From positions 8,524-72,523 of the forward strand of contig DASRSL010000273.1 in assembly GCA_035656495.1 (NCBI GenBank): a stretch of 64,000 bases of DNA, in the 5' to 3' direction. Of the stretch, positions 1-64,000 are shown in pieces. Source of the DNA: Roseiarcus sp. (lineage in GTDB: Bacteria > Pseudomonadota > Alphaproteobacteria > Rhizobiales > Beijerinckiaceae). A program made the position numbers and the translations under genes. Below the pieces are notes generated by a model. That model saw only the letters and a list, made by a program, of their open reading frames with translations, was not told where the DNA came from and searched no databases. Within the stretch, counting starts at the first letter, position 1, and each line of letters begins with the position of its first letter.

Positions 1-310
1 CGCTGTGGCGCACCCCCGTGCCGGCCGACATCCTTTGCACGTCGCCCGGCCGGATCACCGACGACGCGTCCGTGCTGTCGCGGTGCGCCAGGGCGCCCTC
101 GACGACGTAGGAGATGATCTCCATGTCGCGATGCGGGTGGGTCGGGAACCCGCCGCCCGGCGCGACGCGGTCCTCGTTGATGACGCGCAGCGGCCCGAAG
201 CCCATGTGGTCCGGGTCATAATAGCCGCCGAAGGAAAACGTGTGCTTGCTGTCGAGCCAGCCGAAATTGGCCGAGCCGCGCTCTTCCGATCTTCTGATGA
301 CGCTGTTCAT
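1..310 (-). CDS. Pirin family protein (YhhW-like), 3' end outside the window
   Basis: Manual translation [69 protein letters not shown] has pirin cupin motifs; divergent from LysR. Confidence 0.9.
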
Positions 311-420
311 GAGTTCATGCTCGCTGGTGAGTATTGCCGTTGCCGCCTATCTAAGATGACCTGCATTACGAGACAATATGCTGATTTAGGCGCAGACCGT
401 CTCCTGTCTGGATACAATCA

Positions 421-1341
421 ATGGACAAGCTCGGCGCGATGAACGCCTTCGCCAAAGTGGTCGCCCTCGGCAGTTTTGCCGAGGGCGCGAGGGCGCTGGG
501 AACGACTCGGTCTGCGGTGAGCAAGGCGGTGATGGAGCTCGAGCACGTTCTCGGCGTTCGTCTCCTCGATCGAACGACCCGGCGCGTCCGGCCGACCGAG
601 GCGGGGCTCGCCTATTACGAGCGCTGTCTCGACATCCTGGCGCGCGTCGAGGAGACGGAAATGCAGGTGGCGCGCCTGCACGGCGAGCCGCGAGGGGTCC
701 TCAAGCTGAACGGCCCGGCCTCGTTCGGCGCGCTCTATCTGGCGCCGGCCGTCGCCGAGTTCATGGGCCGGCATCCGAAGCTCAAGATCGAGCTGACGCT
801 GACCGACCGCCTCATCGACCCGATCGAAGAAGGCGCGGACGTTACGGTCCGGATCGCGGAGCTGGCCGACTCGAGCCTTATCGCGCGAAAGCTCGCGCCG
901 GCCCGGCGAGCGTTCGTCGCCTCCCCCGACTATGTCGCAAGCCATGGGCAGCCCATGGAGCCCGACGACCTCGCCCGCCACGCCTGTCTGACCTATGGCC
1001 ACACGACCATGCTGCAGCGCTGGCGGATCGTGCGCGACGGCGAGGCGCTCAGCGTCCCGATCGATTCCGTCCTCTGTTCCAACAGCGGCGACGCTCTTCG
1101 GGCGGCGGCCTTGGCGGGACGCGGCGTCGCGCTTCTGCCGACGTTCCTGGTCGGACGGGACATCCAATCCGGAAGCCTCAGGACCGTCCTCGACCGCTTT
1201 CCGCAGCCGGCGCTTGCCATTCACGCGCTCTTTGCATCGAACCGCTATCTTGCCGCCAAGACTCGTGCGTTCATCGACTTCCTCGCCGAGCGCTTCGGCG
1301 AGGAGCCGGAATGGGACCGCTTTCGCCGCTCGCCAGCCTGA
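421..1341 (+). CDS. LysR family transcriptional regulator
   Basis: N-terminal LysR HTH (GSFAEGARALG..SAVSKAV..LE..LGVRLLDRTTR) plus substrate-binding domain. Confidence 0.95.
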   Translation: MDKLGAMNAFAKVVALGSFAEGARALGTTRSAVSKAVMELEHVLGVRLLDRTTRRVRPTEAGLAYYERCLDILARVEETEMQVARLHGEPRGVLKLNGPASFGALYLAPAVAEFMGRHPKLKIELTLTDRLIDPIEEGADVTVRIAELADSSLIARKLAPARRAFVASPDYVASHGQPMEPDDLARHACLTYGHTTMLQRWRIVRDGEALSVPIDSVLCSNSGDALRAAALAGRGVALLPTFLVGRDIQSGSLRTVLDRFPQPALAIHALFASNRYLAAKTRAFIDFLAERFGEEPEWDRFRRSPA

Positions 1342-1471
1342 GGCGTCCGCCGGAGCCTTGGTTCTGGCGAGGTCTTTGCGTGGACATGATTTTCGGATCG
1401 AAATTGGCGCGTTGCGTTTTGCGACTCGGGAGTCGCCGAGGTCGGCGACCAACAAGGAGGCGGAGGCAGCC

Positions 1472-1924
1472 ATGATGAGGACGATGTTTGCGATCGTCGC
1501 GGTTACGGCGAGCGCCGGGGTAGCGCTGGCGGCGGCGACCGGCGCCGCGGCGATCAAGGAGCGCCAGGACCTGATGAAGGCCGACGGCGCGGCGACGAAG
1601 CCGGTCGTGGCGATGCTGCAGGGCAAGGCGCCGTTCAATCTCGCGACGGTGCAGAAGACGTTGAAGACCTACGTGAACGCCATGAGCAAGGAGCCCGATC
1701 TTTTCCCGCCCGACAGCAAGACGGGCGACAAGACGCAAGCCTTGCCCGCCATCTGGGAGGACGACAACCTCGCCGATCTCACTACGCGGTTCAAAAAGCT
1801 GGGCGCGGACGCCTCCGCCGCGCTCGCCTCGATCAAGGACGAGGCGAGTTTCAAGGCGACGATGCCGGGCGTGCTCAAGAACTGCGGCGGCTGTCACGAA
1901 AAATACAAGGCGAAGCAGCAGTAG
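1472..1924 (+). CDS. Cytochrome c'/c556 (class II)
   Basis: Signal peptide, IKERQDLMK, C-terminal CGGCHEKYK heme motif. Confidence 0.9.
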   Translation: MMRTMFAIVAVTASAGVALAAATGAAAIKERQDLMKADGAATKPVVAMLQGKAPFNLATVQKTLKTYVNAMSKEPDLFPPDSKTGDKTQALPAIWEDDNLADLTTRFKKLGADASAALASIKDEASFKATMPGVLKNCGGCHEKYKAKQQ

Positions 1925-1957
1925 CGGACCCGCGAGCCCGCAACGGCTGAGCGGGAC

Positions 1958-2914
1958 ATGCGCGCATGGATGGCCTCTGCGTTCGGCCTCGCCGCGATCC
2001 TCGTCGCGGCCGGGGCCGCCGCGGCATGGTTCGTGACCGCACCCCGCCGGATCTCCGCGGAAGTCGCGGCGGCGGTGTCGGAGCCCGGCGATCCCGAGAC
2101 GGGGAAGACCGTTTTCTACATCGCCGGCTGCGACTCCTGCCACATGTCGCCGGGGCAAAAAGACCCGCTGCGCCTCGGCGGCGGCATGGAGCTGAAGACG
2201 CCGTTCGGCTCGTTCTATCCACCGAACATTTCGCCCGACCCGAAGGATGGGATCGGGTCATGGAGTGCGGCCGACTTCGCCAACGCCGTGATGGCGGGGG
2301 TGACGCCGCGCGGCCGGCATCTTTATCCGGCGTTGCCCTACACGTCCTATTGCCGCATGTCGATCAAAGACGTGCGCGACCTGTTCGCCTTCCTGCGCAC
2401 GACACCGCCGGTCTCGGGGCGCGCGCCGTCGAACGCGCTCGTCTTTCCGTTCGCGATCCGGCGCGGGATCGGGTTCTGGAAGCTGCTCTACATGCCTCGG
2501 ATCGATCCGATCGCGGTCAATCCGACTGGCGAGGAGGCGCTGGGCCGCTATCTGGTCGAGGGGCCAGGACATTGCGCAGAATGCCACTCGCCCCGTGACC
2601 TTATCGGGGGAATCATCGCGCAGCGCCGGCTGACCGGCGGCCCGCTCCCGGACGGCAAGGGCAAAGCGCCCGACATCACCGCGCACGGCCTCAGGAACTG
2701 GTCGGAGGACGACGTCGCCACCGCCCTCTCGACCGGCTTCACCCCGACGGGCGACGTGCTCGGCAGCGCGATGGCCGCGGTGGTCCGCAGCCTCTCGAAC
2801 GCGCCGTCGGCCGACCTCGCGGCGATCGCCCATTACCTCAAGACGTATGACGCGGGAGCGGCGCGCCAAGAGGCCCCCGCCCCACAGCCGCCGGTCGAAC
2901 TGCGCCACGATTGA
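1958..2914 (+). CDS. Membrane-anchored diheme cytochrome c
   Basis: CDSCH and CAECH motifs; TPFGSFYPPNISPD typical of dehydrogenase cytochrome subunits. Confidence 0.9.
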   Translation: MRAWMASAFGLAAILVAAGAAAAWFVTAPRRISAEVAAAVSEPGDPETGKTVFYIAGCDSCHMSPGQKDPLRLGGGMELKTPFGSFYPPNISPDPKDGIGSWSAADFANAVMAGVTPRGRHLYPALPYTSYCRMSIKDVRDLFAFLRTTPPVSGRAPSNALVFPFAIRRGIGFWKLLYMPRIDPIAVNPTGEEALGRYLVEGPGHCAECHSPRDLIGGIIAQRRLTGGPLPDGKGKAPDITAHGLRNWSEDDVATALSTGFTPTGDVLGSAMAAVVRSLSNAPSADLAAIAHYLKTYDAGAARQEAPAPQPPVELRHD

Positions 2915-3075
2915 CACGGGATGAAATCGGCCGCCAAACGGCCAGCTTCGCCGTCCGTCACGGAGAGCGCGGCGCCGAGACGATTCACGGACGGACCGGC
3001 AGAGCCGCCTCAGTGAACCCGGGGTTAAGGGAACGACGATAACATCCGCGGATCCTTCACGTTGTCGGGCGTCTC

Positions 3076-3210
3076 TTGACCGGAACATTCCGTTTCGTCC
3101 TTGCGCTGATCGTCGTCTTTTCGCACCTTGCGGGATCGAGATACGCCGCGCACATGGGCTTCTACGCCGTCAGGGCGTTTTTCGTCCTGTCGGGCTACGT
3201 GATGCCCGAT
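3076..3210 (+). pseudogene. N-terminal fragment of an acyltransferase-3 family gene
   Basis: GTFRFVLALIVVFSH...AVRAFFVLSGYVM, then similarity is lost. Confidence 0.6.
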
Positions 3211-3298
3211 GGCTTTCGGACGGGGAGGGCGGCAAGCGGATCGTCGCGGCAGCAAAAGGTTGCCCCGCGTCCCGGCAGTTGTGACGCCAGGCGATGCT

Positions 3299-4621
3299 TC
3301 ACCCCCCTTCGTCGTACTCCATCGAAATATCCTTTCCCGTGTAATCCGGCATGAGCCCTGCGGATATCAGGCTGATCACCGCGCATATCGCAATGTAGAC
3401 CGCGATCGCATATCCGCTGCGGTAGTGCGCAAACAGCGCGGTGGCGATCAGCGGCGCCGGTCCGCCGGCGATGACGGAGGCGAACTGATAGCCGAGCGAC
3501 GCGCCGCTGTAGCGCAGGCGCGGCGTGAACGCTTCGGCGATCAGCGCCGCCTGAGGTCCGTACATCATGTCGTGCGGGATCAGCGACAGCACGATGGCGA
3601 TGAACACAGCCGAGGCGAAGCCGCTGCCCAGCATGCCGAAATAGAGGAAGCCGAACAGCCCGGTCGCGGCCGCGCCGATCAGATACATCAAACGCCGCCC
3701 GATGCGGTCGGAGATATGACCGAAGAGCGGAATGGAGACGAAGGAGACCACGGAAGCGACCAGCACCGCGCTCAGGATCAGGTCGCGCGGCATCTTCAAC
3801 GTGCTGACGCCGTAGGCGAAGACGAAGGCGGTGAAAATGTAGAACGGCGCCTGTTCGGCCATGCGCACCAAAGCGGAGAGGATGATTTCCCGCGGCTGGC
3901 GCTTCACCACCTCCAGGACGGGGGCGCGCTCGAGACGGTTGGCTTCGACCAGTTGGCGGAACACCGGGGTTTCCAGGATGCCGAGGCGGATCCACAGCCC
4001 GATGCCGATCAGCACGATGCTGAGCGCGAAGGGGACCCGCCAGCCCCAGGTCGCGAATCCAGGACCCGCCCAGGCGCTGACCGCCAGGATGACCAGGTTG
4101 GAGAGGAACAGACCCGCGGGCACGCCGAACTGCGGCCAGGAGGCGACGAGGCCGCGGCTGCCGTGGCTGCGCGCCCATTCCATTGCGATCAGCACCGAGC
4201 CTCCCCATTCGCCGCCCACCCCGATGCCTTGCAACATGCGAAGGACGGTGAGGATGACCGCGCCCCAGGCGCCGATGGCGGCGTAGCCGGGCACGAAGGC
4301 GACCAGGAAGGTGGAGACGCCCATCAGCAGCAGGGTGGCGATCAGCGTCGCCTTGCGGCCGATCCGGTCGCCGTAATGGCCGAAGATCGCGGCCCCGATC
4401 GGGCGGCCGATGAAGCCGACGAAATACGTGCCGAAGGCGGCCAGCGTGCCGGTCACCGGGTCCTCCTTCGGAAAGTACAGCGCCGGGAAGATGAGGCCGG
4501 CGGCGGTGCCGTAGATGAAGAAGTCGTACCACTCGATGGTTGTGCCGACGGTGGCGGCGATGACCGCCTTGCGCAGCTCGGCGGCGTGTTCGTCCTCGGA
4601 CATTGGCGTGGCGTACGCCAT
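3299..4621 (-). CDS. MFS transporter, metabolite:H+ symporter (ShiA-like)
   Basis: GTTIEWYDFFIYG, GHYGDRIGRK, GGEWGG motifs. Confidence 0.93.
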   Translation of the reverse strand: MAYATPMSEDEHAAELRKAVIAATVGTTIEWYDFFIYGTAAGLIFPALYFPKEDPVTGTLAAFGTYFVGFIGRPIGAAIFGHYGDRIGRKATLIATLLLMGVSTFLVAFVPGYAAIGAWGAVILTVLRMLQGIGVGGEWGGSVLIAMEWARSHGSRGLVASWPQFGVPAGLFLSNLVILAVSAWAGPGFATWGWRVPFALSIVLIGIGLWIRLGILETPVFRQLVEANRLERAPVLEVVKRQPREIILSALVRMAEQAPFYIFTAFVFAYGVSTLKMPRDLILSAVLVASVVSFVSIPLFGHISDRIGRRLMYLIGAAATGLFGFLYFGMLGSGFASAVFIAIVLSLIPHDMMYGPQAALIAEAFTPRLRYSGASLGYQFASVIAGGPAPLIATALFAHYRSGYAIAVYIAICAVISLISAGLMPDYTGKDISMEYDEGG

Positions 4622-4800
4622 AACCGATCCTCCCTGCTGCGACATTTTTCTCTGATAATGGATTCGATATATACCTGTAAAAATTGCACGCGTCATGGCG
4701 GCGAACAAGAGGTTTTGGCCGGAATACGCCGGCGGAGGTTCGCCGCTTCTTGCTTCCCCGCCCCGGCCCTCTTATTTACGGGACTGAAGGAGCCGTCCGC

Positions 4801-5364
4801 ATGTTCATCCAGACCGAAGCCACCCCCAATCCGGCGACGCTGAAATTCCTGCCCGGCCGCATCGTGATGGAGGAAGGGACGTTCGAGGCGCGTGACGCGG
4901 CCGAGGCCGAACGCTCGCCGCTCGCCAAGGCGCTGATGGAACTGCCGGGGGTCGGCGGCGTCTTCTTCGCCAACGACTTCATCTCGGTGACCAAGACCGA
5001 CGGCGAGTGGCAGCATCTCAGGCCGGCGGTGCTCGGCGTGGTGACCGAATTCTTCCTTTCGGGCGAGCCGCTCCTCGAGACGGGCGGCGCCGACGCCGTG
5101 GCGGCGGGCGAGTTTTTCGACGCCAAGGACGCCGAGACGGTCGAGGCGATCAAGGAGCTGATCGAGACGCGCGTGCGTCCCGCGGTAGCGGGCGACGGCG
5201 GCGACATCATTTTCAGGGGGTATCGCGATCGCGTCGTCTATCTGAAAATGAAAGGCGCCTGCTCCGGCTGCCCCTCCTCGACCGCGACCTTGAGACACGG
5301 AATCGAGAACCTTTTGAGGCACTTCCTGCCTGACGTTCAGACGGTGGAGCAGTGGGAGGGCTGA
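4801..5364 (+). CDS. NifU/NfuA-type Fe-S scaffold protein
   Basis: MFIQTEATPNPATLKF and GACSGCPSS motifs. Confidence 0.93.
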   Translation: MFIQTEATPNPATLKFLPGRIVMEEGTFEARDAAEAERSPLAKALMELPGVGGVFFANDFISVTKTDGEWQHLRPAVLGVVTEFFLSGEPLLETGGADAVAAGEFFDAKDAETVEAIKELIETRVRPAVAGDGGDIIFRGYRDRVVYLKMKGACSGCPSSTATLRHGIENLLRHFLPDVQTVEQWEG

Positions 5365-5377
5365 GGCCCACGAGGGC

Positions 5378-5944
5378 ATGATCTACGGTCGGCTCATCCT
5401 CGCCTGCTGGCTCGTCTTGATTGCGGTCTGGTTCGCGATGGCGCGCCGGGGCAAGATAGTCGCCGAGCGCGAATCCGCTTTTTCGACGCTCTCGCACTAT
5501 GGGCCGCTCGCCGTCGGCATCTATCTTCTGGCGGCGCCGCGCGTGCCGCTCTTTCCGCTCGACCTCCGTTTCGTGCCGTTCGCCCTGTGGCCAGTCCAGC
5601 TTGGCGCGGCGCTGACGGTCGCGGGCGTGGCGTTCGCCATCTGGGCGCGGGCGATGATCGCCGGCAACTGGAGCTCGAGCGTCACGCTGAAGCGCGACCA
5701 TGAGCTCATTGTTAAGGGGCCCTATCGCATGGTCCGCCATCCGATCTACACGGGCATTCTCCTCGGCCTGATCGGAACGGCGCTCGCCGTCGGCGAATGG
5801 CGCGCCCTGCTCGGCGTCGCCATCGCGGCAGCGGCCTTCTGGCGCAAGCTCAGGATCGAGGAGGCGGTGATGCGCCGGCAGTTCGGCGAGGCCTACGCGC
5901 GTTATGCGAAGCGCACGCCGGCGCTGGTGCCGTTCTTGATCTGA
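5378..5944 (+). CDS. Isoprenylcysteine carboxyl methyltransferase family membrane protein
   Basis: HELIVKGPYRMVRHPIYTG...EE..M...FG..Y..Y motif. Confidence 0.88.
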   Translation: MIYGRLILACWLVLIAVWFAMARRGKIVAERESAFSTLSHYGPLAVGIYLLAAPRVPLFPLDLRFVPFALWPVQLGAALTVAGVAFAIWARAMIAGNWSSSVTLKRDHELIVKGPYRMVRHPIYTGILLGLIGTALAVGEWRALLGVAIAAAAFWRKLRIEEAVMRRQFGEAYARYAKRTPALVPFLI

Positions 5945-6091
5945 GGCGCGGCCTGGTCAGCTCGAGTCCTCCCCCACGGTTTGGCCGCGCCTTGGGGATC
6001 ATGGCGCGCACCGAGAGCCCGAGTGAATTCACCAAGCCATAGGGCGTCCCTGTTGTTGCGCCTATCTCAAAAATGAGATCGCAGGCTTACC

Positions 6092-6414
6092 GTGCCTTGG
6101 CGCGTGGAGATTCTCAACGAAACGGTCGCGGAGGAGATCGCCGGCCTGCCAGGCGACATGCAGGCGGGGTTTCTGCGGCTCGCGGAGCGCATTGCTTCAG
6201 CGGGGCTGGAGCGCTTGAGCGAGCCGCACGTGAAGCACGTCGTGGGGAAGCTATGGGAATTGCGGCTGACTGGCCGAGATGGAATAGCTCGCGCTCTTTG
6301 CGTGACCGCGGTCGGACAAAGGGTCGTCGTCCGCGCTTTCAATCAAGAAGACGCAAAAGAACGCCGCGCGCCGAGATCGAGCTTGCGCTCGCGCGAGCGA
6401 AGGAGATCGAATGA
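6092..6414 (+). pseudogene. RelE/HigB (Gp49-like) toxin, frameshifted
   Basis: EPHVKH..GKLWELRL; C-terminal KTPRAEIELALARAKEIE lies in another frame (extra A's near 6341 and 6360). Confidence 0.8.
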
Positions 6415-6418
6415 CAAT
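6303..6418 (+). repeat. Imperfect ~116 bp direct repeat, copy 1 (copy 2 at 10643-10759)
   Basis: tgaccgcggtcggac...gagatcgaatgacaat present at both sites. Confidence 0.9.
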
Positions 6419-6692
6419 TTCGTTTGACGAACTTAAGGCTCGTCTCCTTGCGGATCCCAAGGTCAAGGCCGAGTACGATGCGCTCGCTCCGGAGTTCGAG
6501 ATAGCCGCAGAACTGCTTAAGGCTCGGCTCCGCGCGGGCCTCTCGCAAGCCGAATTGGCCGCGCGGATGGGCACCAGTCAATCCACGGTCGCCCGACTGG
6601 AAAGCGGGCAAACGCTGCCAAGCACGAAAACCCTTTTGCGCTATGCAAAGGCCACCGGCAGCAAATTCCACGTGCGGCTGTCCGCAGCTTGA
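6411..6692 (+). CDS. XRE/HigA-type HTH antitoxin
   Basis: EYDALAPEF, ARLRAGLSQAELAARMGTSQSTVARLESG; ATGA overlap with the toxin stop. Confidence 0.9.
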   Translation: MTISFDELKARLLADPKVKAEYDALAPEFEIAAELLKARLRAGLSQAELAARMGTSQSTVARLESGQTLPSTKTLLRYAKATGSKFHVRLSAA

Positions 6693-6900
6693 CTGAGCGC
6701 AACGCCCATCACCTCGCCATCCTCTCATTGCCCGCAGCGGGTAGATCACCGCGACGATGATGAGCCGGTCGCCACGAGTCCCACGCTCACGCCGAAGGTG
6801 TTCAGCATGGTGTGCGAGGCGCTCGTAAGATTGGCCTATCTGGCGCCAAGGCCGTATCCCGCGCTCACCCTCCTATTCCGCCTTCGCAAATTCCGCCCCC

Positions 6901-7944
6901 CTACCCGATCCGCTTGCGCGATTTGGCGAAGGTGTCGAAGGCCACGGCAAGGACGATGATGAATCCGATAATGATCTGTTGGATGTAGGAGGAGACGTTC
7001 ATCAGCACCAGGCCGTTCAGCAGCACGCCGATCAGCATCGTGCCGACGACGGTGCCGAAAATCGTTCCCACGCCGCCGAAGAGACTGGTTCCGCCGATGA
7101 CGACCGACGCGATGACCGTGAGCTCGTAGCCGGTCCCGGCGACCGCCTCGGCCGAATTGAGCCGCGCCGAAAGGATGAAGGCGCCGAGTCCGGCGAAGAA
7201 GCCGGTGAGCACGTAGACGCTGAGAATGATCCGGCGCACGTTGAGGCCGGAGAGACGCGCCGCCTCCGGGTTGCCGCCGACGGCATAAACCTGGCGCCCG
7301 TAGCGCGTGTAGCGCAAGACGACGTGGCAGGCTGCCGCGCAGATCAGAAAGATGATCACCGGCACCGGGATCGGCCCGATCTTGCCCTGCCCCCACCAGA
7401 CATAGCTCGTGTCGAAGCCGCTGATCGGCCCACCGCTGCCGAACAAAAGCGCCGCGCCGCGCCAGGCCGACATGCCGCCGAGGGTGACGACGAACGGCGG
7501 GACTTTCAGCCGGGTGATGGCGACCCCCTGGACGAATCCCCCGGCCGCTCCGACGAGAATCGCAATCAGCACCGCTACGCCCCAGCCGTAGCCGAGCGCG
7601 GCCTCGCCGGAGCCGACGATAAAGCGATGGGCGAGGCCGCCCTTGTCGACCGCCGCCGCCACCATCCCGCAAAAGGCGAGCAGCGAGCCGACCGACAGGT
7701 CGATGCCCGCTGTCAAAATCACGAACGTCATGCCCAGGGACAGGAGCCCGACAATCGAAACCTGGCGCATCACATTGAGCAGGTTCAACGGGCTCAGAAA
7801 GCGGGGCTGGCCGATGGCGAACGCCGTCATCAGGACGGCCAGGAATATGAGCGGGGCAAAGCGGGCGAGAGACCCGATCACATCGATCCTCGCCCCGCTG
7901 ACCGTTTTCGCGCGGGGCGCGTCAGCCGTGCCTGCCTTCCTCAT
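6901..7944 (-). CDS. Sugar ABC transporter permease (RbsC-like)
   Basis: GIDLSVGS, YAVGGNPEAARLSG, IASVVIGGTSL. Confidence 0.95.
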   Translation of the reverse strand: MRKAGTADAPRAKTVSGARIDVIGSLARFAPLIFLAVLMTAFAIGQPRFLSPLNLLNVMRQVSIVGLLSLGMTFVILTAGIDLSVGSLLAFCGMVAAAVDKGGLAHRFIVGSGEAALGYGWGVAVLIAILVGAAGGFVQGVAITRLKVPPFVVTLGGMSAWRGAALLFGSGGPISGFDTSYVWWGQGKIGPIPVPVIIFLICAAACHVVLRYTRYGRQVYAVGGNPEAARLSGLNVRRIILSVYVLTGFFAGLGAFILSARLNSAEAVAGTGYELTVIASVVIGGTSLFGGVGTIFGTVVGTMLIGVLLNGLVLMNVSSYIQQIIIGFIIVLAVAFDTFAKSRKRIG

Positions 7945-9467
7945 GCCGCCCTCGCCCCAAGCGTCATCATGGCCATCAGCTTTTCCTGGCTCGCCTCCGC
8001 GTGGCCGATCTGGCCCGTGACGCGCCCTTCGCGAAGCGTAACGATACGGTCGCTGATCGCCAGCACCTCCGGCAGCTCCGACGATATGGCGACGACCGCG
8101 ATTCCCGATTGCGCCATCTCGAACAGCAAGTTGTGGACCTCGACCTTCGCGCCGACGTCGATCCCGCGCGTCGGCTCGTCGACGATCAGCACCTTCGGGC
8201 GCATCGCGAGCCAGCGGGCGAGCACGACTTTCTGCTGGTTGCCGCCGGAGAGATTGGCGACCGACTGCTCCGCGCTGGTCATCCGGATGTTGAGCGCTCG
8301 GCGAAATCCGTCCACCAGGGCGAGCTCGGCCTTCTCGTCGACGAACATGCCCCAGCGGCTGATGCGGCCGAGCACCGCCATGCTGAGATTGGCGCGCACC
8401 GCGAGCGACAGGAACAGCGCCTGCTGCTTGCGGTCCTCGGGCACGAGCCCGATGCCGTGACGGATCGCGTCCTCGGGCGAGCGGATGCGGATCTCCGCGC
8501 CGTCGACAATGATGCGGCCGCTGTCGAAAGCGTCGGCGCCGAAGATCGCGCGCGCCATCTCGGTGCGGCCCGCGCCGATCAGCCCCGCGATCCCGAGAAT
8601 CTCGCCCCGCCGCACCTCGAGATCGACATGATCGAGCACGGTCGCGTGCGGGTCCTGCGCGTCGCCGCGGCGGGTCAGCCCCTCGACCCTCAGCACGACG
8701 GCGCCGCTCTCGGCGGCGGCGCGCCGGGCATAGAGCTCATTTACCTGCCGCCCAACCATGAGGCGAATGATGTCCTCGATGCTGGCGTCTGCGACCGAGC
8801 CTGAGCCGACCTGGCGGCCGTCGCGGAGCACGGTGTAGCGGTCGCAGATCGCCATCACCTCCTCGAGGCGGTGGGTGACGAAGATCACGCTGATGCCGCT
8901 CGCTTTGAGATCGCGAACGATGCGGAAAAGCTTGTCCACCTCGACGGAGCTCAACGCCGATGTCGGCTCGTCCATCACGATCAGCCGCGACGCCATCGAC
9001 AGGCCGCGCGCGATCTCTACCAGTTGCTGTTCGGCGACGCTGAGATCGCGCACCAGCGTCATCGGATCGAGCTCGAGCCCGAGCCGCCGGATGATGGCCT
9101 TTGTTTCGGCGGCGAGCCTTCGCCAGCTGACGAAGGGACGAAGCCCTGGCTCGCGCCCGATGAAAACATTCTCGGCGATCGTGAGGTTCGGAGCCAGCGT
9201 CAGCTCCTGATAGATGGTGACGATGCCGAGTTTCTGGGCGTCATGCGGCGTCTGGAGATCGATCGGCCTGCCCGAGAAGGCGATCTCGCCGGCGTCCGGC
9301 GGCTGGGCGCCGGACAGGATCTTGAGCAGCGTCGACTTGCCGGCCCCGTTCTCGCCGAGGAGCGCATGGATCTCCGCCGGCGCGACCGCGAAATCGACCG
9401 AATCGAGCGCGGTCACGCCGGGAAAGCGCTTGGTGATCCCGGTCACGCTGAGGATCGGATCAGCCAT
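7941..9467 (-). CDS. Sugar ABC transporter ATP-binding protein (RbsA-like)
   Basis: [21 protein letters not shown]; two ABC domains. Confidence 0.96.
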   Translation of the reverse strand: MADPILSVTGITKRFPGVTALDSVDFAVAPAEIHALLGENGAGKSTLLKILSGAQPPDAGEIAFSGRPIDLQTPHDAQKLGIVTIYQELTLAPNLTIAENVFIGREPGLRPFVSWRRLAAETKAIIRRLGLELDPMTLVRDLSVAEQQLVEIARGLSMASRLIVMDEPTSALSSVEVDKLFRIVRDLKASGISVIFVTHRLEEVMAICDRYTVLRDGRQVGSGSVADASIEDIIRLMVGRQVNELYARRAAAESGAVVLRVEGLTRRGDAQDPHATVLDHVDLEVRRGEILGIAGLIGAGRTEMARAIFGADAFDSGRIIVDGAEIRIRSPEDAIRHGIGLVPEDRKQQALFLSLAVRANLSMAVLGRISRWGMFVDEKAELALVDGFRRALNIRMTSAEQSVANLSGGNQQKVVLARWLAMRPKVLIVDEPTRGIDVGAKVEVHNLLFEMAQSGIAVVAISSELPEVLAISDRIVTLREGRVTGQIGHAEASQEKLMAMMTLGARAA

Positions 9468-9541
9468 CAACCCGGCTCATCTCAAGAGTGGAGCACGCGC
9501 CGGAAGCTTTTCTAAGCGCGCGCTTCCTGGGCCGTTTCGGA

Positions 9542-10507
9542 CTATTTGACCTCGTTGAGGCGCTCAGCCTGATCGAGGTTGTCCTTGGTGATCGCGATCG
9601 GGGTCAACAGAGTGACTTTCTGGGCCGGCTTCTTGCCGTCCCTGAGGAAGGCCACCATCGTATCGAGGGCGCCCTTGCTCTGACCTCCCGGCAACTGCTC
9701 GATCGTCGCGGTCATGTTTCCGTCGCGGATCTGTCCAAGGGCCTCGGGCAGGGCGTCGAAGCCGATCAGCTTGACCTTGCCGACGAGATTGCGGGCCTTG
9801 AGCGTCTGGAGCGCGCCGAGCGCCATGTCGTCGTTCGCGCAGACGATGACGTCCGGCGGCGTCTTCATGCTGTCGAGCGCGGATTCGGCCATCGCCATGC
9901 CCTTGGACCGGTCGAAGGCGGCCGTGTCCTCAAACACGAACTTGTACTTGTCCTTGGCCGTGTCGAGGACGTTGTGGAGGCCCTTGTTGCGGTCGATTGC
10001 GGGGCTGGATCCCGATTGTCCCTGCAGGTTCATGACGCTGGCGCCGTTCGGGAACAGCTTCATGATCAGCTCGCCCTGGGCCTCGCCGCCTTTCACGTTG
10101 TCGGCGCCGACATGGGCGAGGATCCCCGGCACCTTGTCGACCCGGCGGTCGATCGTGACGACCGGGACTTTCGCGTCGACGGCCTCCTGCAGCGCCGGCG
10201 CCATGGCGTCGACCTCGTTCGGGCTGATGATGATTCCGTCGACGCCCTGCGTGATCGCGGCCTCGACGTCGGCGGTCTGCTTGGGCGACGAGCCGGTGCC
10301 GTCGGCCACTGCAATGTCGATGCCGCCGAGCTTCGTGGCCTCGCCGTTCATCGCATCCACCATGTGGACGAAGAACGGGAAGGCCATGTTCGGCAGCGAA
10401 ACGATGATCTTCAGCTGCTTGCCTGCCGCTTCGGCCGGCGCGCTCAGAGCCAACGCGACCGCAACGGCGCCGCCGAGCAGCGCCAACTTTCTCAAACCGC
10501 GCATCAT
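9542..10507 (-). CDS. Sugar ABC transporter periplasmic binding protein (RbsB-like)
   Basis: Signal peptide, VPVVTIDR, ANDDMALGA, IGFDA. Confidence 0.94.
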   Translation of the reverse strand: MMRGLRKLALLGGAVAVALALSAPAEAAGKQLKIIVSLPNMAFPFFVHMVDAMNGEATKLGGIDIAVADGTGSSPKQTADVEAAITQGVDGIIISPNEVDAMAPALQEAVDAKVPVVTIDRRVDKVPGILAHVGADNVKGGEAQGELIMKLFPNGASVMNLQGQSGSSPAIDRNKGLHNVLDTAKDKYKFVFEDTAAFDRSKGMAMAESALDSMKTPPDVIVCANDDMALGALQTLKARNLVGKVKLIGFDALPEALGQIRDGNMTATIEQLPGGQSKGALDTMVAFLRDGKKPAQKVTLLTPIAITKDNLDQAERLNEVK

Positions 10508-10642
10508 TTTCCTCCCTGTCCCCTCAAAAGCGGGGCCGCGGCAAATTGAACTTCGCCGCCGGGCCTGTCAATTTGGCGAAGCGCTTTCGCCGCAACAACG
10601 CGCGGCCGACGGCCTGCTGCCCGAAAATCGACTCGCCGCCGA

Positions 10643-10759
10643 TGACCGCGGTCGGACGAAGGGTCGTCGTCGTCCGGGCTTTCATCAAGAAGACGCAAAA
10701 GACGCCGCGCGCCGAGATCGAGCTTGCGCTCGCGCGAGCTGATGAGATCGAATGACAAT
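10643..10759 (+). repeat. Direct repeat copy 2: 3' fragment of the RelE/HigB toxin gene in the intact frame
   Basis: Encodes TAVGRRVVVVRAFIKKTQKTPRAEIELALARADEIE* followed by ATGACA. Confidence 0.88.
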
Positions 10760-10819
10760 GTTGGCGCGGCACGCCGGCGAAGATCCACGATGAACCTGCC
10801 CATCATGGTCCTTCGGCAT

Positions 10820-11118
10820 TCAGGAGACTTGAACGGCGTCTCGCTCGATGCTTTCCCTCATCAGCGGTGGAGCGCATTTCGCGTCGTGATCGTGACCGGA
10901 ATGCCGAGCGCCACCGAAATTTCCTCCTCGATTTGCATTAGGCGGAACATGTTCGGAATTTTCGCTTCCGGGTCGTAATCGATGAAGAGGTCGAGGTCGC
11001 TGTCGAGTCGCTGCGCGCCAACGGCCCGAGAACCGAAGATGAATAATCCTGTCACGCCGTTGTCGCGCAGGGCGGCGTCGTACGCCCTCAGCACCTCGAT
11101 CAATTCGGCTCGGTTCAT
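10820..11118 (-). pseudogene. Minimal nucleotidyltransferase (MNT antitoxin), frameshifted near the 3' end
   Basis: LFIFGSRA.G....DSDLDLFID; terminal PLMRESIERDAVQVS in a shifted frame; no HEPN partner visible. Confidence 0.75.
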
Positions 11119-11465
11119 GGGAGCCAACCAGCGCCTGCGGCGCGCCATTATGGATGAAAATGATGCCTGCTCCGGTGTCGTTGGTATGCGCTGAATGCAT
11201 AAGGATGCAGTCCGCCATTCTATTTTCGTAGCAGCGCATGGCGCCACAATTGGCGCAAGAAGACAAGTTTGCTGGTTCCGGAGCGAAAAGCCGAGCCAAC
11301 CGGCTCAAGACCGGGAGTTCGCTGGGGCGGCGGCCATGGTGGACACGCATTGTGCCGCCAACCGAGCGCAAGCTGGCCAAAGTCGGCGGTCAATCGCCGA
11401 TGTCGCCAGGTGGCGATAAGCTTTCAAGGCTTTGCGGCGCCATTTCCGGTCGCTTTGCCCGCGCC

Positions 11466-11765
11466 GTCGTAGCCGCGACGTCGAGGACGAGCTGCCGGAT
11501 CGCACGGTGAAGACGTTCTTCGTCCCCATGGCCGAGGAGCAGGCCAAGCGCTACGGCGATTATGAATATATGGCCAGAGGCTCGCCGCCATCGCGCGCCG
11601 TCGCCCGCTGACCCAGGAGGAGTTCGAGCGCCTGCAGCAGTACCTCGCCTGCATGCGGGATGATCTGCGACACGCCCGCCATCCTCGATCCCGAATGCCG
11701 CGTCTGCCCGAAGCTCGAGGAGCTCGAAGGCCTGCTGGGCGAGCTCCTCGAGGAGCCCAGGCGCT
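11466..11765 (+). pseudogene. Internal fragment of a SNF2-like helicase with frameshifts
   Basis: RRSRDVEDELPDRTVKTFFVPMAEEQ...LACMR/MICDTPAILD...PKLEELEGLL resembles the SNF2 inter-domain linker. Confidence 0.6.
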
Positions 11766-12016
11766 GGCGAGAGGATCAAGGGTTAACGCAGGGGATAAAT
11801 TCCCCGATCTACGGTGGGCTGAATATGGCGCCGGCGAGGCTCATCGCGTGGCGGGGTCGGCTTGAAAGGGCCATGGCGCATGCGACGTGAGGCTCTCGGC
11901 GAGGAAACGCGTGATCTCCGCCACGCTCCCGCTCGGCTCATCATTTAAAGTCTCACATACCGCTCATAGGTCATTAGTTAGGAGATCGCTGCTCAACGCG
12001 GATCGGGAGCTTCACA

Positions 12017-12268
12017 ATGCTATACAAAACTCTCTTCGCCTTGGCGCTGCTCGGCGCGCTGTCATTGCTAGCGCAAGAAGGAACTGCCCAGGAGACCCTT
12101 CATCAGGGCGCATGGCCGATTCAGAACGGGTTCAACCGCCAGCCCACTCCGAACAATCAGGATGTTACGAATAATCAGGCCCGCGAGGTCGACCGATTGT
12201 ATGACGAGCTTATGTCGAGCGGTGAAAACCGCGGCACACACCATCCCGGAATCGCACGAATGCGATGA
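12017..12268 (+). CDS. Small secreted hypothetical protein
   Basis: Signal peptide MLYKTLFALALLGALSLLA; GGAG RBS upstream. Confidence 0.65.
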   Translation: MLYKTLFALALLGALSLLAQEGTAQETLHQGAWPIQNGFNRQPTPNNQDVTNNQAREVDRLYDELMSSGENRGTHHPGIARMR

Positions 12269-12493
12269 ATGTAAGCCCGTCGACGGCCAAGCTCACTGCA
12301 GTCACGGCCAGCGCTACAGCGGCGTCATCCTCAGTCCGCTCGCCAGGCGCTGCGTGGACGAGGCGATCCACGCGCTGACGCGCGCCGTCGACGGGGAATG
12401 GCGGGTGGCGATACGGCGCCGATGCGACGCAGATTCGTGTTACACCGCGTTAAGCTGCCTGTCATTGCTCGCAACACGAAGATGGAGGATTCC

Positions 12494-12997
12494 ATGTCAC
12501 GAGCGGAAGACGAAGTGAGCCGGCTGCTCGCCAGCGCGTCGAAGACGATGGGCGAGGCGCGGTGTTGCTGGCTGGTCACATCGACCGGAAGCGGCGGCGT
12601 GGAAGCGCGCCCGATGGGGCGGCTGCCGCCGGAGCCTGACGACGATGCGTGGACGCTCCGCTTCATCACTGACGGGCGTTCGCACAAGGCCGCCGAGACC
12701 AAGCGCGCCAGCCAGGTCGCGGTGATCTTCCAGCACAACACCGAGGACGCTTACGTCACCGTGATCGGCGCCGGGTCGGTGCAGGACAGCGCCGCCGAGG
12801 TCCGCCGGCTTTGGAAGTCCGGCTATGACGGGTTCTTCCCCACCGAGACCGACCGTGCGAATGCGATTTTCCTCGAGGTCGCCGCCCGCCGCCTCGAGCT
12901 CTGGATCCGCGGGGTGACGCCGGAGCCGTTCGCGATGGAGACGACGGTCCTTGAGCGCGATGCCGGAGGCGCGTGGCGGTTGGCTGGCGGGCGGTGA
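12494..12997 (+). CDS. Pyridoxamine 5'-phosphate oxidase-like / general stress protein
   Basis: ARPM..., LRFITDGRSHK, YVTVIG; GGAGG RBS. Confidence 0.8.
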   Translation: MSRAEDEVSRLLASASKTMGEARCCWLVTSTGSGGVEARPMGRLPPEPDDDAWTLRFITDGRSHKAAETKRASQVAVIFQHNTEDAYVTVIGAGSVQDSAAEVRRLWKSGYDGFFPTETDRANAIFLEVAARRLELWIRGVTPEPFAMETTVLERDAGGAWRLAGGR

Positions 12998-13139
12998 AGC
13001 GGCCTGATGAGGGTTCGGGCGTGGGAGTGATGCGTGGCGGCTGGCAGGTGGCGCTGCATGATCCCCTTCGTCCCGAGCCGACGCGAGCCGGATCTCGGGC
13101 GTGCCGCCGCCGACGGCCTGAGGCTCGAGACTTCGGCTG

Positions 13140-13307
13140 TGCAACGATTTGGAATGCGTTGCCCCAGGCGATGTGGGCCGGCCTTCTGTTTCGACCATCA
13201 ACTTTCCCTATGTCGGCCGGATCAGGGCCGCGGGGGGGACCGCGGACCAGCTGGGCCGCACGATCGAAAGGCGGCTCATCAAGCTCGAGATCCTCAGGGG
13301 TTCGTGA
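13140..13307 (+). pseudogene. Fragment of a Wza-like polysaccharide export gene
   Basis: TINFPYVGRIRAAGGTADQLGRTIERRL resembles the Poly_export motif. Confidence 0.5.
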
Positions 13308-13470
13308 TACGAGACGGTGACTGGGCGAATTGCTGGGCAAACCGGCCAACCTCGCGTTTCGGCGCAGACGCACGGTCGAAAGCCCCGCTCTGACCAGCAG
13401 AAACACTTGTCTTTTCAACTGAATACATAGGCAGAGCCAAGAGCGAAAAGCGCCATTCGTGGCATGACCA

Positions 13471-13512
13471 CGTGGATGGCCGGGACAAGCCAGGACAAGC
13501 CCGGCCATGACG
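13471..13512. repeat. Rhizobial-type palindromic repeat
   Basis: cgtggatggccgggacaagcc-caggacaagcccggccatgacg. Confidence 0.7.
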
Positions 13513-13584
13513 CCGGAGTGGTCGCCCGGAATTGCCCCGATTACGCGAGACAAATGGTTTCGCGGCCTCTCGCGTCTTTTAGGT

Positions 13585-14598
13585 TCAGGGCTTCTCCCAC
13601 GTTCCCCGTTCGGCCGAGCGGAACAGCGCATCGATGACGCGCATGTTCAGGACGGCGTCCTCGAGCGGGAACTCGAGCGGCCCCTCGCCGAGCGCGGCGC
13701 GGGAAAACGCGTCGCCCTGCAGCGTGTACTGATCGCAGACCGGGAATTCCTCCACCCGCGCCCCGCCGCCGAACAAATCCTCGCCGGTGTCGATCATGAT
13801 CCTCGTCGGACGATCGGGAGGCGCGTTGAAGGGGATCGCAACCTCCATCCGCCCCGCGTCCCCGACGATCGTAACGCGCTGATGCCCCGACAACTGTGTG
13901 GCCACGCTGAGGGTCAGGTGACGAGCGCCGGGGAATTCGACAATCGCGCTGACCAGCCGATCGGTGCGGAAATTCGGGTCGCGGTCGAGCGTCGCGATGA
14001 CGCGCGTGGGCTCGGCCCCGAAAATGTAGCGCGCCGTCAGAACGGCGTAGCAGCCGATGTCGTAGAGCCCCCCGCCGCCCGGCGGCCGGTTGCGCAGGTT
14101 GCCCGGATCGAGCAGGCGATAGGAGAAGAAGGTCTGGATCGCGTTAACCGCGCCGATCGCTCCGGCCGAGACCAGCTCACGCGCCCGGCGCCACTGCGGA
14201 TGGTAGCGGACCATGAAGGCTTCCGCGGCCAGCTTGCCCGAGCGCTCGCGCGCCTCGATCAGCGATCGCGCGCCGTCAGCGTTGAGCGCAATCGGCTTCT
14301 CGCACAGGACGTGCTTGCCGGCTTCAAGCGCTTTCACCGACCAGGGGATGTGCAGGTCGTTTGGCAGAGGGTTGTAGACAGCCTCGATCTCGGAATCGGC
14401 CAGGAGCTCTTCGTAGGAGCCGTAGGCGTGCGGAATTGCGAGTCGCTCCGCCGCCGCACGCGCTTTCCCAAGATCGCGCGAAGCGATCGCGGCGATTTGC
14501 GACACCTCGCCACGCTGCATCGCCGGAATCACCTTTTCCACGGCGATCTTGGCGACGCCGAGGACCCCCCATTTCAATTTGCGCACCGCCGCCTCCAC
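13585..14598 (-). CDS. Gfo/Idh/MocA family oxidoreductase
   Basis: AGKHVLCEKP, GGGLYDIGCY. Confidence 0.93.
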   Translation of the reverse strand: MEAAVRKLKWGVLGVAKIAVEKVIPAMQRGEVSQIAAIASRDLGKARAAAERLAIPHAYGSYEELLADSEIEAVYNPLPNDLHIPWSVKALEAGKHVLCEKPIALNADGARSLIEARERSGKLAAEAFMVRYHPQWRRARELVSAGAIGAVNAIQTFFSYRLLDPGNLRNRPPGGGGLYDIGCYAVLTARYIFGAEPTRVIATLDRDPNFRTDRLVSAIVEFPGARHLTLSVATQLSGHQRVTIVGDAGRMEVAIPFNAPPDRPTRIMIDTGEDLFGGGARVEEFPVCDQYTLQGDAFSRAALGEGPLEFPLEDAVLNMRVIDALFRSAERGTWEKP

Positions 14599-14629
14599 TC
14601 ATCAGTGTCTGTCTCAAAAGCCCACCATT

Positions 14630-14750
14630 CTCGTCCTGAGGCGCCCCGAAGGGGCCTCGAAGGACGATTGGCGTGGGCGGCGCCGCAAGCGTCCTCTGGA
14701 GCATCCTTCGAGGCCCTTTGCTTTCGCAAAGGGCGCCTCAGGATGAGGTC
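14630..14750. repeat. REP/RIME-like inverted repeat pair
   Basis: ctcgtcctgaggcgccc..cctcgaagga / tccttcgaggcc..gggcgcctcaggatgag. Confidence 0.75.
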
Positions 14751-14790
14751 CGCGATTCTTGAAACTGACTCTCAACAATGGCCTTCCGCG

Positions 14791-15825
14791 CTAGCCTTTC
14801 GGCCCGGGCACGCGACCCTCGGCCTGACGCGCCAGCATCCATCCGGGGTACTCCGGCTTCAGCGCGCTGACCGCATCGAGCGTCGCGATCTCCTCGTCCG
14901 AGAGCGTGAGGTCCGCGGCCGCCAGATTGTCGTCGAGCTGCGCGATGGTCTTCGCCCCGATGATGACGCTCATGACCCCCTTACTCTGCAGGAGCCAGGC
15001 GAGCGCGATCCGGGCGACGGACGCATCGTGCGCCTTGGCGATCGGCGCCATTGCGTCGATGATGTCGTAAGCGCGCTCCTTGTCGACCGGCGGGAAGTCG
15101 AAAACGGCGCGGCGCGAGTCGTTGTCGCCCTTCTTGTCGCGGGTGAACTTGCCCGACAGGAAGCCGCCGGCAAGCGGGCTCCACACCATCACGCCGAGGC
15201 CTTGATCCTCGACGAGCGGAATGATTTCGCGCTCGAGCTCCCGACCGGCGATCGAGTAGTAGGCTTGCACCGTCTCGAAGCGCGCCCAGCCGTGCTTCTC
15301 GGAGATTCCGAGCGCTTTCATGATCTGCCATGCCGCCAGATTCGAGCAGCCGATCGTGCGCACGAGCCCCCGCGACACGCAGTCGTCGAGCGCCCGCAGG
15401 GTCTCTTCCATCGGCGTCACCGGATCGAATCCGTGGATCTGGTAGAGATCCACATGGTCGAGGCCGAGGCGCTTCAGGCTCGCGGCGATCTGATCCATGA
15501 TGTGGCCGCGCGACAGGCCGACCGCGTTCGGCCCCGGCCCCGTCCGCCCGCGGACCTTGGTTGCGATGATGACGTCCTCGCGCTTCACCCCGAGGTCGCG
15601 CAACGCCTGCCCGAGCTGCGCCTCCGACTGTCCTTCGGAATAGACGTTGGCGGTGTCGATGAAATTGACGCCCGCCTCGAGCGCGCGGGCGAGGAGCGCG
15701 GTTGATCCCGCCTGGTCGACCGTGCCGACAGCCCGCCAGAAGCCAGCGCCGCCGTGGAACGTCATCGTGCCGAGGCAGATTTCGGAGACGTATTGGCCGG
15801 TTCGGCCGAGCGGTCGATAGCGCAT
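14791..15825 (-). CDS. Aldo/keto reductase
   Basis: LGTMTF, FIDTANVYS, DLYQIH, WSPLAGGFLSGK. Confidence 0.95.
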   Translation of the reverse strand: MRYRPLGRTGQYVSEICLGTMTFHGGAGFWRAVGTVDQAGSTALLARALEAGVNFIDTANVYSEGQSEAQLGQALRDLGVKREDVIIATKVRGRTGPGPNAVGLSRGHIMDQIAASLKRLGLDHVDLYQIHGFDPVTPMEETLRALDDCVSRGLVRTIGCSNLAAWQIMKALGISEKHGWARFETVQAYYSIAGRELEREIIPLVEDQGLGVMVWSPLAGGFLSGKFTRDKKGDNDSRRAVFDFPPVDKERAYDIIDAMAPIAKAHDASVARIALAWLLQSKGVMSVIIGAKTIAQLDDNLAAADLTLSDEEIATLDAVSALKPEYPGWMLARQAEGRVPGPKG

Positions 15826-16019
15826 GCGAGCTCCTTGTTTTCGCGCCGTCCGCCGCGGCGCGCCATTTGTCTCGGCGGTCAAGTAAACGCCAAACCGCGG
15901 CGGGCGCAAATCGCGCTTCTGTGAACGGCATTGACATTGCGTGCATAGATGTGTCGCCCGGCTTAAGGGGGAACAGGAGCGCGAGCATTGACGTTCCGAT
16001 CAAAAATGGCGGCTCGCTC

Positions 16020-17075
16020 ATGCTGGATTCCGGGGTTGGCGCTTTTTCGGTCGACGTCGGCTTGCCCGCGGCAAGCCTCCGCTATGTCCGCGATAGCGGG
16101 CCAGCCATCCGCCGCCGCAGGGCCGGCAAGGGCTTCTTCTATCTCGACGCCAGGGGGAGACGGATAACCGATCCGGACGTCCTCAAGCGCATCCGCTCAA
16201 TCGTCATTCCGCCGGCCTGGACGGATGTCTGGATCTGTCCGGACGCCGAGGGGCACGTCCAGGCGACCGGGCGCGACGCGAAGGGACGAAAGCAGTACCG
16301 CTACCATGCCCACTATCGCGAGGCGCAGGAGGAGGCGAAGTTCGACCATCTGCTCCAGTTCGCCGAGGCGCTGCCTACAATCCGAGCGACGGTCACGGAA
16401 CACATGAGCCTGCGCGGCCTGCCGCGCGAAAAAATTCTCGCCACGGTGGTCTATCTGCTCGAGGCTACGCTCATCCGCGTCGGCAACGAGGAATATGCCA
16501 AGGCCAACCAGAGCTATGGCCTCACGACGCTGAAGGGGGAGCACGTCGAGGTCGACGGAACGGAAATCCGCTTTCAGTTCACCGGGAAAAGCGGCAGGCA
16601 ATGGTCGCTCGCTGTGCGCGACCGTCGGGTGGCGAAGATCATCCGCACTTGCCAGGAGTTGCCGGGACAGGACCTCCTGCAATATTTCGACGAGGACAAA
16701 CAGCTGCGCTCCGTCTCGTCGGGCGACGTCAACGACTATCTGAGGACGATCGCCGGCTACGGCGTCACCGCCAAGGATTTCCGCACTTGGGCGGGGACGG
16801 TCCTGATGACCCGTTTTCTCAAAGAGGCGGGGCCGTTCAACACGCTCAAGCAGGCGAAGCGAAGCCTGCGTGACGCCATCGGGCGTGTGGCCGCCGCACT
16901 CGGCAACACATCCGCCGTCTGCCGCAAGTCCTATATTCACCCGGCGGTGATCAGCGCCCATCTCGACGGCGCCCTCGTCCGCGAGGGCGTTGTGAAAGCC
17001 GGCGCCAGCGCAGGCGCGCGGGCGCGGGCACTACGCGCTGAGGAGGCCGCAGCGCTCGCGCTGCTGTGCGGGTAG
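16020..17075 (+). CDS. Bacterial DNA topoisomerase IB
   Basis: IPPAWTDVWI, GRKQYRY, IRVGNEEY, KDFRTW, VCRKSYIHP (catalytic Tyr). Confidence 0.94.
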   Translation: MLDSGVGAFSVDVGLPAASLRYVRDSGPAIRRRRAGKGFFYLDARGRRITDPDVLKRIRSIVIPPAWTDVWICPDAEGHVQATGRDAKGRKQYRYHAHYREAQEEAKFDHLLQFAEALPTIRATVTEHMSLRGLPREKILATVVYLLEATLIRVGNEEYAKANQSYGLTTLKGEHVEVDGTEIRFQFTGKSGRQWSLAVRDRRVAKIIRTCQELPGQDLLQYFDEDKQLRSVSSGDVNDYLRTIAGYGVTAKDFRTWAGTVLMTRFLKEAGPFNTLKQAKRSLRDAIGRVAAALGNTSAVCRKSYIHPAVISAHLDGALVREGVVKAGASAGARARALRAEEAAALALLCG

Positions 17076-17210
17076 GGCGCGGCGCATTTGCCGGAATTGG
17101 CGACGGCGCTTGTCCCGATCCTACGTCTGCTTTCACGGACCGCGAAAGCGCACATCCGCCTCGCGGCCCGCGCAAGCTCCAGCTTTGACTGGCCCCGCGC
17201 GCGATCCTTC

Positions 17211-18239
17211 CTACGCGCCCTTCCTCCGACGCTGCCGGTACTGGTCGGCGACGACGGCCGCGACGATGACGCCGCCCTTGATGATTTCCTGGTAGTGCGC
17301 GTCGACGTTGAGGAAAGTGAAGCCCGAGGTCAGAACGCCGAGGATGACCGCGCCGATGACGGTGCCTGTCATGCGTCCGACGCCGCCGGACAGCGACGTG
17401 CCGCCGATGACGGCGGCGGCGATCGCGTCGAGCTCGAAGCCGACCCCGACGCCGGCCTGGCCGCTGATCGCGCGCGCGGTGTGGACGATGCCGGAAAGGC
17501 CGGACAACAGGCCGGCCATCATGTAGACGAGCACGAGATGGCGCTCGACGTTGATGCCGGACACGCGAGCGGCGAGCGGATTGGCGCCGATCGCATAGGT
17601 GAACTTGCCGTAGCGGGTGTAGCGCAGCGCGATGTGGAAGATGAAGGCGACGGCAAGGAAGATGATGACCGGCCACCAGCCCGAGCCGATCGCCGCGAAG
17701 GAATCCGTGAGATTGCCGATCGGCTGGCCGTTCGTGTACCAGTCGGCGACGCCGCGCGCCGACACCATCATGCCGAGCGTGGCGATGAACGGCGGAATTT
17801 TCGTGAATGCGATCAGCCAGCCGTTTATGGCGCCGACGATGAGTCCGCAGACGAGGCCGGCCGCGACCGGGAAGATCGGATTGAGGCCGGTAAGGCTCGG
17901 ATAGATGGCGTGGGAATAGCCGGCGACCTGCGCCAGGCTCGCGGCGATCATTGCCGTCATGCCGACGACCGAACCGGACGACAAATCGATGCCGCCCATG
18001 ATGATGACCTGCGTCACGCCGACGGCGATGATGCCGATCTCGGCCTCCTGCAGGATCATGATTTTCAGGCGCAGCGGGTTGGCGATGAAACTCTGGCCGA
18101 CGAAGATCCAGCCCAGCACCTCGAAGAGCAACATCATGCCGATCATGACGCCGAGAATGCTGAGCTCGGGCGGCAGGCGCCGGCGTCCGGCGAGGGCGGG
18201 GTCGCTGGTTGGGGCGACGGTCGAAATGTCGGTGGCCAC
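17211..18239 (-). CDS. Inositol/sugar ABC transporter permease
   Basis: GGIDLSSGS, YAIGANPLAARVSG. Confidence 0.94.
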   Translation of the reverse strand: MATDISTVAPTSDPALAGRRRLPPELSILGVMIGMMLLFEVLGWIFVGQSFIANPLRLKIMILQEAEIGIIAVGVTQVIIMGGIDLSSGSVVGMTAMIAASLAQVAGYSHAIYPSLTGLNPIFPVAAGLVCGLIVGAINGWLIAFTKIPPFIATLGMMVSARGVADWYTNGQPIGNLTDSFAAIGSGWWPVIIFLAVAFIFHIALRYTRYGKFTYAIGANPLAARVSGINVERHLVLVYMMAGLLSGLSGIVHTARAISGQAGVGVGFELDAIAAAVIGGTSLSGGVGRMTGTVIGAVILGVLTSGFTFLNVDAHYQEIIKGGVIVAAVVADQYRQRRRKGA

Positions 18240-18272
18240 GGGGTGCGCCTCCTCGAGCGTTCGGCCGCGCCG

Positions 18273-19817
18273 CTATTGCGACGCGAGCTCCATGATTTTG
18301 ACCTGAGTTGCGTCCTTGCGATCGACGATGCCAGTCATGCGTCCCTCGTGCATGACCAGAACGCGGTCGCTCATGCCCAGCACTTCCGGCATTTCAGACG
18401 AGATCATCATGACCGCGACGCCCTGTCCGGCGAGCTCGGTGATGAGCTTGTGGATCTCCGCTTTGGCGCCGACGTCGATGCCGCGGGTCGGCTCGTCGAG
18501 GATGAGGATTCTCGGCCTGGTCATCAGCCACCGGGCGATCAGGACCTTCTGCTGATTGCCGCCGGAGAGGTTGAGCACCGGCTCCTCGAGGTCCGGCGTG
18601 CGCACCCTCAGGCGTTGCCTCTGCTGCTGGCAAAGCGCCTCGATCTCGCGCTCCTTGACGAAGCCCGCGCGCGCAAAGCCGTGGCGAAGCAGCGCGATCT
18701 GCATGTTGGCCATGATGTCGAGCAGGAGGAAGCAGCCGCTCTCCTTGCGGTCCTCGGTCAGGAACGCCATGCCGGCGTCCATCGCCATGCCGGGGTTCTT
18801 GATTGCGATCTCCTTGCCTTCGATCGCGATCGTACCGGAGGTTGCGGGGGTGACGCCGAACAACGTTTCGGCGACGTTGCTGCGCCCCGAGCCGACGAGA
18901 CCGGCAAAGCCGAGAATCTCGCCCTTGCGCAGGTCGAAGGAGACGTCGCGGAAGCGGCCCTCGAGCGTGAGGCCGCGCACAGACAGCGCGACGTCGCCGA
19001 TCGGAACCGTCTCTTTGGGGAACATCTGGGTGATTTCACGCCCGACCATCAGCCGGATGATGTCGTCGCGCGTCACTTCCGAGGCGGCGTGCTCGCCTAC
19101 GAAACGGCCGTCGCGGAACACCGACACTTCGTCGGCGATCTCGAACAGCTCGTTCATTTTATGGGTGATGTAGACGATGCCCTTCTCCCTGGCTTTCAGG
19201 GTCCGGATGATCCTGAACAGGTGTTCGACCTCGCGGTCTGTCAGGGCCGAGGTCGGCTCGTCCATGATGAGAATGTCGGAATCGTAGCTGACGGCCTTGG
19301 CGATCTCGACCATTTGCCGGTTGGCGACGGAAAGATCGCGCACCTCGGCTTCGGGATCGATCGGAATCTCGAGCTGCTCGAACAGGTCCTTGGTGCGCCG
19401 GCGCATCTCGTCATGGCGCACGAAGCCGAAGCCGTTCAGGGGCTCGCGGCGGATCCAGATGTTCTCGGCGACCGTCATATAATTCATCAGGTTCAGCTCC
19501 TGATGGATCATGGCGATGCCGTAGCGCAGCGCGTCGAGCGGCGAGGTTAGCTTGATCTCCTGGCCCTTCAGTTTGAACGAGCCGGAATCGGGGGTGTAGA
19601 CGCCCGCGATGATCTTCATCAGCGTCGACTTGCCCGCGCCGTTTTCTCCCATCAGGGCGTGGACGTGGCCGCGCTTCAGCCGGAACGACACGTCGTCGAG
19701 CGCCAGCACGCCTGGGAAGGCTTTGCGGACGCCCGCGACCTCGAGCAGGTATTCGGCCCCGGGCACGGCGCCGCTCTGCCGGATGATCTCGGCGGTCGAA
19801 GGACTGATGGTCGCCAT
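18273..19817 (-). CDS. Inositol/sugar ABC transporter ATP-binding protein
   Basis: Walker [18 protein letters not shown]. Confidence 0.95.
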
Positions 19818-19960
19818 GGCGCTTCGTCCCCATGTTATTCGGCGCCGCCCGTATGGGCTTGCGCCGTTGGCGCCAAATGGCGCCAACGAAGGCCGGAGGC
19901 GATAAAAACGCTCGCCTCCGGCGCCGCTTTCGCGGGGCGGCCGGTTCGCGTGCGAGCCGC

Positions 19961-20890
19961 TCAGTTCTTCTTCATGAACTTGTCCATATTGTCCGGGGTC
20001 ACGAGCTGGAAGGGGATGTAGACCTTCTTCTCGACCGACTTGCCGCCGGCGAGCGCGAGCGCCGCGTCCACCGCGCCCTTGCCCTGGCCGGCGGCGTCCT
20101 GGAACACGGTCACTTTCAGGTCGCCCCCTTTCATCGACGCCAGCGCATCCTGCGTCGCGTCGACTCCGCCGACAACCGCCTTCTTGGTGTCGATTCCGGC
20201 GGCCTTCATCGCCTGCAAGGCGCCGACCGCCATCTCGTCGTTATTGGAGACGACGGCGTCGAACTTGAGGCCCTTCGACAGCCAGTTGGTCATCAGGTTC
20301 TGGGCCTGAGTGCGGTCCCAGTTGGCGGTCTGCTCGGCGATGATCTTCATGCCCTTGCAGTCGGGAGTGGCGATGACGTCGTGGATGTCCTTGGTGCGCT
20401 GCACGGCCGCCTGATTGGACAGCTGTCCCTCGATGACAAGAATGTTGCCCTTGCCGCCGAGAAGCTTGCAGACCTGCTTGGTCTCGAGCGTGCCGGACTC
20501 GGCCTCGTTCGAGGCGACGAAAGCGGCTTTCGGCCCGAGCTTGTCGACGTCGGTCGGCTCGCGGTTCACGTAGATGAGCGGCACGCCGGCGTCGGCGGCG
20601 GCCCTGGTGATGGCTGCGGTTGCCGAGGTGTCGACCGGGTTGACGATGATCGCGTCGACTCCGTTTGCGATGAAGTTCTGCACCTGGCTCAGCTGCTTCG
20701 AGACATCGTCCTTGGCGTCTTCGATCTGAAGCGACACGCCGGGCAGCGTCTTGGCGTAGTCGGCCATGCCGTTGCGCAGTACGGTGAGGAAGTTGTCGTC
20801 GAACTTGTCGATCGACACGCCGATCTTCGCGGCGAAGGCGGGGCTCGAGAGCACGGTGGCGGCGGCGAGCGCAATGAGCATGCGTTTCAT
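19961..20890 (-). CDS. Inositol/rhizopine-type periplasmic binding protein (MocB-like)
   Basis: [38 protein letters not shown]. Confidence 0.88.
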
Positions 20891-20982
20891 GACGGCTTCC
20901 TCCCTCGGCGCGGACGGCGCCGTTTGGTTTCGCGTGGGCCCGGTTGACGGAATGATCGGTCAGCGGCGGGCGACGGTATTGT

Positions 20983-21026
20983 GTAACAAACGTTCCAAAA
21001 ATAATCAAGAGCGGAATAATCGTTCC
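20983..21026. promoter_or_regulatory. Two IolR-like operators (GGAA-N6-TTCC)
   Basis: GGAAtaatcgTTCC at 21013-21026 and GTAAcaaacgTTCC at 20983-20996 in an AT-rich region upstream of the binding-protein gene. Confidence 0.6.
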
Positions 21027-21129
21027 AAAAAGAATTTCGATATATAACACGCTAATTATGTATAATGTGCGCGCAGGAAAGCCTGAATCACCTCAGGACG
21101 GCTGCCGGTCAAGGACGCGTCAGTCGACC

Positions 21130-22173
21130 CTAGATGTTGGTTGGAAGATAGAGCTCGAACGGGACGAAAATGGGACTTTGGAGGGCCTCCTGCGGCCGCG
21201 CGAGGGCCGAGGACATCGCCGACAGCGCGCGCTCCGCGAGGAGCGCAGTCGGGGTCGAGATGACGGCGGTCAGCACGCCATCGATGAGGGCGGCGCGCGC
21301 CTCGGCGGTCAATTCATTGCAAACGATCGCGAGCTGCCCGGGCGCGGCCTCGTCGCGCACGGCTGCGATCACGCCCTCCTTCCCGCCGCCGCAGATGTAG
21401 AGACCGACGAGATCAGGGTGGGTGGCGATCATGTTCTGCGTGGCGACATAGGCGATGCGCGGATCCTCGAGATTGATCAGCGGCTCGAGCGGCGTGAATC
21501 CCGGAGCGTTCTCGCGCAGGTAGGCGCGGAAGGAGATCTCGGCGATCTCCTGGCAGAGAAAGCGATGGCTGCCGACGATGATCCCAACCTTGCCCGGACG
21601 CTTCGCCGCCTTCGTGACGATCCAGGCCGCGGTGCGGCCCTCCTTGCGGTTGTCGCGGCCGATATAGGGCGCGGCGGCCTCCGCCCCGAGCTCGGTGAGG
21701 ATCGCAAAAGTCGGCACGCCGCGCGCTCTTAACCTTGCGATGGCGTCGCTGACTCGCGGATGATCGACCGAGACGGCCGCAACCACATGCGCGGCGTCGC
21801 CCAGGCGCAGCAGCCTATCGGCGACGACCGGGGCCGAAAGGTCGGGCGCAAAATCGATGATCGGTTTGCCCCTAACGTGCGCAAGGCTTCGTGTCGCGGC
21901 AGCGAGGTCGGCGCCGAACTGGGTATAAAAGGCGTCGGCTCGCTGAAGCAGGAAGGCAAAGGTTCGCTCCGGAGCATCGGGTCGCAGCCTCCTCTTGAGG
22001 AGCGACGCCGCATGGAAGCCGATCGCCTCGGCGGCGGCGAGCACACGCTCGGCGGTCGGCTCGCGCACGCGATCGCGCGCATTCAGCACGCGATCGACGG
22101 TCGCAACGCTCACATTCGCGGCGCGTGCGAGATCGGCGATGGTAGGGCGGCGGCTCAGGGGCCCTTCCCGCAA
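21130..22173 (-). CDS. LacI family transcriptional regulator
   Basis: PTIADLARAANVSVATVDRVLN; start codon uncertain. Confidence 0.92.
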   Translation of the reverse strand: MREGPLSRRPTIADLARAANVSVATVDRVLNARDRVREPTAERVLAAAEAIGFHAASLLKRRLRPDAPERTFAFLLQRADAFYTQFGADLAAATRSLAHVRGKPIIDFAPDLSAPVVADRLLRLGDAAHVVAAVSVDHPRVSDAIARLRARGVPTFAILTELGAEAAAPYIGRDNRKEGRTAAWIVTKAAKRPGKVGIIVGSHRFLCQEIAEISFRAYLRENAPGFTPLEPLINLEDPRIAYVATQNMIATHPDLVGLYICGGGKEGVIAAVRDEAAPGQLAIVCNELTAEARAALIDGVLTAVISTPTALLAERALSAMSSALARPQEALQSPIFVPFELYLPTNI

Positions 22174-22317
22174 TTTGAAAGGATCACGTCATTTGGAAGC
22201 GGGCATAGTGATAGACTTTGAGAGAAAATGAAAGGGAGACATTTGAGTCGCAGCGCTATTGTCATAAGCTTGTCTCTGGACGGCAGGGCGCTCCAGCCGT
22301 TGCGAGGAGGGTGCGAA

Positions 22318-23394
22318 ATGTCCGCGGAGGCCGCACGCGACTATAGTTTGGTAGGGCTTGAGGCTCGGAGGTCAGTCGCCGCTGGCCTTGCCTCCGCCAG
22401 GTGGTACACGCCGCCGATAACGCGCGCCGAGCTCAAGGAGCTCATGCGACGCAAGGATGCTCCGGCGATCCGCGACACTCTGACTTGGTTTGCCGCCCTC
22501 ATCGTCTCCGGGGCCTTAGGCTACTATTTCTGGGGCAGCTGGGCCGCGGTCCCATTCTTCCTCGTCTACGGCGTGCTTTACGGCTCGGCCTCCGACAGCC
22601 GCTGGCACGAGTGCGGGCACCGCACCGCGTTCAAGACGCAATGGATGAACGACGCCGTCTACCAGATCGCCTGTTTCTTGATCATGCGCGAGCCGGAAAT
22701 CTGGCGCTGGAGTCATACGCGTCACCACACCGACACGGTCATCGTCGGACGCGATCCGGAGATCATCACGCCGCGTCCGCCGGACGTCGTATCGCTCCTC
22801 CTCAACATCCTCTCGCTCAAGAACGCGGCGATCTTCTTCATGAAGCTCTTCAACCACGCGTCCGGGCGCCTGAACGACGAAGAGGCGACGTTTGTGCCCG
22901 AGAGCGAACGACCGAAAGTCTATCGGACCGCGCGGGTCTATCTCGCGATCTACGCGCTCGTCGTCGTCGCCTGCGTCTATTTCCGCTCGATCCTGCCGGC
23001 GATGTATATCGGGCTGCCGTCGCTCTACGGCAGTTGGCTTCAGCTCTATTTCGGGGTCACCCAGCATCTCGGGCTCGCCGAGGACGTGCTCGACCATCGC
23101 CTCAACTCCCGCACCATCTACATGAACCCGATCTTCCGGTTCCTGTACTGGAACATGAACTACCATGTGGAGCACCACCTGTTCCCGCTGGTCCCGTATC
23201 ACGCGCTTCCCAAGCTGCACGAGGCGATCAAGCCGGATTGTCCGCCGCCCTATCCGAGCACCATCGCCGCCTATCGCGAGATAATCCCGACGCTGTGGCG
23301 CCAGCTGAAGGAGCCGGCCTATTACGCGCGACGCGAGTTGCCGCCCTCCGCGCGGTCCGCGCCACCACGCAACGCTATGGCCGCGCGGACTTGA
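22318..23394 (+). CDS. mocD: MocD-like membrane di-iron oxygenase (fatty-acid desaturase family)
   Basis: His boxes WHECGH, HTRHH, YHVEHH; adjacent to a Rieske ferredoxin and an inositol-type ABC. Confidence 0.8.
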   Translation: MSAEAARDYSLVGLEARRSVAAGLASARWYTPPITRAELKELMRRKDAPAIRDTLTWFAALIVSGALGYYFWGSWAAVPFFLVYGVLYGSASDSRWHECGHRTAFKTQWMNDAVYQIACFLIMREPEIWRWSHTRHHTDTVIVGRDPEIITPRPPDVVSLLLNILSLKNAAIFFMKLFNHASGRLNDEEATFVPESERPKVYRTARVYLAIYALVVVACVYFRSILPAMYIGLPSLYGSWLQLYFGVTQHLGLAEDVLDHRLNSRTIYMNPIFRFLYWNMNYHVEHHLFPLVPYHALPKLHEAIKPDCPPPYPSTIAAYREIIPTLWRQLKEPAYYARRELPPSARSAPPRNAMAART

Positions 23395-23422
23395 CGCGCA
23401 GTAGTGAATGAGGACTTGACGG

Positions 23423-23740
23423 ATGAACGAAACCTGGATCGACGCCGGCGCAGCGGACTCGATTCCGCCCGAGGACGTCAAGCCCTTCGACCATGACGGC
23501 AGATATTACGCGCTCTATCGGACTGCGGACGACCGGTATTTCGCCACCGACGGCCTGTGCACGCACGAATATGCGGAACTTGCCGACGGGTTCGTGCAGG
23601 GCACGATCATCGAATGCCCCCTCCACAACGGCCGCTTCGACTTTGTGACCGGCGAAGCCAAGGGGGCGCCCGCCTGCGTCAATCTCGTCACCTATCCGGT
23701 CAAGGTCGAGGACGGACGCATTCTGCTGAACATCAGCTGA
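23423..23740 (+). CDS. mocE: MocE-like Rieske ferredoxin
   Basis: CTHE...IECPLHNGRFD. Confidence 0.82.
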   Translation: MNETWIDAGAADSIPPEDVKPFDHDGRYYALYRTADDRYFATDGLCTHEYAELADGFVQGTIIECPLHNGRFDFVTGEAKGAPACVNLVTYPVKVEDGRILLNIS

Positions 23741-23844
23741 AGGGAAACCAACTGCCAACTGCGTTCGTTCCGCCCCTCTGGCGCGGAGCATCGCTCGTTG
23801 CTATGGGCGACGGCGAAAAGCGATTGAGGAGGGAGGAGCGAGCG

Positions 23845-24606
23845 ATGAGGATTTCCGGGGCGGCGGCGATCGTCACGGGGGGAGGCTCCGGGCTCGGCCG
23901 AGCGACGGCGGGGGCGCTGGCCGCCAGAGGGGCGCGGGTGACGGTCTTCGACCTCAATCCGGCCGCAGCCGAAGAAGCGGCGAAGGCGATTGGCGGCCTC
24001 GCCGTGGTGTGCGATGTCGGCGACGACGCTTCGGCCACCGCCGCGGTCGCCAAGGCGGAAGAAGCGCAGGGGCCGGCGCGCATCCTCGTCAACTGCGCGG
24101 GGATCGGCACGCCGACCCGGGTCGTCAGCCGGGAGGGCGAGCCCGCGCCGCTCGCCGATTTCGAGAAGGTGATCCGGGTCAATCTCGTCGGTACTTTCAA
24201 CATGATTCGACTCGCCGCGGCTTCGATGGGCAAGCTCGAGCCAGCGGATGGCGAGCGCGGGGTCATCGTCTCGACCGCTTCGGTCGCCGCCTATGAAGGC
24301 CAAATCGGCCAAGCCGCCTATTCCGCTTCGAAGGGCGGCGTCGTTTCGATGACGCTGCCCATCGCGCGCGAGCTCGCCCGGATCGCGGTGCGGGTGAATG
24401 CGATTGCGCCCGGCATTTTCATGACGCCGATGCTCGCCGGACTGCGGCAGGATGTGCAGGACTCGCTGGGCGCCTCCGTGCCATTCCCCGCCCGCCTCGG
24501 CGCGCCAGCCGAATATGCAGCGCTCGCGGTCCACATCGTCGAGAACGGCTACATCAACGGCGAGACGATCCGCATCGACGGCGCACTGCGCATGGCGCCG
24601 CGATAG
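23845..24606 (+). CDS. SDR, type II 3-hydroxyacyl-CoA dehydrogenase-like
   Basis: TGGGSGLG, GQIGQAAYSASKGG. Confidence 0.9.
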   Translation: MRISGAAAIVTGGGSGLGRATAGALAARGARVTVFDLNPAAAEEAAKAIGGLAVVCDVGDDASATAAVAKAEEAQGPARILVNCAGIGTPTRVVSREGEPAPLADFEKVIRVNLVGTFNMIRLAAASMGKLEPADGERGVIVSTASVAAYEGQIGQAAYSASKGGVVSMTLPIARELARIAVRVNAIAPGIFMTPMLAGLRQDVQDSLGASVPFPARLGAPAEYAALAVHIVENGYINGETIRIDGALRMAPR

Positions 24607-24620
24607 GGCAGGGAAGAACG

Positions 24621-25385
24621 ATGCAGGGGAGCATGGGGCGCCTGGCGGGGAAAACGGCGCTCATCACCGGGGCCGCCTCCGGGATCGGCCGCGCGACCGC
24701 GGTCTTGTTCCACGCCGAGGGCGCCAAGGTCGCCGCGGCCGACCGCAACGAGGCAGGTCTGGCGGATGTGAAAGCGTTCGCCGATCTCGTGCTGTCCCAG
24801 GACGTGACCGACGAAGGGCGGTGGCGTGAGGTCGTCGACGCCGTCGTCGACGCATTCGGTCGTCTCGATATTCTCGTGAACAGCGCCGGCATCGCGTTCA
24901 AGGGCAACATCGAGACGGCGACGCTCGACGAGTGGCGCAAGACCCAGGCGGTCAACGTCGAGGGCACGTTTTTGGGCTGCCGAGAGGCGATCCGCGCGAT
25001 GAGGCAGACCGGCGGCGGCTCGATCGTCAATCTCTCCTCGGTCGCCGGCATCATCGGCGATGCGCAATCGACGGCCTATTGCGCGAGCAAGGGCGCGGTG
25101 AGGCTGCTCACCAAGTCCGCAGCGCTGCATTGCGGTCGCGCCGGCTACAAGATCCGGCTGAATTCGGTGCATCCCTCCTTCGCCGACACGCCGATGGTGC
25201 AGGAGCTGATTGCGAGCGCGAAGCACCCCGAGCGCATGCGGGAGGGGCTCATGCGCGCCGCGCCGATGGGCCGGATGGGGCGCGCCGAGGAGGTCGCCCA
25301 GGCGATCCTCTATCTCGCGAGCGACGAGTCGTCTTTCACTACGGGGGCCGAGATCGTGGTCGACGGAGGCTTGACCGCTCAGTGA
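24621..25385 (+). CDS. SDR oxidoreductase (3-beta-HSD/cyclopentanol dehydrogenase-like)
   Basis: TGAASGIG, YCASKGAV. Confidence 0.9.
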   Translation: MQGSMGRLAGKTALITGAASGIGRATAVLFHAEGAKVAAADRNEAGLADVKAFADLVLSQDVTDEGRWREVVDAVVDAFGRLDILVNSAGIAFKGNIETATLDEWRKTQAVNVEGTFLGCREAIRAMRQTGGGSIVNLSSVAGIIGDAQSTAYCASKGAVRLLTKSAALHCGRAGYKIRLNSVHPSFADTPMVQELIASAKHPERMREGLMRAAPMGRMGRAEEVAQAILYLASDESSFTTGAEIVVDGGLTAQ

Positions 25386-25402
25386 GGGAGGCTTTCTGGA
25401 CC

Positions 25403-25831
25403 CTACCTTGCGGGAGGCCGCTCGAGTGAGACGGATCTGTCGCTCCCGAGGAGATCAAGCTCGAGCGTGATTCGACGCGCTCTCATGCGGGGGGCGAGCG
25501 TTTCGCCCGGGCCTTTCTTGAAATCAACGATTCCGACCACATAAAGTTTTTTGAGGGTGCGCGAGAGGTTGGATTCCGCCCGGCGCGCGAGCGTCGCGAG
25601 CTCGCGAATCGAGGCGGGTCGTCGCGACACGACCAGGTGCAACAACGCGATATTGTCCTCCGACAGCAGCTTGACCATCGCCTCTGGCGTCGAGGCCGTC
25701 ACGAGCGCGCTTGCGGCCGTACCGTCGCTGTCGAACCAGCGGCTGGGATTCCCCGGCGGAGCAGAAGGGTCGGCGACCACGCGTTTGGTCCACTTCATCA
25801 CCCCGCCGACTGAATCGCTCTTAAAAACCAT
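25403..25831 (-). CDS. Winged-HTH protein, orphan antitoxin-like
   Basis: PASIRELATLARRAESNLSRTLKKL; start codon uncertain. Confidence 0.65.
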   Translation of the reverse strand: MVFKSDSVGGVMKWTKRVVADPSAPPGNPSRWFDSDGTAASALVTASTPEAMVKLLSEDNIALLHLVVSRRPASIRELATLARRAESNLSRTLKKLYVVGIVDFKKGPGETLAPRMRARRITLELDLLGSDRSVSLERPPAR

Positions 25832-26009
25832 AGGGAATTCTCGCTCCGGCATCGCGCGCTTGATCTGGCGCCGAAAGTCCTCAGGGAGCTGCGCCGCCGC
25901 CGTGATGGAGTGCGGCCGGCTTGCGATCACGCTCCCTTGGACGCCGGTGAGCATTGACTTTCGACGTTCTTATCGTGAAACGATAAGTCAATCGACGCAT
26001 TTCGCCTCT

Positions 26010-26891
26010 TCACAAGAACATGGCCCGATCGCGCGCGACCGCCTTCGCAAGATGCTCGGCGACTGCCCGGATGCGCCCGAGCCCACTTGTGTCCTCGTGG
26101 GTGACGAGCCAATAGGCGCGCGTTGCGCTCCGTTCGGGCAGAACGCGTACGAGATCCCTGAAGCGGCGCGCGATAAAGCCATGCACGACGCCGAGACCGA
26201 GACTGGCGCGTAATGCCTCGAGCTGTGTCACCGCGTTCGCGCTTTCAAAATTCGTCGGCGCGCCGTCAAAGAGCTCGTGCACATAATCGAGCGCGGCCGA
26301 AAAGGTGTGCTCCTCGACGTAGCCGATCAGCCTGTGACGGCGCAGCCCCTCGGCGTTTTCCGGTGCGCCAAAACGCTTCACGTAAGTCGCGCTCGCATAA
26401 ATGCCGAGCGTGTAGTCGGTGAGTTTTCGCGCGACGAACCTCCCGGCCTCCGGCTTGTCGAGCCCGACCACCACGTCAACCTCGCGGCGGGCCAGCGGGG
26501 TCAATTGAGGCAGAGGCATCAATTGCAGCCGTACGCCCGGATGGCGCTCAGCGAAGTCGCGCAAGGCGGCGGTCAGGTAATAGGTCGAAAAACCGTCCGG
26601 CGCGCCGATGCGCACGTCGCCGATGAGCTCGAGGTCGACGCCGGAGATCTCGCCCTGGGCATGCAGGAAGGCGCTTTCCATCTGCTCCGCCGCGCCAAGG
26701 AACCGCTCGCCCGCGCTGGTGAGCTTTGCTCCCGTCGTGCGCCGGTCGAACAGTTTCGCCCCCATCGCGGCTTCCAACGCGGCGATGCGGCGGCTCACCG
26801 TCGCGTGGTCGAGTCTCAGGCGCTTGGCGGCGGCGACGAACTGCCCGGCGCGGGCGACGGCGAGAAAGACCCTGACGTTGTCCCAGTCCAT
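26010..26891 (-). CDS. LysR family regulator divergent from mmsA
   Basis: MDWDNVRVFLAVARAG...HATVSRRIAALE. Confidence 0.93.
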   Translation of the reverse strand: MDWDNVRVFLAVARAGQFVAAAKRLRLDHATVSRRIAALEAAMGAKLFDRRTTGAKLTSAGERFLGAAEQMESAFLHAQGEISGVDLELIGDVRIGAPDGFSTYYLTAALRDFAERHPGVRLQLMPLPQLTPLARREVDVVVGLDKPEAGRFVARKLTDYTLGIYASATYVKRFGAPENAEGLRRHRLIGYVEEHTFSAALDYVHELFDGAPTNFESANAVTQLEALRASLGLGVVHGFIARRFRDLVRVLPERSATRAYWLVTHEDTSGLGRIRAVAEHLAKAVARDRAMFL

Positions 26892-27001
26892 GAGTGCAAG
26901 CTTAGCACAAATCCGCACAGCCGATGCGCGTTCTCCGCCATTGCTGTGCACAGAATCCAAGCGCATAACGACCCGACAGACCTTCGAGAAGGAAGCGCAA
27001 C

Positions 27002-28498
27002 ATGATCGAGTACGGCCATTACATCGGCGGCAAGCATGTCGCCGGCCGGTCGGGACGCACGGGCGAAGTGTTTCAGCCGATGGACGGCACGGTGCGCGCT
27101 CATGTCGCGCTCGCCAACAAGGCCGAGGTTCGCGCCGCGGTCGAGAACGCCAAAGCGGCGCAGCCCGCCTGGGCGGCAGTCAATCCGCAGCGTCGCGTCC
27201 GCGTCTTGATGAAGTTTATCGACCTCATCGCCAAAAACAACGACGCGCTCGCCGATATCCTCGCCCGCGAGCACGGCAAGACGATTGCTGACGCCAGGGG
27301 CGACATCCAGCGCGGCGTCGAGGTGGTCGAATTCGCGCTCGGCGTCCCACATCTGATGAAGGGCGAATATTCCGACGGCGCCGGCCCCGGCATCGACCTT
27401 TATTCCATGCGCCAGCCGCTCGGCGTGGTCGCGGGCATTACGCCGTTCAACTTTCCGGCGATGATCCCGTTGTGGAAGCTCGCGCCGGCGATCGCCTGCG
27501 GTAACGCCTTCATCTTGAAGCCGTCGGAGCGCGATCCCGGCGTGCCAATGCGGCTCGGCGAGCTTTTCGTCGAAGCGGGCGGGCCTGCAGGCATCCTCAA
27601 CGTCGTCAACGGCGACAAGGAGGCGGTCGACGCCATTCTCGATGATCCCGACATTCAGGCGATCGGCTTCGTCGGCTCGACACCGATCGCCGAGTACATC
27701 TATTCGCGCGGCACGGCGACAGGAAAACGCGTGCAGTGCTTCGGCGGCGCCAAGAACCATATGGTGGTGATGCCCGACGCGGACATGGACCAGACGGTCG
27801 ACGCCCTGATCGGCGCAGGCTATGGGTCGGCCGGCGAGCGCTGCATGGCGGTCTCGGTCGCGGTGCCGGTCGGCGAGGAGACAGCCGACGAGCTGGTTAA
27901 GCGCCTTGTTCCGCGCGTGGAGTCGCTCAAGATCGGGCCCTCGACCGACACCTCGGCCGACTATGGCCCCCTCGTCACCAAGGCGGCACTCGAGAAGGTG
28001 CGTGGCTATGTCGACATCGGGATAGCTGAGGGCGCTAATCTCGTCGTAGATGGGCGCAACTTCAGGATGCAGGGCTACGAGAACGGCTTCTACATGGGCG
28101 GCTGTCTTTTCGACCATGTGACAAACGACATGCGCATTTATAAGGAAGAGATCTTCGGGCCTGTTTTGTCGGTCGTGCGCGCGCAAAACTATTCGGAAGC
28201 GCTCGGCCTCTGCAACGACCACGAATACGGGAACGGGGTCGCGATCTTCACCCGCGACGGCGACGCGGCGCGCGACTTCGCGAGCAAGGTCAAGGTCGGC
28301 ATGGTTGGGGTCAATTTCCCGATCCCGGTGCCGCTCGCCTACCACACCTTCGGCGGCTGGAAGCGGTCCGCCTTCGGCGACTTGAACCAGCACGGTCCGG
28401 ACTCGATCCGCTTCTACACCCGGACCAAGACGGTGACCGCTCGCTGGCCTTCGGGGATCAAGGACGGCGCAAGCTTCACCATCCCGACGATGCACTGA
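27002..28498 (+). CDS. mmsA: CoA-acylating methylmalonate-semialdehyde dehydrogenase
   Basis: ITPFNFPAMIP, GAKNH, GSAGERCMA, EEIFGPV. Confidence 0.95.
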   Translation: MIEYGHYIGGKHVAGRSGRTGEVFQPMDGTVRAHVALANKAEVRAAVENAKAAQPAWAAVNPQRRVRVLMKFIDLIAKNNDALADILAREHGKTIADARGDIQRGVEVVEFALGVPHLMKGEYSDGAGPGIDLYSMRQPLGVVAGITPFNFPAMIPLWKLAPAIACGNAFILKPSERDPGVPMRLGELFVEAGGPAGILNVVNGDKEAVDAILDDPDIQAIGFVGSTPIAEYIYSRGTATGKRVQCFGGAKNHMVVMPDADMDQTVDALIGAGYGSAGERCMAVSVAVPVGEETADELVKRLVPRVESLKIGPSTDTSADYGPLVTKAALEKVRGYVDIGIAEGANLVVDGRNFRMQGYENGFYMGGCLFDHVTNDMRIYKEEIFGPVLSVVRAQNYSEALGLCNDHEYGNGVAIFTRDGDAARDFASKVKVGMVGVNFPIPVPLAYHTFGGWKRSAFGDLNQHGPDSIRFYTRTKTVTARWPSGIKDGASFTIPTMH

Positions 28499-28513
28499 AG
28501 GCGCGGAGCGCGC

Positions 28514-28563
28514 AAAAGAACGCGGAAGGCTGCATAAAAGCCCTCGCCGCGTTCTTTTCGTTT
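28514..28563 (+). terminator. Probable intrinsic terminator after mmsA
   Basis: aaaagaacgcgg...ccgcgttctttt inverted repeat followed by T's. Confidence 0.55.
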
Positions 28564-28943
28564 AAGAGGGCGACGCGCCATATCCACGGCGTGAAGCAAA
28601 TGACTGTGGACGAATTCAGGACGAAGGCCCGAGCCGTTATTCCGCTTGCGGACGGGAAGAGAGGCCGGATGAGGCCAGCATCGTCTCCGATTCGCAGTTG
28701 CCGCCGAAGTCCTGTTCAGGGCGGCGACCGAACATGGCTGCAAGCTCAGCGGCTATTTCTATCCTGCCAAGCGCCCAGCAATCCGTCATCCTCGACCCGG
28801 ACGGGCGGGTCGTCATCCGCCACAAACGGGGGCAGGGCGAGGCGGTCGAGACGCGGGCGCCGCCGGAAGGCGCCGTGAGGCTCGACCCCCCAGGTTCGAG
28901 GTCGCGGTCGAGGCGATGTTTCCGCCGGCCGGTTAGACTAAGA

Positions 28944-29303
28944 CTAGAACCGGAACAGCGCCGCTCCGGGAACGCCATACTCATTGACGACCCGCTCGCG
29001 TCCCCGGTAGCCGACGAACGTCCCCTGGGCTGGGGACGGCTGGTCGAACGTTTCGAGCACGTAGCCGTTGCCCGTACCCGCGCTCGTGTCTTGCCCGAGC
29101 GTAAGCCATGACGGCGTGCCCTTCTGGACCGTGATCTGCCGACCTTCCTCCTTCGGCGCCTCGGCGTGATGGCGGTGTCGCGCCCGCGCGTGAATGGTCG
29201 ACGGTTTTGTCGTTCGCGTCTCGGTTTGAGCCTCCGCGGCAGACGAAGCGAGCGCGAACGCGATCAGGGCCGCACCCATGGATCGAACCGAAGACACCAT
29301 CAT
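28944..29303 (-). CDS. Small secreted hypothetical protein
   Basis: Signal peptide ending AEA-Q; GAGG RBS. Confidence 0.6.
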   Translation of the reverse strand: MMVSSVRSMGAALIAFALASSAAEAQTETRTTKPSTIHARARHRHHAEAPKEEGRQITVQKGTPSWLTLGQDTSAGTGNGYVLETFDQPSPAQGTFVGYRGRERVVNEYGVPGAALFRF

Positions 29304-29524
29304 TCCCGTCCCCCTCGGGCGCCGAGGCCCCGCAAAGTCGCGCCCAAAATTGTGCGCGTCCGCAATGCCGCGATACGGCCAGAAAATCAATAGGGACCTC
29401 GTCAATCGAGCGACTTGTGGAGCCTGAGGACCACTCAGGCCCAAGAGCCGCGACGCTTAGCGTGGCCAACGCGAGACAAAGGGCGGATTCAGCTGGTGAT
29501 ATTGAATCTATGAACGGCTCAAGC

Positions 29525-29960
29525 ATAGCTCAGGTTCTGATCCACGATGTTTCCGACGACGCGATCGCTCCGCGTCATAGGCGCGCGGGGCGCGCACGGG
29601 CGGTTTTTGGAACAGGAACCGCGCAATACGATTGAAGGGGCGGCGTTCAATAGGACCGACGGGCATTTGTCGCGCTGCGCTTTCAGGCCGGACGCTATCC
29701 CAGTGGGGAGCGAGCCGATGGGCTGGTCGAAAGGATCGGGTCGTCGAGCGAATTCGGTGTCGATGCGGCCGTCGCCCATTGCTGGTTCGCGCGGGAAGAG
29801 GAGCCAAGCTATGCTAATCGCCGGATCGTCGCAGACTTGGCGGAGCCCGTCATGGCGCTCTCGCGCGAGCTCGGCCATTCGGTCTATGATTGCATCTGCC
29901 TTGCGCTCGCCGCCGTGGCGCCGACGCTTGCCACCTGGGATAAAAAGTTGACGGCGTGCT
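29525..29960 (+). pseudogene. Decayed FitA-like antitoxin plus PIN/VapC toxin
   Basis: AQVLIHDVSDD..HGR.LEQE.R (FitA-like, no ATG); VDAAVA..WF..EE and LGHSVYDCICLALA...LATWDKKL (PIN-like). Confidence 0.6.
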
Positions 29961-30008
29961 CCGCCCGAACCCCAATCGGGGTGATGTCGTCCGGCTCGTC
30001 GACTGGAA

Positions 30009-31157
30009 GTGAAGGAGCCGATGTTCGCGCTCATCTCTGACCATTTCGCCGTTCGCGACATGGCGAAGTCCTTCGCCGACGAGCGCATCGCGCCGCACGC
30101 GCTCGAATGGGATGAAACCGAGCATTTTCCCGTCGACGTGTTGCGCGAGTCGGCGGCGCTCGGCATGGCGGGCATCTATGTGCGCGAGGAGCACGGCGGC
30201 AGCGGCATGACGCGGCTCGATGCGGCGCTCATCTTCGAGGCGCTGGCGACCGGCTGCCCATGCGTCGCGTCCTTCCTTTCAATCCACAACATGGTGGCCT
30301 GGGTCGTCGACCGGTTCGGCTCTTCGGAGCTCAGGCAGCGCTATCTTCCGCGCCTTTCCACGATGGAATTCATCGCCAGCTATTGCCTGACCGAGCCCGG
30401 CGCCGGCTCGGACGCCGCCGCGCTGACGACGCGGGCCAAGCGCGACGGCGGCGACTATGTGCTCGATGGAATCAAGCAGTTCATCTCGGGGGCGGGGGCG
30501 AGCGACGTCTATCTCGTCATGGCGCGAACCGGCGAGGGCGGCCCGGGCGGCGTCTCGGCGTTCATGGTCGACAAAGGGACGCCGGGCCTGAGCTTCGGCG
30601 CCCTTGAAAAGAAGATGGGCTGGCGCGCCCAGCCGACGCGCCAAGTGATCCTTGAGGGGGTCCGGGTCCCGGCCGCAAATCTCGTAGGGAAGGAGGCCGA
30701 CGGCTTCAAGATCGCCATGGCCGGACTCGATGGCGGTCGGCTCAACATCGGCGCCTGCTCGATCGGCGGGGGGCAGGCGGCGCTCGACAAGGCGATTGCC
30801 TACATGCGCGAGCGCAAGGCGTTCGGCCGGCGTATCGCCGACTTCCAGGCGCTGCAGTTCCGCGTCGCCGACATCGCCACATCGCTTGAGACGGCGCGCG
30901 CCATGCTCTGGCGCGCGGCGAGCGCGCTCGACGAAGGCTCCCCCGACGCCGCCCGCCTCTGCGCCATGGCCAAGCGCGTCGCGACCGACACCGGCTTCAA
31001 CGCCGCCAACGATGCGCTGCAATTGCTCGGCGGCTACGGCTATCTCGCCGACTATGGCGTCGAGAAACTTGTGCGCGATCTGCGCGTGCATCAGATTCTG
31101 GAAGGGACCAACGAGATCATGCGCGTCATCGTGGCGCGCGGTTTGATTGAGAACTGA
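30009..31157 (+). CDS. Isobutyryl-CoA dehydrogenase-like acyl-CoA dehydrogenase
   Basis: YCLTEPGAGSDAA, QILEGTNEIMR; located between mmsA and mmsB. Confidence 0.9.
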   Translation: MKEPMFALISDHFAVRDMAKSFADERIAPHALEWDETEHFPVDVLRESAALGMAGIYVREEHGGSGMTRLDAALIFEALATGCPCVASFLSIHNMVAWVVDRFGSSELRQRYLPRLSTMEFIASYCLTEPGAGSDAAALTTRAKRDGGDYVLDGIKQFISGAGASDVYLVMARTGEGGPGGVSAFMVDKGTPGLSFGALEKKMGWRAQPTRQVILEGVRVPAANLVGKEADGFKIAMAGLDGGRLNIGACSIGGGQAALDKAIAYMRERKAFGRRIADFQALQFRVADIATSLETARAMLWRAASALDEGSPDAARLCAMAKRVATDTGFNAANDALQLLGGYGYLADYGVEKLVRDLRVHQILEGTNEIMRVIVARGLIEN

Positions 31158-31173
31158 GCTGGAGCCGGCGGCG

Positions 31174-32058
31174 ATGTCGAAAATAGCTTTCCTGGGTCTG
31201 GGAAATATGGGCGCCCCTATGGCCGCCAACCTCGTCAAGGCGGGCCATGCGGTCGTGGGCTTCGACCTCGTCGAGGCCGCGAAGCAGACGGCCGCCGTCT
31301 CGGGCGCGACCATCGCCGCAAGCGGGCGCGAGGCGGTGCGTGACGTCGAGGTCGTCGTCACAATGCTGCCGGCCGGCAAGCACGTCCTTCAGGCTTGGGC
31401 GGACCTTCTGCCCGCCGCGTCCAAGGGCGCCCTGATCATCGACTCCTCGACCATCGACGTCGACAGCGCCAAGAGCGCCCACGCGGCGGGGGCCGCCGCA
31501 GGCATGCACACGCTCGACGCCCCGGTGTCGGGCGGCGTCGGCGGAGCGACCGCCGGGACGCTCACCTTCATGTGCGGCGGCTCGGCGGAATCGTTCGACA
31601 GGGCGAAGCCGATCCTCGAGGCCATGGGCAAGCGCATCGTCCATTGCGGCGGCGCGGGAATGGGGCAGGCGGCCAAGATCTGCAACAACTTGATTCTCGG
31701 CGCGACGATGATCGCGACCTCAGAGGCCTTCGTGCTCGGGGAAAAGCTCGGACTCTCGGCTGAGGCGCTGTTTGAGGTCGCCTCGAACTCTTCGGGCCAA
31801 TCCTGGTCGCTGACGAGCTATTGCCCGGTTCCTGGACCGGTGCCCGCTTCTCCGGCCAACCGCGGCTACAGGCCCGGCTTCGCCGCCAGCCTGATGCTCA
31901 AGGACTTGCGTCTCGCCCAGGAGGCTGCTGCAAGCGTCAGCGCGGCGACCCCGCTCGGAGCCGAAGCCGCGCAGCTCTACGCGCTGTTCGTTGCGGCTGG
32001 CCGTGGCGGAGACGATTTTTCCAGCGTGATCAATTTTTTGCGAGGCCAGTCTGCCTAA
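31174..32058 (+). CDS. mmsB: 3-hydroxyisobutyrate dehydrogenase
   Basis: FLGLGNMGAPMAANL, DAPVSGG, AAKICNN, YCPVPGPVP. Confidence 0.94.
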   Translation: MSKIAFLGLGNMGAPMAANLVKAGHAVVGFDLVEAAKQTAAVSGATIAASGREAVRDVEVVVTMLPAGKHVLQAWADLLPAASKGALIIDSSTIDVDSAKSAHAAGAAAGMHTLDAPVSGGVGGATAGTLTFMCGGSAESFDRAKPILEAMGKRIVHCGGAGMGQAAKICNNLILGATMIATSEAFVLGEKLGLSAEALFEVASNSSGQSWSLTSYCPVPGPVPASPANRGYRPGFAASLMLKDLRLAQEAAASVSAATPLGAEAAQLYALFVAAGRGGDDFSSVINFLRGQSA

Positions 32059-32244
32059 CAAAGGGGAGCCGGCTACCTAAGTGTTTGTTAACGCACGGTT
32101 CATGTCCAAAGGCAGATAAGACGCAGGATCAAGCAGGGCCGCCTCGTGCGCTTGTAGCAGGGCCGCCGGAAGAAGACTGGGGGCGATTGAAGTCTTGCGC
32201 CGAGTGACCATCGCTGGGCGAAGGCCAGTCATTGGAGGTCAAGC

Positions 32245-32628
32245 ATGCGGAGCAGAATATCCAAGACGATTGTCGCCGGATTGGCGGCGCTGTCGCTGGC
32301 GGCGTCCGCGCTCGCCACGGCCGAGCCGGCCGCCGCGCAGTGGCGAGGTCCCGCAGGCGGCTGGCACGGCGGCTGGGGCGGTTGGCACGGCGGCTGGCAC
32401 GGCGGATGGGGGGGCTGGCGCGCCGGCTACTATCGCCCGGGCTGGGGCTACTGGCATCCCGGCTACTGGAACGGGGGCGCCTGGTATCCCGGCTTTTGGG
32501 CCGCCACGGCCGCCGCCACCCTCGCCACCGGCGTCGCGGTCGGAGCAGCCGCTTCGTGTTGGCAGAGCCGAGCCGTGTATGGCCCCGCCGGCGCTTTTCT
32601 CGGCTACCAATCGGTCTACGTCTGCTAG
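32245..32628 (+). CDS. Secreted Gly/Trp-rich protein with GGWH repeats
   Basis: Signal peptide; GGWHGGWGGWHGGWHGG; two C-terminal Cys. Confidence 0.75.
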   Translation: MRSRISKTIVAGLAALSLAASALATAEPAAAQWRGPAGGWHGGWGGWHGGWHGGWGGWRAGYYRPGWGYWHPGYWNGGAWYPGFWAATAAATLATGVAVGAAASCWQSRAVYGPAGAFLGYQSVYVC

Positions 32629-32660
32629 CTTAGAGCTGAGCCGACCTGCGATTGAAACTG

Positions 32661-32692
32661 GAAAGGGCCTCGCGCGCGCGGGGCCCTTTCTT
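32661..32692. terminator. Hairpin terminator between convergent genes
   Basis: gaaagggcc-tcgcgcgcgcgg-ggccctttc tt. Confidence 0.7.
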
Positions 32693-33792
32693 CATGCCGA
32701 CGCAGGCCAAAAGACGCCCCCCGAGGTCGGCGCTCGCACGCCTGTCGTCGTCGGAAAACTGAGCGGCGCGCCCTGACGCGAGCGGATGGCGAGATAGGCG
32801 AAGCACTGCGCCTCGAGCGCGTCGCCGTCAAAGCCGACCGCCTCGACCGGGTCGACCGCGACGCCGAGTCGCTCGGCGAGCCCGCGCATCAGAAATTCAT
32901 TGCGCCGTCCTCCGCCACCGACCAGCCAGAGCCTCGGCGGTTTTGCAATGAGCCTCAGCGCGGCCGCGGTCGCCTCAACCGTGAAAGCGGCGAGCGTCGC
33001 CGCTCCGTCGGCGTCGCTCAAGCCTTCCACCGACGCCGCAAGCGCAGCGAAATGATTGCGATCAAGCGACTTCGGCGGCGGCCGGTCGAAGTAGGGATCG
33101 CGCATCATCGCTTCAATCGCCTGCGCGTCCACCTGCCCGCGGCGCGCCAGCGCTCCGTCCTTGTCGAATGCCGCTCCGCTGCGGCGGAGAAGGAAATCGT
33201 CGAGCATCGCATTCGCCGGACCGGTGTCGAAGGCGATGATCTCACCGTTGTCGCCCAACCAAGTAACGTTGCCGACGCCGCCCCAGTTGAGGACAATCAG
33301 TGGGCGCTCCAGGTCTGCGGCGATCGCGGCGTGATAGACCGGAGCGAGAGGCGCCCCTTCGCCGCCCGCCGCGACATCGGCCGAGCGGAAGTCGCATACG
33401 ACATCGATCCCGAGCGCCGCGGCGGCCCTTGAGCCGTCGCAAAGCTGGCGGGTCAAGCGAGCACGCGGCCTATGGAGGATGGTCTGGCCGTGCATGCCGA
33501 CGAGGGCAACGCTTTCCCTCGCGATGGCAAACCTTTCAAGGAAGGCTTCGACCGCCCCGATGTGGGCGTCGGTCACCTTCCGCTCCAGCTCCATCTGTGG
33601 TTCTTCTGCTTGGCTCGGGTCCGCCACGACGGCCCGCAGAGTGCGGGAAAGAAGATCGGGATACGGGAACGTTGCACCAGGGCCGGCGTCGATCCGCGTT
33701 CCGCCGTCGCTCCTGATGAGTGCGACGTCGATGCCGTCCATCGACGTTCCGCTGATGACGCCGATGGCCGTCCGGATGCGCCGTTCGCTCAT
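32692..33792 (-). CDS. anmK: Anhydro-N-acetylmuramic acid kinase
   Basis: ISGTSMDGID, HGQT, GGEGAPLAP, FDTGPAN, EAQCFAYLA. Confidence 0.94.
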   Translation of the reverse strand: MSERRIRTAIGVISGTSMDGIDVALIRSDGGTRIDAGPGATFPYPDLLSRTLRAVVADPSQAEEPQMELERKVTDAHIGAVEAFLERFAIARESVALVGMHGQTILHRPRARLTRQLCDGSRAAAALGIDVVCDFRSADVAAGGEGAPLAPVYHAAIAADLERPLIVLNWGGVGNVTWLGDNGEIIAFDTGPANAMLDDFLLRRSGAAFDKDGALARRGQVDAQAIEAMMRDPYFDRPPPKSLDRNHFAALAASVEGLSDADGAATLAAFTVEATAAALRLIAKPPRLWLVGGGGRRNEFLMRGLAERLGVAVDPVEAVGFDGDALEAQCFAYLAIRSRQGAPLSFPTTTGVRAPTSGGVFWPASA

Positions 33793-34394
33793 CGGCCCCC
33801 AGTCTGATGCGCGCCAGGAGCCCAAAGCACGTCTGCCTCGCCGAAGTCGTTGGCGGCGCGCGCGGCCACAAACAGATAATCGGACAAGCGGTTGAGGTAA
33901 GCGAGCGCGGCCCCGCCCACCTCTTCCCCTTCGATCGAAGCGAGCGCGACGACGCTGCGCTCGGCCCGCCGGCAGACGGCTCGCGCCTGATGCAATGCGG
34001 TCGACGCGGGAGTTCCGCCAGGGAGTATGAACGAACGCAGCGGCTTAAGTTTCGCGTTCAGCACGTCGATGGCGCGCTCGAGCGCCTCGACCTGTGAGAC
34101 CGCTATGCGCAGCTTGGCGCCCGGGCGCTCGCCGGCGTCCCTCGGAAGGCAGAGGTCCGCGCCGAGATCGAAGAGGTCATTTTGGATGCGCGCAAGCGTC
34201 GCCTCGATCGCCGCAAGCGCGGGATCCATTGAATCACGCGTCGCCAGCCGCGCGAGCCCAATGGCGCAATTGGTTTCGTCCACGTCGCCCATCGCGACGA
34301 CGCGCGCATCGGTCTTCGGCTTTCGCGTTCCGTCGCCGAGGCCGGTCTCGCCGCGATCGCCGGTGCGCGTATAGATGGCGTTCAGTCGAACCAT
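33789..34394 (-). CDS. ATP:cob(I)alamin adenosyltransferase (PduO type)
   Basis: IYTRTGDRGETGL, RAVCRRAER, YLNRLSDYLF. Confidence 0.94.
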   Translation of the reverse strand: MVRLNAIYTRTGDRGETGLGDGTRKPKTDARVVAMGDVDETNCAIGLARLATRDSMDPALAAIEATLARIQNDLFDLGADLCLPRDAGERPGAKLRIAVSQVEALERAIDVLNAKLKPLRSFILPGGTPASTALHQARAVCRRAERSVVALASIEGEEVGGAALAYLNRLSDYLFVAARAANDFGEADVLWAPGAHQTGGR

Positions 34395-34481
34395 TCTCTC
34401 CTACCGTGCATTGGGCAGGTATGCTAGCTGCTTCGTAGGCGCGAGGCAGAGGTCACCGACCGCCGGCAGGCGCCGCGAGTG

Positions 34482-37124
34482 TCAATCCCGCTTCATCAGG
34501 CGTTCGAGGTAGTCTCGTTCGTCGATCGGCCTGTTGGGATCGGCGAGGCGGCGGCGGAGTTCCTCCATGACGCGGCGCGCGCGCTCGGTCACGCCCCCGA
34601 GCTCCCTGAGCGACCCTTCGTCGCGGCCGAGGTTGCCCTCCCGCCCGCGGCCGAGGGGGTCATCGCCAGGTCTCTCACCCGGGCGCGTGCGGCGGGCCGT
34701 GTATCCGCCCTGCCCCTTGCGGCCTTGACCCTGGCCCTGACTCATCTGCTTCTGCATGCCCTGTGCCCCCTCGCGTAACGCCTGAAGAGCGCGGCCCTGT
34801 GCGTCCACCGCCGCACCCTTCCCGCTTTGTCCGTCGGCGTTCGGAGGCGTCTGATCGCCCCCCTGGCCCTTCTCGCCCTTAAGATCGTCCTCGGCCTCCT
34901 TCATGTTCCTTTCAGCGTCCTCGAATCCCTTCTCGCCCTTCATGCCGAGGCTCTTTAGCATCCTCTGCAATTCCGCTAGGCGATCACGCAGCTCGCGCTG
35001 ACGCTGCTCGAGCTGGGATTCGTCCGGATTGGCTCCGTCCGTGGCTTGTTTGGAGTCGGTCTCGCCCTTATTGAGGTCTGCGGATGGTGCATTGTCGTCC
35101 GGCTCCGTCTGGTCGTCTTGTTCCAGCGGACTTGCCCGCCTTTGCGCACGCTGCCGCTCGCTGTCACGCTGTTCGCTGTGGAACGTGTCGTCGCGTAGCG
35201 CCTGCTGGTCGTGCAGGAGCTTGCCGAGTTCATCCATCTGCTTTCGCATAGCCTGTTCGGCCGGGCTCTCCTCGTCGCCCTCGGCGCTGCGCATGTTCTC
35301 GAACATTTCTTGCATCTGATCGAGCATCGCCTCCGCCTCTTCGCGTGTGCCGTTGCGCGCCGCCTCTTCCATGCGGTCCATTAGCTTGTCGAGATCCTGC
35401 GCCTGTCGGTTCGACTCTTCCGGGCTCAGTTGTCCGCTGCGTTCCCCCTTACGCGTCATCTCGCCGGCGAACCGTCTGGCGGCTTCGCGCAGTTGCTGCA
35501 TCAGTTTCTTGATCTCGTCGTCGCTCGCGCCGCGTTTGAGCGCCTCCCGCAGCGCCTTTTCCGCGGCGCGCAGGTCGCGCTCCGCCTGCGAGGCATCTCC
35601 GTCCTCGATCTGTTGGGCCATCGCCCAGAGAAGCGCAGCGACGCTGAGGAGGTCCGCGTCGCTGCGGGCGCCGGCGAGCGAGGAATGTGCCTGCTTCAAT
35701 CCCAGATAGACGTTAGAGGGGGTGTCGAACAGCTCCGGTGCGACGCTAAGGCCCATCAGCGCCGTCTCAACACGCTTCGGCGCATGGTCCGGGTCGAGGA
35801 TGAGGTCGCGGCGCTGTTCGACGAGCGCGCGCGCGAGCGGATTGTGAAATGTCCGCTGCGGCAGCGTCACTTCGACCGGGCCGCTCGATCCAGTCCTGCC
35901 GGAGACGCTGAGCGCGCTTAAGGTCATCGTAACATGCGCGCCCGCCCACGGATGCTCGGAAAGATCGGCGGTGGTGCGGGCGTCGCCGGCTCCATTTTCG
36001 CTTACCGGCAGTTGCAAGGTGACTTGAGGAGGCTCGGCCAGGCTTCGCGGCGCTGGTTTCGAGGGATCGCGCGGCAGCGCAAACTGGGCGCGCGCGCTCG
36101 AAACGCCATAGCGGTCGTTGAGCCGATAGGCGAGAGTCAGTGATCCGCTGATGTTGGCGCGTGGCTCCTCGGTCAGTTTGATCGTCGGGGTCCCCGTCGG
36201 CGTGACCGCGAAGAGGACCTCGGCGGCCGTCCGTCCCAGGCGCAAGATTGTCGCCTTGCCCTCCCCGTGGATCGTCCAACGCCGTTCGCGCTCAGGCTTC
36301 GTCGATGCGGTCCCCCCAACCGGCGCGATACGCCCCTCGACGTGCGTCTCGACTGCGGCGGGATCGCCCCGCACAACGAGCGCCGAATCCTCGAACACGG
36401 TCAGTGTCTGCACTGCAGCCGACTTGAAGTCGATGATCGTCGGCGGGCGCCCCGCGTAGGGTGGCGGATCGATCCAGGCGTCGATTCGGTTTTCCGTCGT
36501 CGCCGCAACCGTATCGTTGCCCCGCCAGTCGAAGGCGCCCGCCAACCGACCGTAGAGCTCGGGCCCGGCGACGGCAGCCGTGCCGATGGCTAGGAGCGCG
36601 GCGGCAAAGCGCAGCGCATACGGATCGCGTTCGGCCATGCGCGGGGAGGGCCTCGCGATTCGGATCGCGTCCACAGAGCGCTCGAGCCGTACCCGATGCT
36701 CCGCCCAAAGCGCCTGGGCGACCGGATCGTGGTCATTGGCGAGCGTGTCCGCAAACGAGGTCGCGGGACGATGGGCTTCCCCGGAGTCGCGATCGAGACG
36801 GGCCTGGATGTCGCGCGGCGAGGGCCAGCGCAGTCTTGCAAGGGGGGCTAGTGCGGCCACGAGGCCGAACGAAAACAGTGCGACACCGGCGATGCGTAAT
36901 GTGCGTGGCGCGAAGATCCACAGACCTAGCCAGGAGATAGCAAGAAACAGGATCGCGACAGCCAGCCCCCAGACGAGCGGCGGCCAAGCACGTTCGGCGA
37001 AGACGACGCCCCCCGCAGCCTTCGACAGCGCCGTTAGCTTACCGCCGACGCGGTCCCGCCGCCTCTCGGTATGTTCCGCTTGGTGTTTCGCCACGTTTCG
37101 CTCGGATGCTAGCCGACCTCGCAA
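34482..37124 (-). CDS. TIGR02302/DUF4175-type membrane coiled-coil protein
   Basis: DAWIDPPPY, DLSEHPWAG, DDPLGR, ERDYLERL; downstream of lysA; start codon uncertain. Confidence 0.85.
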   Translation of the reverse strand: MRGRLASERNVAKHQAEHTERRRDRVGGKLTALSKAAGGVVFAERAWPPLVWGLAVAILFLAISWLGLWIFAPRTLRIAGVALFSFGLVAALAPLARLRWPSPRDIQARLDRDSGEAHRPATSFADTLANDHDPVAQALWAEHRVRLERSVDAIRIARPSPRMAERDPYALRFAAALLAIGTAAVAGPELYGRLAGAFDWRGNDTVAATTENRIDAWIDPPPYAGRPPTIIDFKSAAVQTLTVFEDSALVVRGDPAAVETHVEGRIAPVGGTASTKPERERRWTIHGEGKATILRLGRTAAEVLFAVTPTGTPTIKLTEEPRANISGSLTLAYRLNDRYGVSSARAQFALPRDPSKPAPRSLAEPPQVTLQLPVSENGAGDARTTADLSEHPWAGAHVTMTLSALSVSGRTGSSGPVEVTLPQRTFHNPLARALVEQRRDLILDPDHAPKRVETALMGLSVAPELFDTPSNVYLGLKQAHSSLAGARSDADLLSVAALLWAMAQQIEDGDASQAERDLRAAEKALREALKRGASDDEIKKLMQQLREAARRFAGEMTRKGERSGQLSPEESNRQAQDLDKLMDRMEEAARNGTREEAEAMLDQMQEMFENMRSAEGDEESPAEQAMRKQMDELGKLLHDQQALRDDTFHSEQRDSERQRAQRRASPLEQDDQTEPDDNAPSADLNKGETDSKQATDGANPDESQLEQRQRELRDRLAELQRMLKSLGMKGEKGFEDAERNMKEAEDDLKGEKGQGGDQTPPNADGQSGKGAAVDAQGRALQALREGAQGMQKQMSQGQGQGRKGQGGYTARRTRPGERPGDDPLGRGREGNLGRDEGSLRELGGVTERARRVMEELRRRLADPNRPIDERDYLERLMKRD

Positions 37125-37127
37125 CCC

Positions 37128-38399
37128 TTACGTCAACCAAGGCGGAAGTTTGTCGAGGGCGATCAATTCCTCGAACGTTCCGCGCGGCCTGACAAGGGCA
37201 TAGTCCGAGCCTTTGACCAGAACCTCCGGAACAAGAAGGCGAGAATTGTAGGTGCCCGCCTGCACCGCACCATAGGCGCCAGCGCTCATGACGGCAATAA
37301 GGTCGCCGCTGCCGACCTCAGCGATATCGCGGTTTAGGGCCAGATAGTCGCCGCTCTCGCAGATGGGCCCGACGAGGTCGGCGCGGATCAAGTTCGCGGC
37401 ATGGGGTGCGGGCGCCTGCACCGGAAGGATATCGTGATAGGCGTCGTAGAGTGTGGGCCGGATGAGATCGTTCATCGCCGCGTCAACGATCACGAAGGTC
37501 TTGCCTTCACCTCTTTTGACGAAAATGACTGAGGCAATCAATGCGCCCGCGTTGCCGACGATGAGCCGGCCCGGCTCGAGATAGATCTTGCAGTCGAGGG
37601 CTCTTGTGTGGCGCGCTACGATCTCGGCGTAGGCGGTGGGGAAGGGGGGTAGATTATTGTCCGCGCGGTAGGGGATGCCAAGCCCGCCGCCGAGATCGAT
37701 GTGCTCGATAACATGCCCGTCGGCGCGCAATGTCCGCACGAAACCCGTGAGCAGCCCAAAGGCGTTGTCGAAAGGCTTGAGGTGGGTGATCTGCGATCCG
37801 ATGTGCATATCCACGCCGCGAATGGACAGACCCGGCAGCGCGCGGGCGCGCGCGTAGACCTCCCGCGCGTGGGAGATTGGCACGCCGAACTTGTTCTCCG
37901 ACTTTCCGGTGGATATCTTGGCGTGGGTTCGGGCGTCGATGTCTGGATTGACGCGGATTGCGACAGAAGCGGCGGCGCCGCGGGCGGAGGCGACGGCGGA
38001 TAGCGCCTCCAGTTCGGGCTCCGACTCGACGTTGAAACAGAAGATATTCTCGTCGAGGCCGAGGTTCATTTCGGCGCGGGTCTTCCCGACGCCAGAAAAG
38101 ATGATCTTCTCGCCAGGCACTCCGACCGCGCGCGCGCGCCTCAGTTCCCCCTCGCTGACGACATCCATCCCGGCGCCGAGCCGGGCGAGGGTGGAGAGGA
38201 CGGCTTGATTGGAATTAGCCTTCATCGCATAGCAAACGAGAGCGTTCTGATCGGCGAAGGCAATTCGAAATACTTCGAAGTGCCGCTCGATCGTGGCGCT
38301 CGAATAGCAATAGAAGGGTGTACCGACAGAGCGCGCAATTTCCGGCAAAGGCACGTCCTCGGCATGGAGCAAGCCGTTGCGATAGGCGAAGTGATGCAT
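37128..38399 (-). CDS. lysA: Diaminopimelate decarboxylase
   Basis: YAMKANSN, HIGSQ, EPGR, GPICESGD. Confidence 0.97.
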   Translation of the reverse strand: MHHFAYRNGLLHAEDVPLPEIARSVGTPFYCYSSATIERHFEVFRIAFADQNALVCYAMKANSNQAVLSTLARLGAGMDVVSEGELRRARAVGVPGEKIIFSGVGKTRAEMNLGLDENIFCFNVESEPELEALSAVASARGAAASVAIRVNPDIDARTHAKISTGKSENKFGVPISHAREVYARARALPGLSIRGVDMHIGSQITHLKPFDNAFGLLTGFVRTLRADGHVIEHIDLGGGLGIPYRADNNLPPFPTAYAEIVARHTRALDCKIYLEPGRLIVGNAGALIASVIFVKRGEGKTFVIVDAAMNDLIRPTLYDAYHDILPVQAPAPHAANLIRADLVGPICESGDYLALNRDIAEVGSGDLIAVMSAGAYGAVQAGTYNSRLLVPEVLVKGSDYALVRPRGTFEELIALDKLPPWLT

Positions 38400-38406
38400 C
38401 GCGAAT

Positions 38407-38652
38407 TTATTTCAGCAGCGGATCGAGAACGAAACTTTGATTGGGCGGCGTGATTGGCGGAATCTTCGGTTTCACTTGTGGGCTGATCGCTTCCAGGGTA
38501 CCGGGCCCCGTAGACGAGGTTTGTTTGACGGAAGCGTTGGTGTCGGGTGGAGGCTCCAGCGGGCCGATGCGGCCGCAGCCAGCCAGGGAAGCCAGCGCCG
38601 CAAGCGCCAGCATGCGGCGGCCAAGGAAGCAAAGCAGGGTTCTGGGGGGCAC
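38407..38652 (-). CDS. Small lipoprotein (LppL-like) upstream of lysA
   Basis: Lipobox LAGC followed by GRIGPLEPPP; GGAG RBS before GTG. Confidence 0.8.
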   Translation of the reverse strand: MPPRTLLCFLGRRMLALAALASLAGCGRIGPLEPPPDTNASVKQTSSTGPGTLEAISPQVKPKIPPITPPNQSFVLDPLLK

Positions 38653-38854
38653 AAGCGACTCCAGATGCCGCCGCAGTCTGCGGCAGTATATTGCCGCGAC
38701 GATATATAGAAACTGGGCGCAATATGGAAACAACACGCGTAGGTAAGGACCATTCGGTTGGTTTCTGCAGTCTGCTGTCGCCCCAGGGAAAGCGCAGTTT
38801 AAGTCTGTAGCTTCAATTGCCGGTGCGAGTTTTTGTAGGAGCGATGCCTCGAGT

Positions 38855-39103
38855 TCATTTCCGGCAAACAATGAAGTACGGTCGAGAGGTCCCGCCGTCG
38901 GTGGGGCTATCAGATCGGCCGAATTTTACCGCTGCGCCACGACCTGTTGTTTCGCACCACGCGTCGGCAACGACTTGGCCGCATTCGTCTCCTTCGCTGA
39001 GACATTCTTCCACGCCGTAACCGAACGCCGCGGCAATGACGTACGTGCTCATTTCGTCCGCGGATGCGTTTCCAGCGCCGATGACCGCCAAAGCAAGGAG
39101 CAA
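38855..39103 (-). CDS. Small secreted Cys-containing hypothetical protein
   Basis: Signal-like N-terminus; GYGVEECL...CGQVVADAWC; start codon uncertain. Confidence 0.6.
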   Translation of the reverse strand: MLLALAVIGAGNASADEMSTYVIAAAFGYGVEECLSEGDECGQVVADAWCETTGRGAAVKFGRSDSPTDGGTSRPYFIVCRK

Positions 39104-39351
39104 GAGGGAGGCGAAGCGCGTGGTCGACGTGAATATGATCTTTCTCCTGCAGATGCGTGCCCAGTGCGGAATGTGGAGGCAGGGAATAAACGGACCGTTA
39201 ACGTTCAGTCGGCCTTCGACGAGCCTGAATCGCCGCTAGTCATTGTGCCGACCTCAGCGGAGTTCGACGGAGACCATGACGAGACAGCCTCGGCGCCGTC
39301 TCCCTATGATTGAAACAATGGGTTTGAACGATTCCTCTCGGAAGGTAGGCG

Positions 39352-40644
39352 ATGCGGAATAATGCAGTGAATGTCCTTATTCTTGGCTCTGGCGCTCGGG
39401 AGCATGCTCTGGCCCGAGCCTGCGCTGGCTCCGCGAGCCTTGGAAAATTGTTCGTGGCGCCGGGCAACCCTGGTTGCGCGAAGCTAGCTCATACTGTTCG
39501 CCTAAACCTGACGGACCACGCGCAAATCATCGATTTGTGCCGGAAGGAGTCGATAGGCTTGGTTGTCGTAGGTCCGGAAGCCCCCTTAATCGCAGGGATA
39601 GCCGATGATCTCGCCAAGCAGGAGATAGCTTGTTTTGGACCATCGCGTGCCGCCGCCCGTCTTGAGGGGTCGAAAGGCTACGCGAAGGATTTTTGCCGAG
39701 AGTTCGGCATCCCAACCGCCGAATATCGACGTTTCTCAAATAGGAATGAAGCAAGAGCCTTCGTTCGGGAGTGCGGCGCCCCGATCGTCGTTAAGGCGGA
39801 TGGGCTCGCCGCAGGCAAGGGCGTCATCGTTGCCGAGACGATCAGCGAAGCGGAAGCCGCTGTCGATTCTCTGCTGGACGCATTCGGATCGTCGGAGGCG
39901 GAGCTGGTGGTCGAAGAGTTTCTAAAGGGGGAGGAAGTGTCGTTCTTCGCCCTTTGCGATGGCACTGAGGCCGTGCCTTTCGCCAGCGCGCAGGACCATA
40001 AGCGCCTCGTTGACGGAGACACTGGGCCTAACACTGGCGGAATGGGCGCATACTCTCCGCCTCCCATCATGACTACCCGACTCACCGATCGCGTGATGCG
40101 CGAAATCATCCGGCCGACGGTTCAAGGCATGGCTCAACGCGGTACGCCGTTTAGAGGGGTCCTGTTCGCAGGCTTAATGATCGATGGCGTAGGCCCGAAA
40201 CTAATCGAATACAATGTCAGGTTCGGAGACCCGGAGGCGGAAGTCATTCTCGCCCGTCTGACTGACGATGTATTGCCGCTGCTCGAAGCTTGCGCGAAAG
40301 GGAGCCTTCGCGACGCATCGCCGTCGTTCAGTGCCAAGGCGGCTTTGACGGTCGTCATGGCGGCGAAGGGATATCCCGGGAATCCGGCGCGTGGCGCCAC
40401 GATCCGAGGGCTGGATGAAGCAGAGCGCGTCCCAGGTGTCACGGTCCTTCATGCAGGAACTCAACAAGTAGGTGATGCAATTGTTTCCAACGGGGGGCGC
40501 GTGCTGGCCATAACTGCGTGCGGGCGCACTGTCGGGGAAGCGAAGGAGCGCGCCTACGCTGCGGTAGACAGAATCGACTGGCCCGAAGGCTTTTGCAGGC
40601 GCGACATCGGCTGGCGCGCGGTAAACTTGGAAAGCGCGCGCTAA
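39352..40644 (+). CDS. purD: Phosphoribosylamine-glycine ligase
   Basis: GSGAREHAL, KADGLAAGKGV, QDHKR, NTGGMGAYSP, RFGDPE. Confidence 0.97.
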   Translation: MRNNAVNVLILGSGAREHALARACAGSASLGKLFVAPGNPGCAKLAHTVRLNLTDHAQIIDLCRKESIGLVVVGPEAPLIAGIADDLAKQEIACFGPSRAAARLEGSKGYAKDFCREFGIPTAEYRRFSNRNEARAFVRECGAPIVVKADGLAAGKGVIVAETISEAEAAVDSLLDAFGSSEAELVVEEFLKGEEVSFFALCDGTEAVPFASAQDHKRLVDGDTGPNTGGMGAYSPPPIMTTRLTDRVMREIIRPTVQGMAQRGTPFRGVLFAGLMIDGVGPKLIEYNVRFGDPEAEVILARLTDDVLPLLEACAKGSLRDASPSFSAKAALTVVMAAKGYPGNPARGATIRGLDEAERVPGVTVLHAGTQQVGDAIVSNGGRVLAITACGRTVGEAKERAYAAVDRIDWPEGFCRRDIGWRAVNLESAR

Positions 40645-41078
40645 TCCAGTGGGCGATCACGTTGTGATAACTATACGCGCAAGCGGTGCGCTTGCGCTTG
40701 GCGCCGAGTGAGCACGAGGCATCGCCCACGTGCTTGCGCTTTAGGCCCTCGACGGATTGGGCATTCGGCCAGTCGCTATTGCTGGAGCGTCAATGCGCGC
40801 CGTCATCAACGCGCTTGGCGGCGATTTCCGTCGCATCAGCTCATGCCTCGGCACCGCGCGTCCCGGCGTGTTTGCGACCGCCACGTCGCTCATTCGGAAC
40901 ATAAACATCGCGCGCCAATCTAACTCGCCTACCAGTTCCCCTCAGCCATTTGCGGGCTATTTGCGGGAAGGTTGTCATTCGCGTCCTCGAAGTGCCGAAC
41001 ACCCGGATCGCGGAACCGCCGAAGCCGGTCGGCGAATCCCGAGCATAGTCCAATCCCGACCGCGCCGATGATAGTGTG

Positions 41079-41426
41079 TCAGTCGAGTTTTCTCCCAGTC
41101 ATCAAGATGTCTACGACCTGCCTGTGATTGGCGTCGATCTTGTCGGCGAGCCTGCGCACCTCCTCGCGCCACTCTGTTTCGAAGCCTTGAATGCGGGTCT
41201 CGGCCGCGTCGATCCGGGACGCTGTGGCGTCGATTTTCTTGTCCAGCCGCTCGGTATCAGCCTTGATCTCAGAAAATGAGCGGCCGGCGCGCCAGGCCGC
41301 GCCAAGCAGAGCGACGAAAACGGCGCCGATCCCCATCAAGATCGCGTAGCCGTAGCGGGCGAGCCATTCGAAGATCGAAAGGGCGCCCTGCACGTCGTCA
41401 GGCGGCTGGACAGGCGCAGCGGCCAT
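41079..41426 (-). CDS. Membrane protein with coiled coil (holin/spanin candidate)
   Basis: One TM helix then IKADTERLDKKIDA coiled coil; last gene of the lysis region. Confidence 0.6.
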   Translation of the reverse strand: MAAAPVQPPDDVQGALSIFEWLARYGYAILMGIGAVFVALLGAAWRAGRSFSEIKADTERLDKKIDATASRIDAAETRIQGFETEWREEVRRLADKIDANHRQVVDILMTGRKLD

Positions 41427-41435
41427 CGCTCCCCC

Positions 41436-41744
41436 TCATCGGCCGATGTAATGGCCTTGCGTCTCCGGGCTCGCCGCGGTCTCAGCGTCGGCGACCGGAT
41501 TCGGGTCAGGCTTGATGATTCCCGCCTCGATGGCCGCGACGCCGAGTGCGAGCGCCACCTTGGCGATCGCGTCGAAGACCGCTGTCTCCGGCGCGACGAA
41601 GGCGAGGGCGGTCAGCGCATCGTCGGCAACGGTCTCGCCGTCAGCGAGCGTCGCCGTTCCGTGGACGATGCGGTGGAGCGCGGCGGTAAGAGCGGGCAGG
41701 GCTTGCGCCGCCGCCCGCACATCGCCGGCGGTGAGCGCCGTCAC
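41436..41744 (-). CDS. Hypothetical Ala-rich phage protein
   Basis: GTG start overlapping the upstream stop (GTGA). Confidence 0.6.
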   Translation of the reverse strand: MTALTAGDVRAAAQALPALTAALHRIVHGTATLADGETVADDALTALAFVAPETAVFDAIAKVALALGVAAIEAGIIKPDPNPVADAETAASPETQGHYIGR

Positions 41745-42067
41745 TTGCCGCTGCGCGCCGCGACGATCGCCGCATAGGCGTTGGCGACCGTCGGGAGCGC
41801 TGTCGGGGCGTTCACGTCCGAGGGGTTGACGCAAATCGCCTGCGCGCCCGCGAAGGCCTGGCTGGCTGCACTCTGCGTCTTGGCGTTCACCGTGCCGGTC
41901 ACCGCGACGGTCTGATAGGCAGCCCATGCGGACGACACGAGGGCGCAGGCGGTCGGCAGGTCCTGCGCGATGGCGACGTTGACCTGGGAAACGGTCTGGC
42001 TCATCTGCTCGCAACCGGCGAGGCCGAGGCCGAGCGCGACGGCGCCGGCGAGAAGAACGTGTTTCAT
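41741..42067 (-). CDS. Phage lipoprotein (o-spanin candidate)
   Basis: Lipobox LGLAGC; lies in the lysis region. Confidence 0.7.
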   Translation of the reverse strand: MKHVLLAGAVALGLGLAGCEQMSQTVSQVNVAIAQDLPTACALVSSAWAAYQTVAVTGTVNAKTQSAASQAFAGAQAICVNPSDVNAPTALPTVANAYAAIVAARSGK

Positions 42068-42121
42068 GGTTTAATCCTCGATCATTGGGAAAAAAGCCGG
42101 CTTGCCTGCCGACGAGGGATG

Positions 42122-42541
42122 TCAGCTCGCCTTCGGCGTGGCGGGCGGATAGACGGCCGTCATGCTCGCCTGCAGCCTGCCGATCTCGCCGGCGATGATG
42201 TGGTCGAGGTCTCCGGGACTGACGCCGCTCGATTTCAGGACATCCGGTAGGCGCGCCGCGATGGCGTCGGCGGCGGCGCTCACGATCGGCGAGCCGACAT
42301 CGATCTTGGCCGTCGCCAGATTATCGGCGGCGGCGGCGACCGCCTTGCCGGCCTCGTCTTGCGCAGCGGCGCGGATCGCGTCGACGTTGGCCTGGCTGAC
42401 CCTAAGGCCGGTCCATTTGCGGATCGCCCCGGCGGCGAGCGTCACGGCGCCACCGACGAAAGCGGTCGCGGCGGCGGTGAGGTAGGGCTGAAGAGCGGCG
42501 ACGAACGGCGCCGCCGCAACAGCCGTTGCGGTATCGGTCAT
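42122..42541 (-). CDS. Membrane protein (holin-like)
   Basis: N-terminal hydrophobic helix followed by IRKWTG and amphipathic helices. Confidence 0.6.
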   Translation of the reverse strand: MTDTATAVAAAPFVAALQPYLTAAATAFVGGAVTLAAGAIRKWTGLRVSQANVDAIRAAAQDEAGKAVAAAADNLATAKIDVGSPIVSAAADAIAARLPDVLKSSGVSPGDLDHIIAGEIGRLQASMTAVYPPATPKAS

Positions 42542-42649
42542 TGGACTTCCTCATGCTGTCCCGCAGCTTCATCGCGGGATTGGAAACACGGCCCCGCCGG
42601 CTACGGTCGAGGAGCCGCGCCAGGCGGAGCGTCGCCGCGCGGCAAATGG

Positions 42650-43033
42650 CTACAGCTCGTCGCCCCGGCCTGCGCTTCCCGCCTTCACCTTGGCGAGAAT
42701 CTCGAGCAGCTTCGCCGCATGGCTGATCGGCATGGGCTCGCAAGCGAGAATCCCGCGCATCCAGAGAATGATTCCCTCGTCTGTCTTGTCGCGCGTGAGG
42801 ATCAGCGCCCCGTCGCCGGGCGGCAGGCCCTCCGGCGTCGTCGGCATGGCGACGTAAAGCCCCTGCAGGAAATGAAACTGCGCCGGGGTGAGAGCGGCGA
42901 TGGCGGTGCCCTTGCCCGCCGCCTTCTGCGCCTTCTCGAGCGTCGTGCAATGGGGCGAGTCCGCTCCGCCCGCTTCAGCGCCGGCGAGGAGGCAGAGAAC
43001 GAAGCAAGAGGCGGTTAGCAGAATTCCCTTCAC
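42650..43033 (-). CDS. Secreted hypothetical phage protein
   Basis: Signal peptide MKGILLTASCFVLCLLAGAEA; GGAGG RBS. Confidence 0.7.
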   Translation of the reverse strand: MKGILLTASCFVLCLLAGAEAGGADSPHCTTLEKAQKAAGKGTAIAALTPAQFHFLQGLYVAMPTTPEGLPPGDGALILTRDKTDEGIILWMRGILACEPMPISHAAKLLEILAKVKAGSAGRGDEL

Positions 43034-43067
43034 GGCGGCCTCCTTCCGAGTGTGGTCTTTCCGCCCG

Positions 43068-43565
43068 CTATTCCTTCGCGGGCAGAGAATTTCCGGTCAT
43101 CAGCTCCCAGCGAGAATCATCATCGGCGAGGCCGAGCGCATCGCCGCCGCGCGACTTACGGGCGCCTGCGCTGCCCTTTCGCATGAGTCGCACCGTCTCG
43201 CCGCGCGCCATCGCCGCCTGGGCCTCGCGCAAGGCTCGCTTCATCTGTCCGGTGAGGGCCGTCTCGTAGGCGCGCGGCGTTTCGCCGGCGCGCAGCCAAA
43301 GGTCCACCCGGGCGCTCCCGTCGTGCGGGACGAAGGCCACGAGCTCGGCGTCTGGCGGCAGATCCGACGACGCTGCGCTGACCGGAAAGCCCATCATCGA
43401 GTTGACGGCGAACGGCAGCCAGCACGCGACGCCGGCGGCGATGGCTGGCGCGAGAATCTTGGCCCAGAGCGGCGCCGCGGCGGTGCGGAAGAGCCACGCG
43501 AGGACAAGAACGGCGAAGGCGAGAAGGCCACCGCAGGCAAGCATGAAGGCGGCGAAGTCGCTCAT
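43068..43565 (-). CDS. Two-TM membrane protein, third gene of the MotA-like trio
   Basis: Two TM helices, MGFP, DLWL...PRAY; ATGA overlap with the upstream gene. Confidence 0.75.
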   Translation of the reverse strand: MSDFAAFMLACGGLLAFAVLVLAWLFRTAAAPLWAKILAPAIAAGVACWLPFAVNSMMGFPVSAASSDLPPDAELVAFVPHDGSARVDLWLRAGETPRAYETALTGQMKRALREAQAAMARGETVRLMRKGSAGARKSRGGDALGLADDDSRWELMTGNSLPAKE

Positions 43566-44182
43566 TGGTAGCGGCCCTGACGCTGATAGGCGCTCGTAAT
43601 CGGCTCGAGCGGCGGGTCGACGAACGTGATCCTCCCGTCGCGGCTCATGTCGAAGCTCGCCCAGTTGATCGTCTGCCCGACGGCGTCAAGCACGATGTCC
43701 CTGGCGAACAGCACGCGGACCACGGGATTGAGACCGACGATCTCGACATGCGCTTTCAAGGCCAGGCCGCGCTTGGCTCCGACGCTAAGACCGCCCTCCC
43801 TGTACGCATAGAGGTTGGCTGCGAGGTCGTAACGGCCCGGCTCGACGCAGCGGATCGCGATCGTCTCCTTGTCGCTCTCGACCTTGGTCCGCGAGCCATC
43901 GGCGAGCGTGATGACGCTATCGAGGAAGCCTCTACTGTCGCGGTCGAGAGTGGAGCAGCCGACGTCGCGCGAGGCGAAGAACACCGGCTTCTTCGAGGGC
44001 GGCATCATGTGGATGTCGACGTCGGCGTCGACATCGACGCTCCACTCGACGGTCGCCAGAACCTCGGCCTTCATCTCGACGCCCCTGGCCTTGAGGGGCG
44101 GGTTGACGGCGACGAGGGCCACGGCGAGGACCGCGAGAGCGAGGTCGCAGAGGCCGATCCAGACGGAGCTACGGTCAGGCAT
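43562..44182 (-). CDS. Single-TM protein with a TM aspartate and a YfaP/DUF2135-like periplasmic domain
   Basis: IGLCDLALAVLAVAL; DADVDIHM..P....LDRD..G....ET......PGRY...NLY. Confidence 0.7.
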   Translation of the reverse strand: MPDRSSVWIGLCDLALAVLAVALVAVNPPLKARGVEMKAEVLATVEWSVDVDADVDIHMMPPSKKPVFFASRDVGCSTLDRDSRGFLDSVITLADGSRTKVESDKETIAIRCVEPGRYDLAANLYAYREGGLSVGAKRGLALKAHVEIVGLNPVVRVLFARDIVLDAVGQTINWASFDMSRDGRITFVDPPLEPITSAYQRQGRYQ

Positions 44183-44197
44183 GGTCCGCTCGCTCCT

Positions 44198-44638
44198 TCA
44201 GGCGCCGCGCGCGCGCCGAACGCCCCGCTCGAGGTTGAAGGTCATGATCGCGACGACGAGCGCCGCGAGAACGCCGCAGGCGGTCGTGTAGAGCGACGTG
44301 GCGAGCGCGCCGAAGGACGTCGCCCCGCCGGCCAGCGCATTCGCCTGCAGCGAGAGGCCGAACGCGGTGCCGAACAGGCCGAGCATCGGCAGGAGCCGCT
44401 CGGCGAGATGGCCGAAATCGGACGATGGAGGACGGACGACAGAGAACGGCGAATCGGCTAGCCACGCCTGCCGCCCCAAATAAAGCGCCGCGCCGACGAA
44501 GAGGACGCCGATCGCGCTCGTCATCATGCTCTCATCGTGCGCCCAGATTGACGCGAACATGCCGTTCGTGTGGGCGAGCCACGCCGCCGACGCCGCCGCG
44601 AGACAGATGATGAAATGGCTCAGAAAGGTGAGGCGCAT
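44198..44638 (-). CDS. MotA/TolQ/ExbB proton-channel family protein
   Basis: LLPMLGLFGTAFGL and ALATSLYTTACG match TolQ/ExbB channel helices. Confidence 0.75.
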   Translation of the reverse strand: MRLTFLSHFIICLAAASAAWLAHTNGMFASIWAHDESMMTSAIGVLFVGAALYLGRQAWLADSPFSVVRPPSSDFGHLAERLLPMLGLFGTAFGLSLQANALAGGATSFGALATSLYTTACGVLAALVVAIMTFNLERGVRRARGA

Positions 44639-44641
44639 CGT

Positions 44642-45247
44642 TCATGCCTTTGCGACTGGCGCGGCCGGCGAGCGGGCGTTGGCCCGGATGATCGCGGTGT
44701 GAAAATGCACGGCGTAGGCGGAGATCTGCGCCGCCCTGTCGTGGCCGTTGACGATCTCGCGCGCGTTGAGCCAGTTGACCGACGCGAGCTTTTCCAGCGG
44801 GAAATAATCGGCAAGCTTCTTTCCGGTGAACCACCCGTCCGACATGCCCTTGACGAGAATGGTCGCCGCGATCGCGGGCTTGAGCGCATTGTCCGGGGTG
44901 CGCACCAGGTCGGAGCCGGGGATCTCGCGCTCCGCCTTCTCGTAGTTCGCGAGCCAGGTCAGCTGCACGAAGCCGCGCCCGTAATAGACCTGCCGATAGG
45001 GTCCGCATCTGACGCCGTAGGGCCGCCCCTGCCCGCGCCCCCGCTCCGCGACCGGCTGCATCGCGCGGCCGGTCTCGTGGTAGGCGGTCGCCAGCGCATA
45101 GGCGATCCAGCGCCAGTCGGTGATTGGCGAAGCGCTCCAGGCGTCGAGGATGGCGTTGACGCCGTCGACCTGACTTTGGTCAAAGCCGCCGGGGCCATAG
45201 AGCTCCGTCCGCACGGCGTCGAAGAACGCCCTCGGGTTCTGCAGCAT
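44642..45247 (-). CDS. Endolysin, GH19/chitinase-like lysozyme fold
   Basis: AYALATAYHET, YYGRGFVQLTW..NY, AREIVNG. Confidence 0.88.
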   Translation of the reverse strand: MLQNPRAFFDAVRTELYGPGGFDQSQVDGVNAILDAWSASPITDWRWIAYALATAYHETGRAMQPVAERGRGQGRPYGVRCGPYRQVYYGRGFVQLTWLANYEKAEREIPGSDLVRTPDNALKPAIAATILVKGMSDGWFTGKKLADYFPLEKLASVNWLNAREIVNGHDRAAQISAYAVHFHTAIIRANARSPAAPVAKA

Positions 45248-45259
45248 GATTTGCCTCCG

Positions 45260-45343
45260 TTACATCAGAAGCGAGATTTTCCAGATGAGCCAGCCGACAA
45301 GCGCGAGGCCGACGAGACAGAGCGCCGTATCAGCGTCGATCAT
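45260..45343 (-). CDS. 27-aa single-TM peptide
   Basis: MIDADTALCLVGLALVGWLIWKISLLM fills the gap before the endolysin. Confidence 0.45.
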   Translation of the reverse strand: MIDADTALCLVGLALVGWLIWKISLLM

Positions 45344-45353
45344 GGCGGCCGGA

Positions 45354-48164
45354 TCAGAAGTGCTCGAGCACGTAGCAGGCGCCAGCGCCGCCCTGGCCGC
45401 CCGCACCGGCTCCTCCGGTCGATGTCGTGAGCGCGCTTCCGCCGCCGCCGCCACCACCGCCAGGGAAGCCACCGGCCGCGCCTGCACCGCCGCTGTAGGC
45501 GCCAGCCCCGGCTGTCGAACCGCCGCCGCCGCCGCCGGATCCAGCCGGCCAACTGACACTCGATGATCCGGAGCCAGGTGTCGCAGATACCGCCGCAGGT
45601 GCTGCGCCGCCGCTCGCGGAAGTCGATCCCGCCGTTCCTGCGGTGCTCTGACCGACCTCGGCATTTCCGCCCGCACCACCCGCGAACGCCGCAGGCGCCG
45701 TCGAGACACCTCCGCCTGATCCGCCTCCGCTCGGCCCCCACGGGGATCCGCCGCCAGACTTGCCGACAGCGCCGTTCGTGCCGCCTCCGCCGCCCGTACC
45801 GGCTCCGGTGGTCGTAGTCGCGCTTCCGTTCGCGCCCGAGCCGCCGGCCGTTCCGCCGCCCGCTCCCGAACCGCCGCCGCTCGCACCAGCTTGACCATTG
45901 GCGAATTGTCCAGAGCCGCCGCCGCCGGTGGAGTTCGCTGCCGAGACGCCTACCTGGCCGCCACCGCCGCCATAGGCGATGAGCATCGAGCCGCCGAACG
46001 CCGCGTTGCCGCCGGCGGTCCCGCTGGCCCCGGCCGCGCCCCCGTTGGCGTTGTTCGTGATCGATACCGCCTTGCTCGTGCCGATCTGCGCCGCGGAGAA
46101 TACGCCGTAGGCGATCGAGCCGGCGCCGCCGCCAGAGCCGCCGCTGTTCGCGGTTCCCGACGCCGTCGTGATCCCGCCGCCTCCCCCACCGCCCTGAGCG
46201 GCGCACCAGACGTCGGCGAACGAAAGGCCTGGAGTCGGCGTGTAAGTCCCAGAGCTCGTGAAGGACTTGAGGTCTTGCGGCTGACCCGCGTTGTAGACGC
46301 CGAGGTTGCCTGGCGGCGTAAAGGTCCAGCCGAACCAGTTATTGCCTGAAACGCTGTTGTAGGAGTTGTCCGTCGCGGAAAGTCCGGCCCCACTCGTCGG
46401 CGGCGTGCCCGAGAAAACGTTGTCCTGAAAAGCCAGCCAGCCTCCCGTCTGCTGCACGAACACCGAGCCGCTCCCCGATGGGGAGCCTGCGAGCTTCATG
46501 TTGCGCAGGGTGAGACCGCCGCCCGTATTGCTGACGAAGGGCGCGGCGGCGTTCGGAATGGTGTCGGATAGCCTCCCCCCGGTGATCTGGAGATCGCCGC
46601 TGGACAACAGAATCGCCGGGCTTCCGAACCCGGACGAATAGGTCATGTAGACGCTGCCGATCATGACCATGCAGCCGGAGGCATTCTCGTAGAGCGCCGG
46701 CGTCGTCACGTAAGAGCTGTTCGTCGAATAGAAGTTGGCGATCTGCGCCCAGGAGCACGCCGCGATGTTCAGGTTTGCTCCGCCATCCAGCATCAGGGAG
46801 TTGAAGTGCCCCCACGAGAAATTGGCGGTGAAGTTGAGGTTGCCCTGCCAGATCTGCATCTTGCCGGCGACGAGCCCGTCGGTCGCGCCGAGGTTGGCTG
46901 CGACCACCGAGCCGTCATAGAAAATATCGGAAATCGCCATTGACGCGGTATTCGAGGAGCCGAGGTTGAAGCCCCAGAACTCATAATCGTCGATCTGCGG
47001 AAAGTTGTGAGAATTGTCGATGTCCATGGCGACGTTCAGGGCGGAACCTTGGATATAGCCGAAGTGGAACGTCCCTCCACGCTGATAAATCCCGTTCCAT
47101 GCGCTTGGATACAAGAGGTAGTCGATGTCCATGTTTCCGGCGCCGTTGTTGTAGACGACCCAGGGATACTTACAGACGCCGCTGCCGGCGTTGGTCGTAT
47201 TGCAGGAGCCTAGCGGGAGGGCGGCCGAGCGCGGCGAGGCGAAGTGGATCGTGTCGGACGGCCCGCCGCCGCCGGCAATGCCGCCGAGGACGAGCGTCGC
47301 CCCTGTCCCGCCGCCACCCGTCGTGGCGACCGTCCCCGACGGCCACACGCTGCAGGAGGCGTTGCCGGTCGCCGTGACGCTGGCCGACTGGACGGCGCCG
47401 CCGGACACGGTGACGGCGAACTGCGGTTCCGTGGCGCATGTGCCGCCAGTCGCGGTCAGCGTCTGCGTCCCGTTCGTGTAGCCCGAGCCGCCCGTCCCCA
47501 AGCCCACCGTCATCACGTCGACAATCGAGCCGCTCACCCCGACGACCTCGGTCGGATAGTTTTTGTTTGCGACGGGGATCGCCGTGGTGGTCGTCGCATC
47601 GACCGCGAACATGCCGGAGACGATGGTCCCGGTCGCGCTGGACACGGTGAGGACGTTGGCGCCGGCGGTGCTCGCGTTCGCGCGTGCGGTGATGTCGGCC
47701 GGCAAATGCTGCGAAACGACGATGTTCTTGATGCAGGGCTTGACCGCTACGCCATTGTTCGTCGGCGTGACGACGATGATCCCGCTGGCCGAAGACGAGA
47801 AGTCATAATCGACATCGATCACCGTCTGCCAGCCGGGATCGCCGTAGAGGCACTGGCCGGGCGGCAGATTGATGGGGTTGGCGATGTGATAGGCGCCCGA
47901 CGTGAGATAAACGGCCTTGCCGGAGTTCCCGGAGAGCGCGGTGTTGATGGCCGACGAGTTGTCGACCGCGCCGGTGCCGGAGCCTGTGGTTCCGCTGATC
48001 TGGACGCCGTTGTAGGCGGGCCCGGTTGATCCGCCGCTCGACCCGCCGATCGGGGTCATCGGCACGCCGCCGCCCGGCAGGCCCTGCGCGAAGCCTTCGG
48101 CGCCATGGGCGAGTGCGGCCAGCGCGATCAGCGCCGCGCCAAAAATTCGGTCGACCCGCTTCAT
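45354..48164 (-). CDS. Tailspike/depolymerase-like beta-helix protein with Gly-rich C-terminus and signal-peptide-like N-terminus
   Basis: DNSSAINTAL...VYL..G.Y.I...I.LP.G..LYG (pectate-lyase-3-like); FTSSGTYTP..GGGGGGG tail; ATGA overlap. Confidence 0.75.
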   Translation of the reverse strand: MKRVDRIFGAALIALAALAHGAEGFAQGLPGGGVPMTPIGGSSGGSTGPAYNGVQISGTTGSGTGAVDNSSAINTALSGNSGKAVYLTSGAYHIANPINLPPGQCLYGDPGWQTVIDVDYDFSSSASGIIVVTPTNNGVAVKPCIKNIVVSQHLPADITARANASTAGANVLTVSSATGTIVSGMFAVDATTTTAIPVANKNYPTEVVGVSGSIVDVMTVGLGTGGSGYTNGTQTLTATGGTCATEPQFAVTVSGGAVQSASVTATGNASCSVWPSGTVATTGGGGTGATLVLGGIAGGGGPSDTIHFASPRSAALPLGSCNTTNAGSGVCKYPWVVYNNGAGNMDIDYLLYPSAWNGIYQRGGTFHFGYIQGSALNVAMDIDNSHNFPQIDDYEFWGFNLGSSNTASMAISDIFYDGSVVAANLGATDGLVAGKMQIWQGNLNFTANFSWGHFNSLMLDGGANLNIAACSWAQIANFYSTNSSYVTTPALYENASGCMVMIGSVYMTYSSGFGSPAILLSSGDLQITGGRLSDTIPNAAAPFVSNTGGGLTLRNMKLAGSPSGSGSVFVQQTGGWLAFQDNVFSGTPPTSGAGLSATDNSYNSVSGNNWFGWTFTPPGNLGVYNAGQPQDLKSFTSSGTYTPTPGLSFADVWCAAQGGGGGGGITTASGTANSGGSGGGAGSIAYGVFSAAQIGTSKAVSITNNANGGAAGASGTAGGNAAFGGSMLIAYGGGGGQVGVSAANSTGGGGSGQFANGQAGASGGGSGAGGGTAGGSGANGSATTTTGAGTGGGGGTNGAVGKSGGGSPWGPSGGGSGGGVSTAPAAFAGGAGGNAEVGQSTAGTAGSTSASGGAAPAAVSATPGSGSSSVSWPAGSGGGGGGSTAGAGAYSGGAGAAGGFPGGGGGGGGSALTTSTGGAGAGGQGGAGACYVLEHF

Positions 48165-48544
48165 TGGAAATACTCCACGTCGAGCGTTCCGGACGACGAG
48201 AACGCGCGGAAATTGGCGAGTGTTTGTGGGCCGGAGAGCGCCACGCACGCGCCGGAGGCGAGCGGCATGCCGACGCTCGAAGTCGGCGTCGTGGTCCCGT
48301 CGGTCGTGTACCTGACGGTCGCTCCCGAGGCGCAGACGGTCGCGTAGCGCGCGCCGGAGGGCACGGTGAGCGCGGTCGCCGATGTCGGCGCGATATTGTG
48401 CTGGCCAGGCGAAAGCGGCGCATAGGGCGTCGGCAGCGGGATCATGCCCGGCACCTGCGTCCCGGCAATGTCGCGATAGGTCTGTGCATGTACCGGGCAG
48501 GCGAGGGCGAGCGCGAGCGCCGCGCCACAAAACAGGCGTTTCAT
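48161..48544 (-). CDS. Small beta-rich phage protein with signal peptide
   Basis: MKRLFCGAALALALACPVHA-Q; VRYTTDGTTTPTSSVGMPL. Confidence 0.75.
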   Translation of the reverse strand: MKRLFCGAALALALACPVHAQTYRDIAGTQVPGMIPLPTPYAPLSPGQHNIAPTSATALTVPSGARYATVCASGATVRYTTDGTTTPTSSVGMPLASGACVALSGPQTLANFRAFSSSGTLDVEYFQ

Positions 48545-48768
48545 GCTGGAGGCTTCCTTGCGACAAGTGGAGAGCGATCAACCAGGGCCGAGCGCGAGGA
48601 GCACGGCCTGGAAGATGGCCGCAGCGGAGATCGCCCGGGCCGCGACCCTTGAGGCCCGGAATACGATCGGATTTTCGGGCGCGTCCGCGAGCCAATATGC
48701 AAGTTTGGCGAACGCAGCGCCGACCAAGCCAAGGATTACCGCTATCGCTATTGGGCCGCTTTCGAGCG

Positions 48769-49857
48769 TTATGACCAGGCGCCGACGTTGGTCACGCCGG
48801 AGGCGCCGATCGGCGCGGCCTTGAAGTAGGCGCCGGCCTGGACGACGCCCGCGGCGGCGACGCCGAGCGAGACTTGCGGGATGACCGTTCCGGCTGCGGT
48901 CACGCGCAGAATTCCCTTGATGAGGGCGACTCCGCTCGTGTTCGTGTTGGCTGACGTGAGCGCCGTCCCGGCTGCGGTGTTGAAGGTGGCGAGCGTGTTC
49001 TGGGCGCTCGTCAGGGCCGAGCCCTTCGCGGCGATCGACGTCCAGGCCTGAGTGAAGGTCGCCGTACCGCCGAGGCCGAAGCCGAACGAGCCCGAGGTCG
49101 CCGACAGGCTGGCGAGCGCGAAAGCGCACTCGAATTCGTAGGTTCCCGGCTGAAGCGTGACCGCGCCGCTCGCCGTGGCGTTGAGAAGCTGCTGCGCCGC
49201 CGTCTGCGAGGTCAGCGTGTAGGGAGACGAAAGAACCTCGATCTGCTCGGCCATGAGGACGCCGCGCTCGCTGGCCGCGACCGAGCCATAGAAGGCGTTC
49301 CCGTCATATTCGATCGCGCCCGCCTGGGCCGTCGTGGTGTTCGTCCCTGCAGTCATCTTGAGCGGCGGCGCCGAGCTCGTCCCCGCCGGCGGCGTCAGCG
49401 GCCCGGCCGACTGATCGACGATCGTCCAGGCGTTCGATCCGTTGCTCTCGATCGCGATGGAGCCGTAAGCGGTCGAGATCACGGCGCTCGCCCCGCCATT
49501 GATGGTGTCGGAGCCGGCGCGATTCAGCGTGATCGTCTTCGTGGCCGAGCATGAACCCGATTCGTCGACAACCGTCAGGGTCGCGCCGGCCGGGTAGGCG
49601 CTCGCGGCCGGCAGCGCCACCGCGCGCGCGCCGGTGATTGCGGTATAGGCGACGATGCGGTCTGTCGCGAGCGCGCCATAGGCGGCATCCGCAACGGCGA
49701 TCCGCCGCTCGATGCCGGCCGCGAAGCCGCCGCCGGTCGCGCCGTCCTGGAGGACGAGCCGGTTGTTCGTCGAGTCGACCACGACTTCCGCCGCGGCCCC
49801 CGTGAAGGCCGCGACGTTCACCGCCGAGCCGGAGCGGAGTTGAAGCTGTTCGCTCAT
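48769..49857 (-). CDS. Tail fibre with Mtd-N-like domain, paralog 2
   Basis: MSEQLQLRSGSA..VAAFTGAAAEVVVDSTNNRLVLQDG. Confidence 0.8.
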   Translation of the reverse strand: MSEQLQLRSGSAVNVAAFTGAAAEVVVDSTNNRLVLQDGATGGGFAAGIERRIAVADAAYGALATDRIVAYTAITGARAVALPAASAYPAGATLTVVDESGSCSATKTITLNRAGSDTINGGASAVISTAYGSIAIESNGSNAWTIVDQSAGPLTPPAGTSSAPPLKMTAGTNTTTAQAGAIEYDGNAFYGSVAASERGVLMAEQIEVLSSPYTLTSQTAAQQLLNATASGAVTLQPGTYEFECAFALASLSATSGSFGFGLGGTATFTQAWTSIAAKGSALTSAQNTLATFNTAAGTALTSANTNTSGVALIKGILRVTAAGTVIPQVSLGVAAAGVVQAGAYFKAAPIGASGVTNVGAWS

Positions 49858-49859
49858 TC

Positions 49860-49950
49860 ATGATCCTTCGACAAGCTCATCCCTCGACAAGCTCATCCTT
49901 CGACAAGCTGAGGATGAGGTTCACGATGTGGTTCTTCGACAGGCTCACGA
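49860..49950. repeat. Cluster of short REP-like units
   Basis: Four copies of tcgaca(a/g)gct. Confidence 0.75.
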
Positions 49951-50769
49951 CGAGGGCGGGGAAATCTGCACGGTATGGATGGCGAGGCGCACGGCGCCGC
50001 CCGAGAAATTGCCGCCCGCCGCCGTCAACACGATCGGGGTTGCACTGTAGAACGCAGTCGGGCCGATCAGCCCGTAATTGGTCGATCCGGTCGCGGTGCT
50101 GAGGACCGAGCCGAACTGCGTCGCATTGCCGGAGAAGCCGACCGAGAAGCTGGTCGCCCCGGTAATCGTTGTCGTCACCCGCTCGGAAACCGCGAGCACG
50201 ATACAGTTGGCCGGGATCGAGAGCGACGTGGTGACGGACGCGCCGGAGAGGCCGGAAGCAGCGCCTTCGAGCACGCCGAAGGTGATGTTCGCGCCGTGTG
50301 TCGATTGCGCACCGAGGCCCACCTGGTCGACCACGGTCCAGGCGCTGACGCCGTTCGACTCGAGGGCGACATAGCCATAGGCCGTGCTGATGACCGCCGA
50401 TGCCCCGCCGTCAATCGTGTCGGAGCCGGCCCGCGCCGCCGTAATCGTGAGCGTGCTCGAGCAGGAGCCGCTTTCATCGACGATCAGAAGCCGCGCTCCG
50501 GTCGGGAAAGTGGCCGCCGATGGGAGCGTGACGGTCATCGCCGTCGAGATCGACGTATAGGCGATGAGGCGATCGTTGACGGTGGCGGTATAGGCCGCGT
50601 CGGCGACGGCATGCCGCGCCGTGTGGTCGATGAGCCAGCCGCCGGCCGTCGACCCGTCGTTGACCGCAAGGCGGTTGTTGGTCGTGTCGACGACGATCTC
50701 GCCCTGCGCGCCGGTGAAGGCCGCCACTTGCGCGGCCGTGCCGCGCCGGAACTGTAGCTGTTCGCTCAT
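49945..50769 (-). CDS. Tail fibre with Mtd-N-like domain, paralog 1
   Basis: MSEQLQFRRGTAAQVAAFTGAQGEIVVDTT; C-terminal GLIGPTAFY...GGNFSGGAVRLAIH. Confidence 0.8.
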   Translation of the reverse strand: MSEQLQFRRGTAAQVAAFTGAQGEIVVDTTNNRLAVNDGSTAGGWLIDHTARHAVADAAYTATVNDRLIAYTSISTAMTVTLPSAATFPTGARLLIVDESGSCSSTLTITAARAGSDTIDGGASAVISTAYGYVALESNGVSAWTVVDQVGLGAQSTHGANITFGVLEGAASGLSGASVTTSLSIPANCIVLAVSERVTTTITGATSFSVGFSGNATQFGSVLSTATGSTNYGLIGPTAFYSATPIVLTAAGGNFSGGAVRLAIHTVQISPPSS

Positions 50770-50778
50770 TCAAGATTC

Positions 50779-50921
50779 TCCCCCTCTCCCTGCTTGCGGG
50801 GAGAGGGCAGGGGTGAGGGGCGGGGCCGAAAGGCGCAGGCGGCCCCGCCCCTCATCCGGCGCTTCGCGCCACCTTCTCCCCGCTCCCTCGACAGGCTCGG
50901 GATGAGGGCGGGGAGAAGGGG
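50779..50921. repeat. Composite REP-like palindromic element
   Basis: ccctctccc..gggagaggg..ggggtgagggg / ccctcatccggcgcttcgcgccaccttctccc. Confidence 0.8.
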
Positions 50922-50923
50922 TT

Positions 50924-53461
50924 TCAGGGGACGGTCCCCAGGGCGATGACGTCGCCGACTGCGTCCGTCGTCGCGCCGAAATTGTCGAAGAGGGAGGGCG
51001 TCGAGGCTGCCGCGCCGAGGTTGAGCGCCCATCCAGTCAGAAGCTGCGCCGCGATCGGATGCGCCGTCGGCAGAGCGCCGAGGTCGATGATCGCGAGCAC
51101 CGTCGAGCCGTCGGCGCCGAAATCGTCTCTCAAGACCTGCGGGCTCGCCACCGAGCCGAGGTCGACCGGGACGCCCGTCTCGAGCTGCGCCGCGATCGGA
51201 TGCTCGACGCCGACGCCGCTCGGGGTGAAGGAATAGGCGACGCATGTTGAAAGGTCTTGCTCGCCGCCCCCGAAGACGTTGAAGCTCTGGAATTTGAAAT
51301 AGAGCGTCACGCCGACGAGGTTCGCCGGCAGATCGTATTTGACGATCGCGCCGTCCAGCCGCGCGAATGGCGCGCCAGAGGCATGCGAGAGACCCGAAGT
51401 CCCGCCGAGCGCGCGCGCGAGGCCCGTCAGGTTGTAGGCATTGCCCGAGACGAGCGTCGCATTCTCGTAGGCGAGCAATTCGCTGTCGACCAGCGAGAGT
51501 GTTGCGCCCTGTTCGGCGGCGGCCTGGCTTGTTCCGCTCAGCGTCCCCGCGCTCTCGGCGAGGTTGACCGACAGCGTATCGGCCGAGTCCCAGCCAGAGG
51601 CCGCGGGCAGGCTCGCCGTGAGGACGCCCTGGCGCAGCGGCGCAGTGACCTGGAAAATCTGCGAATAGGTCACGTTGTCGACCGAGACGTAGACGTTCGC
51701 GCCGCCCCATTGGGTCGAAGAGCCGGCGCTGATGCCGCTCGCCCCGATCCAGACTTGCGTGACGCCCCCGGTCGCCGCCGACGGCGGCTCGTAGATCAGC
51801 GGCGCGTTGACCGGGACGGCAGGCACGCCCCAATCCGGGTTCCAGTTGCCCGCTCCGGCGCCCGGGTTTACGCCCGGCGTCGAGACGCCGAAAACAAGTT
51901 CCTCAGCCGTGATGGCGAGCAGACCCTTGTCGTCCTCATCGATCTCGATGATGCGGACGGGATAGTTCGAGAGCCCGAGGTTAGCATCCGTGATGGTCAC
52001 AATATCCATCGGGTCGAGAAGGCAGAACTCCCACGACAGGATGAACTTGAACTTCGTGCGGACGTAGAGCTCGCGTTGCAAGATGGTCTGCGCGACGATC
52101 GGCCCGATCGTGAACTCGTCGCAGATCTCATGCGCCTGGATGACTGATCCGACGCGCGGGCCGAAGATCTCGATCTGGCTTTGGTCGCGCGCCTCGACGG
52201 GAACAGGCGAATAGCGGTTCGACCGCGAGGAGACTTCCACCCGCTGGATGGTCGGCAGCGCGAAGACGTCGGCCCGCTCGACCTGGACCGGGTCCTTGTT
52301 CGCTTTCGCGTCGATGAAATTGTCGTCGGTCAGCGCATAGGCCGGTGTCAGTTTCGGTGCGTAGGCGGTCGGCGCGGCGACCGTGTAGGTGATGACGACA
52401 GGAAGGCCTTCGTCGGCGTAGGCGAAGAGATAGGTGCCATTCGGGCCCATCCCGTACGTGCCGGCGACGCTTGGGAATTCCGCGCCGATGAAGGCGAACG
52501 GAACGCCGGTCGAGGCGTAGACCACGCCGCCATCGGAAAGGAAGCTCGCCGCGCCGGCCACGGTGACCGAGGCCGGCAGCTGGTAGCCGGTTGAGGTCGG
52601 GACCGGATGCGGGATCGAGAATTGCTGGGTCAGCGTCGTCGTCGCCCCGCTGGCGATCGCGCTGTCGCCGTAGGGGATGAACCTGAGAAGCCCGCCGCTC
52701 CATACCCCCGCGCAGGAGAGGATTTGCAGCCAGCGCGTCATGATGCTCGAGCCCTGTTCCTGGGCCGAGAGGAGCGGCGAGAAGGCGATCCCCATCGCCT
52801 TGCAATAGGTCTGCAAGGATGCGTCGCCGCCGGAACCGAACAGGGTCGACGAGTCGATCGAGGCCGGATCGAAGCCCGCCCCATATTGGGCGTTGGTCAG
52901 GAAATCATAGATGACTTGCGCCGGGTCGGCGTCGATCCCATTCGCGCCGGTTCCCGCCAGCGCGCCGAGGACTTCGAAATTCAAGTTGCCGATGGAAGCG
53001 GTGTCGCCGAGGTTAAACGAGGCGCCGCAGACGAAGGCGGTCCCCTGGTACGCGAGATCTTGCCCAGGATAATAGGCCGTCAGCCACGGCCAGACGCTTT
53101 GCGGCGTCGTCCCGTCATAAGTGTTGAGATCAAGGGCGAGCGGCGTGTAATAGACCGAAAGGTCCTGCCAGACCGTCGGGATGTTCGAGATCGGCCCCTC
53201 GCAGAGCGCGATCATCAGGTCGGCCTGATAGGTGTAGCCGACCGGCGATCCCCGGCCGCCGAGCACGCCGCCCTTGCCGCCAGAACCCTTGCCGCCGCCG
53301 TAGGACGGCACAGCGACGAAGCGGTTGTACCAGATGACGTTGCCGGCGAGCTTATTACGCCCCCAGACGATCGGAATCGGAAGCGTCGAGACGGCCGTGT
53401 TGATCTGGAGCCCGGTGTAGTCCGGCTTGATCTGGTTGCTGTTGCGGCGGAGGAACCCCAT
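50924..53461 (-). CDS. Tail tip / host-specificity protein (Phage-tail_3-like)
   Basis: PIPIVWGRNKLAGNVIWY, LDPMDIVTIT; follows NlpC/P60. Confidence 0.85.
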   Translation of the reverse strand: MGFLRRNSNQIKPDYTGLQINTAVSTLPIPIVWGRNKLAGNVIWYNRFVAVPSYGGGKGSGGKGGVLGGRGSPVGYTYQADLMIALCEGPISNIPTVWQDLSVYYTPLALDLNTYDGTTPQSVWPWLTAYYPGQDLAYQGTAFVCGASFNLGDTASIGNLNFEVLGALAGTGANGIDADPAQVIYDFLTNAQYGAGFDPASIDSSTLFGSGGDASLQTYCKAMGIAFSPLLSAQEQGSSIMTRWLQILSCAGVWSGGLLRFIPYGDSAIASGATTTLTQQFSIPHPVPTSTGYQLPASVTVAGAASFLSDGGVVYASTGVPFAFIGAEFPSVAGTYGMGPNGTYLFAYADEGLPVVITYTVAAPTAYAPKLTPAYALTDDNFIDAKANKDPVQVERADVFALPTIQRVEVSSRSNRYSPVPVEARDQSQIEIFGPRVGSVIQAHEICDEFTIGPIVAQTILQRELYVRTKFKFILSWEFCLLDPMDIVTITDANLGLSNYPVRIIEIDEDDKGLLAITAEELVFGVSTPGVNPGAGAGNWNPDWGVPAVPVNAPLIYEPPSAATGGVTQVWIGASGISAGSSTQWGGANVYVSVDNVTYSQIFQVTAPLRQGVLTASLPAASGWDSADTLSVNLAESAGTLSGTSQAAAEQGATLSLVDSELLAYENATLVSGNAYNLTGLARALGGTSGLSHASGAPFARLDGAIVKYDLPANLVGVTLYFKFQSFNVFGGGEQDLSTCVAYSFTPSGVGVEHPIAAQLETGVPVDLGSVASPQVLRDDFGADGSTVLAIIDLGALPTAHPIAAQLLTGWALNLGAAASTPSLFDNFGATTDAVGDVIALGTVP

Positions 53462-53463
53462 GG

Positions 53464-54033
53464 TCAGTGACCAGTAACCAGTGACCAGTGATCAGAGGGC
53501 GGACGCCCCCTCTCCCCGCTTGCGGGGAGAGAGCCGGGGTGAGGGGCCTGGCCAAGCGCCGGCCAGTAGCTGGCGAACATGCGCGGCCTCCGCGCGAGCG
53601 GACAGCGCAAAACCTCGTCTTCGACCACGAAACCGGCCTGAGAATGGGCGTGGATCATTGTCAGCGGCTTGGTCTTGCTCACAATGCCCCCATGCGCGAA
53701 GCAGCGTCCGACCCGAAACAGGATCACGTCACCGAGGCCCGTGGCCTCGACTATACGGGCGCGCGCGAGCAGGAAGCCGAGATATTTTTCCTCGCTCCGG
53801 TGCAGCATCCAGTCGCGCGTGTAGGGACGCGGGTCGAACGGCTCAACGAGGCCCAAGTCGCAATAGACGCGCACCAAAAGCATCGCGCAGTCGACGCCGC
53901 CCTTGCGGCCTTGAACGTCCGCCGCGTGATGGTAGGGCGTACCGATCCACTCGCGCGCCGCCGCGGCGACGGCCAAGCGCGTGCTCCCCTCTCCCGGAGG
54001 GAGAGGGGCCGGGGGTGAGGGAACCGTCACCAC
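53464..54033 (-). CDS. Tail NlpC/P60 peptidase with repeat-derived termini
   Basis: WIGTPYHH, GVDCAML, AHGGI, IHAH. Confidence 0.88.
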   Translation of the reverse strand: MVTVPSPPAPLPPGEGSTRLAVAAAAREWIGTPYHHAADVQGRKGGVDCAMLLVRVYCDLGLVEPFDPRPYTRDWMLHRSEEKYLGFLLARARIVEATGLGDVILFRVGRCFAHGGIVSKTKPLTMIHAHSQAGFVVEDEVLRCPLARRPRMFASYWPALGQAPHPGSLPASGERGRPPSDHWSLVTGH

Positions 54034-54119
54034 GCGCGCGTGAGCACGACGAGAGCGACCGCGAGGCCGGCAACGAGGCCGACGCCCAGTCCGAAGCCGG
54101 AGAGGAAGGCGGCGATCAT
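54027..54119 (-). CDS. 30-aa hydrophobic peptide
   Basis: MIAAFLSGFGLGVGLVAGLAVALVVLTRAW*; GAGG RBS; overlaps the NlpC start. Confidence 0.55.
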   Translation of the reverse strand: MIAAFLSGFGLGVGLVAGLAVALVVLTRAW

Positions 54120-54224
54120 CGTGGCCTCGGCTTAAGCAGTTCTGTTCAGTTTGCGCTTTCGCGCAAACCCGGATGGCTCAGTCCGTTCACCCCTGACCCC
54201 TCTCCCTCTGGGAGAGGGGAACGC

Positions 54225-55094
54225 TCAGTAGGCCGTCTCGATCGGCGGAACGAACGGGAAGCCCCGGAAGTTCGCCTTGTTGTTGAACCGCCCCTGGCAA
54301 GTGGCGAGCGTGTGGTCGCATCCGGCGTAGACCGTGAAGGTGTCCCCGGTCGCCGGCGCGAAGGGCAGCGGATACATGAGGCTAAGCGACGAGCCGACGC
54401 CGACGCTCTTCACCGTCGCGCGCACGTTGGCGTTCTGCCCCGACGAGAAGACGAGCGAACCTTGCTGGTGCTGCGCCGCCGCAACGCCCGAGTAGATCAC
54501 GCTCGCCGTCGAGCCTGCACCGGCCGTCCCGCTCGCCGCATAGGTTCCCCGGATCACGCCGCAGCCGGAATCGTAGAGGACATGGAGGCACGTCGGCGAG
54601 AACAGGTTGCGCGGCATGTCGTAATCGAGGATCACGAGATCGCTCGCGACGGTCAGCGTCGCTTGCGTGCGCCCCACGGCGTCGACCGTCGAAACGCGGC
54701 CCTGAAACATCCGGACGCCGCCCACGACGGTTCCATTGGGCGCGGTCAGGAAAACTCGGTCCCGATAGACGGGCGCGCCGTCGAAAGCCCCGTCGCGCAA
54801 GGCCTCGAGGAAGGGCGCGCCGTTGATGAGATCGGTCGGCCGGGCGGCAATCGTAATCTGCTGCTTGTCGACCTCGAGCCCGACTGTGCCCTTGTACTTC
54901 AAGCCCTGGACGAGCGGGCCGTTCGCCAGGAAGGTATAGCCGTTGTAGGCGATCGGCAGATCGAAATTCGTCCAGGTGTAGACCGTGCCGACCGTCGCGA
55001 TGAAGGTGAAGCACTCGGCGAACTGGACAAGGGTGTCCGGCGGGGTCTGCGCAGCGGCAAGGAGCGCCTGGACGGCGCCGGAAGTCGACTTCAT
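54225..55094 (-). CDS. Tail hub protein (DUF2163/BR0599-like)
   Basis: C.H.LYDSGC and AGCDHT..TC..RFNN..NFRGFPFVP. Confidence 0.9.
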   Translation of the reverse strand: MKSTSGAVQALLAAAQTPPDTLVQFAECFTFIATVGTVYTWTNFDLPIAYNGYTFLANGPLVQGLKYKGTVGLEVDKQQITIAARPTDLINGAPFLEALRDGAFDGAPVYRDRVFLTAPNGTVVGGVRMFQGRVSTVDAVGRTQATLTVASDLVILDYDMPRNLFSPTCLHVLYDSGCGVIRGTYAASGTAGAGSTASVIYSGVAAAQHQQGSLVFSSGQNANVRATVKSVGVGSSLSLMYPLPFAPATGDTFTVYAGCDHTLATCQGRFNNKANFRGFPFVPPIETAY

Positions 55095-55708
55095 GACGTG
55101 CGGACCGAGCGGAATTTCAGGCTCTTCACCGTCCACAAGTTCTTCATGAACTGCTCGAAATCCTCGGTGTCGTCGTCGAACCGGCACTGGAAGGCATAGG
55201 TGAAGGTCGCGGTGACCACGACACCCGAGCCGGGCGCGCTTGCGAAAACGAGGCTGTTCGGGGTCGAGAGAGACCAGCCCGACGCCTGGTTGACCCCGTT
55301 CAGGTAGACGTTCGAAACGCCTGTCACCCAGCCGACCGGCTCAAAGAATGTTCCCATATAGCGGGAAAAGGCGAAAACCGTTGTGGCGCCGTCGCCGGTC
55401 GCGATCGCGCCATTTGTCACGCTGTCGTCGGTCGGGTCCGTGTAGAGGAAGGTCGAATATTGGCCCTGACACGAAAGGAAGAGCCCGAGCAGGCTTTGCA
55501 GCGAATTGGCGCCGAGGCCGGGGTAGGAGCCGTTCGAGGAATCGAGCCCGTCGAAGGTGAGTTCGAATTGCCAGATCGGGTTCTGATAGAGCGCGTCGCG
55601 AACCTCGCGCCCGGAGACGTGCGAAGCGACGATGGTCGAGAAGCTCGGCTTCTTGTGGACGCTAAAGCCGAGGCCGGCGAGCGCCGGGAAGGAGGGCGGC
55701 GCAGTCAC
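55091..55708 (-). CDS. Distal tail protein (DUF2460-like)
   Basis: KKPSFST....VSGREVR, GDGATTVF, CRFDDD. Confidence 0.85.
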   Translation of the reverse strand: MTAPPSFPALAGLGFSVHKKPSFSTIVASHVSGREVRDALYQNPIWQFELTFDGLDSSNGSYPGLGANSLQSLLGLFLSCQGQYSTFLYTDPTDDSVTNGAIATGDGATTVFAFSRYMGTFFEPVGWVTGVSNVYLNGVNQASGWSLSTPNSLVFASAPGSGVVVTATFTYAFQCRFDDDTEDFEQFMKNLWTVKSLKFRSVRTS

Positions 55709-55859
55709 TCCCCTCTCCCGGAGGGAGAGGGGCCGGCGGTGAGAGGACCCAGCCGGCCATAGATCAGGCCGAAAGACAGAACGCCGAATCTGGCGCAGAA
55801 GCACAAGCGCATCGGTCCGCTCCCCTTACCCCCGCCCCTCTCCGCTCGGGAGAGGGATT

Positions 55860-58373
55860 TCACGGCCTCACCGTCTGCAGATTGAGCGTCTTCAGCGTCC
55901 AGAGCTGCGCCATGAACTCCTCGAGGTCCTGGACGTCCTCGGCGAAGCGGCAGAGCCACAGCGCGCCGAAATCGGCCGTTATGGGAATTCCCGTAGCGGG
56001 GGCGGTCGCGAACGTGATCGCCGGCGCATAGCCGCTCGAGACCGTCCAGCCGGTCGCCTGGCTCACGTCGTTGAGATAGACCGCCGCGAGGCCAGACGTC
56101 CCATAAACCGGGATCGTCGCGCCGCCGATGGTCTGGACCAGCGCGAAAGTCGTCGTCGCTCCGTCGCCAGTTCCGAGCGCTTGCGCCGTGACAGCCGCGA
56201 GGCCGGGCGGAGCGACCCAAAACGAGGTTGCCTGCCCGCTCATGGCCTCAAAGAAGCCTGCAACCGCCTGGAGCTCGCGGTACGCAGCGGCCGAGCGCAA
56301 AACCTCGTAAGTCAGCTCGAGGTTGAAATAGGGGTTAGCGAAGCGCGCGCGCCTCGCTTCGCGGCCCGAGACTCGTCCGGCGACGTCGGTTGCGAACCTC
56401 GGCTTGACGTGGACCGACCAACCGAGCGTCGAAAGGCTCGGAAACGTCTCATAGGTCCCGGGCGACGGCGACGGGCTCGCCGCGGGCGGCGGCAAGGGCT
56501 GGCGCAGTCCGCCGAACCAGTCGCCGGCCGGCCAGTTGCCGGTGTCGCCCCAGGTGGTATTCTCGATCGGGAATGTCGGGAAGGGCCGCGCGTCCCAGCT
56601 CCATACGCACGAGAACGTGAACTGGACCATGACGACGCCCGCGCCGCTCGTCGCGTTGTTGCCGTCGGCATTCCAGTATTCGTAGATCGCCTCGAGCGCG
56701 AGCGCCGAAATCGTGTCGTCGCGCCGCGGCACGCAGGTGAATGGGCCGCCCGGCGCCGGGTCCCAAACCGACCAGAACGGCGTGAAGCTTTCGACCGACT
56801 TCGGGTCGAAGAACACGTTCGGTTGATTGGTCGCCCTGTCGACCGAGGCGAAGCCGTATTCGAGCAGCGCGATCGACTTCGACTGCGGAACCCATTCGGT
56901 TTGCCGGCCGTGGCGGATCCACCCGTTGCCGTCGCCGTCGTCGTAGACCGCCTGATGCGTGTTGTTCCACCACCAGCGCACCTGCTTGTTGGCGAGAATT
57001 TGCTGGCCCGGATAGTATTGGTTCCGCGACTGCGCGAGCCGGTCGCCCTCTGGGCGCGAGACCGTCAGCGCCGACCCGTTCGGATCGAAGCCGCGGCCCA
57101 AGTTGGTTCCGTCGGTGTAGAACCAGTTGAAATACTGCCCGCCCTCGATGTTCGCCTTGAGGTAGGGAAGCGAGTAGATAGAGGGCGTGCCGGAGAGCCC
57201 GAGTCCGCTCATCGTCGAGGCGCCGGGCGGCCAGGACGTCGGGGCCGGCGCGCTCCAGTTGGCGACGTCGAGGCCGCCGTTCCCGGTCGTCCAGTCGGTC
57301 AGCGGCAGATAGTCGTCGAAGCCGACCAAGTCGATGTTCGAATGCGCCCAAAGCTGATCCAAGTGCGGCCACTGGCCGTTCTCGCCAGGGTGCTGCCAGC
57401 CCATCCAACTCGACCAGTCGGCCGAGTAGATGATGAGGTTTTTCAGCGTCGCGAGGTTCTTGGCGAGCCCCGCGCCGTCGAAGACCGAGCGCACGTCGTC
57501 GGCGAGCGCGATCAAGCCCGCGACAAAGGGATAGTCCCAAACCGCATAGCCGGAGCCGTCGACCGTCCCCTCCTTCGTCCAGCCCGGACCCCGGATCGTC
57601 TCGAGCCCGCGGAGTTCGGAGCCGAGCGAGAAGAGGTCGACGCCGCCGCCCACCACGCAAAGGTTCGCGTAGTGCAGGATCATCCGCCGATAGGTCCAGT
57701 CATACAGCGAGCCCGAATAGCCAACCGTCAGATTGGCCGGGTCGCGGGTGAATTGCCCCGTCGTGGCCGAACCGAGAAAGGCGTTGACGGCCGCGGTCGC
57801 GGCGCTCGACAGGTCGTTCGAATAGGTAATGCGCCCGCGCCAGGGGAAGCCGTCGAAGGTCCCGAGCAGGAAGGGATAGAAGATCACGCGAAAGCCGCGC
57901 GTCTTTAGGTCTTGAATGCACCGGACGATGGACGGGTCGCTCGGCGTGCCGCCGTAGACGAAATTCGTCGTTCCCGGCAGCGCGGGAAGTGGGATAGTCC
58001 CCGCGTAATCCTGTTCGGTCAGGCCGGAGACCATCCAGTGATCGGGGACCGGAACCTCGCCGCCGACCCGCTCGAAGGCGCCGAGCAGATAATTGGTCGA
58101 CGGGTATATGTTGCAGGCGCTCGCGTCCTCTGAATTGAAGAACCAGGCGCAGACAACTGAAACCGTCGTGCATTCAGGGTGCGCCGCCTGCAGCTGGTCA
58201 ATCGCGTAGGAATAGTCCGTTTTCGACCCGCCGGGCGCATAGAACGTGTTCATGGCGGCGAACGGGTTCAGCCCCGAAGCGCCGCGCTGGGCCCCGACGA
58301 AGGGGATCGTATCGTAAGCGTACTCCCCGCTCGCCGGCAGGAGGTGGACGCCGATCGCGTTCGGGTAGCCCAT
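55860..58373 (-). CDS. GTA TIM-barrel-like domain fused to a C-terminal DUF2460 distal-tail domain
   Basis: YGGTPSD, FPWRGRIT, YRRMILHYA, YSADWS, WDARPFP; then KPRFAT...VSGRE...CRFAED. Confidence 0.85.
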   Translation of the reverse strand: MGYPNAIGVHLLPASGEYAYDTIPFVGAQRGASGLNPFAAMNTFYAPGGSKTDYSYAIDQLQAAHPECTTVSVVCAWFFNSEDASACNIYPSTNYLLGAFERVGGEVPVPDHWMVSGLTEQDYAGTIPLPALPGTTNFVYGGTPSDPSIVRCIQDLKTRGFRVIFYPFLLGTFDGFPWRGRITYSNDLSSAATAAVNAFLGSATTGQFTRDPANLTVGYSGSLYDWTYRRMILHYANLCVVGGGVDLFSLGSELRGLETIRGPGWTKEGTVDGSGYAVWDYPFVAGLIALADDVRSVFDGAGLAKNLATLKNLIIYSADWSSWMGWQHPGENGQWPHLDQLWAHSNIDLVGFDDYLPLTDWTTGNGGLDVANWSAPAPTSWPPGASTMSGLGLSGTPSIYSLPYLKANIEGGQYFNWFYTDGTNLGRGFDPNGSALTVSRPEGDRLAQSRNQYYPGQQILANKQVRWWWNNTHQAVYDDGDGNGWIRHGRQTEWVPQSKSIALLEYGFASVDRATNQPNVFFDPKSVESFTPFWSVWDPAPGGPFTCVPRRDDTISALALEAIYEYWNADGNNATSGAGVVMVQFTFSCVWSWDARPFPTFPIENTTWGDTGNWPAGDWFGGLRQPLPPPAASPSPSPGTYETFPSLSTLGWSVHVKPRFATDVAGRVSGREARRARFANPYFNLELTYEVLRSAAAYRELQAVAGFFEAMSGQATSFWVAPPGLAAVTAQALGTGDGATTTFALVQTIGGATIPVYGTSGLAAVYLNDVSQATGWTVSSGYAPAITFATAPATGIPITADFGALWLCRFAEDVQDLEEFMAQLWTLKTLNLQTVRP

Positions 58374-58375
58374 CA

Positions 58376-58514
58376 CCTTCTCCCGCGACGCGGGAGAAGG
58401 TGGCGCGCGGCGAAAGCCGCGCTACGGATGAGGGCCCGCTTCCTCTCATCCCTTCGTGCCCTCACCCGGCCTCGCTGCGCTCGGCCACCCTCTCCCGCTT
58501 TGCGGGCGAGGGGA
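58376..58514. repeat. Composite REP-like palindromic element
   Basis: ccttctcccg..cgggagaagg and ccctcacccggcctcgctgcgctcggccaccctctcccgc..gcgggcgaggg. Confidence 0.8.
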
Positions 58515-59828
58515 TTACCGCGACAGCCTTCGCAGCCCGAGCGCGGCGCCGTGGCGCACCGCGCGGTCAATCTCTTTCAGCATCGCGCCGCTATTGCTGC
58601 GCATCCATTGCGAGACGGAGCCGGCGTCGAGCGCTGTGACATGGAGGTTCGTCGTCGGATGGACATGCACCGCCGCGCCGCTCTGGCCACCCGACGGGCC
58701 GCCGTCGCCGAGAAGCGATCGCAACACCCCGGCTTCGGCCGCCGGCATAACGAGCTCATTGTGATGCACGAGAGTCAGCATGTCTTGCGGGACGCGCCAC
58801 ATTCCGATGTCGGCCGAGGCGACCGAGCCCGCCACCCCGGCGACGGTCGCCTGGGCCGCCGCCGCGGGTCCGGCGGCAAGCGGACCCATCAGCGGCGAGA
58901 GAAAGCCAAACACGCCGGCGAATGTCTCGGCGGCGGACGAAAGGATCGAGCGAATCATCGCCGTTCCCTGCGCGCCAATCGAGGCCGCAGCGCCGGCTTC
59001 CTCCGCTCCCGCGCGCGCGGATGCGCCTGCGGCTGTCGCCGACGTCTTCACGGTCTCTCCGACGACGTGTTGCGCGACGGTCGCTTCGGTCCATTCGACG
59101 AACTTGACCAGAAGGTCCTTCAGAACGTTGCTGAAAGCGGCCCGCCAGTTCTCCGTGCCTGACACGAGGCCGCGAAACTGCGCATTGAACGCCTGTTCGA
59201 TCGAGCCGGTCACCGACTGAAGCTCGTGCTCCTGCTCCTTGAGCGCGGAGCGCATGAGCGTCGCAGTCTCGTCGTCGCGCCGCCGCGTCGCCTCGATGAT
59301 CATGTCGTCCAGACGCTGCTTGGCTGCGAGGGATTGCTCTCCGAGCGCTTCGCGCCTCTGCAGCGCGGCGAGTTCGAGCGCGTATTCCTCGTCGAGCGCC
59401 CATTGCGAAAGCGTGAGCTTCTCGGTCTGTGTGATCTCGTAGTCCCTCGCCTCCTCGGCGTAAAGCGCGAGCTTCTGCTTCAATCCGTCGGCAAGCAGCC
59501 GCATTTCCTCGGCGGACGCGAGCTGCGCCGCCTTTATCGCGTCGTCGTATTGCTCGTCGTCGCCCGAGCGCAGCGCCGCCGCGGCGCGTGTGCGGTCGGC
59601 CGCGAAGGATCGTTCGAGCGCCTGGGTTGCGATCAACGCGTCGCGGTAGGGTTGGAGTCGTTCGGCGCTGAAGGCCTGCGACGACGCGCTCGCGAGCGAC
59701 GCGAGTTGGCCATTGATCTCGCCGAACGGCGCCGAAAAACTCTGCAAGGTCTCCTTCGCTTCGGCGACGCCGGCGACGAAGTCGGCGATCGAGGCGCTGA
59801 AGCTGACGGATACGTTGGCGTCGGTCAT
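58515..59828 (-). CDS. Short tail tape-measure protein
   Basis: Ala-rich helical; position after the chaperones; C-terminal VHHNELVMPA. Confidence 0.8.
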   Translation of the reverse strand: MTDANVSVSFSASIADFVAGVAEAKETLQSFSAPFGEINGQLASLASASSQAFSAERLQPYRDALIATQALERSFAADRTRAAAALRSGDDEQYDDAIKAAQLASAEEMRLLADGLKQKLALYAEEARDYEITQTEKLTLSQWALDEEYALELAALQRREALGEQSLAAKQRLDDMIIEATRRRDDETATLMRSALKEQEHELQSVTGSIEQAFNAQFRGLVSGTENWRAAFSNVLKDLLVKFVEWTEATVAQHVVGETVKTSATAAGASARAGAEEAGAAASIGAQGTAMIRSILSSAAETFAGVFGFLSPLMGPLAAGPAAAAQATVAGVAGSVASADIGMWRVPQDMLTLVHHNELVMPAAEAGVLRSLLGDGGPSGGQSGAAVHVHPTTNLHVTALDAGSVSQWMRSNSGAMLKEIDRAVRHGAALGLRRLSR

Positions 59829-59840
59829 CGACTTTCCTTG

Positions 59841-60086
59841 TCAGAGCGCGCCGTTCGGCAACGCCGCCTTCAGTTCCGCGATCGTCGGCTGGCGCGCCGG
59901 CGCGAGTTCCGCGGGCGGACGGTGCTTGAGCGCGGCGGCGAGAAGCCAATGGGCCGGCGGATTCCTCCGCCATTCCGCCATGAGCGCGAGGTAGCGCGGT
60001 ACGGTCAGCTGATCGAGCGCCTGATCCCAGCTCCAGCCGAGGTTGGCGACGACGCCCGCGATCAGGGCGTCGAAATCGATTTTCCC
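59841..60086 (-). CDS. Tail chaperone 'T' extension, expressed through -1 frameshift
   Basis: No own start codon; GKIDFDALIAG...LTVPRYLALMAEW..NPP begins at the slippery site. Confidence 0.75.
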   Translation of the reverse strand, partial: GKIDFDALIAGVVANLGWSWDQALDQLTVPRYLALMAEWRRNPPAHWLLAAALKHRPPAELAPARQPTIAELKAALPNGAL

Positions 60087-60436
60087 GGCTCTTGCGACGC
60101 CTCCTGCGTCGCACTCTTTCCGGGACGCAGGCCCGCCGCCTTGGCGATGGCGGGAAAGGCCTGGATCAACTCGCTGACCGAGAACTTGAGCTCGAGGAAG
60201 TCCGCATAAGTGAGCGCCGGATCGGCATGCGCAATCGCGCGCCAGGTCGCCTCCGCGAGGCGGTCGAGCTCGGCCTCGCCTAGCCGCGCGACGCTGTCGC
60301 TCGACATGGCCGGACCGCCGGCCGCGCGATAGATGTCGAACAAGGCCGGTTGGATCGCCTTGATCGCCCGGAATGGCAGGTGCGGCAGCGCCCAGCTCTT
60401 GCCGCCGAGCGCGACGGGGAACGTCTCCTCGCTCAC
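60062..60436 (-). CDS. Tail assembly chaperone (gpG-like)
   Basis: Between tail tube and tape measure; GTGA overlap; G GGA AAA near the 3' end. Confidence 0.8.
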   Translation of the reverse strand: MSEETFPVALGGKSWALPHLPFRAIKAIQPALFDIYRAAGGPAMSSDSVARLGEAELDRLAEATWRAIAHADPALTYADFLELKFSVSELIQAFPAIAKAAGLRPGKSATQEASQEPGKSISTP

Positions 60437-61167
60437 GCCGCGTCTCCAAAATTGAACTGGCAGACCTGACCGGCCGCGTTGGCGAAGCACTGGAAGTCGA
60501 GCTCGGGGATCAAAAAATCCTCGACCTTGGTGCCGAACGACAGTTTCTCGGCAACGCAATTGTAGAGCAGCACCGAGAACTGCTTTCCAGTGCTCGGGTC
60601 CGAGGCGAACAGGTTGGCCGAGAAGGCGATCGAGGGGCCGATGAGCTGCGAAGAGACCGCGATGCTCTCGCCGCTAGACGCACTCGTGTAGGAGTAGGAG
60701 ATCAGCACCGCCGCGCTCGCGTCGGCGGACGAAAAGGTGTAGACGCCGCTGGCAATGGAATATTGCCCTTGCGCCGGGTTCGAGGCGGCCGCCTTCAGGG
60801 GCAGCGAAGAGCTCGCATAGACCACGCCCTGGTCGGCGATGAAGGTCGCGTGATTGATCGTCGAGTAGGTATAGGGCGACGAGGAGGGCACGGTCGCCGT
60901 CTCGCCGAACTGGGTCTGCGTCGCGCCGGCGCTGGGCATAACCCCGAAGAAGAGCGATCCGAGAGCCTGGCCCGAAATCCGCGCCATCTTGGCCTTGCCG
61001 GTCATCTTCTTCGTGCCAGACCCGATGGCGAGCGGGAAGTTGTACTGCCCGTAGAGCGCCTTGGTGGTGGTGGAAATGTTGAGCGTCACTTCCTGCGCCA
61101 GGCCGAAATTGATCGGCGAGCCGCCTGCCGGCGTGCCGATCAGCACGCCCGAGCCGAATACGAACAT
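60433..61167 (-). CDS. Major tail tube protein
   Basis: MFVFGSGVL, TGKAKMARISG, K.EDFLIPELDF; gene position. Confidence 0.8.
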   Translation of the reverse strand: MFVFGSGVLIGTPAGGSPINFGLAQEVTLNISTTTKALYGQYNFPLAIGSGTKKMTGKAKMARISGQALGSLFFGVMPSAGATQTQFGETATVPSSSPYTYSTINHATFIADQGVVYASSSLPLKAAASNPAQGQYSIASGVYTFSSADASAAVLISYSYTSASSGESIAVSSQLIGPSIAFSANLFASDPSTGKQFSVLLYNCVAEKLSFGTKVEDFLIPELDFQCFANAAGQVCQFNFGDAA

Positions 61168-62072
61168 CGGGAACTCCGTTGGGGAATGGGCAAGAGCAAG
61201 GATGCACCGAGCGGGCGTCATCCGCACGGGCCGGGAGCAGCGCCCAGACAGCGCGGCTCACATTGAAGGGTGTTCGGAAGGGCAGGGAAGAGAGGTGGCT
61301 TCGTCGCCGCCCCCACTATCTCCAGTATCCAACACTGTGCCACCAGCCGAGTAAGCAGTCAAGAAAAAGTTCCTGTTTTGTTCAGACCAAGGCTCAGGAG
61401 CGCGCGCAGGTCGAGCATCGCTCTATTCGTCCCTCGTCGATCGCCTTGAGCACGGCCTCGATGCCGATCTCGACCGATTCGTCTCCGCGGAACACGTAAA
61501 CAGAAAGGACGTCGTTCTCGTCGACGCCGATCTCACCCTCTTCCCGACCAATGTCGCGGTGCGTGTGGTGGAAGCGCCCGCAACTTGAACAGCCTTCGAC
61601 CGATCGCCGACATGTTTTGCGTCCAGAGCGCTTACGCGATCGTGTCAGTCTTCTTCCAGCGCCTTTCTCACCGTCTTTCGTTGTCGAGCTGGCTCATGCT
61701 TGCGGTGATGGAAATGGCTGCTGACAGCAAGCCGTGAAAGATCGGCGCCCGTGGTGCGCTTCCCTGCGCCATCGGCGCGCGGGCGCACCATCAGCCCTTG
61801 AATATCGGCGTCAGGTCCTGGAACGAGGACAAACGCGTCGACTCCAGCGATCTCGCCTATGATCGCATACCTGGCGCAATCGAGCGCTCATGCGCGGTGG
61901 AGAGCAACGCGGCAAGCCGCGCCTCATCGACGGGCGCGCCGATCTTCGCCAAGCGCGTTTGCGCGCCCAGCACGAGGAAATCTCCCTCGAACGTCATCTC
62001 TGCCTTGACGACTTGCGTCGCAGCGGCGTCCCATCATCGTTTATCTCTGCGACGAAGGTCATCTCGCCTCAC

Positions 62073-62507
62073 TCACGGCAGGATGAGCCGCACGCTGACC
62101 ACCGCCAGCCCGTCGCCGTCGATGTCGCCCGTGTCGCGTACGGGCACGCCCATGATCTTGCAGTCGTGCACGGCGCCGCCGAGGGTCTGGCGGCCGAGGG
62201 CTGCGTCGGCGCCCGAGGGAGCGAGGCTCGCGTCGATGGCGTCGAGCGCCGCGTTGATCGCGCTCGCGCCCGGCGTCGTCGGATCGCGCGCGTCGAAATA
62301 GAAAAAGAGTTTCGCCTCGAGCGTTCTCTTGGGCGCCACGGGCGACGGCCACTGGTAGGCTTCCGGCCCCGATTCGAGCTGGAAGAACGCCGGGCGCATG
62401 GCCGCGGGGACTTCGCTCCAGAGCTTCATCCGCCGCGACGCCAGCCCCCACGGGTAGGCGCTCGAGACCGTGGCGAACAGCGCCGAGAAGGCGGCTTCGC
62501 GGCTCAT
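62073..62507 (-). CDS. Tail terminator-like protein
   Basis: MSREAAFSALF, QTLGGAV; position before the tail tube. Confidence 0.7.
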   Translation of the reverse strand: MSREAAFSALFATVSSAYPWGLASRRMKLWSEVPAAMRPAFFQLESGPEAYQWPSPVAPKRTLEAKLFFYFDARDPTTPGASAINAALDAIDASLAPSGADAALGRQTLGGAVHDCKIMGVPVRDTGDIDGDGLAVVSVRLILP

Positions 62508-62992
62508 GCGCGCTCCAAGACTTCAGCGGCGGCTTCGGCGAGCGCCTGGACAATCTCCCCGCTCATTTCGTCGAGCGAGGAGCGGAGATAGGACCGCTCG
62601 GGGATCACGGACCCGGGGTGTTCGACCTTGCGCGCGAAGCGCAGGGCGCCACCGACGACAAAGGCCAGCGCCTTCGCCTTTCCCGGAAGAATTTCGTGCG
62701 CGCTCGTTTTGCCGCCGTATTCCTGGATCGCCGCATATTTGACGTTGCCGTTCGAGCCGACCGTCGCGAGAATTCCGTCGGCGTCCGCCGAGACATCGCT
62801 GAAGATCGAGTCCCGCAGCGCGCCGGAGCGCGCGTTCAGAACGGCGCCGGCGAGCTTGTCGTCTCTGACGCGATCGGTGAGCTTTGCGGCGAGATCGCCG
62901 GCTTTCGCCGCGAGGGCCGCGCCGAGCGCCGCCGGATAGGCGTCGAGACGCGCGCCCGTCTCCTCGAGACCGACGAGCTCGAGCGCGAACAT
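62504..62992 (-). CDS. Neck/tail-completion protein (HK97 gp10-like)
   Basis: RSGALRDSI, VKYAAIQEYGG, PERSYLRS. Confidence 0.75.
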   Translation of the reverse strand: MFALELVGLEETGARLDAYPAALGAALAAKAGDLAAKLTDRVRDDKLAGAVLNARSGALRDSIFSDVSADADGILATVGSNGNVKYAAIQEYGGKTSAHEILPGKAKALAFVVGGALRFARKVEHPGSVIPERSYLRSSLDEMSGEIVQALAEAAAEVLERA

Positions 62993-63810
62993 CAGGCCAC
63001 CCGCTTGTAAAGCTGCAGCATCGCCAGGACGGGCGCGGAAATCGCGCTCATATCGTAGGCGATCGTCTCCTGTGCGCCGACCGACTTCGACCTGAGGCCG
63101 ATGCGCTCGGCCGCGCGAAAGCGTTCAGCCGCGAGCTCGAGCGCAGCCTGCGCGACGTCCTGCGGGATGAAGCCGTAGGAGAGGGCGACCGGCTGCCCGG
63201 CGTCGCCGGCGGAGAACGAATAGACGCCTCCGCTCACCGCATATTGCCCCACCCCCGGCGCCGCGGCGACGGGCGCGAGCGCGGCGCCGGTCGCGGCGTA
63301 GATCACGCCGAGGTCGGAGGCCCACGGCCCATAGGGGCAGACCGCGATGAGCTGGAATGGGGCCGAAAGCGGGGCCGTCTGGGCCTCGCCCTGCACGGCG
63401 TAGCCGGCGCGGTAGGAGATGACGAGGCTCTGTCGCCCGGGCCGATAGCAGTCGCCGAAGAGGTCGATCGCCTGGGGCCGGCCGGGCGGCGCGGCGTCGC
63501 CCGGCTGCAAGACGTAGCCGACCGAGGCGTCGAGGTCAGAACTCTGATCGGGCGGCACGATGATCCCGCGCCATAGCACCGAATTGACCTCAAGCACCGG
63601 CCATTGCCTCGGATAGACGCGCCGCGTCTCGAGATCGAGCGTCTCGGTGTAGGACTGCGGCAGCAGGGCCGGGCGGCTGAGCGCGGCGTAGACGCTCCTG
63701 CTCGCGGCGGTGACGAGGGCGGCGAGCGTCGCGTCGTTCGGCCCGGCGCTCGAAGGCAGGCCGAGCCAGGCCTTGAGCGCGGCGAGAGTGGTCAGGTCGT
63801 AAGGGGACAT
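62992..63810 (-). CDS. Head-tail adaptor with inserted domain
   Basis: DLTTLAALKAWL, SY.AGY, IPQDVAQAALEL. Confidence 0.8.
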   Translation of the reverse strand: MSPYDLTTLAALKAWLGLPSSAGPNDATLAALVTAASRSVYAALSRPALLPQSYTETLDLETRRVYPRQWPVLEVNSVLWRGIIVPPDQSSDLDASVGYVLQPGDAAPPGRPQAIDLFGDCYRPGRQSLVISYRAGYAVQGEAQTAPLSAPFQLIAVCPYGPWASDLGVIYAATGAALAPVAAAPGVGQYAVSGGVYSFSAGDAGQPVALSYGFIPQDVAQAALELAAERFRAAERIGLRSKSVGAQETIAYDMSAISAPVLAMLQLYKRVA

Positions 63811-63898
63811 GGGACGCTCGCAGGGCGACCGCGAAAGTGGGAGCGGCGGCGCGCGGGAGAACGATCGCGCGCCGCCGCGATCGGAACGGCTGGGAGGC

Positions 63899-64000
63899 TC
63901 AGCCGTTGCCGATATTGGTGAGAATGCCGACGCCGAACGGCGCGTAGACGGCGAGGGTCTCTTCGGCGTAGACGCCGAACTCGCGCCGGCGGGTGCGCAG
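63899..64000 (-). CDS. Major capsid protein C-terminus (partial)
   Basis: LRTRRREFGVYAEETLAVYAPFGVGILTNIGNG*; upstream of the adaptor and followed by a GC hairpin. Confidence 0.65.
   Translation of the reverse strand: MRTRRREFGVYAEETLAVYAPFGVGILTNIGNG

Follow-up and report, generated by a model that had tools for sequence, protein, structure and literature searches.

In a prophage of Roseiarcus sp., we have identified three adjacent genes (genes 1, 2 and 3, hereafter called the trio) that very probably encode an ion-conducting complex of the MotA type, in which the product of gene 3 is included. Ion-driven motors of the MotA/ExbB type are known from a few cellular machines, namely the flagellum, Ton, Tol, gliding and Zorya. 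The trio is a three-part version of this type that is equipped with different periplasmic subunits, is common in Alphaproteobacteria and is carried by unrelated phages. What has been established for the motor reading is the homology of gene 1, the transmembrane (TM) Asp residue of gene 2, the linkage of the three genes, the purifying selection and the short gene 1 of phages. An earlier note on this DNA had described the trio as a minimal channel or motor that is encoded by a phage and uses the proton-motive force, with gene 3 as a putative transducer. Its motor-like part holds, as a profile match to MotA/ExbB, a conserved TM Asp residue and a conserved co-occurrence of the three genes were all found; the trio is not phage-specific, in contrast, because it is chromosomal in about 14% of the sampled alphaproteobacterial genomes.

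The trio and its prophage setting

The trio is located in a prophage late region of the window (i.e., the whole stretch of 64,000 nucleotides that was analysed), and this region occupies the minus strand from about 41,000 to the end of contig C273 (80,493 bp). Head genes, a neck, a tape measure, RcGTA-like tail genes, tail fibres and a lysis region are contained there, with host purD adjoining the end of the region, and the prophage element is cut by the contig end. The closest homologous loci belong to Roseiarcus or uncultured Alphaproteobacteria. The genes of the lysis region are as follows, in the order of transcription.

44642–45247, minus strand: endolysin, GH19-like (phrog_181, E 1.3e-26; Glyco_hydro_19, E 7e-5, below cut-off), directly upstream of gene 1
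44198–44638, minus strand: gene 1, 146 aa; channel subunit of the MotA/TolQ/ExbB family, likely with four TM helices
43562–44182, minus strand: gene 2, 206 aa; single TM helix with Asp13 and a periplasmic beta-sandwich with an invariant acidic cluster (YfaP/PPC-like)
43068–43565, minus strand: gene 3, 165 aa; two TM helices, a small periplasmic beta domain and a C-terminal LPxK tail
42650–43033, minus strand: gene 4, 127 aa; predicted exported protein with two conserved Cys residues
42122–42541, minus strand: holin/spanin candidate; PHROG of unknown function
41741–42067, minus strand: holin/spanin candidate; PHROG of unknown function
41436–41744, minus strand: holin/spanin candidate; no PHROG match
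41079–41426, minus strand: holin/spanin candidate; weak Rz-like match (E 4e-4)

As described in the earlier note, the three genes are tightly spaced and start 3 bp after the endolysin stop, and the motifs quoted there (among them SLYTTACG in gene 1 and GLCDLAL in gene 2) are present; genes 1 and 2 are separated by a gap of 15 bp, with a 4-nt overlap between genes 2 and 3. The trio was also said to precede the holin/spanin candidates; the next gene, however, encodes no holin but the predicted exported protein listed above as gene 4, and the identities of the genes further downstream hang on the one weak Rz-like match. These downstream genes (41079–42541, minus strand) encode small membrane proteins or lipoproteins, for which holin and spanin are candidate identities, and no match to them was obtained in an NCBIfam search.

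The GC content of the trio (0.68) is equal to that of the lysis genes. A scan of the trio for sigma-70-type promoters gave 0 sites against 0.4 expected, and no terminator was found inside the trio; co-transcription with the late operon is, therefore, the default assumption. Indeed, with the trio placed 3 bp behind the endolysin and no promoter found, late expression fits the window better than expression in the lysogen. The pairwise dN/dS was 0.05–0.36 for all three genes (8 pairs per gene), and together with the PF01618 score of gene 1 (see below) and the gene order kept in 25 of 33 close loci, these values place the trio beyond a chance arrangement.

Features of the three subunits

Gene 1 scored 25.7 bits against PF01618 (MotA_ExbB; curated cut-off, 22.9), and its relatives matched the same model down to E 2e-11. 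A profile of the gene 1 family (56 rows) furthermore matched the solved structures of MotA (8gqy, E 1e-11), TolQ (E 2e-6), PomA (E 3e-6), ExbB (E 3e-4) and ZorA (E 0.03), and its alignments to the MotA/TolQ chains run through the two C-terminal channel helices. These matches bear out the earlier assignment of gene 1, which is, as judged from its sequence, a homologue in the MotA/TolQ/ExbB superfamily. The motifs G-x-x-G-T-x-x-G and A-L-x-T-T-x-x-G, which we take to be the channel-helix motifs of this superfamily, are present and aligned to the MotA/TolQ chains. D35, G87, G90, T91 and G94 are conserved in 56/56 rows and T119 in 55/56, D35 being an invariant residue specific to the family. From the hydropathy (three peaks) and the alignment, gene 1 likely has four TM helices. 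About 20 residues are left between TM2 and TM3 in the window gene 1; while the chromosomal relatives are 179–320 aa in length and mostly possess a cytoplasmic insert, the phage-type copies are typically 130–170 aa and lack the insert. In three T4-like copies, gene 1 has strongly diverged.

The gene 2 family is a large one (1,081 clusters at 50% identity, E<=0.001). An AF2 model of gene 2 (pLDDT 84) has a helix at residues 5–26 followed by beta strands, namely one TM helix and a beta-sandwich. The TM Asp residue pointed out in the earlier note (Asp13) is kept in 64/64 close rows and in 92% of 132 diverse rows; W47, D54, D56, D82 and G85 are invariant, E106 is kept in 99% and R111 is nearly invariant. 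This invariant acidic cluster suggests that the beta-sandwich has a metal or ligand site; a Ca-bound protein was among the Foldseek matches (E 0.04), and PPC-domain matches were obtained in 2/127 family members. No Foldseek match in the PDB reached E<=0.001 (the best was DUF4425, E 0.01), and the TM segment gave a weak match to that of MotB-like proteins and ZorB (E 0.05–0.1). The part following the TM helix had been called YfaP/DUF2135-like, of which only the first half stands. A remote likeness to YfaP was detected between the gene 2 family profile and the E. coli protein (hhalign probability 94% over 78 columns; pairwise E 9e-8). Membership in DUF2135 is rejected, given that PF09906 matched 0/127 family members at E<=0.01; a genome search with PF09906 was likewise positive in 0/151 genomes, including the source genome, and positive in the E. 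coli control. As had also been noted, gene 2 has neither an OmpA nor an ExbD domain: the OmpA domain was found in none of the 127 members, and the ExbD/TolR domain (PF02472) gave a weak match in one of them (E 0.005).

In the AF2 model of gene 3 (pLDDT 84), two helices (residues 3–27 and 33–54) are followed by three strands, a helix and two strands, in line with the two TM helices that the earlier note had reported. Based upon this strand-helix order, the periplasmic domain may have an OB-like topology. A Foldseek search of the PDB with this model did not confirm this topology and returned no significant match (the best reached E 0.24, and entries with an OB label came in at E of about 1 only), and one of BFVD returned three phage proteins of 143–153 aa (E 2e-6 to 2e-5), one of which is named from Rhizobium phage RHph_Y68. 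Gene 3 had no match in Pfam, NCBIfam or the PDB, and an atlas search gave unnamed clusters only. The features conserved among 89 rows are G/S-x-P after TM2, W90, PR at 97–98 and a terminal LPxK (P97 in 89/89, R98 and P162 each in 84/89, and K164 in 83/89). Tandem copies of gene 3 were found in 3/40 chromosomal loci.

Linkage, distribution and relation to lysis genes

The co-occurrence of the three genes, which the earlier note had put forward as a test, is well supported. In addition to the 25/33 close loci with the trio in the same order, all three genes are present in 7/7 annotated phage records examined, and the trio is complete in 23/31 further IMG/VR loci with a gene 2 match; the viral counts derive from two sub-clades and are not a census, with two diverse alignments too variable for the viral-contig scan and one viral locus without a profile match left out of the IMG/VR count. 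Among the remaining IMG/VR loci, three have a diverged membrane gene in the slot of gene 1, and the others are mostly near contig ends. On chromosomes, gene 1 was found in 39/40 and gene 3 in 36/40 loci (40 of the 58 non-own places from a class-wide gene 2 search) by using iterated profiles trained on the positional neighbours of gene 2; across the loci, each profile hit one non-neighbour ORF only, and both of these ORFs belong to a trio and had been overlooked by the positional filter. When 50,697 phage records were searched with genes 1 and 3 by tblastn, no match was obtained, and the phage homologues were reached via gene 2 and the iterated profiles. The trio of phage 16-3 corresponds to p038, p040 and p042, between which small genes and homing endonucleases are inserted.

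The gene 2 family is present in 56/401 genomes of the class (about 14%), where it mostly belongs to a free-standing trio whose gene 1 is longer, and in 19/61 relatives. These chromosomal copies stand alone in varied housekeeping settings, and some are found in streamlined 1.4-Mb genomes with no defence context. At 39 chromosomal loci, the proteins encoded closest to the trio (136 in total) included no TonB receptor, TolB/Pal or flagellar family; for the TonB receptor and TolB/Pal, this absence concerns linked genes and leaves room for unlinked partners.

In a gene 2 tree (unrooted; 45 rows picked from 79, with the window clade on a long branch), the window clade, the clade of P10VF, I1_18 and N3_19 and the clade of 16-3 form separate groups. 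A single clade of all phage-type copies was rejected (p-AU 0.0086, with the groups named after a first tree had been seen), which points to chromosomes and phages having made such an exchange twice or more. The short phage versions are thus present in no fewer than two distinct lineages, and phage 16-3 and the T4-like Rhizobium phages are among their carriers; P10VF is described in the abstract of PMC4621102 as a phage of the T4 superfamily. A sister relationship between the prophage clade and the long chromosomal copy of the genus itself is neither shown nor rejected (p-AU 0.087). Given the broad chromosomal spread, the direction would be from host to phage, and phages are likely to have acquired the trio from the chromosomes of Alphaproteobacteria.

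An endolysin-like gene is present within about 4 kb of the trio in 10/22 close loci (a scan covering 22 of the 25 trio loci; four of the ten genes are short wall-binding pieces) and near the trio in 7/22 viral loci (a scan covering 22 of the 31 IMG/VR loci). Also in 16-3 and NV1.1.1, an endolysin-like gene is located about 2.7 kb upstream of the trio on the same strand. In phages I1_18, N3_19 and P10VF, on the other hand, no annotated lysin was found within 5 kb of the trio; 7/22 viral loci have DNA-metabolism neighbours without a lysin match, several phages have the trio surrounded by genes for DNA metabolism or tRNAs, and the flanks are host-like in 7/22 close loci. The association of the trio with lysis genes is thus genuine in phages of the temperate type, without being obligatory. 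No match to the trio was found in PHROGs, and together with the missing obligatory linkage to an endolysin, this agrees with the remark in the earlier note that the trio is no standard lysis component. Its identity as a holin, pinholin, spanin or antiholin is hence not supported, since no lysin is found near the trio in I1_18, N3_19 and P10VF or at the chromosomal loci.

In 8/33 close loci, gene 2 is alone, mostly intact and also under purifying selection. When five such genomes were searched, four were found to hold intact genes 1, 3 and 4 at another locus, which is a decayed tail-and-lysis remnant with gene 2 fragmented or replaced by insertion elements; the endolysin at these remnants is a 61–72 aa piece in two genomes and was not seen in the others. 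In the fifth genome (G424), gene 2 is likewise alone, but gene 3 is missing. For genes 1 and 3 and the lone gene 2 of the split module, the dN/dS was 0.11–0.28, with dS near 1 so that the ratio cannot show selection since the split; the four genomes are related to one another and could stem from a single event, and three of them also hold a long-type trio. The split module would be compatible with three components that remain functional as a set in trans, to the benefit of a living cell. The control of lysis timing, one of the roles suggested in the earlier note, is thus weakened by the phages with the trio among DNA-metabolism or tRNA genes and by the intact genes 1 and 3 beside a decayed endolysin, but the adjacency to lysis cassettes recurs, which still leaves a place for a late-stage role.

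Exported neighbours of the trio were also compared. Gene 4 is directly 3' of gene 3 in 19/25 close trio loci, and at IMG/VR locus L161 (a distant 99-kb viral contig) it is upstream of gene 1 among methylase genes. Gene 4 has three stand-alone paralogues in the source genome, and its family is found in 48/61 genomes of the genus, mostly stand-alone; since it is also absent from 6/25 close trio loci (one of them truncated), gene 4 is rejected as an obligate fourth subunit. It is also rejected as a paralogue of gene 3 (hhalign 0.2%), and a search for a solved relative found none. A trypsin-like exported protease (p036 in 16-3) is encoded directly upstream of gene 1 in 4/4 16-3-like records and 8/22 viral loci, and a family of DUF3108-like lipoproteins follows gene 3 in 7/40 chromosomal loci. 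These mutually unrelated exported neighbours give the one hint, albeit a weak one, at an output of the trio. An exported neighbour is nonetheless missing at many trio loci and gene 4 is mostly alone, so that the idea of an exported client is a weak one.

Proposed function and comparison with known motors

In MotAB, ExbBD, TolQR and ZorAB, five channel subunits surround two TM-Asp helices (5:2). By analogy, five gene 1 subunits would ring two gene 2 helices, Asp13 and a ring of Thr91/Thr119 would carry the ion, and the passage of ions would make the ring of gene 1 subunits rotate relative to the two gene 2 subunits. The conservation of gene 3 further suggests that it may dock on the ring via its two helices, engage the acidic and possibly Ca-binding beta-sandwich of gene 2 through its basic residues (PR 97–98 and the LPxK tail) and transmit the motion to a client in the periplasm. 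As the window gene 1 is almost devoid of a cytoplasmic domain, any output is expected to be periplasmic, and the work would be delivered there through the gene 2 sandwich and the domain and tail of gene 3. The clients may be gene 4 in the window, the trypsin-like protease in 16-3-like phages and the DUF3108-like lipoprotein in one chromosomal clade. We thus tentatively favour, with a confidence a little short of even, a likely phage-captured and ion-driven motor that would act on exported periplasmic proteins with the proton gradient and thereby remodel the envelope rather than trigger lysis. The most likely gain would be an envelope that hinders competing phages from entering or that is preserved while the infection proceeds, to the benefit of the infected or lysogenic cell. 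The position in the late operon of the window, the endolysin-like genes near other copies and the many trio loci with no exported neighbour speak against this reading.

A motor expressed late along with the endolysin might instead assist in dismantling the alphaproteobacterial envelope or time lysis; for example, it could act with the exported protein or protease encoded next to it and loosen the outer-membrane-to-wall links, which exist in rhizobia. The place of the trio only 3 bp behind the window endolysin, the endolysin-like genes near the trio in the close and IMG/VR loci as well as in 16-3 and NV1.1.1, and the occurrence of this adjacency in lineages that do not form one clade are all in favour of such a lysis accessory. 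We nonetheless regard it as unlikely, as I1_18, N3_19 and P10VF have no annotated lysin nearby, viral loci with DNA-metabolism neighbours lack a lysin match, chromosomal copies have no phage context, and genes 1 and 3 are intact where the endolysin is cut to a 61–72 aa piece; the end of a phage late operon is, moreover, a frequent landing site for accessory genes. An even less probable role is that of an auxiliary host function, where the phage would supply a further copy of an envelope or uptake machine of the host (e.g., for metal or cofactor handling of periplasmic enzymes) and raise the fitness of the host or the burst, with no part in phage-phage conflict or lysis. The wide spread of the chromosomal trio, the invariant acidic cluster of gene 2, the PQQ dehydrogenases adjoining the trio in 5/39 chromosomal loci and the phage-type copies under selection in a host-like context (the 7/22 close loci) are consistent with this role, but the chromosomal neighbours are otherwise mutually unrelated, several of the PQQ cases may be kin, and the fact that gene 1 has been shortened repeatedly in phages hints at an altered role.

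The short gene 1 and gene 2 could also constitute a proton channel that genes 2 and 3 hold shut until a signal arrives; a superinfecting phage or envelope damage would then open it, and the resulting depolarisation would act in an abortive-infection or pinholin-like manner with no mechanical work. Such a gated leak would be in line with the lost cytoplasmic domain of the phage gene 1 copies, with a gene 2 that has no OmpA-like anchor to push against, with the MotB-like/ZorB helix as the best, though weak, solved match of the gene 2 TM segment, and with the match of gene 1 relatives to ZorA models in the TM part. A housekeeping machine is suggested, however, by the periplasmic surfaces conserved in genes 2 and 3 and by the trio in 1.4-Mb genomes lacking a defence context, and the window proteins had no PADLOC match; we consider the leak quite improbable, and of the roles weighed here it comes last. 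Envelope remodelling is hence favoured as the job of the trio over the lysis accessory, the auxiliary host function and the gated leak, in this order.

A bolder form of the envelope-remodelling reading, which we consider doubtful but worth stating, is that the trio represents an undescribed class of MotA-type motors whose third subunit is a two-helix OB-like adaptor, whose output on exported proteins is purely periplasmic, and which phages have captured and shrunk repeatedly and hosts have domesticated from dead prophages. Its output would pull on, release or activate exported proteins, and phages would use it to re-engineer the alphaproteobacterial envelope so that competitors are blocked or the outer membrane is freed at lysis. 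If the trio is a motor, it would be among the smallest of the family, with phages spending the proton gradient of the host on mechanical work at the envelope. The presence of the trio in the cultured phages 16-3 and P10VF makes these proposals directly testable, and 16-3 is a classic genetic system. No published description of the trio was found in the full-text literature, a coverage largely outside subscription journals and the older genetics papers on 16-3; in its main text, the paper on phage AP-16-3 (PMC10460002) has no mention of p038, p040, p042, MotA, avirT or trypsin.

Among the known systems, ZorA–ZorB of the anti-phage system Zorya (PDB 8qyd and 8vvn) shares with the trio a motor pair, a phage-related setting and the weak match of the gene 2 TM segment to ZorB. 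The gene 1 relatives match the ZorA models, however, only at the TM part (below 20 bits in NCBIfam, with cut-offs of 100–700), and the trio has no long cytoplasmic tail or OmpA domain and is carried by phages themselves. No zorC/zorD or zorE effector was seen in the flanks by Pfam/PHROG scans, and no PADLOC model matched the window proteins. With MotA–MotB and PomA–PomB, the trio has in common the best sequence match of gene 1, the likely four-TM layout and the W/F-x-x-x-x-D motif in the TM helix of gene 2; in contrast to these stators, it lacks an OmpA-like wall-binding domain and a flagellar context, possesses a third subunit, and has a gene 1 in the window with no cytoplasmic domain for the rotor contact (FliG). 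E. coli YfaP shares the core W...DxD.H/W...P.G...LD.D...E...G.Y with gene 2, but YfaP is encoded in the yfaATSQP operon, whereas gene 2 has an N-terminal TM helix with Asp and a motor partner.

The closest likeness in organization is to TolQ–TolR–TolA and ExbB–ExbD–TonB, which have a homologous channel subunit, a single-TM Asp partner and, encoded alongside, a third membrane protein that carries a domain in the periplasm. The periplasmic part of gene 2 is, nonetheless, a YfaP-like beta-sandwich and not an ExbD/TolR domain, in gene 3, a pair of TM helices and a short beta domain take the place of the one TM helix and the long linker of TolA and TonB, gene 1 likely has four TM helices, and no tolB, pal or TonB-dependent receptor is nearby. 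As the defining features of each are missing, the trio is rejected as a member of the Ton, Tol, flagellar stator and Zorya systems. In terms of the way of working, the trio would resemble TolQRA or ExbBD–TonB without having their defining features or those of MotAB and ZorAB.

Gene 1 variants and the prophage tail region

The tail module of the window (48769-58376) is RcGTA-like and lies within a prophage region running from head to lysis; two Mtd_N tail-fibre genes stand side by side in it, and the GTA TIM-barrel domain forms its own gene, fused to DUF2460. Elsewhere in the source genome (G000), a 42-codon fragment at a contig end (C80:6-131) is 62% identical to the beginning of gene 1, the MotA/TolQ/ExbB-family channel subunit, and may represent a second copy, decayed or unassembled. 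In three T4-like viral contigs, the position normally held by gene 1 is occupied by a gene of 121-144 aa with an altered channel motif, which was not detected by the gene 1 family profile:

L152:3448-3882
L154:3616-3981
L160:3616-3981

Split modules and lone gene 2

At four loci (L180-L183), a decayed tail/lysis remnant, adjoined in two of them by the host fmt, still holds intact genes 1, 3 and 4, while gene 2 (single TM helix, Asp13, YfaP-like domain) is broken within the remnant and an intact copy is found at a separate locus.

Genes 1, 3 and 4:
G408:C20:30022-32087
G406:C42:76579-78718
G428:C6:158508-161231
G401:C3:132820-136101
Lone gene 2 tied to these genomes:
L067-L071

In L019-L025 and L031 (about 4000-6600), lone gene 2 occupies a conserved position: it comes after a divergent ORF resembling a repressor, then a pair of conserved ORFs (about 110 and 200 aa) and an ORF of 72 aa containing Cys. 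This setting resembles a phage control region that has been domesticated.

Exported and lipoprotein neighbours

The gene 4 family (unnamed, exported, two-Cys) is present in 48 of the 61 genus genomes, and G000 has three stand-alone paralogues. In many temperate-type phages, a trypsin-like exported protease (phrog_9683) is encoded directly upstream of the trio. In one chromosomal clade, gene 3 is followed by a DUF3108-like lipoprotein family, duplicated in L089, for which our search found no solved relative, and at five chromosomal loci the trio is directly flanked by PQQ-dependent dehydrogenase genes.

Gene 4 paralogues, G000:
C248:10436-10849
C112:7630-8016
C213:6398-6811
Protease:
L126:5169-6068 (phage 16-3 p036)
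L127-L129, L138, L139, L144, L146, L155, L156, L158, L159
DUF3108-like lipoprotein:
L089:6241-7724
L090, L092, L094, L095, L097, L125
PQQ-dependent dehydrogenases:
L096, L099, L100, L101, L103

Forms of the third gene

Gene 3, encoding two TM helices, occurs as tandem paralogues at three chromosomal loci, which suggests either that a motor holds more than one gene 3 chain or that the paralogues are alternative adaptors. In a divergent branch, the third gene is long (267-350 aa, two TM helices).

Tandem paralogues:
L086:5534-6763
L102:5531-6507
L103:5578-6546
Long third gene:
L120:5079-5882
L121:3727-4779
L122:3578-4486

With its long linkers rich in Gln/Gly or Lys/Glu, the third gene product of this divergent branch is closer in architecture to TolA/TonB.
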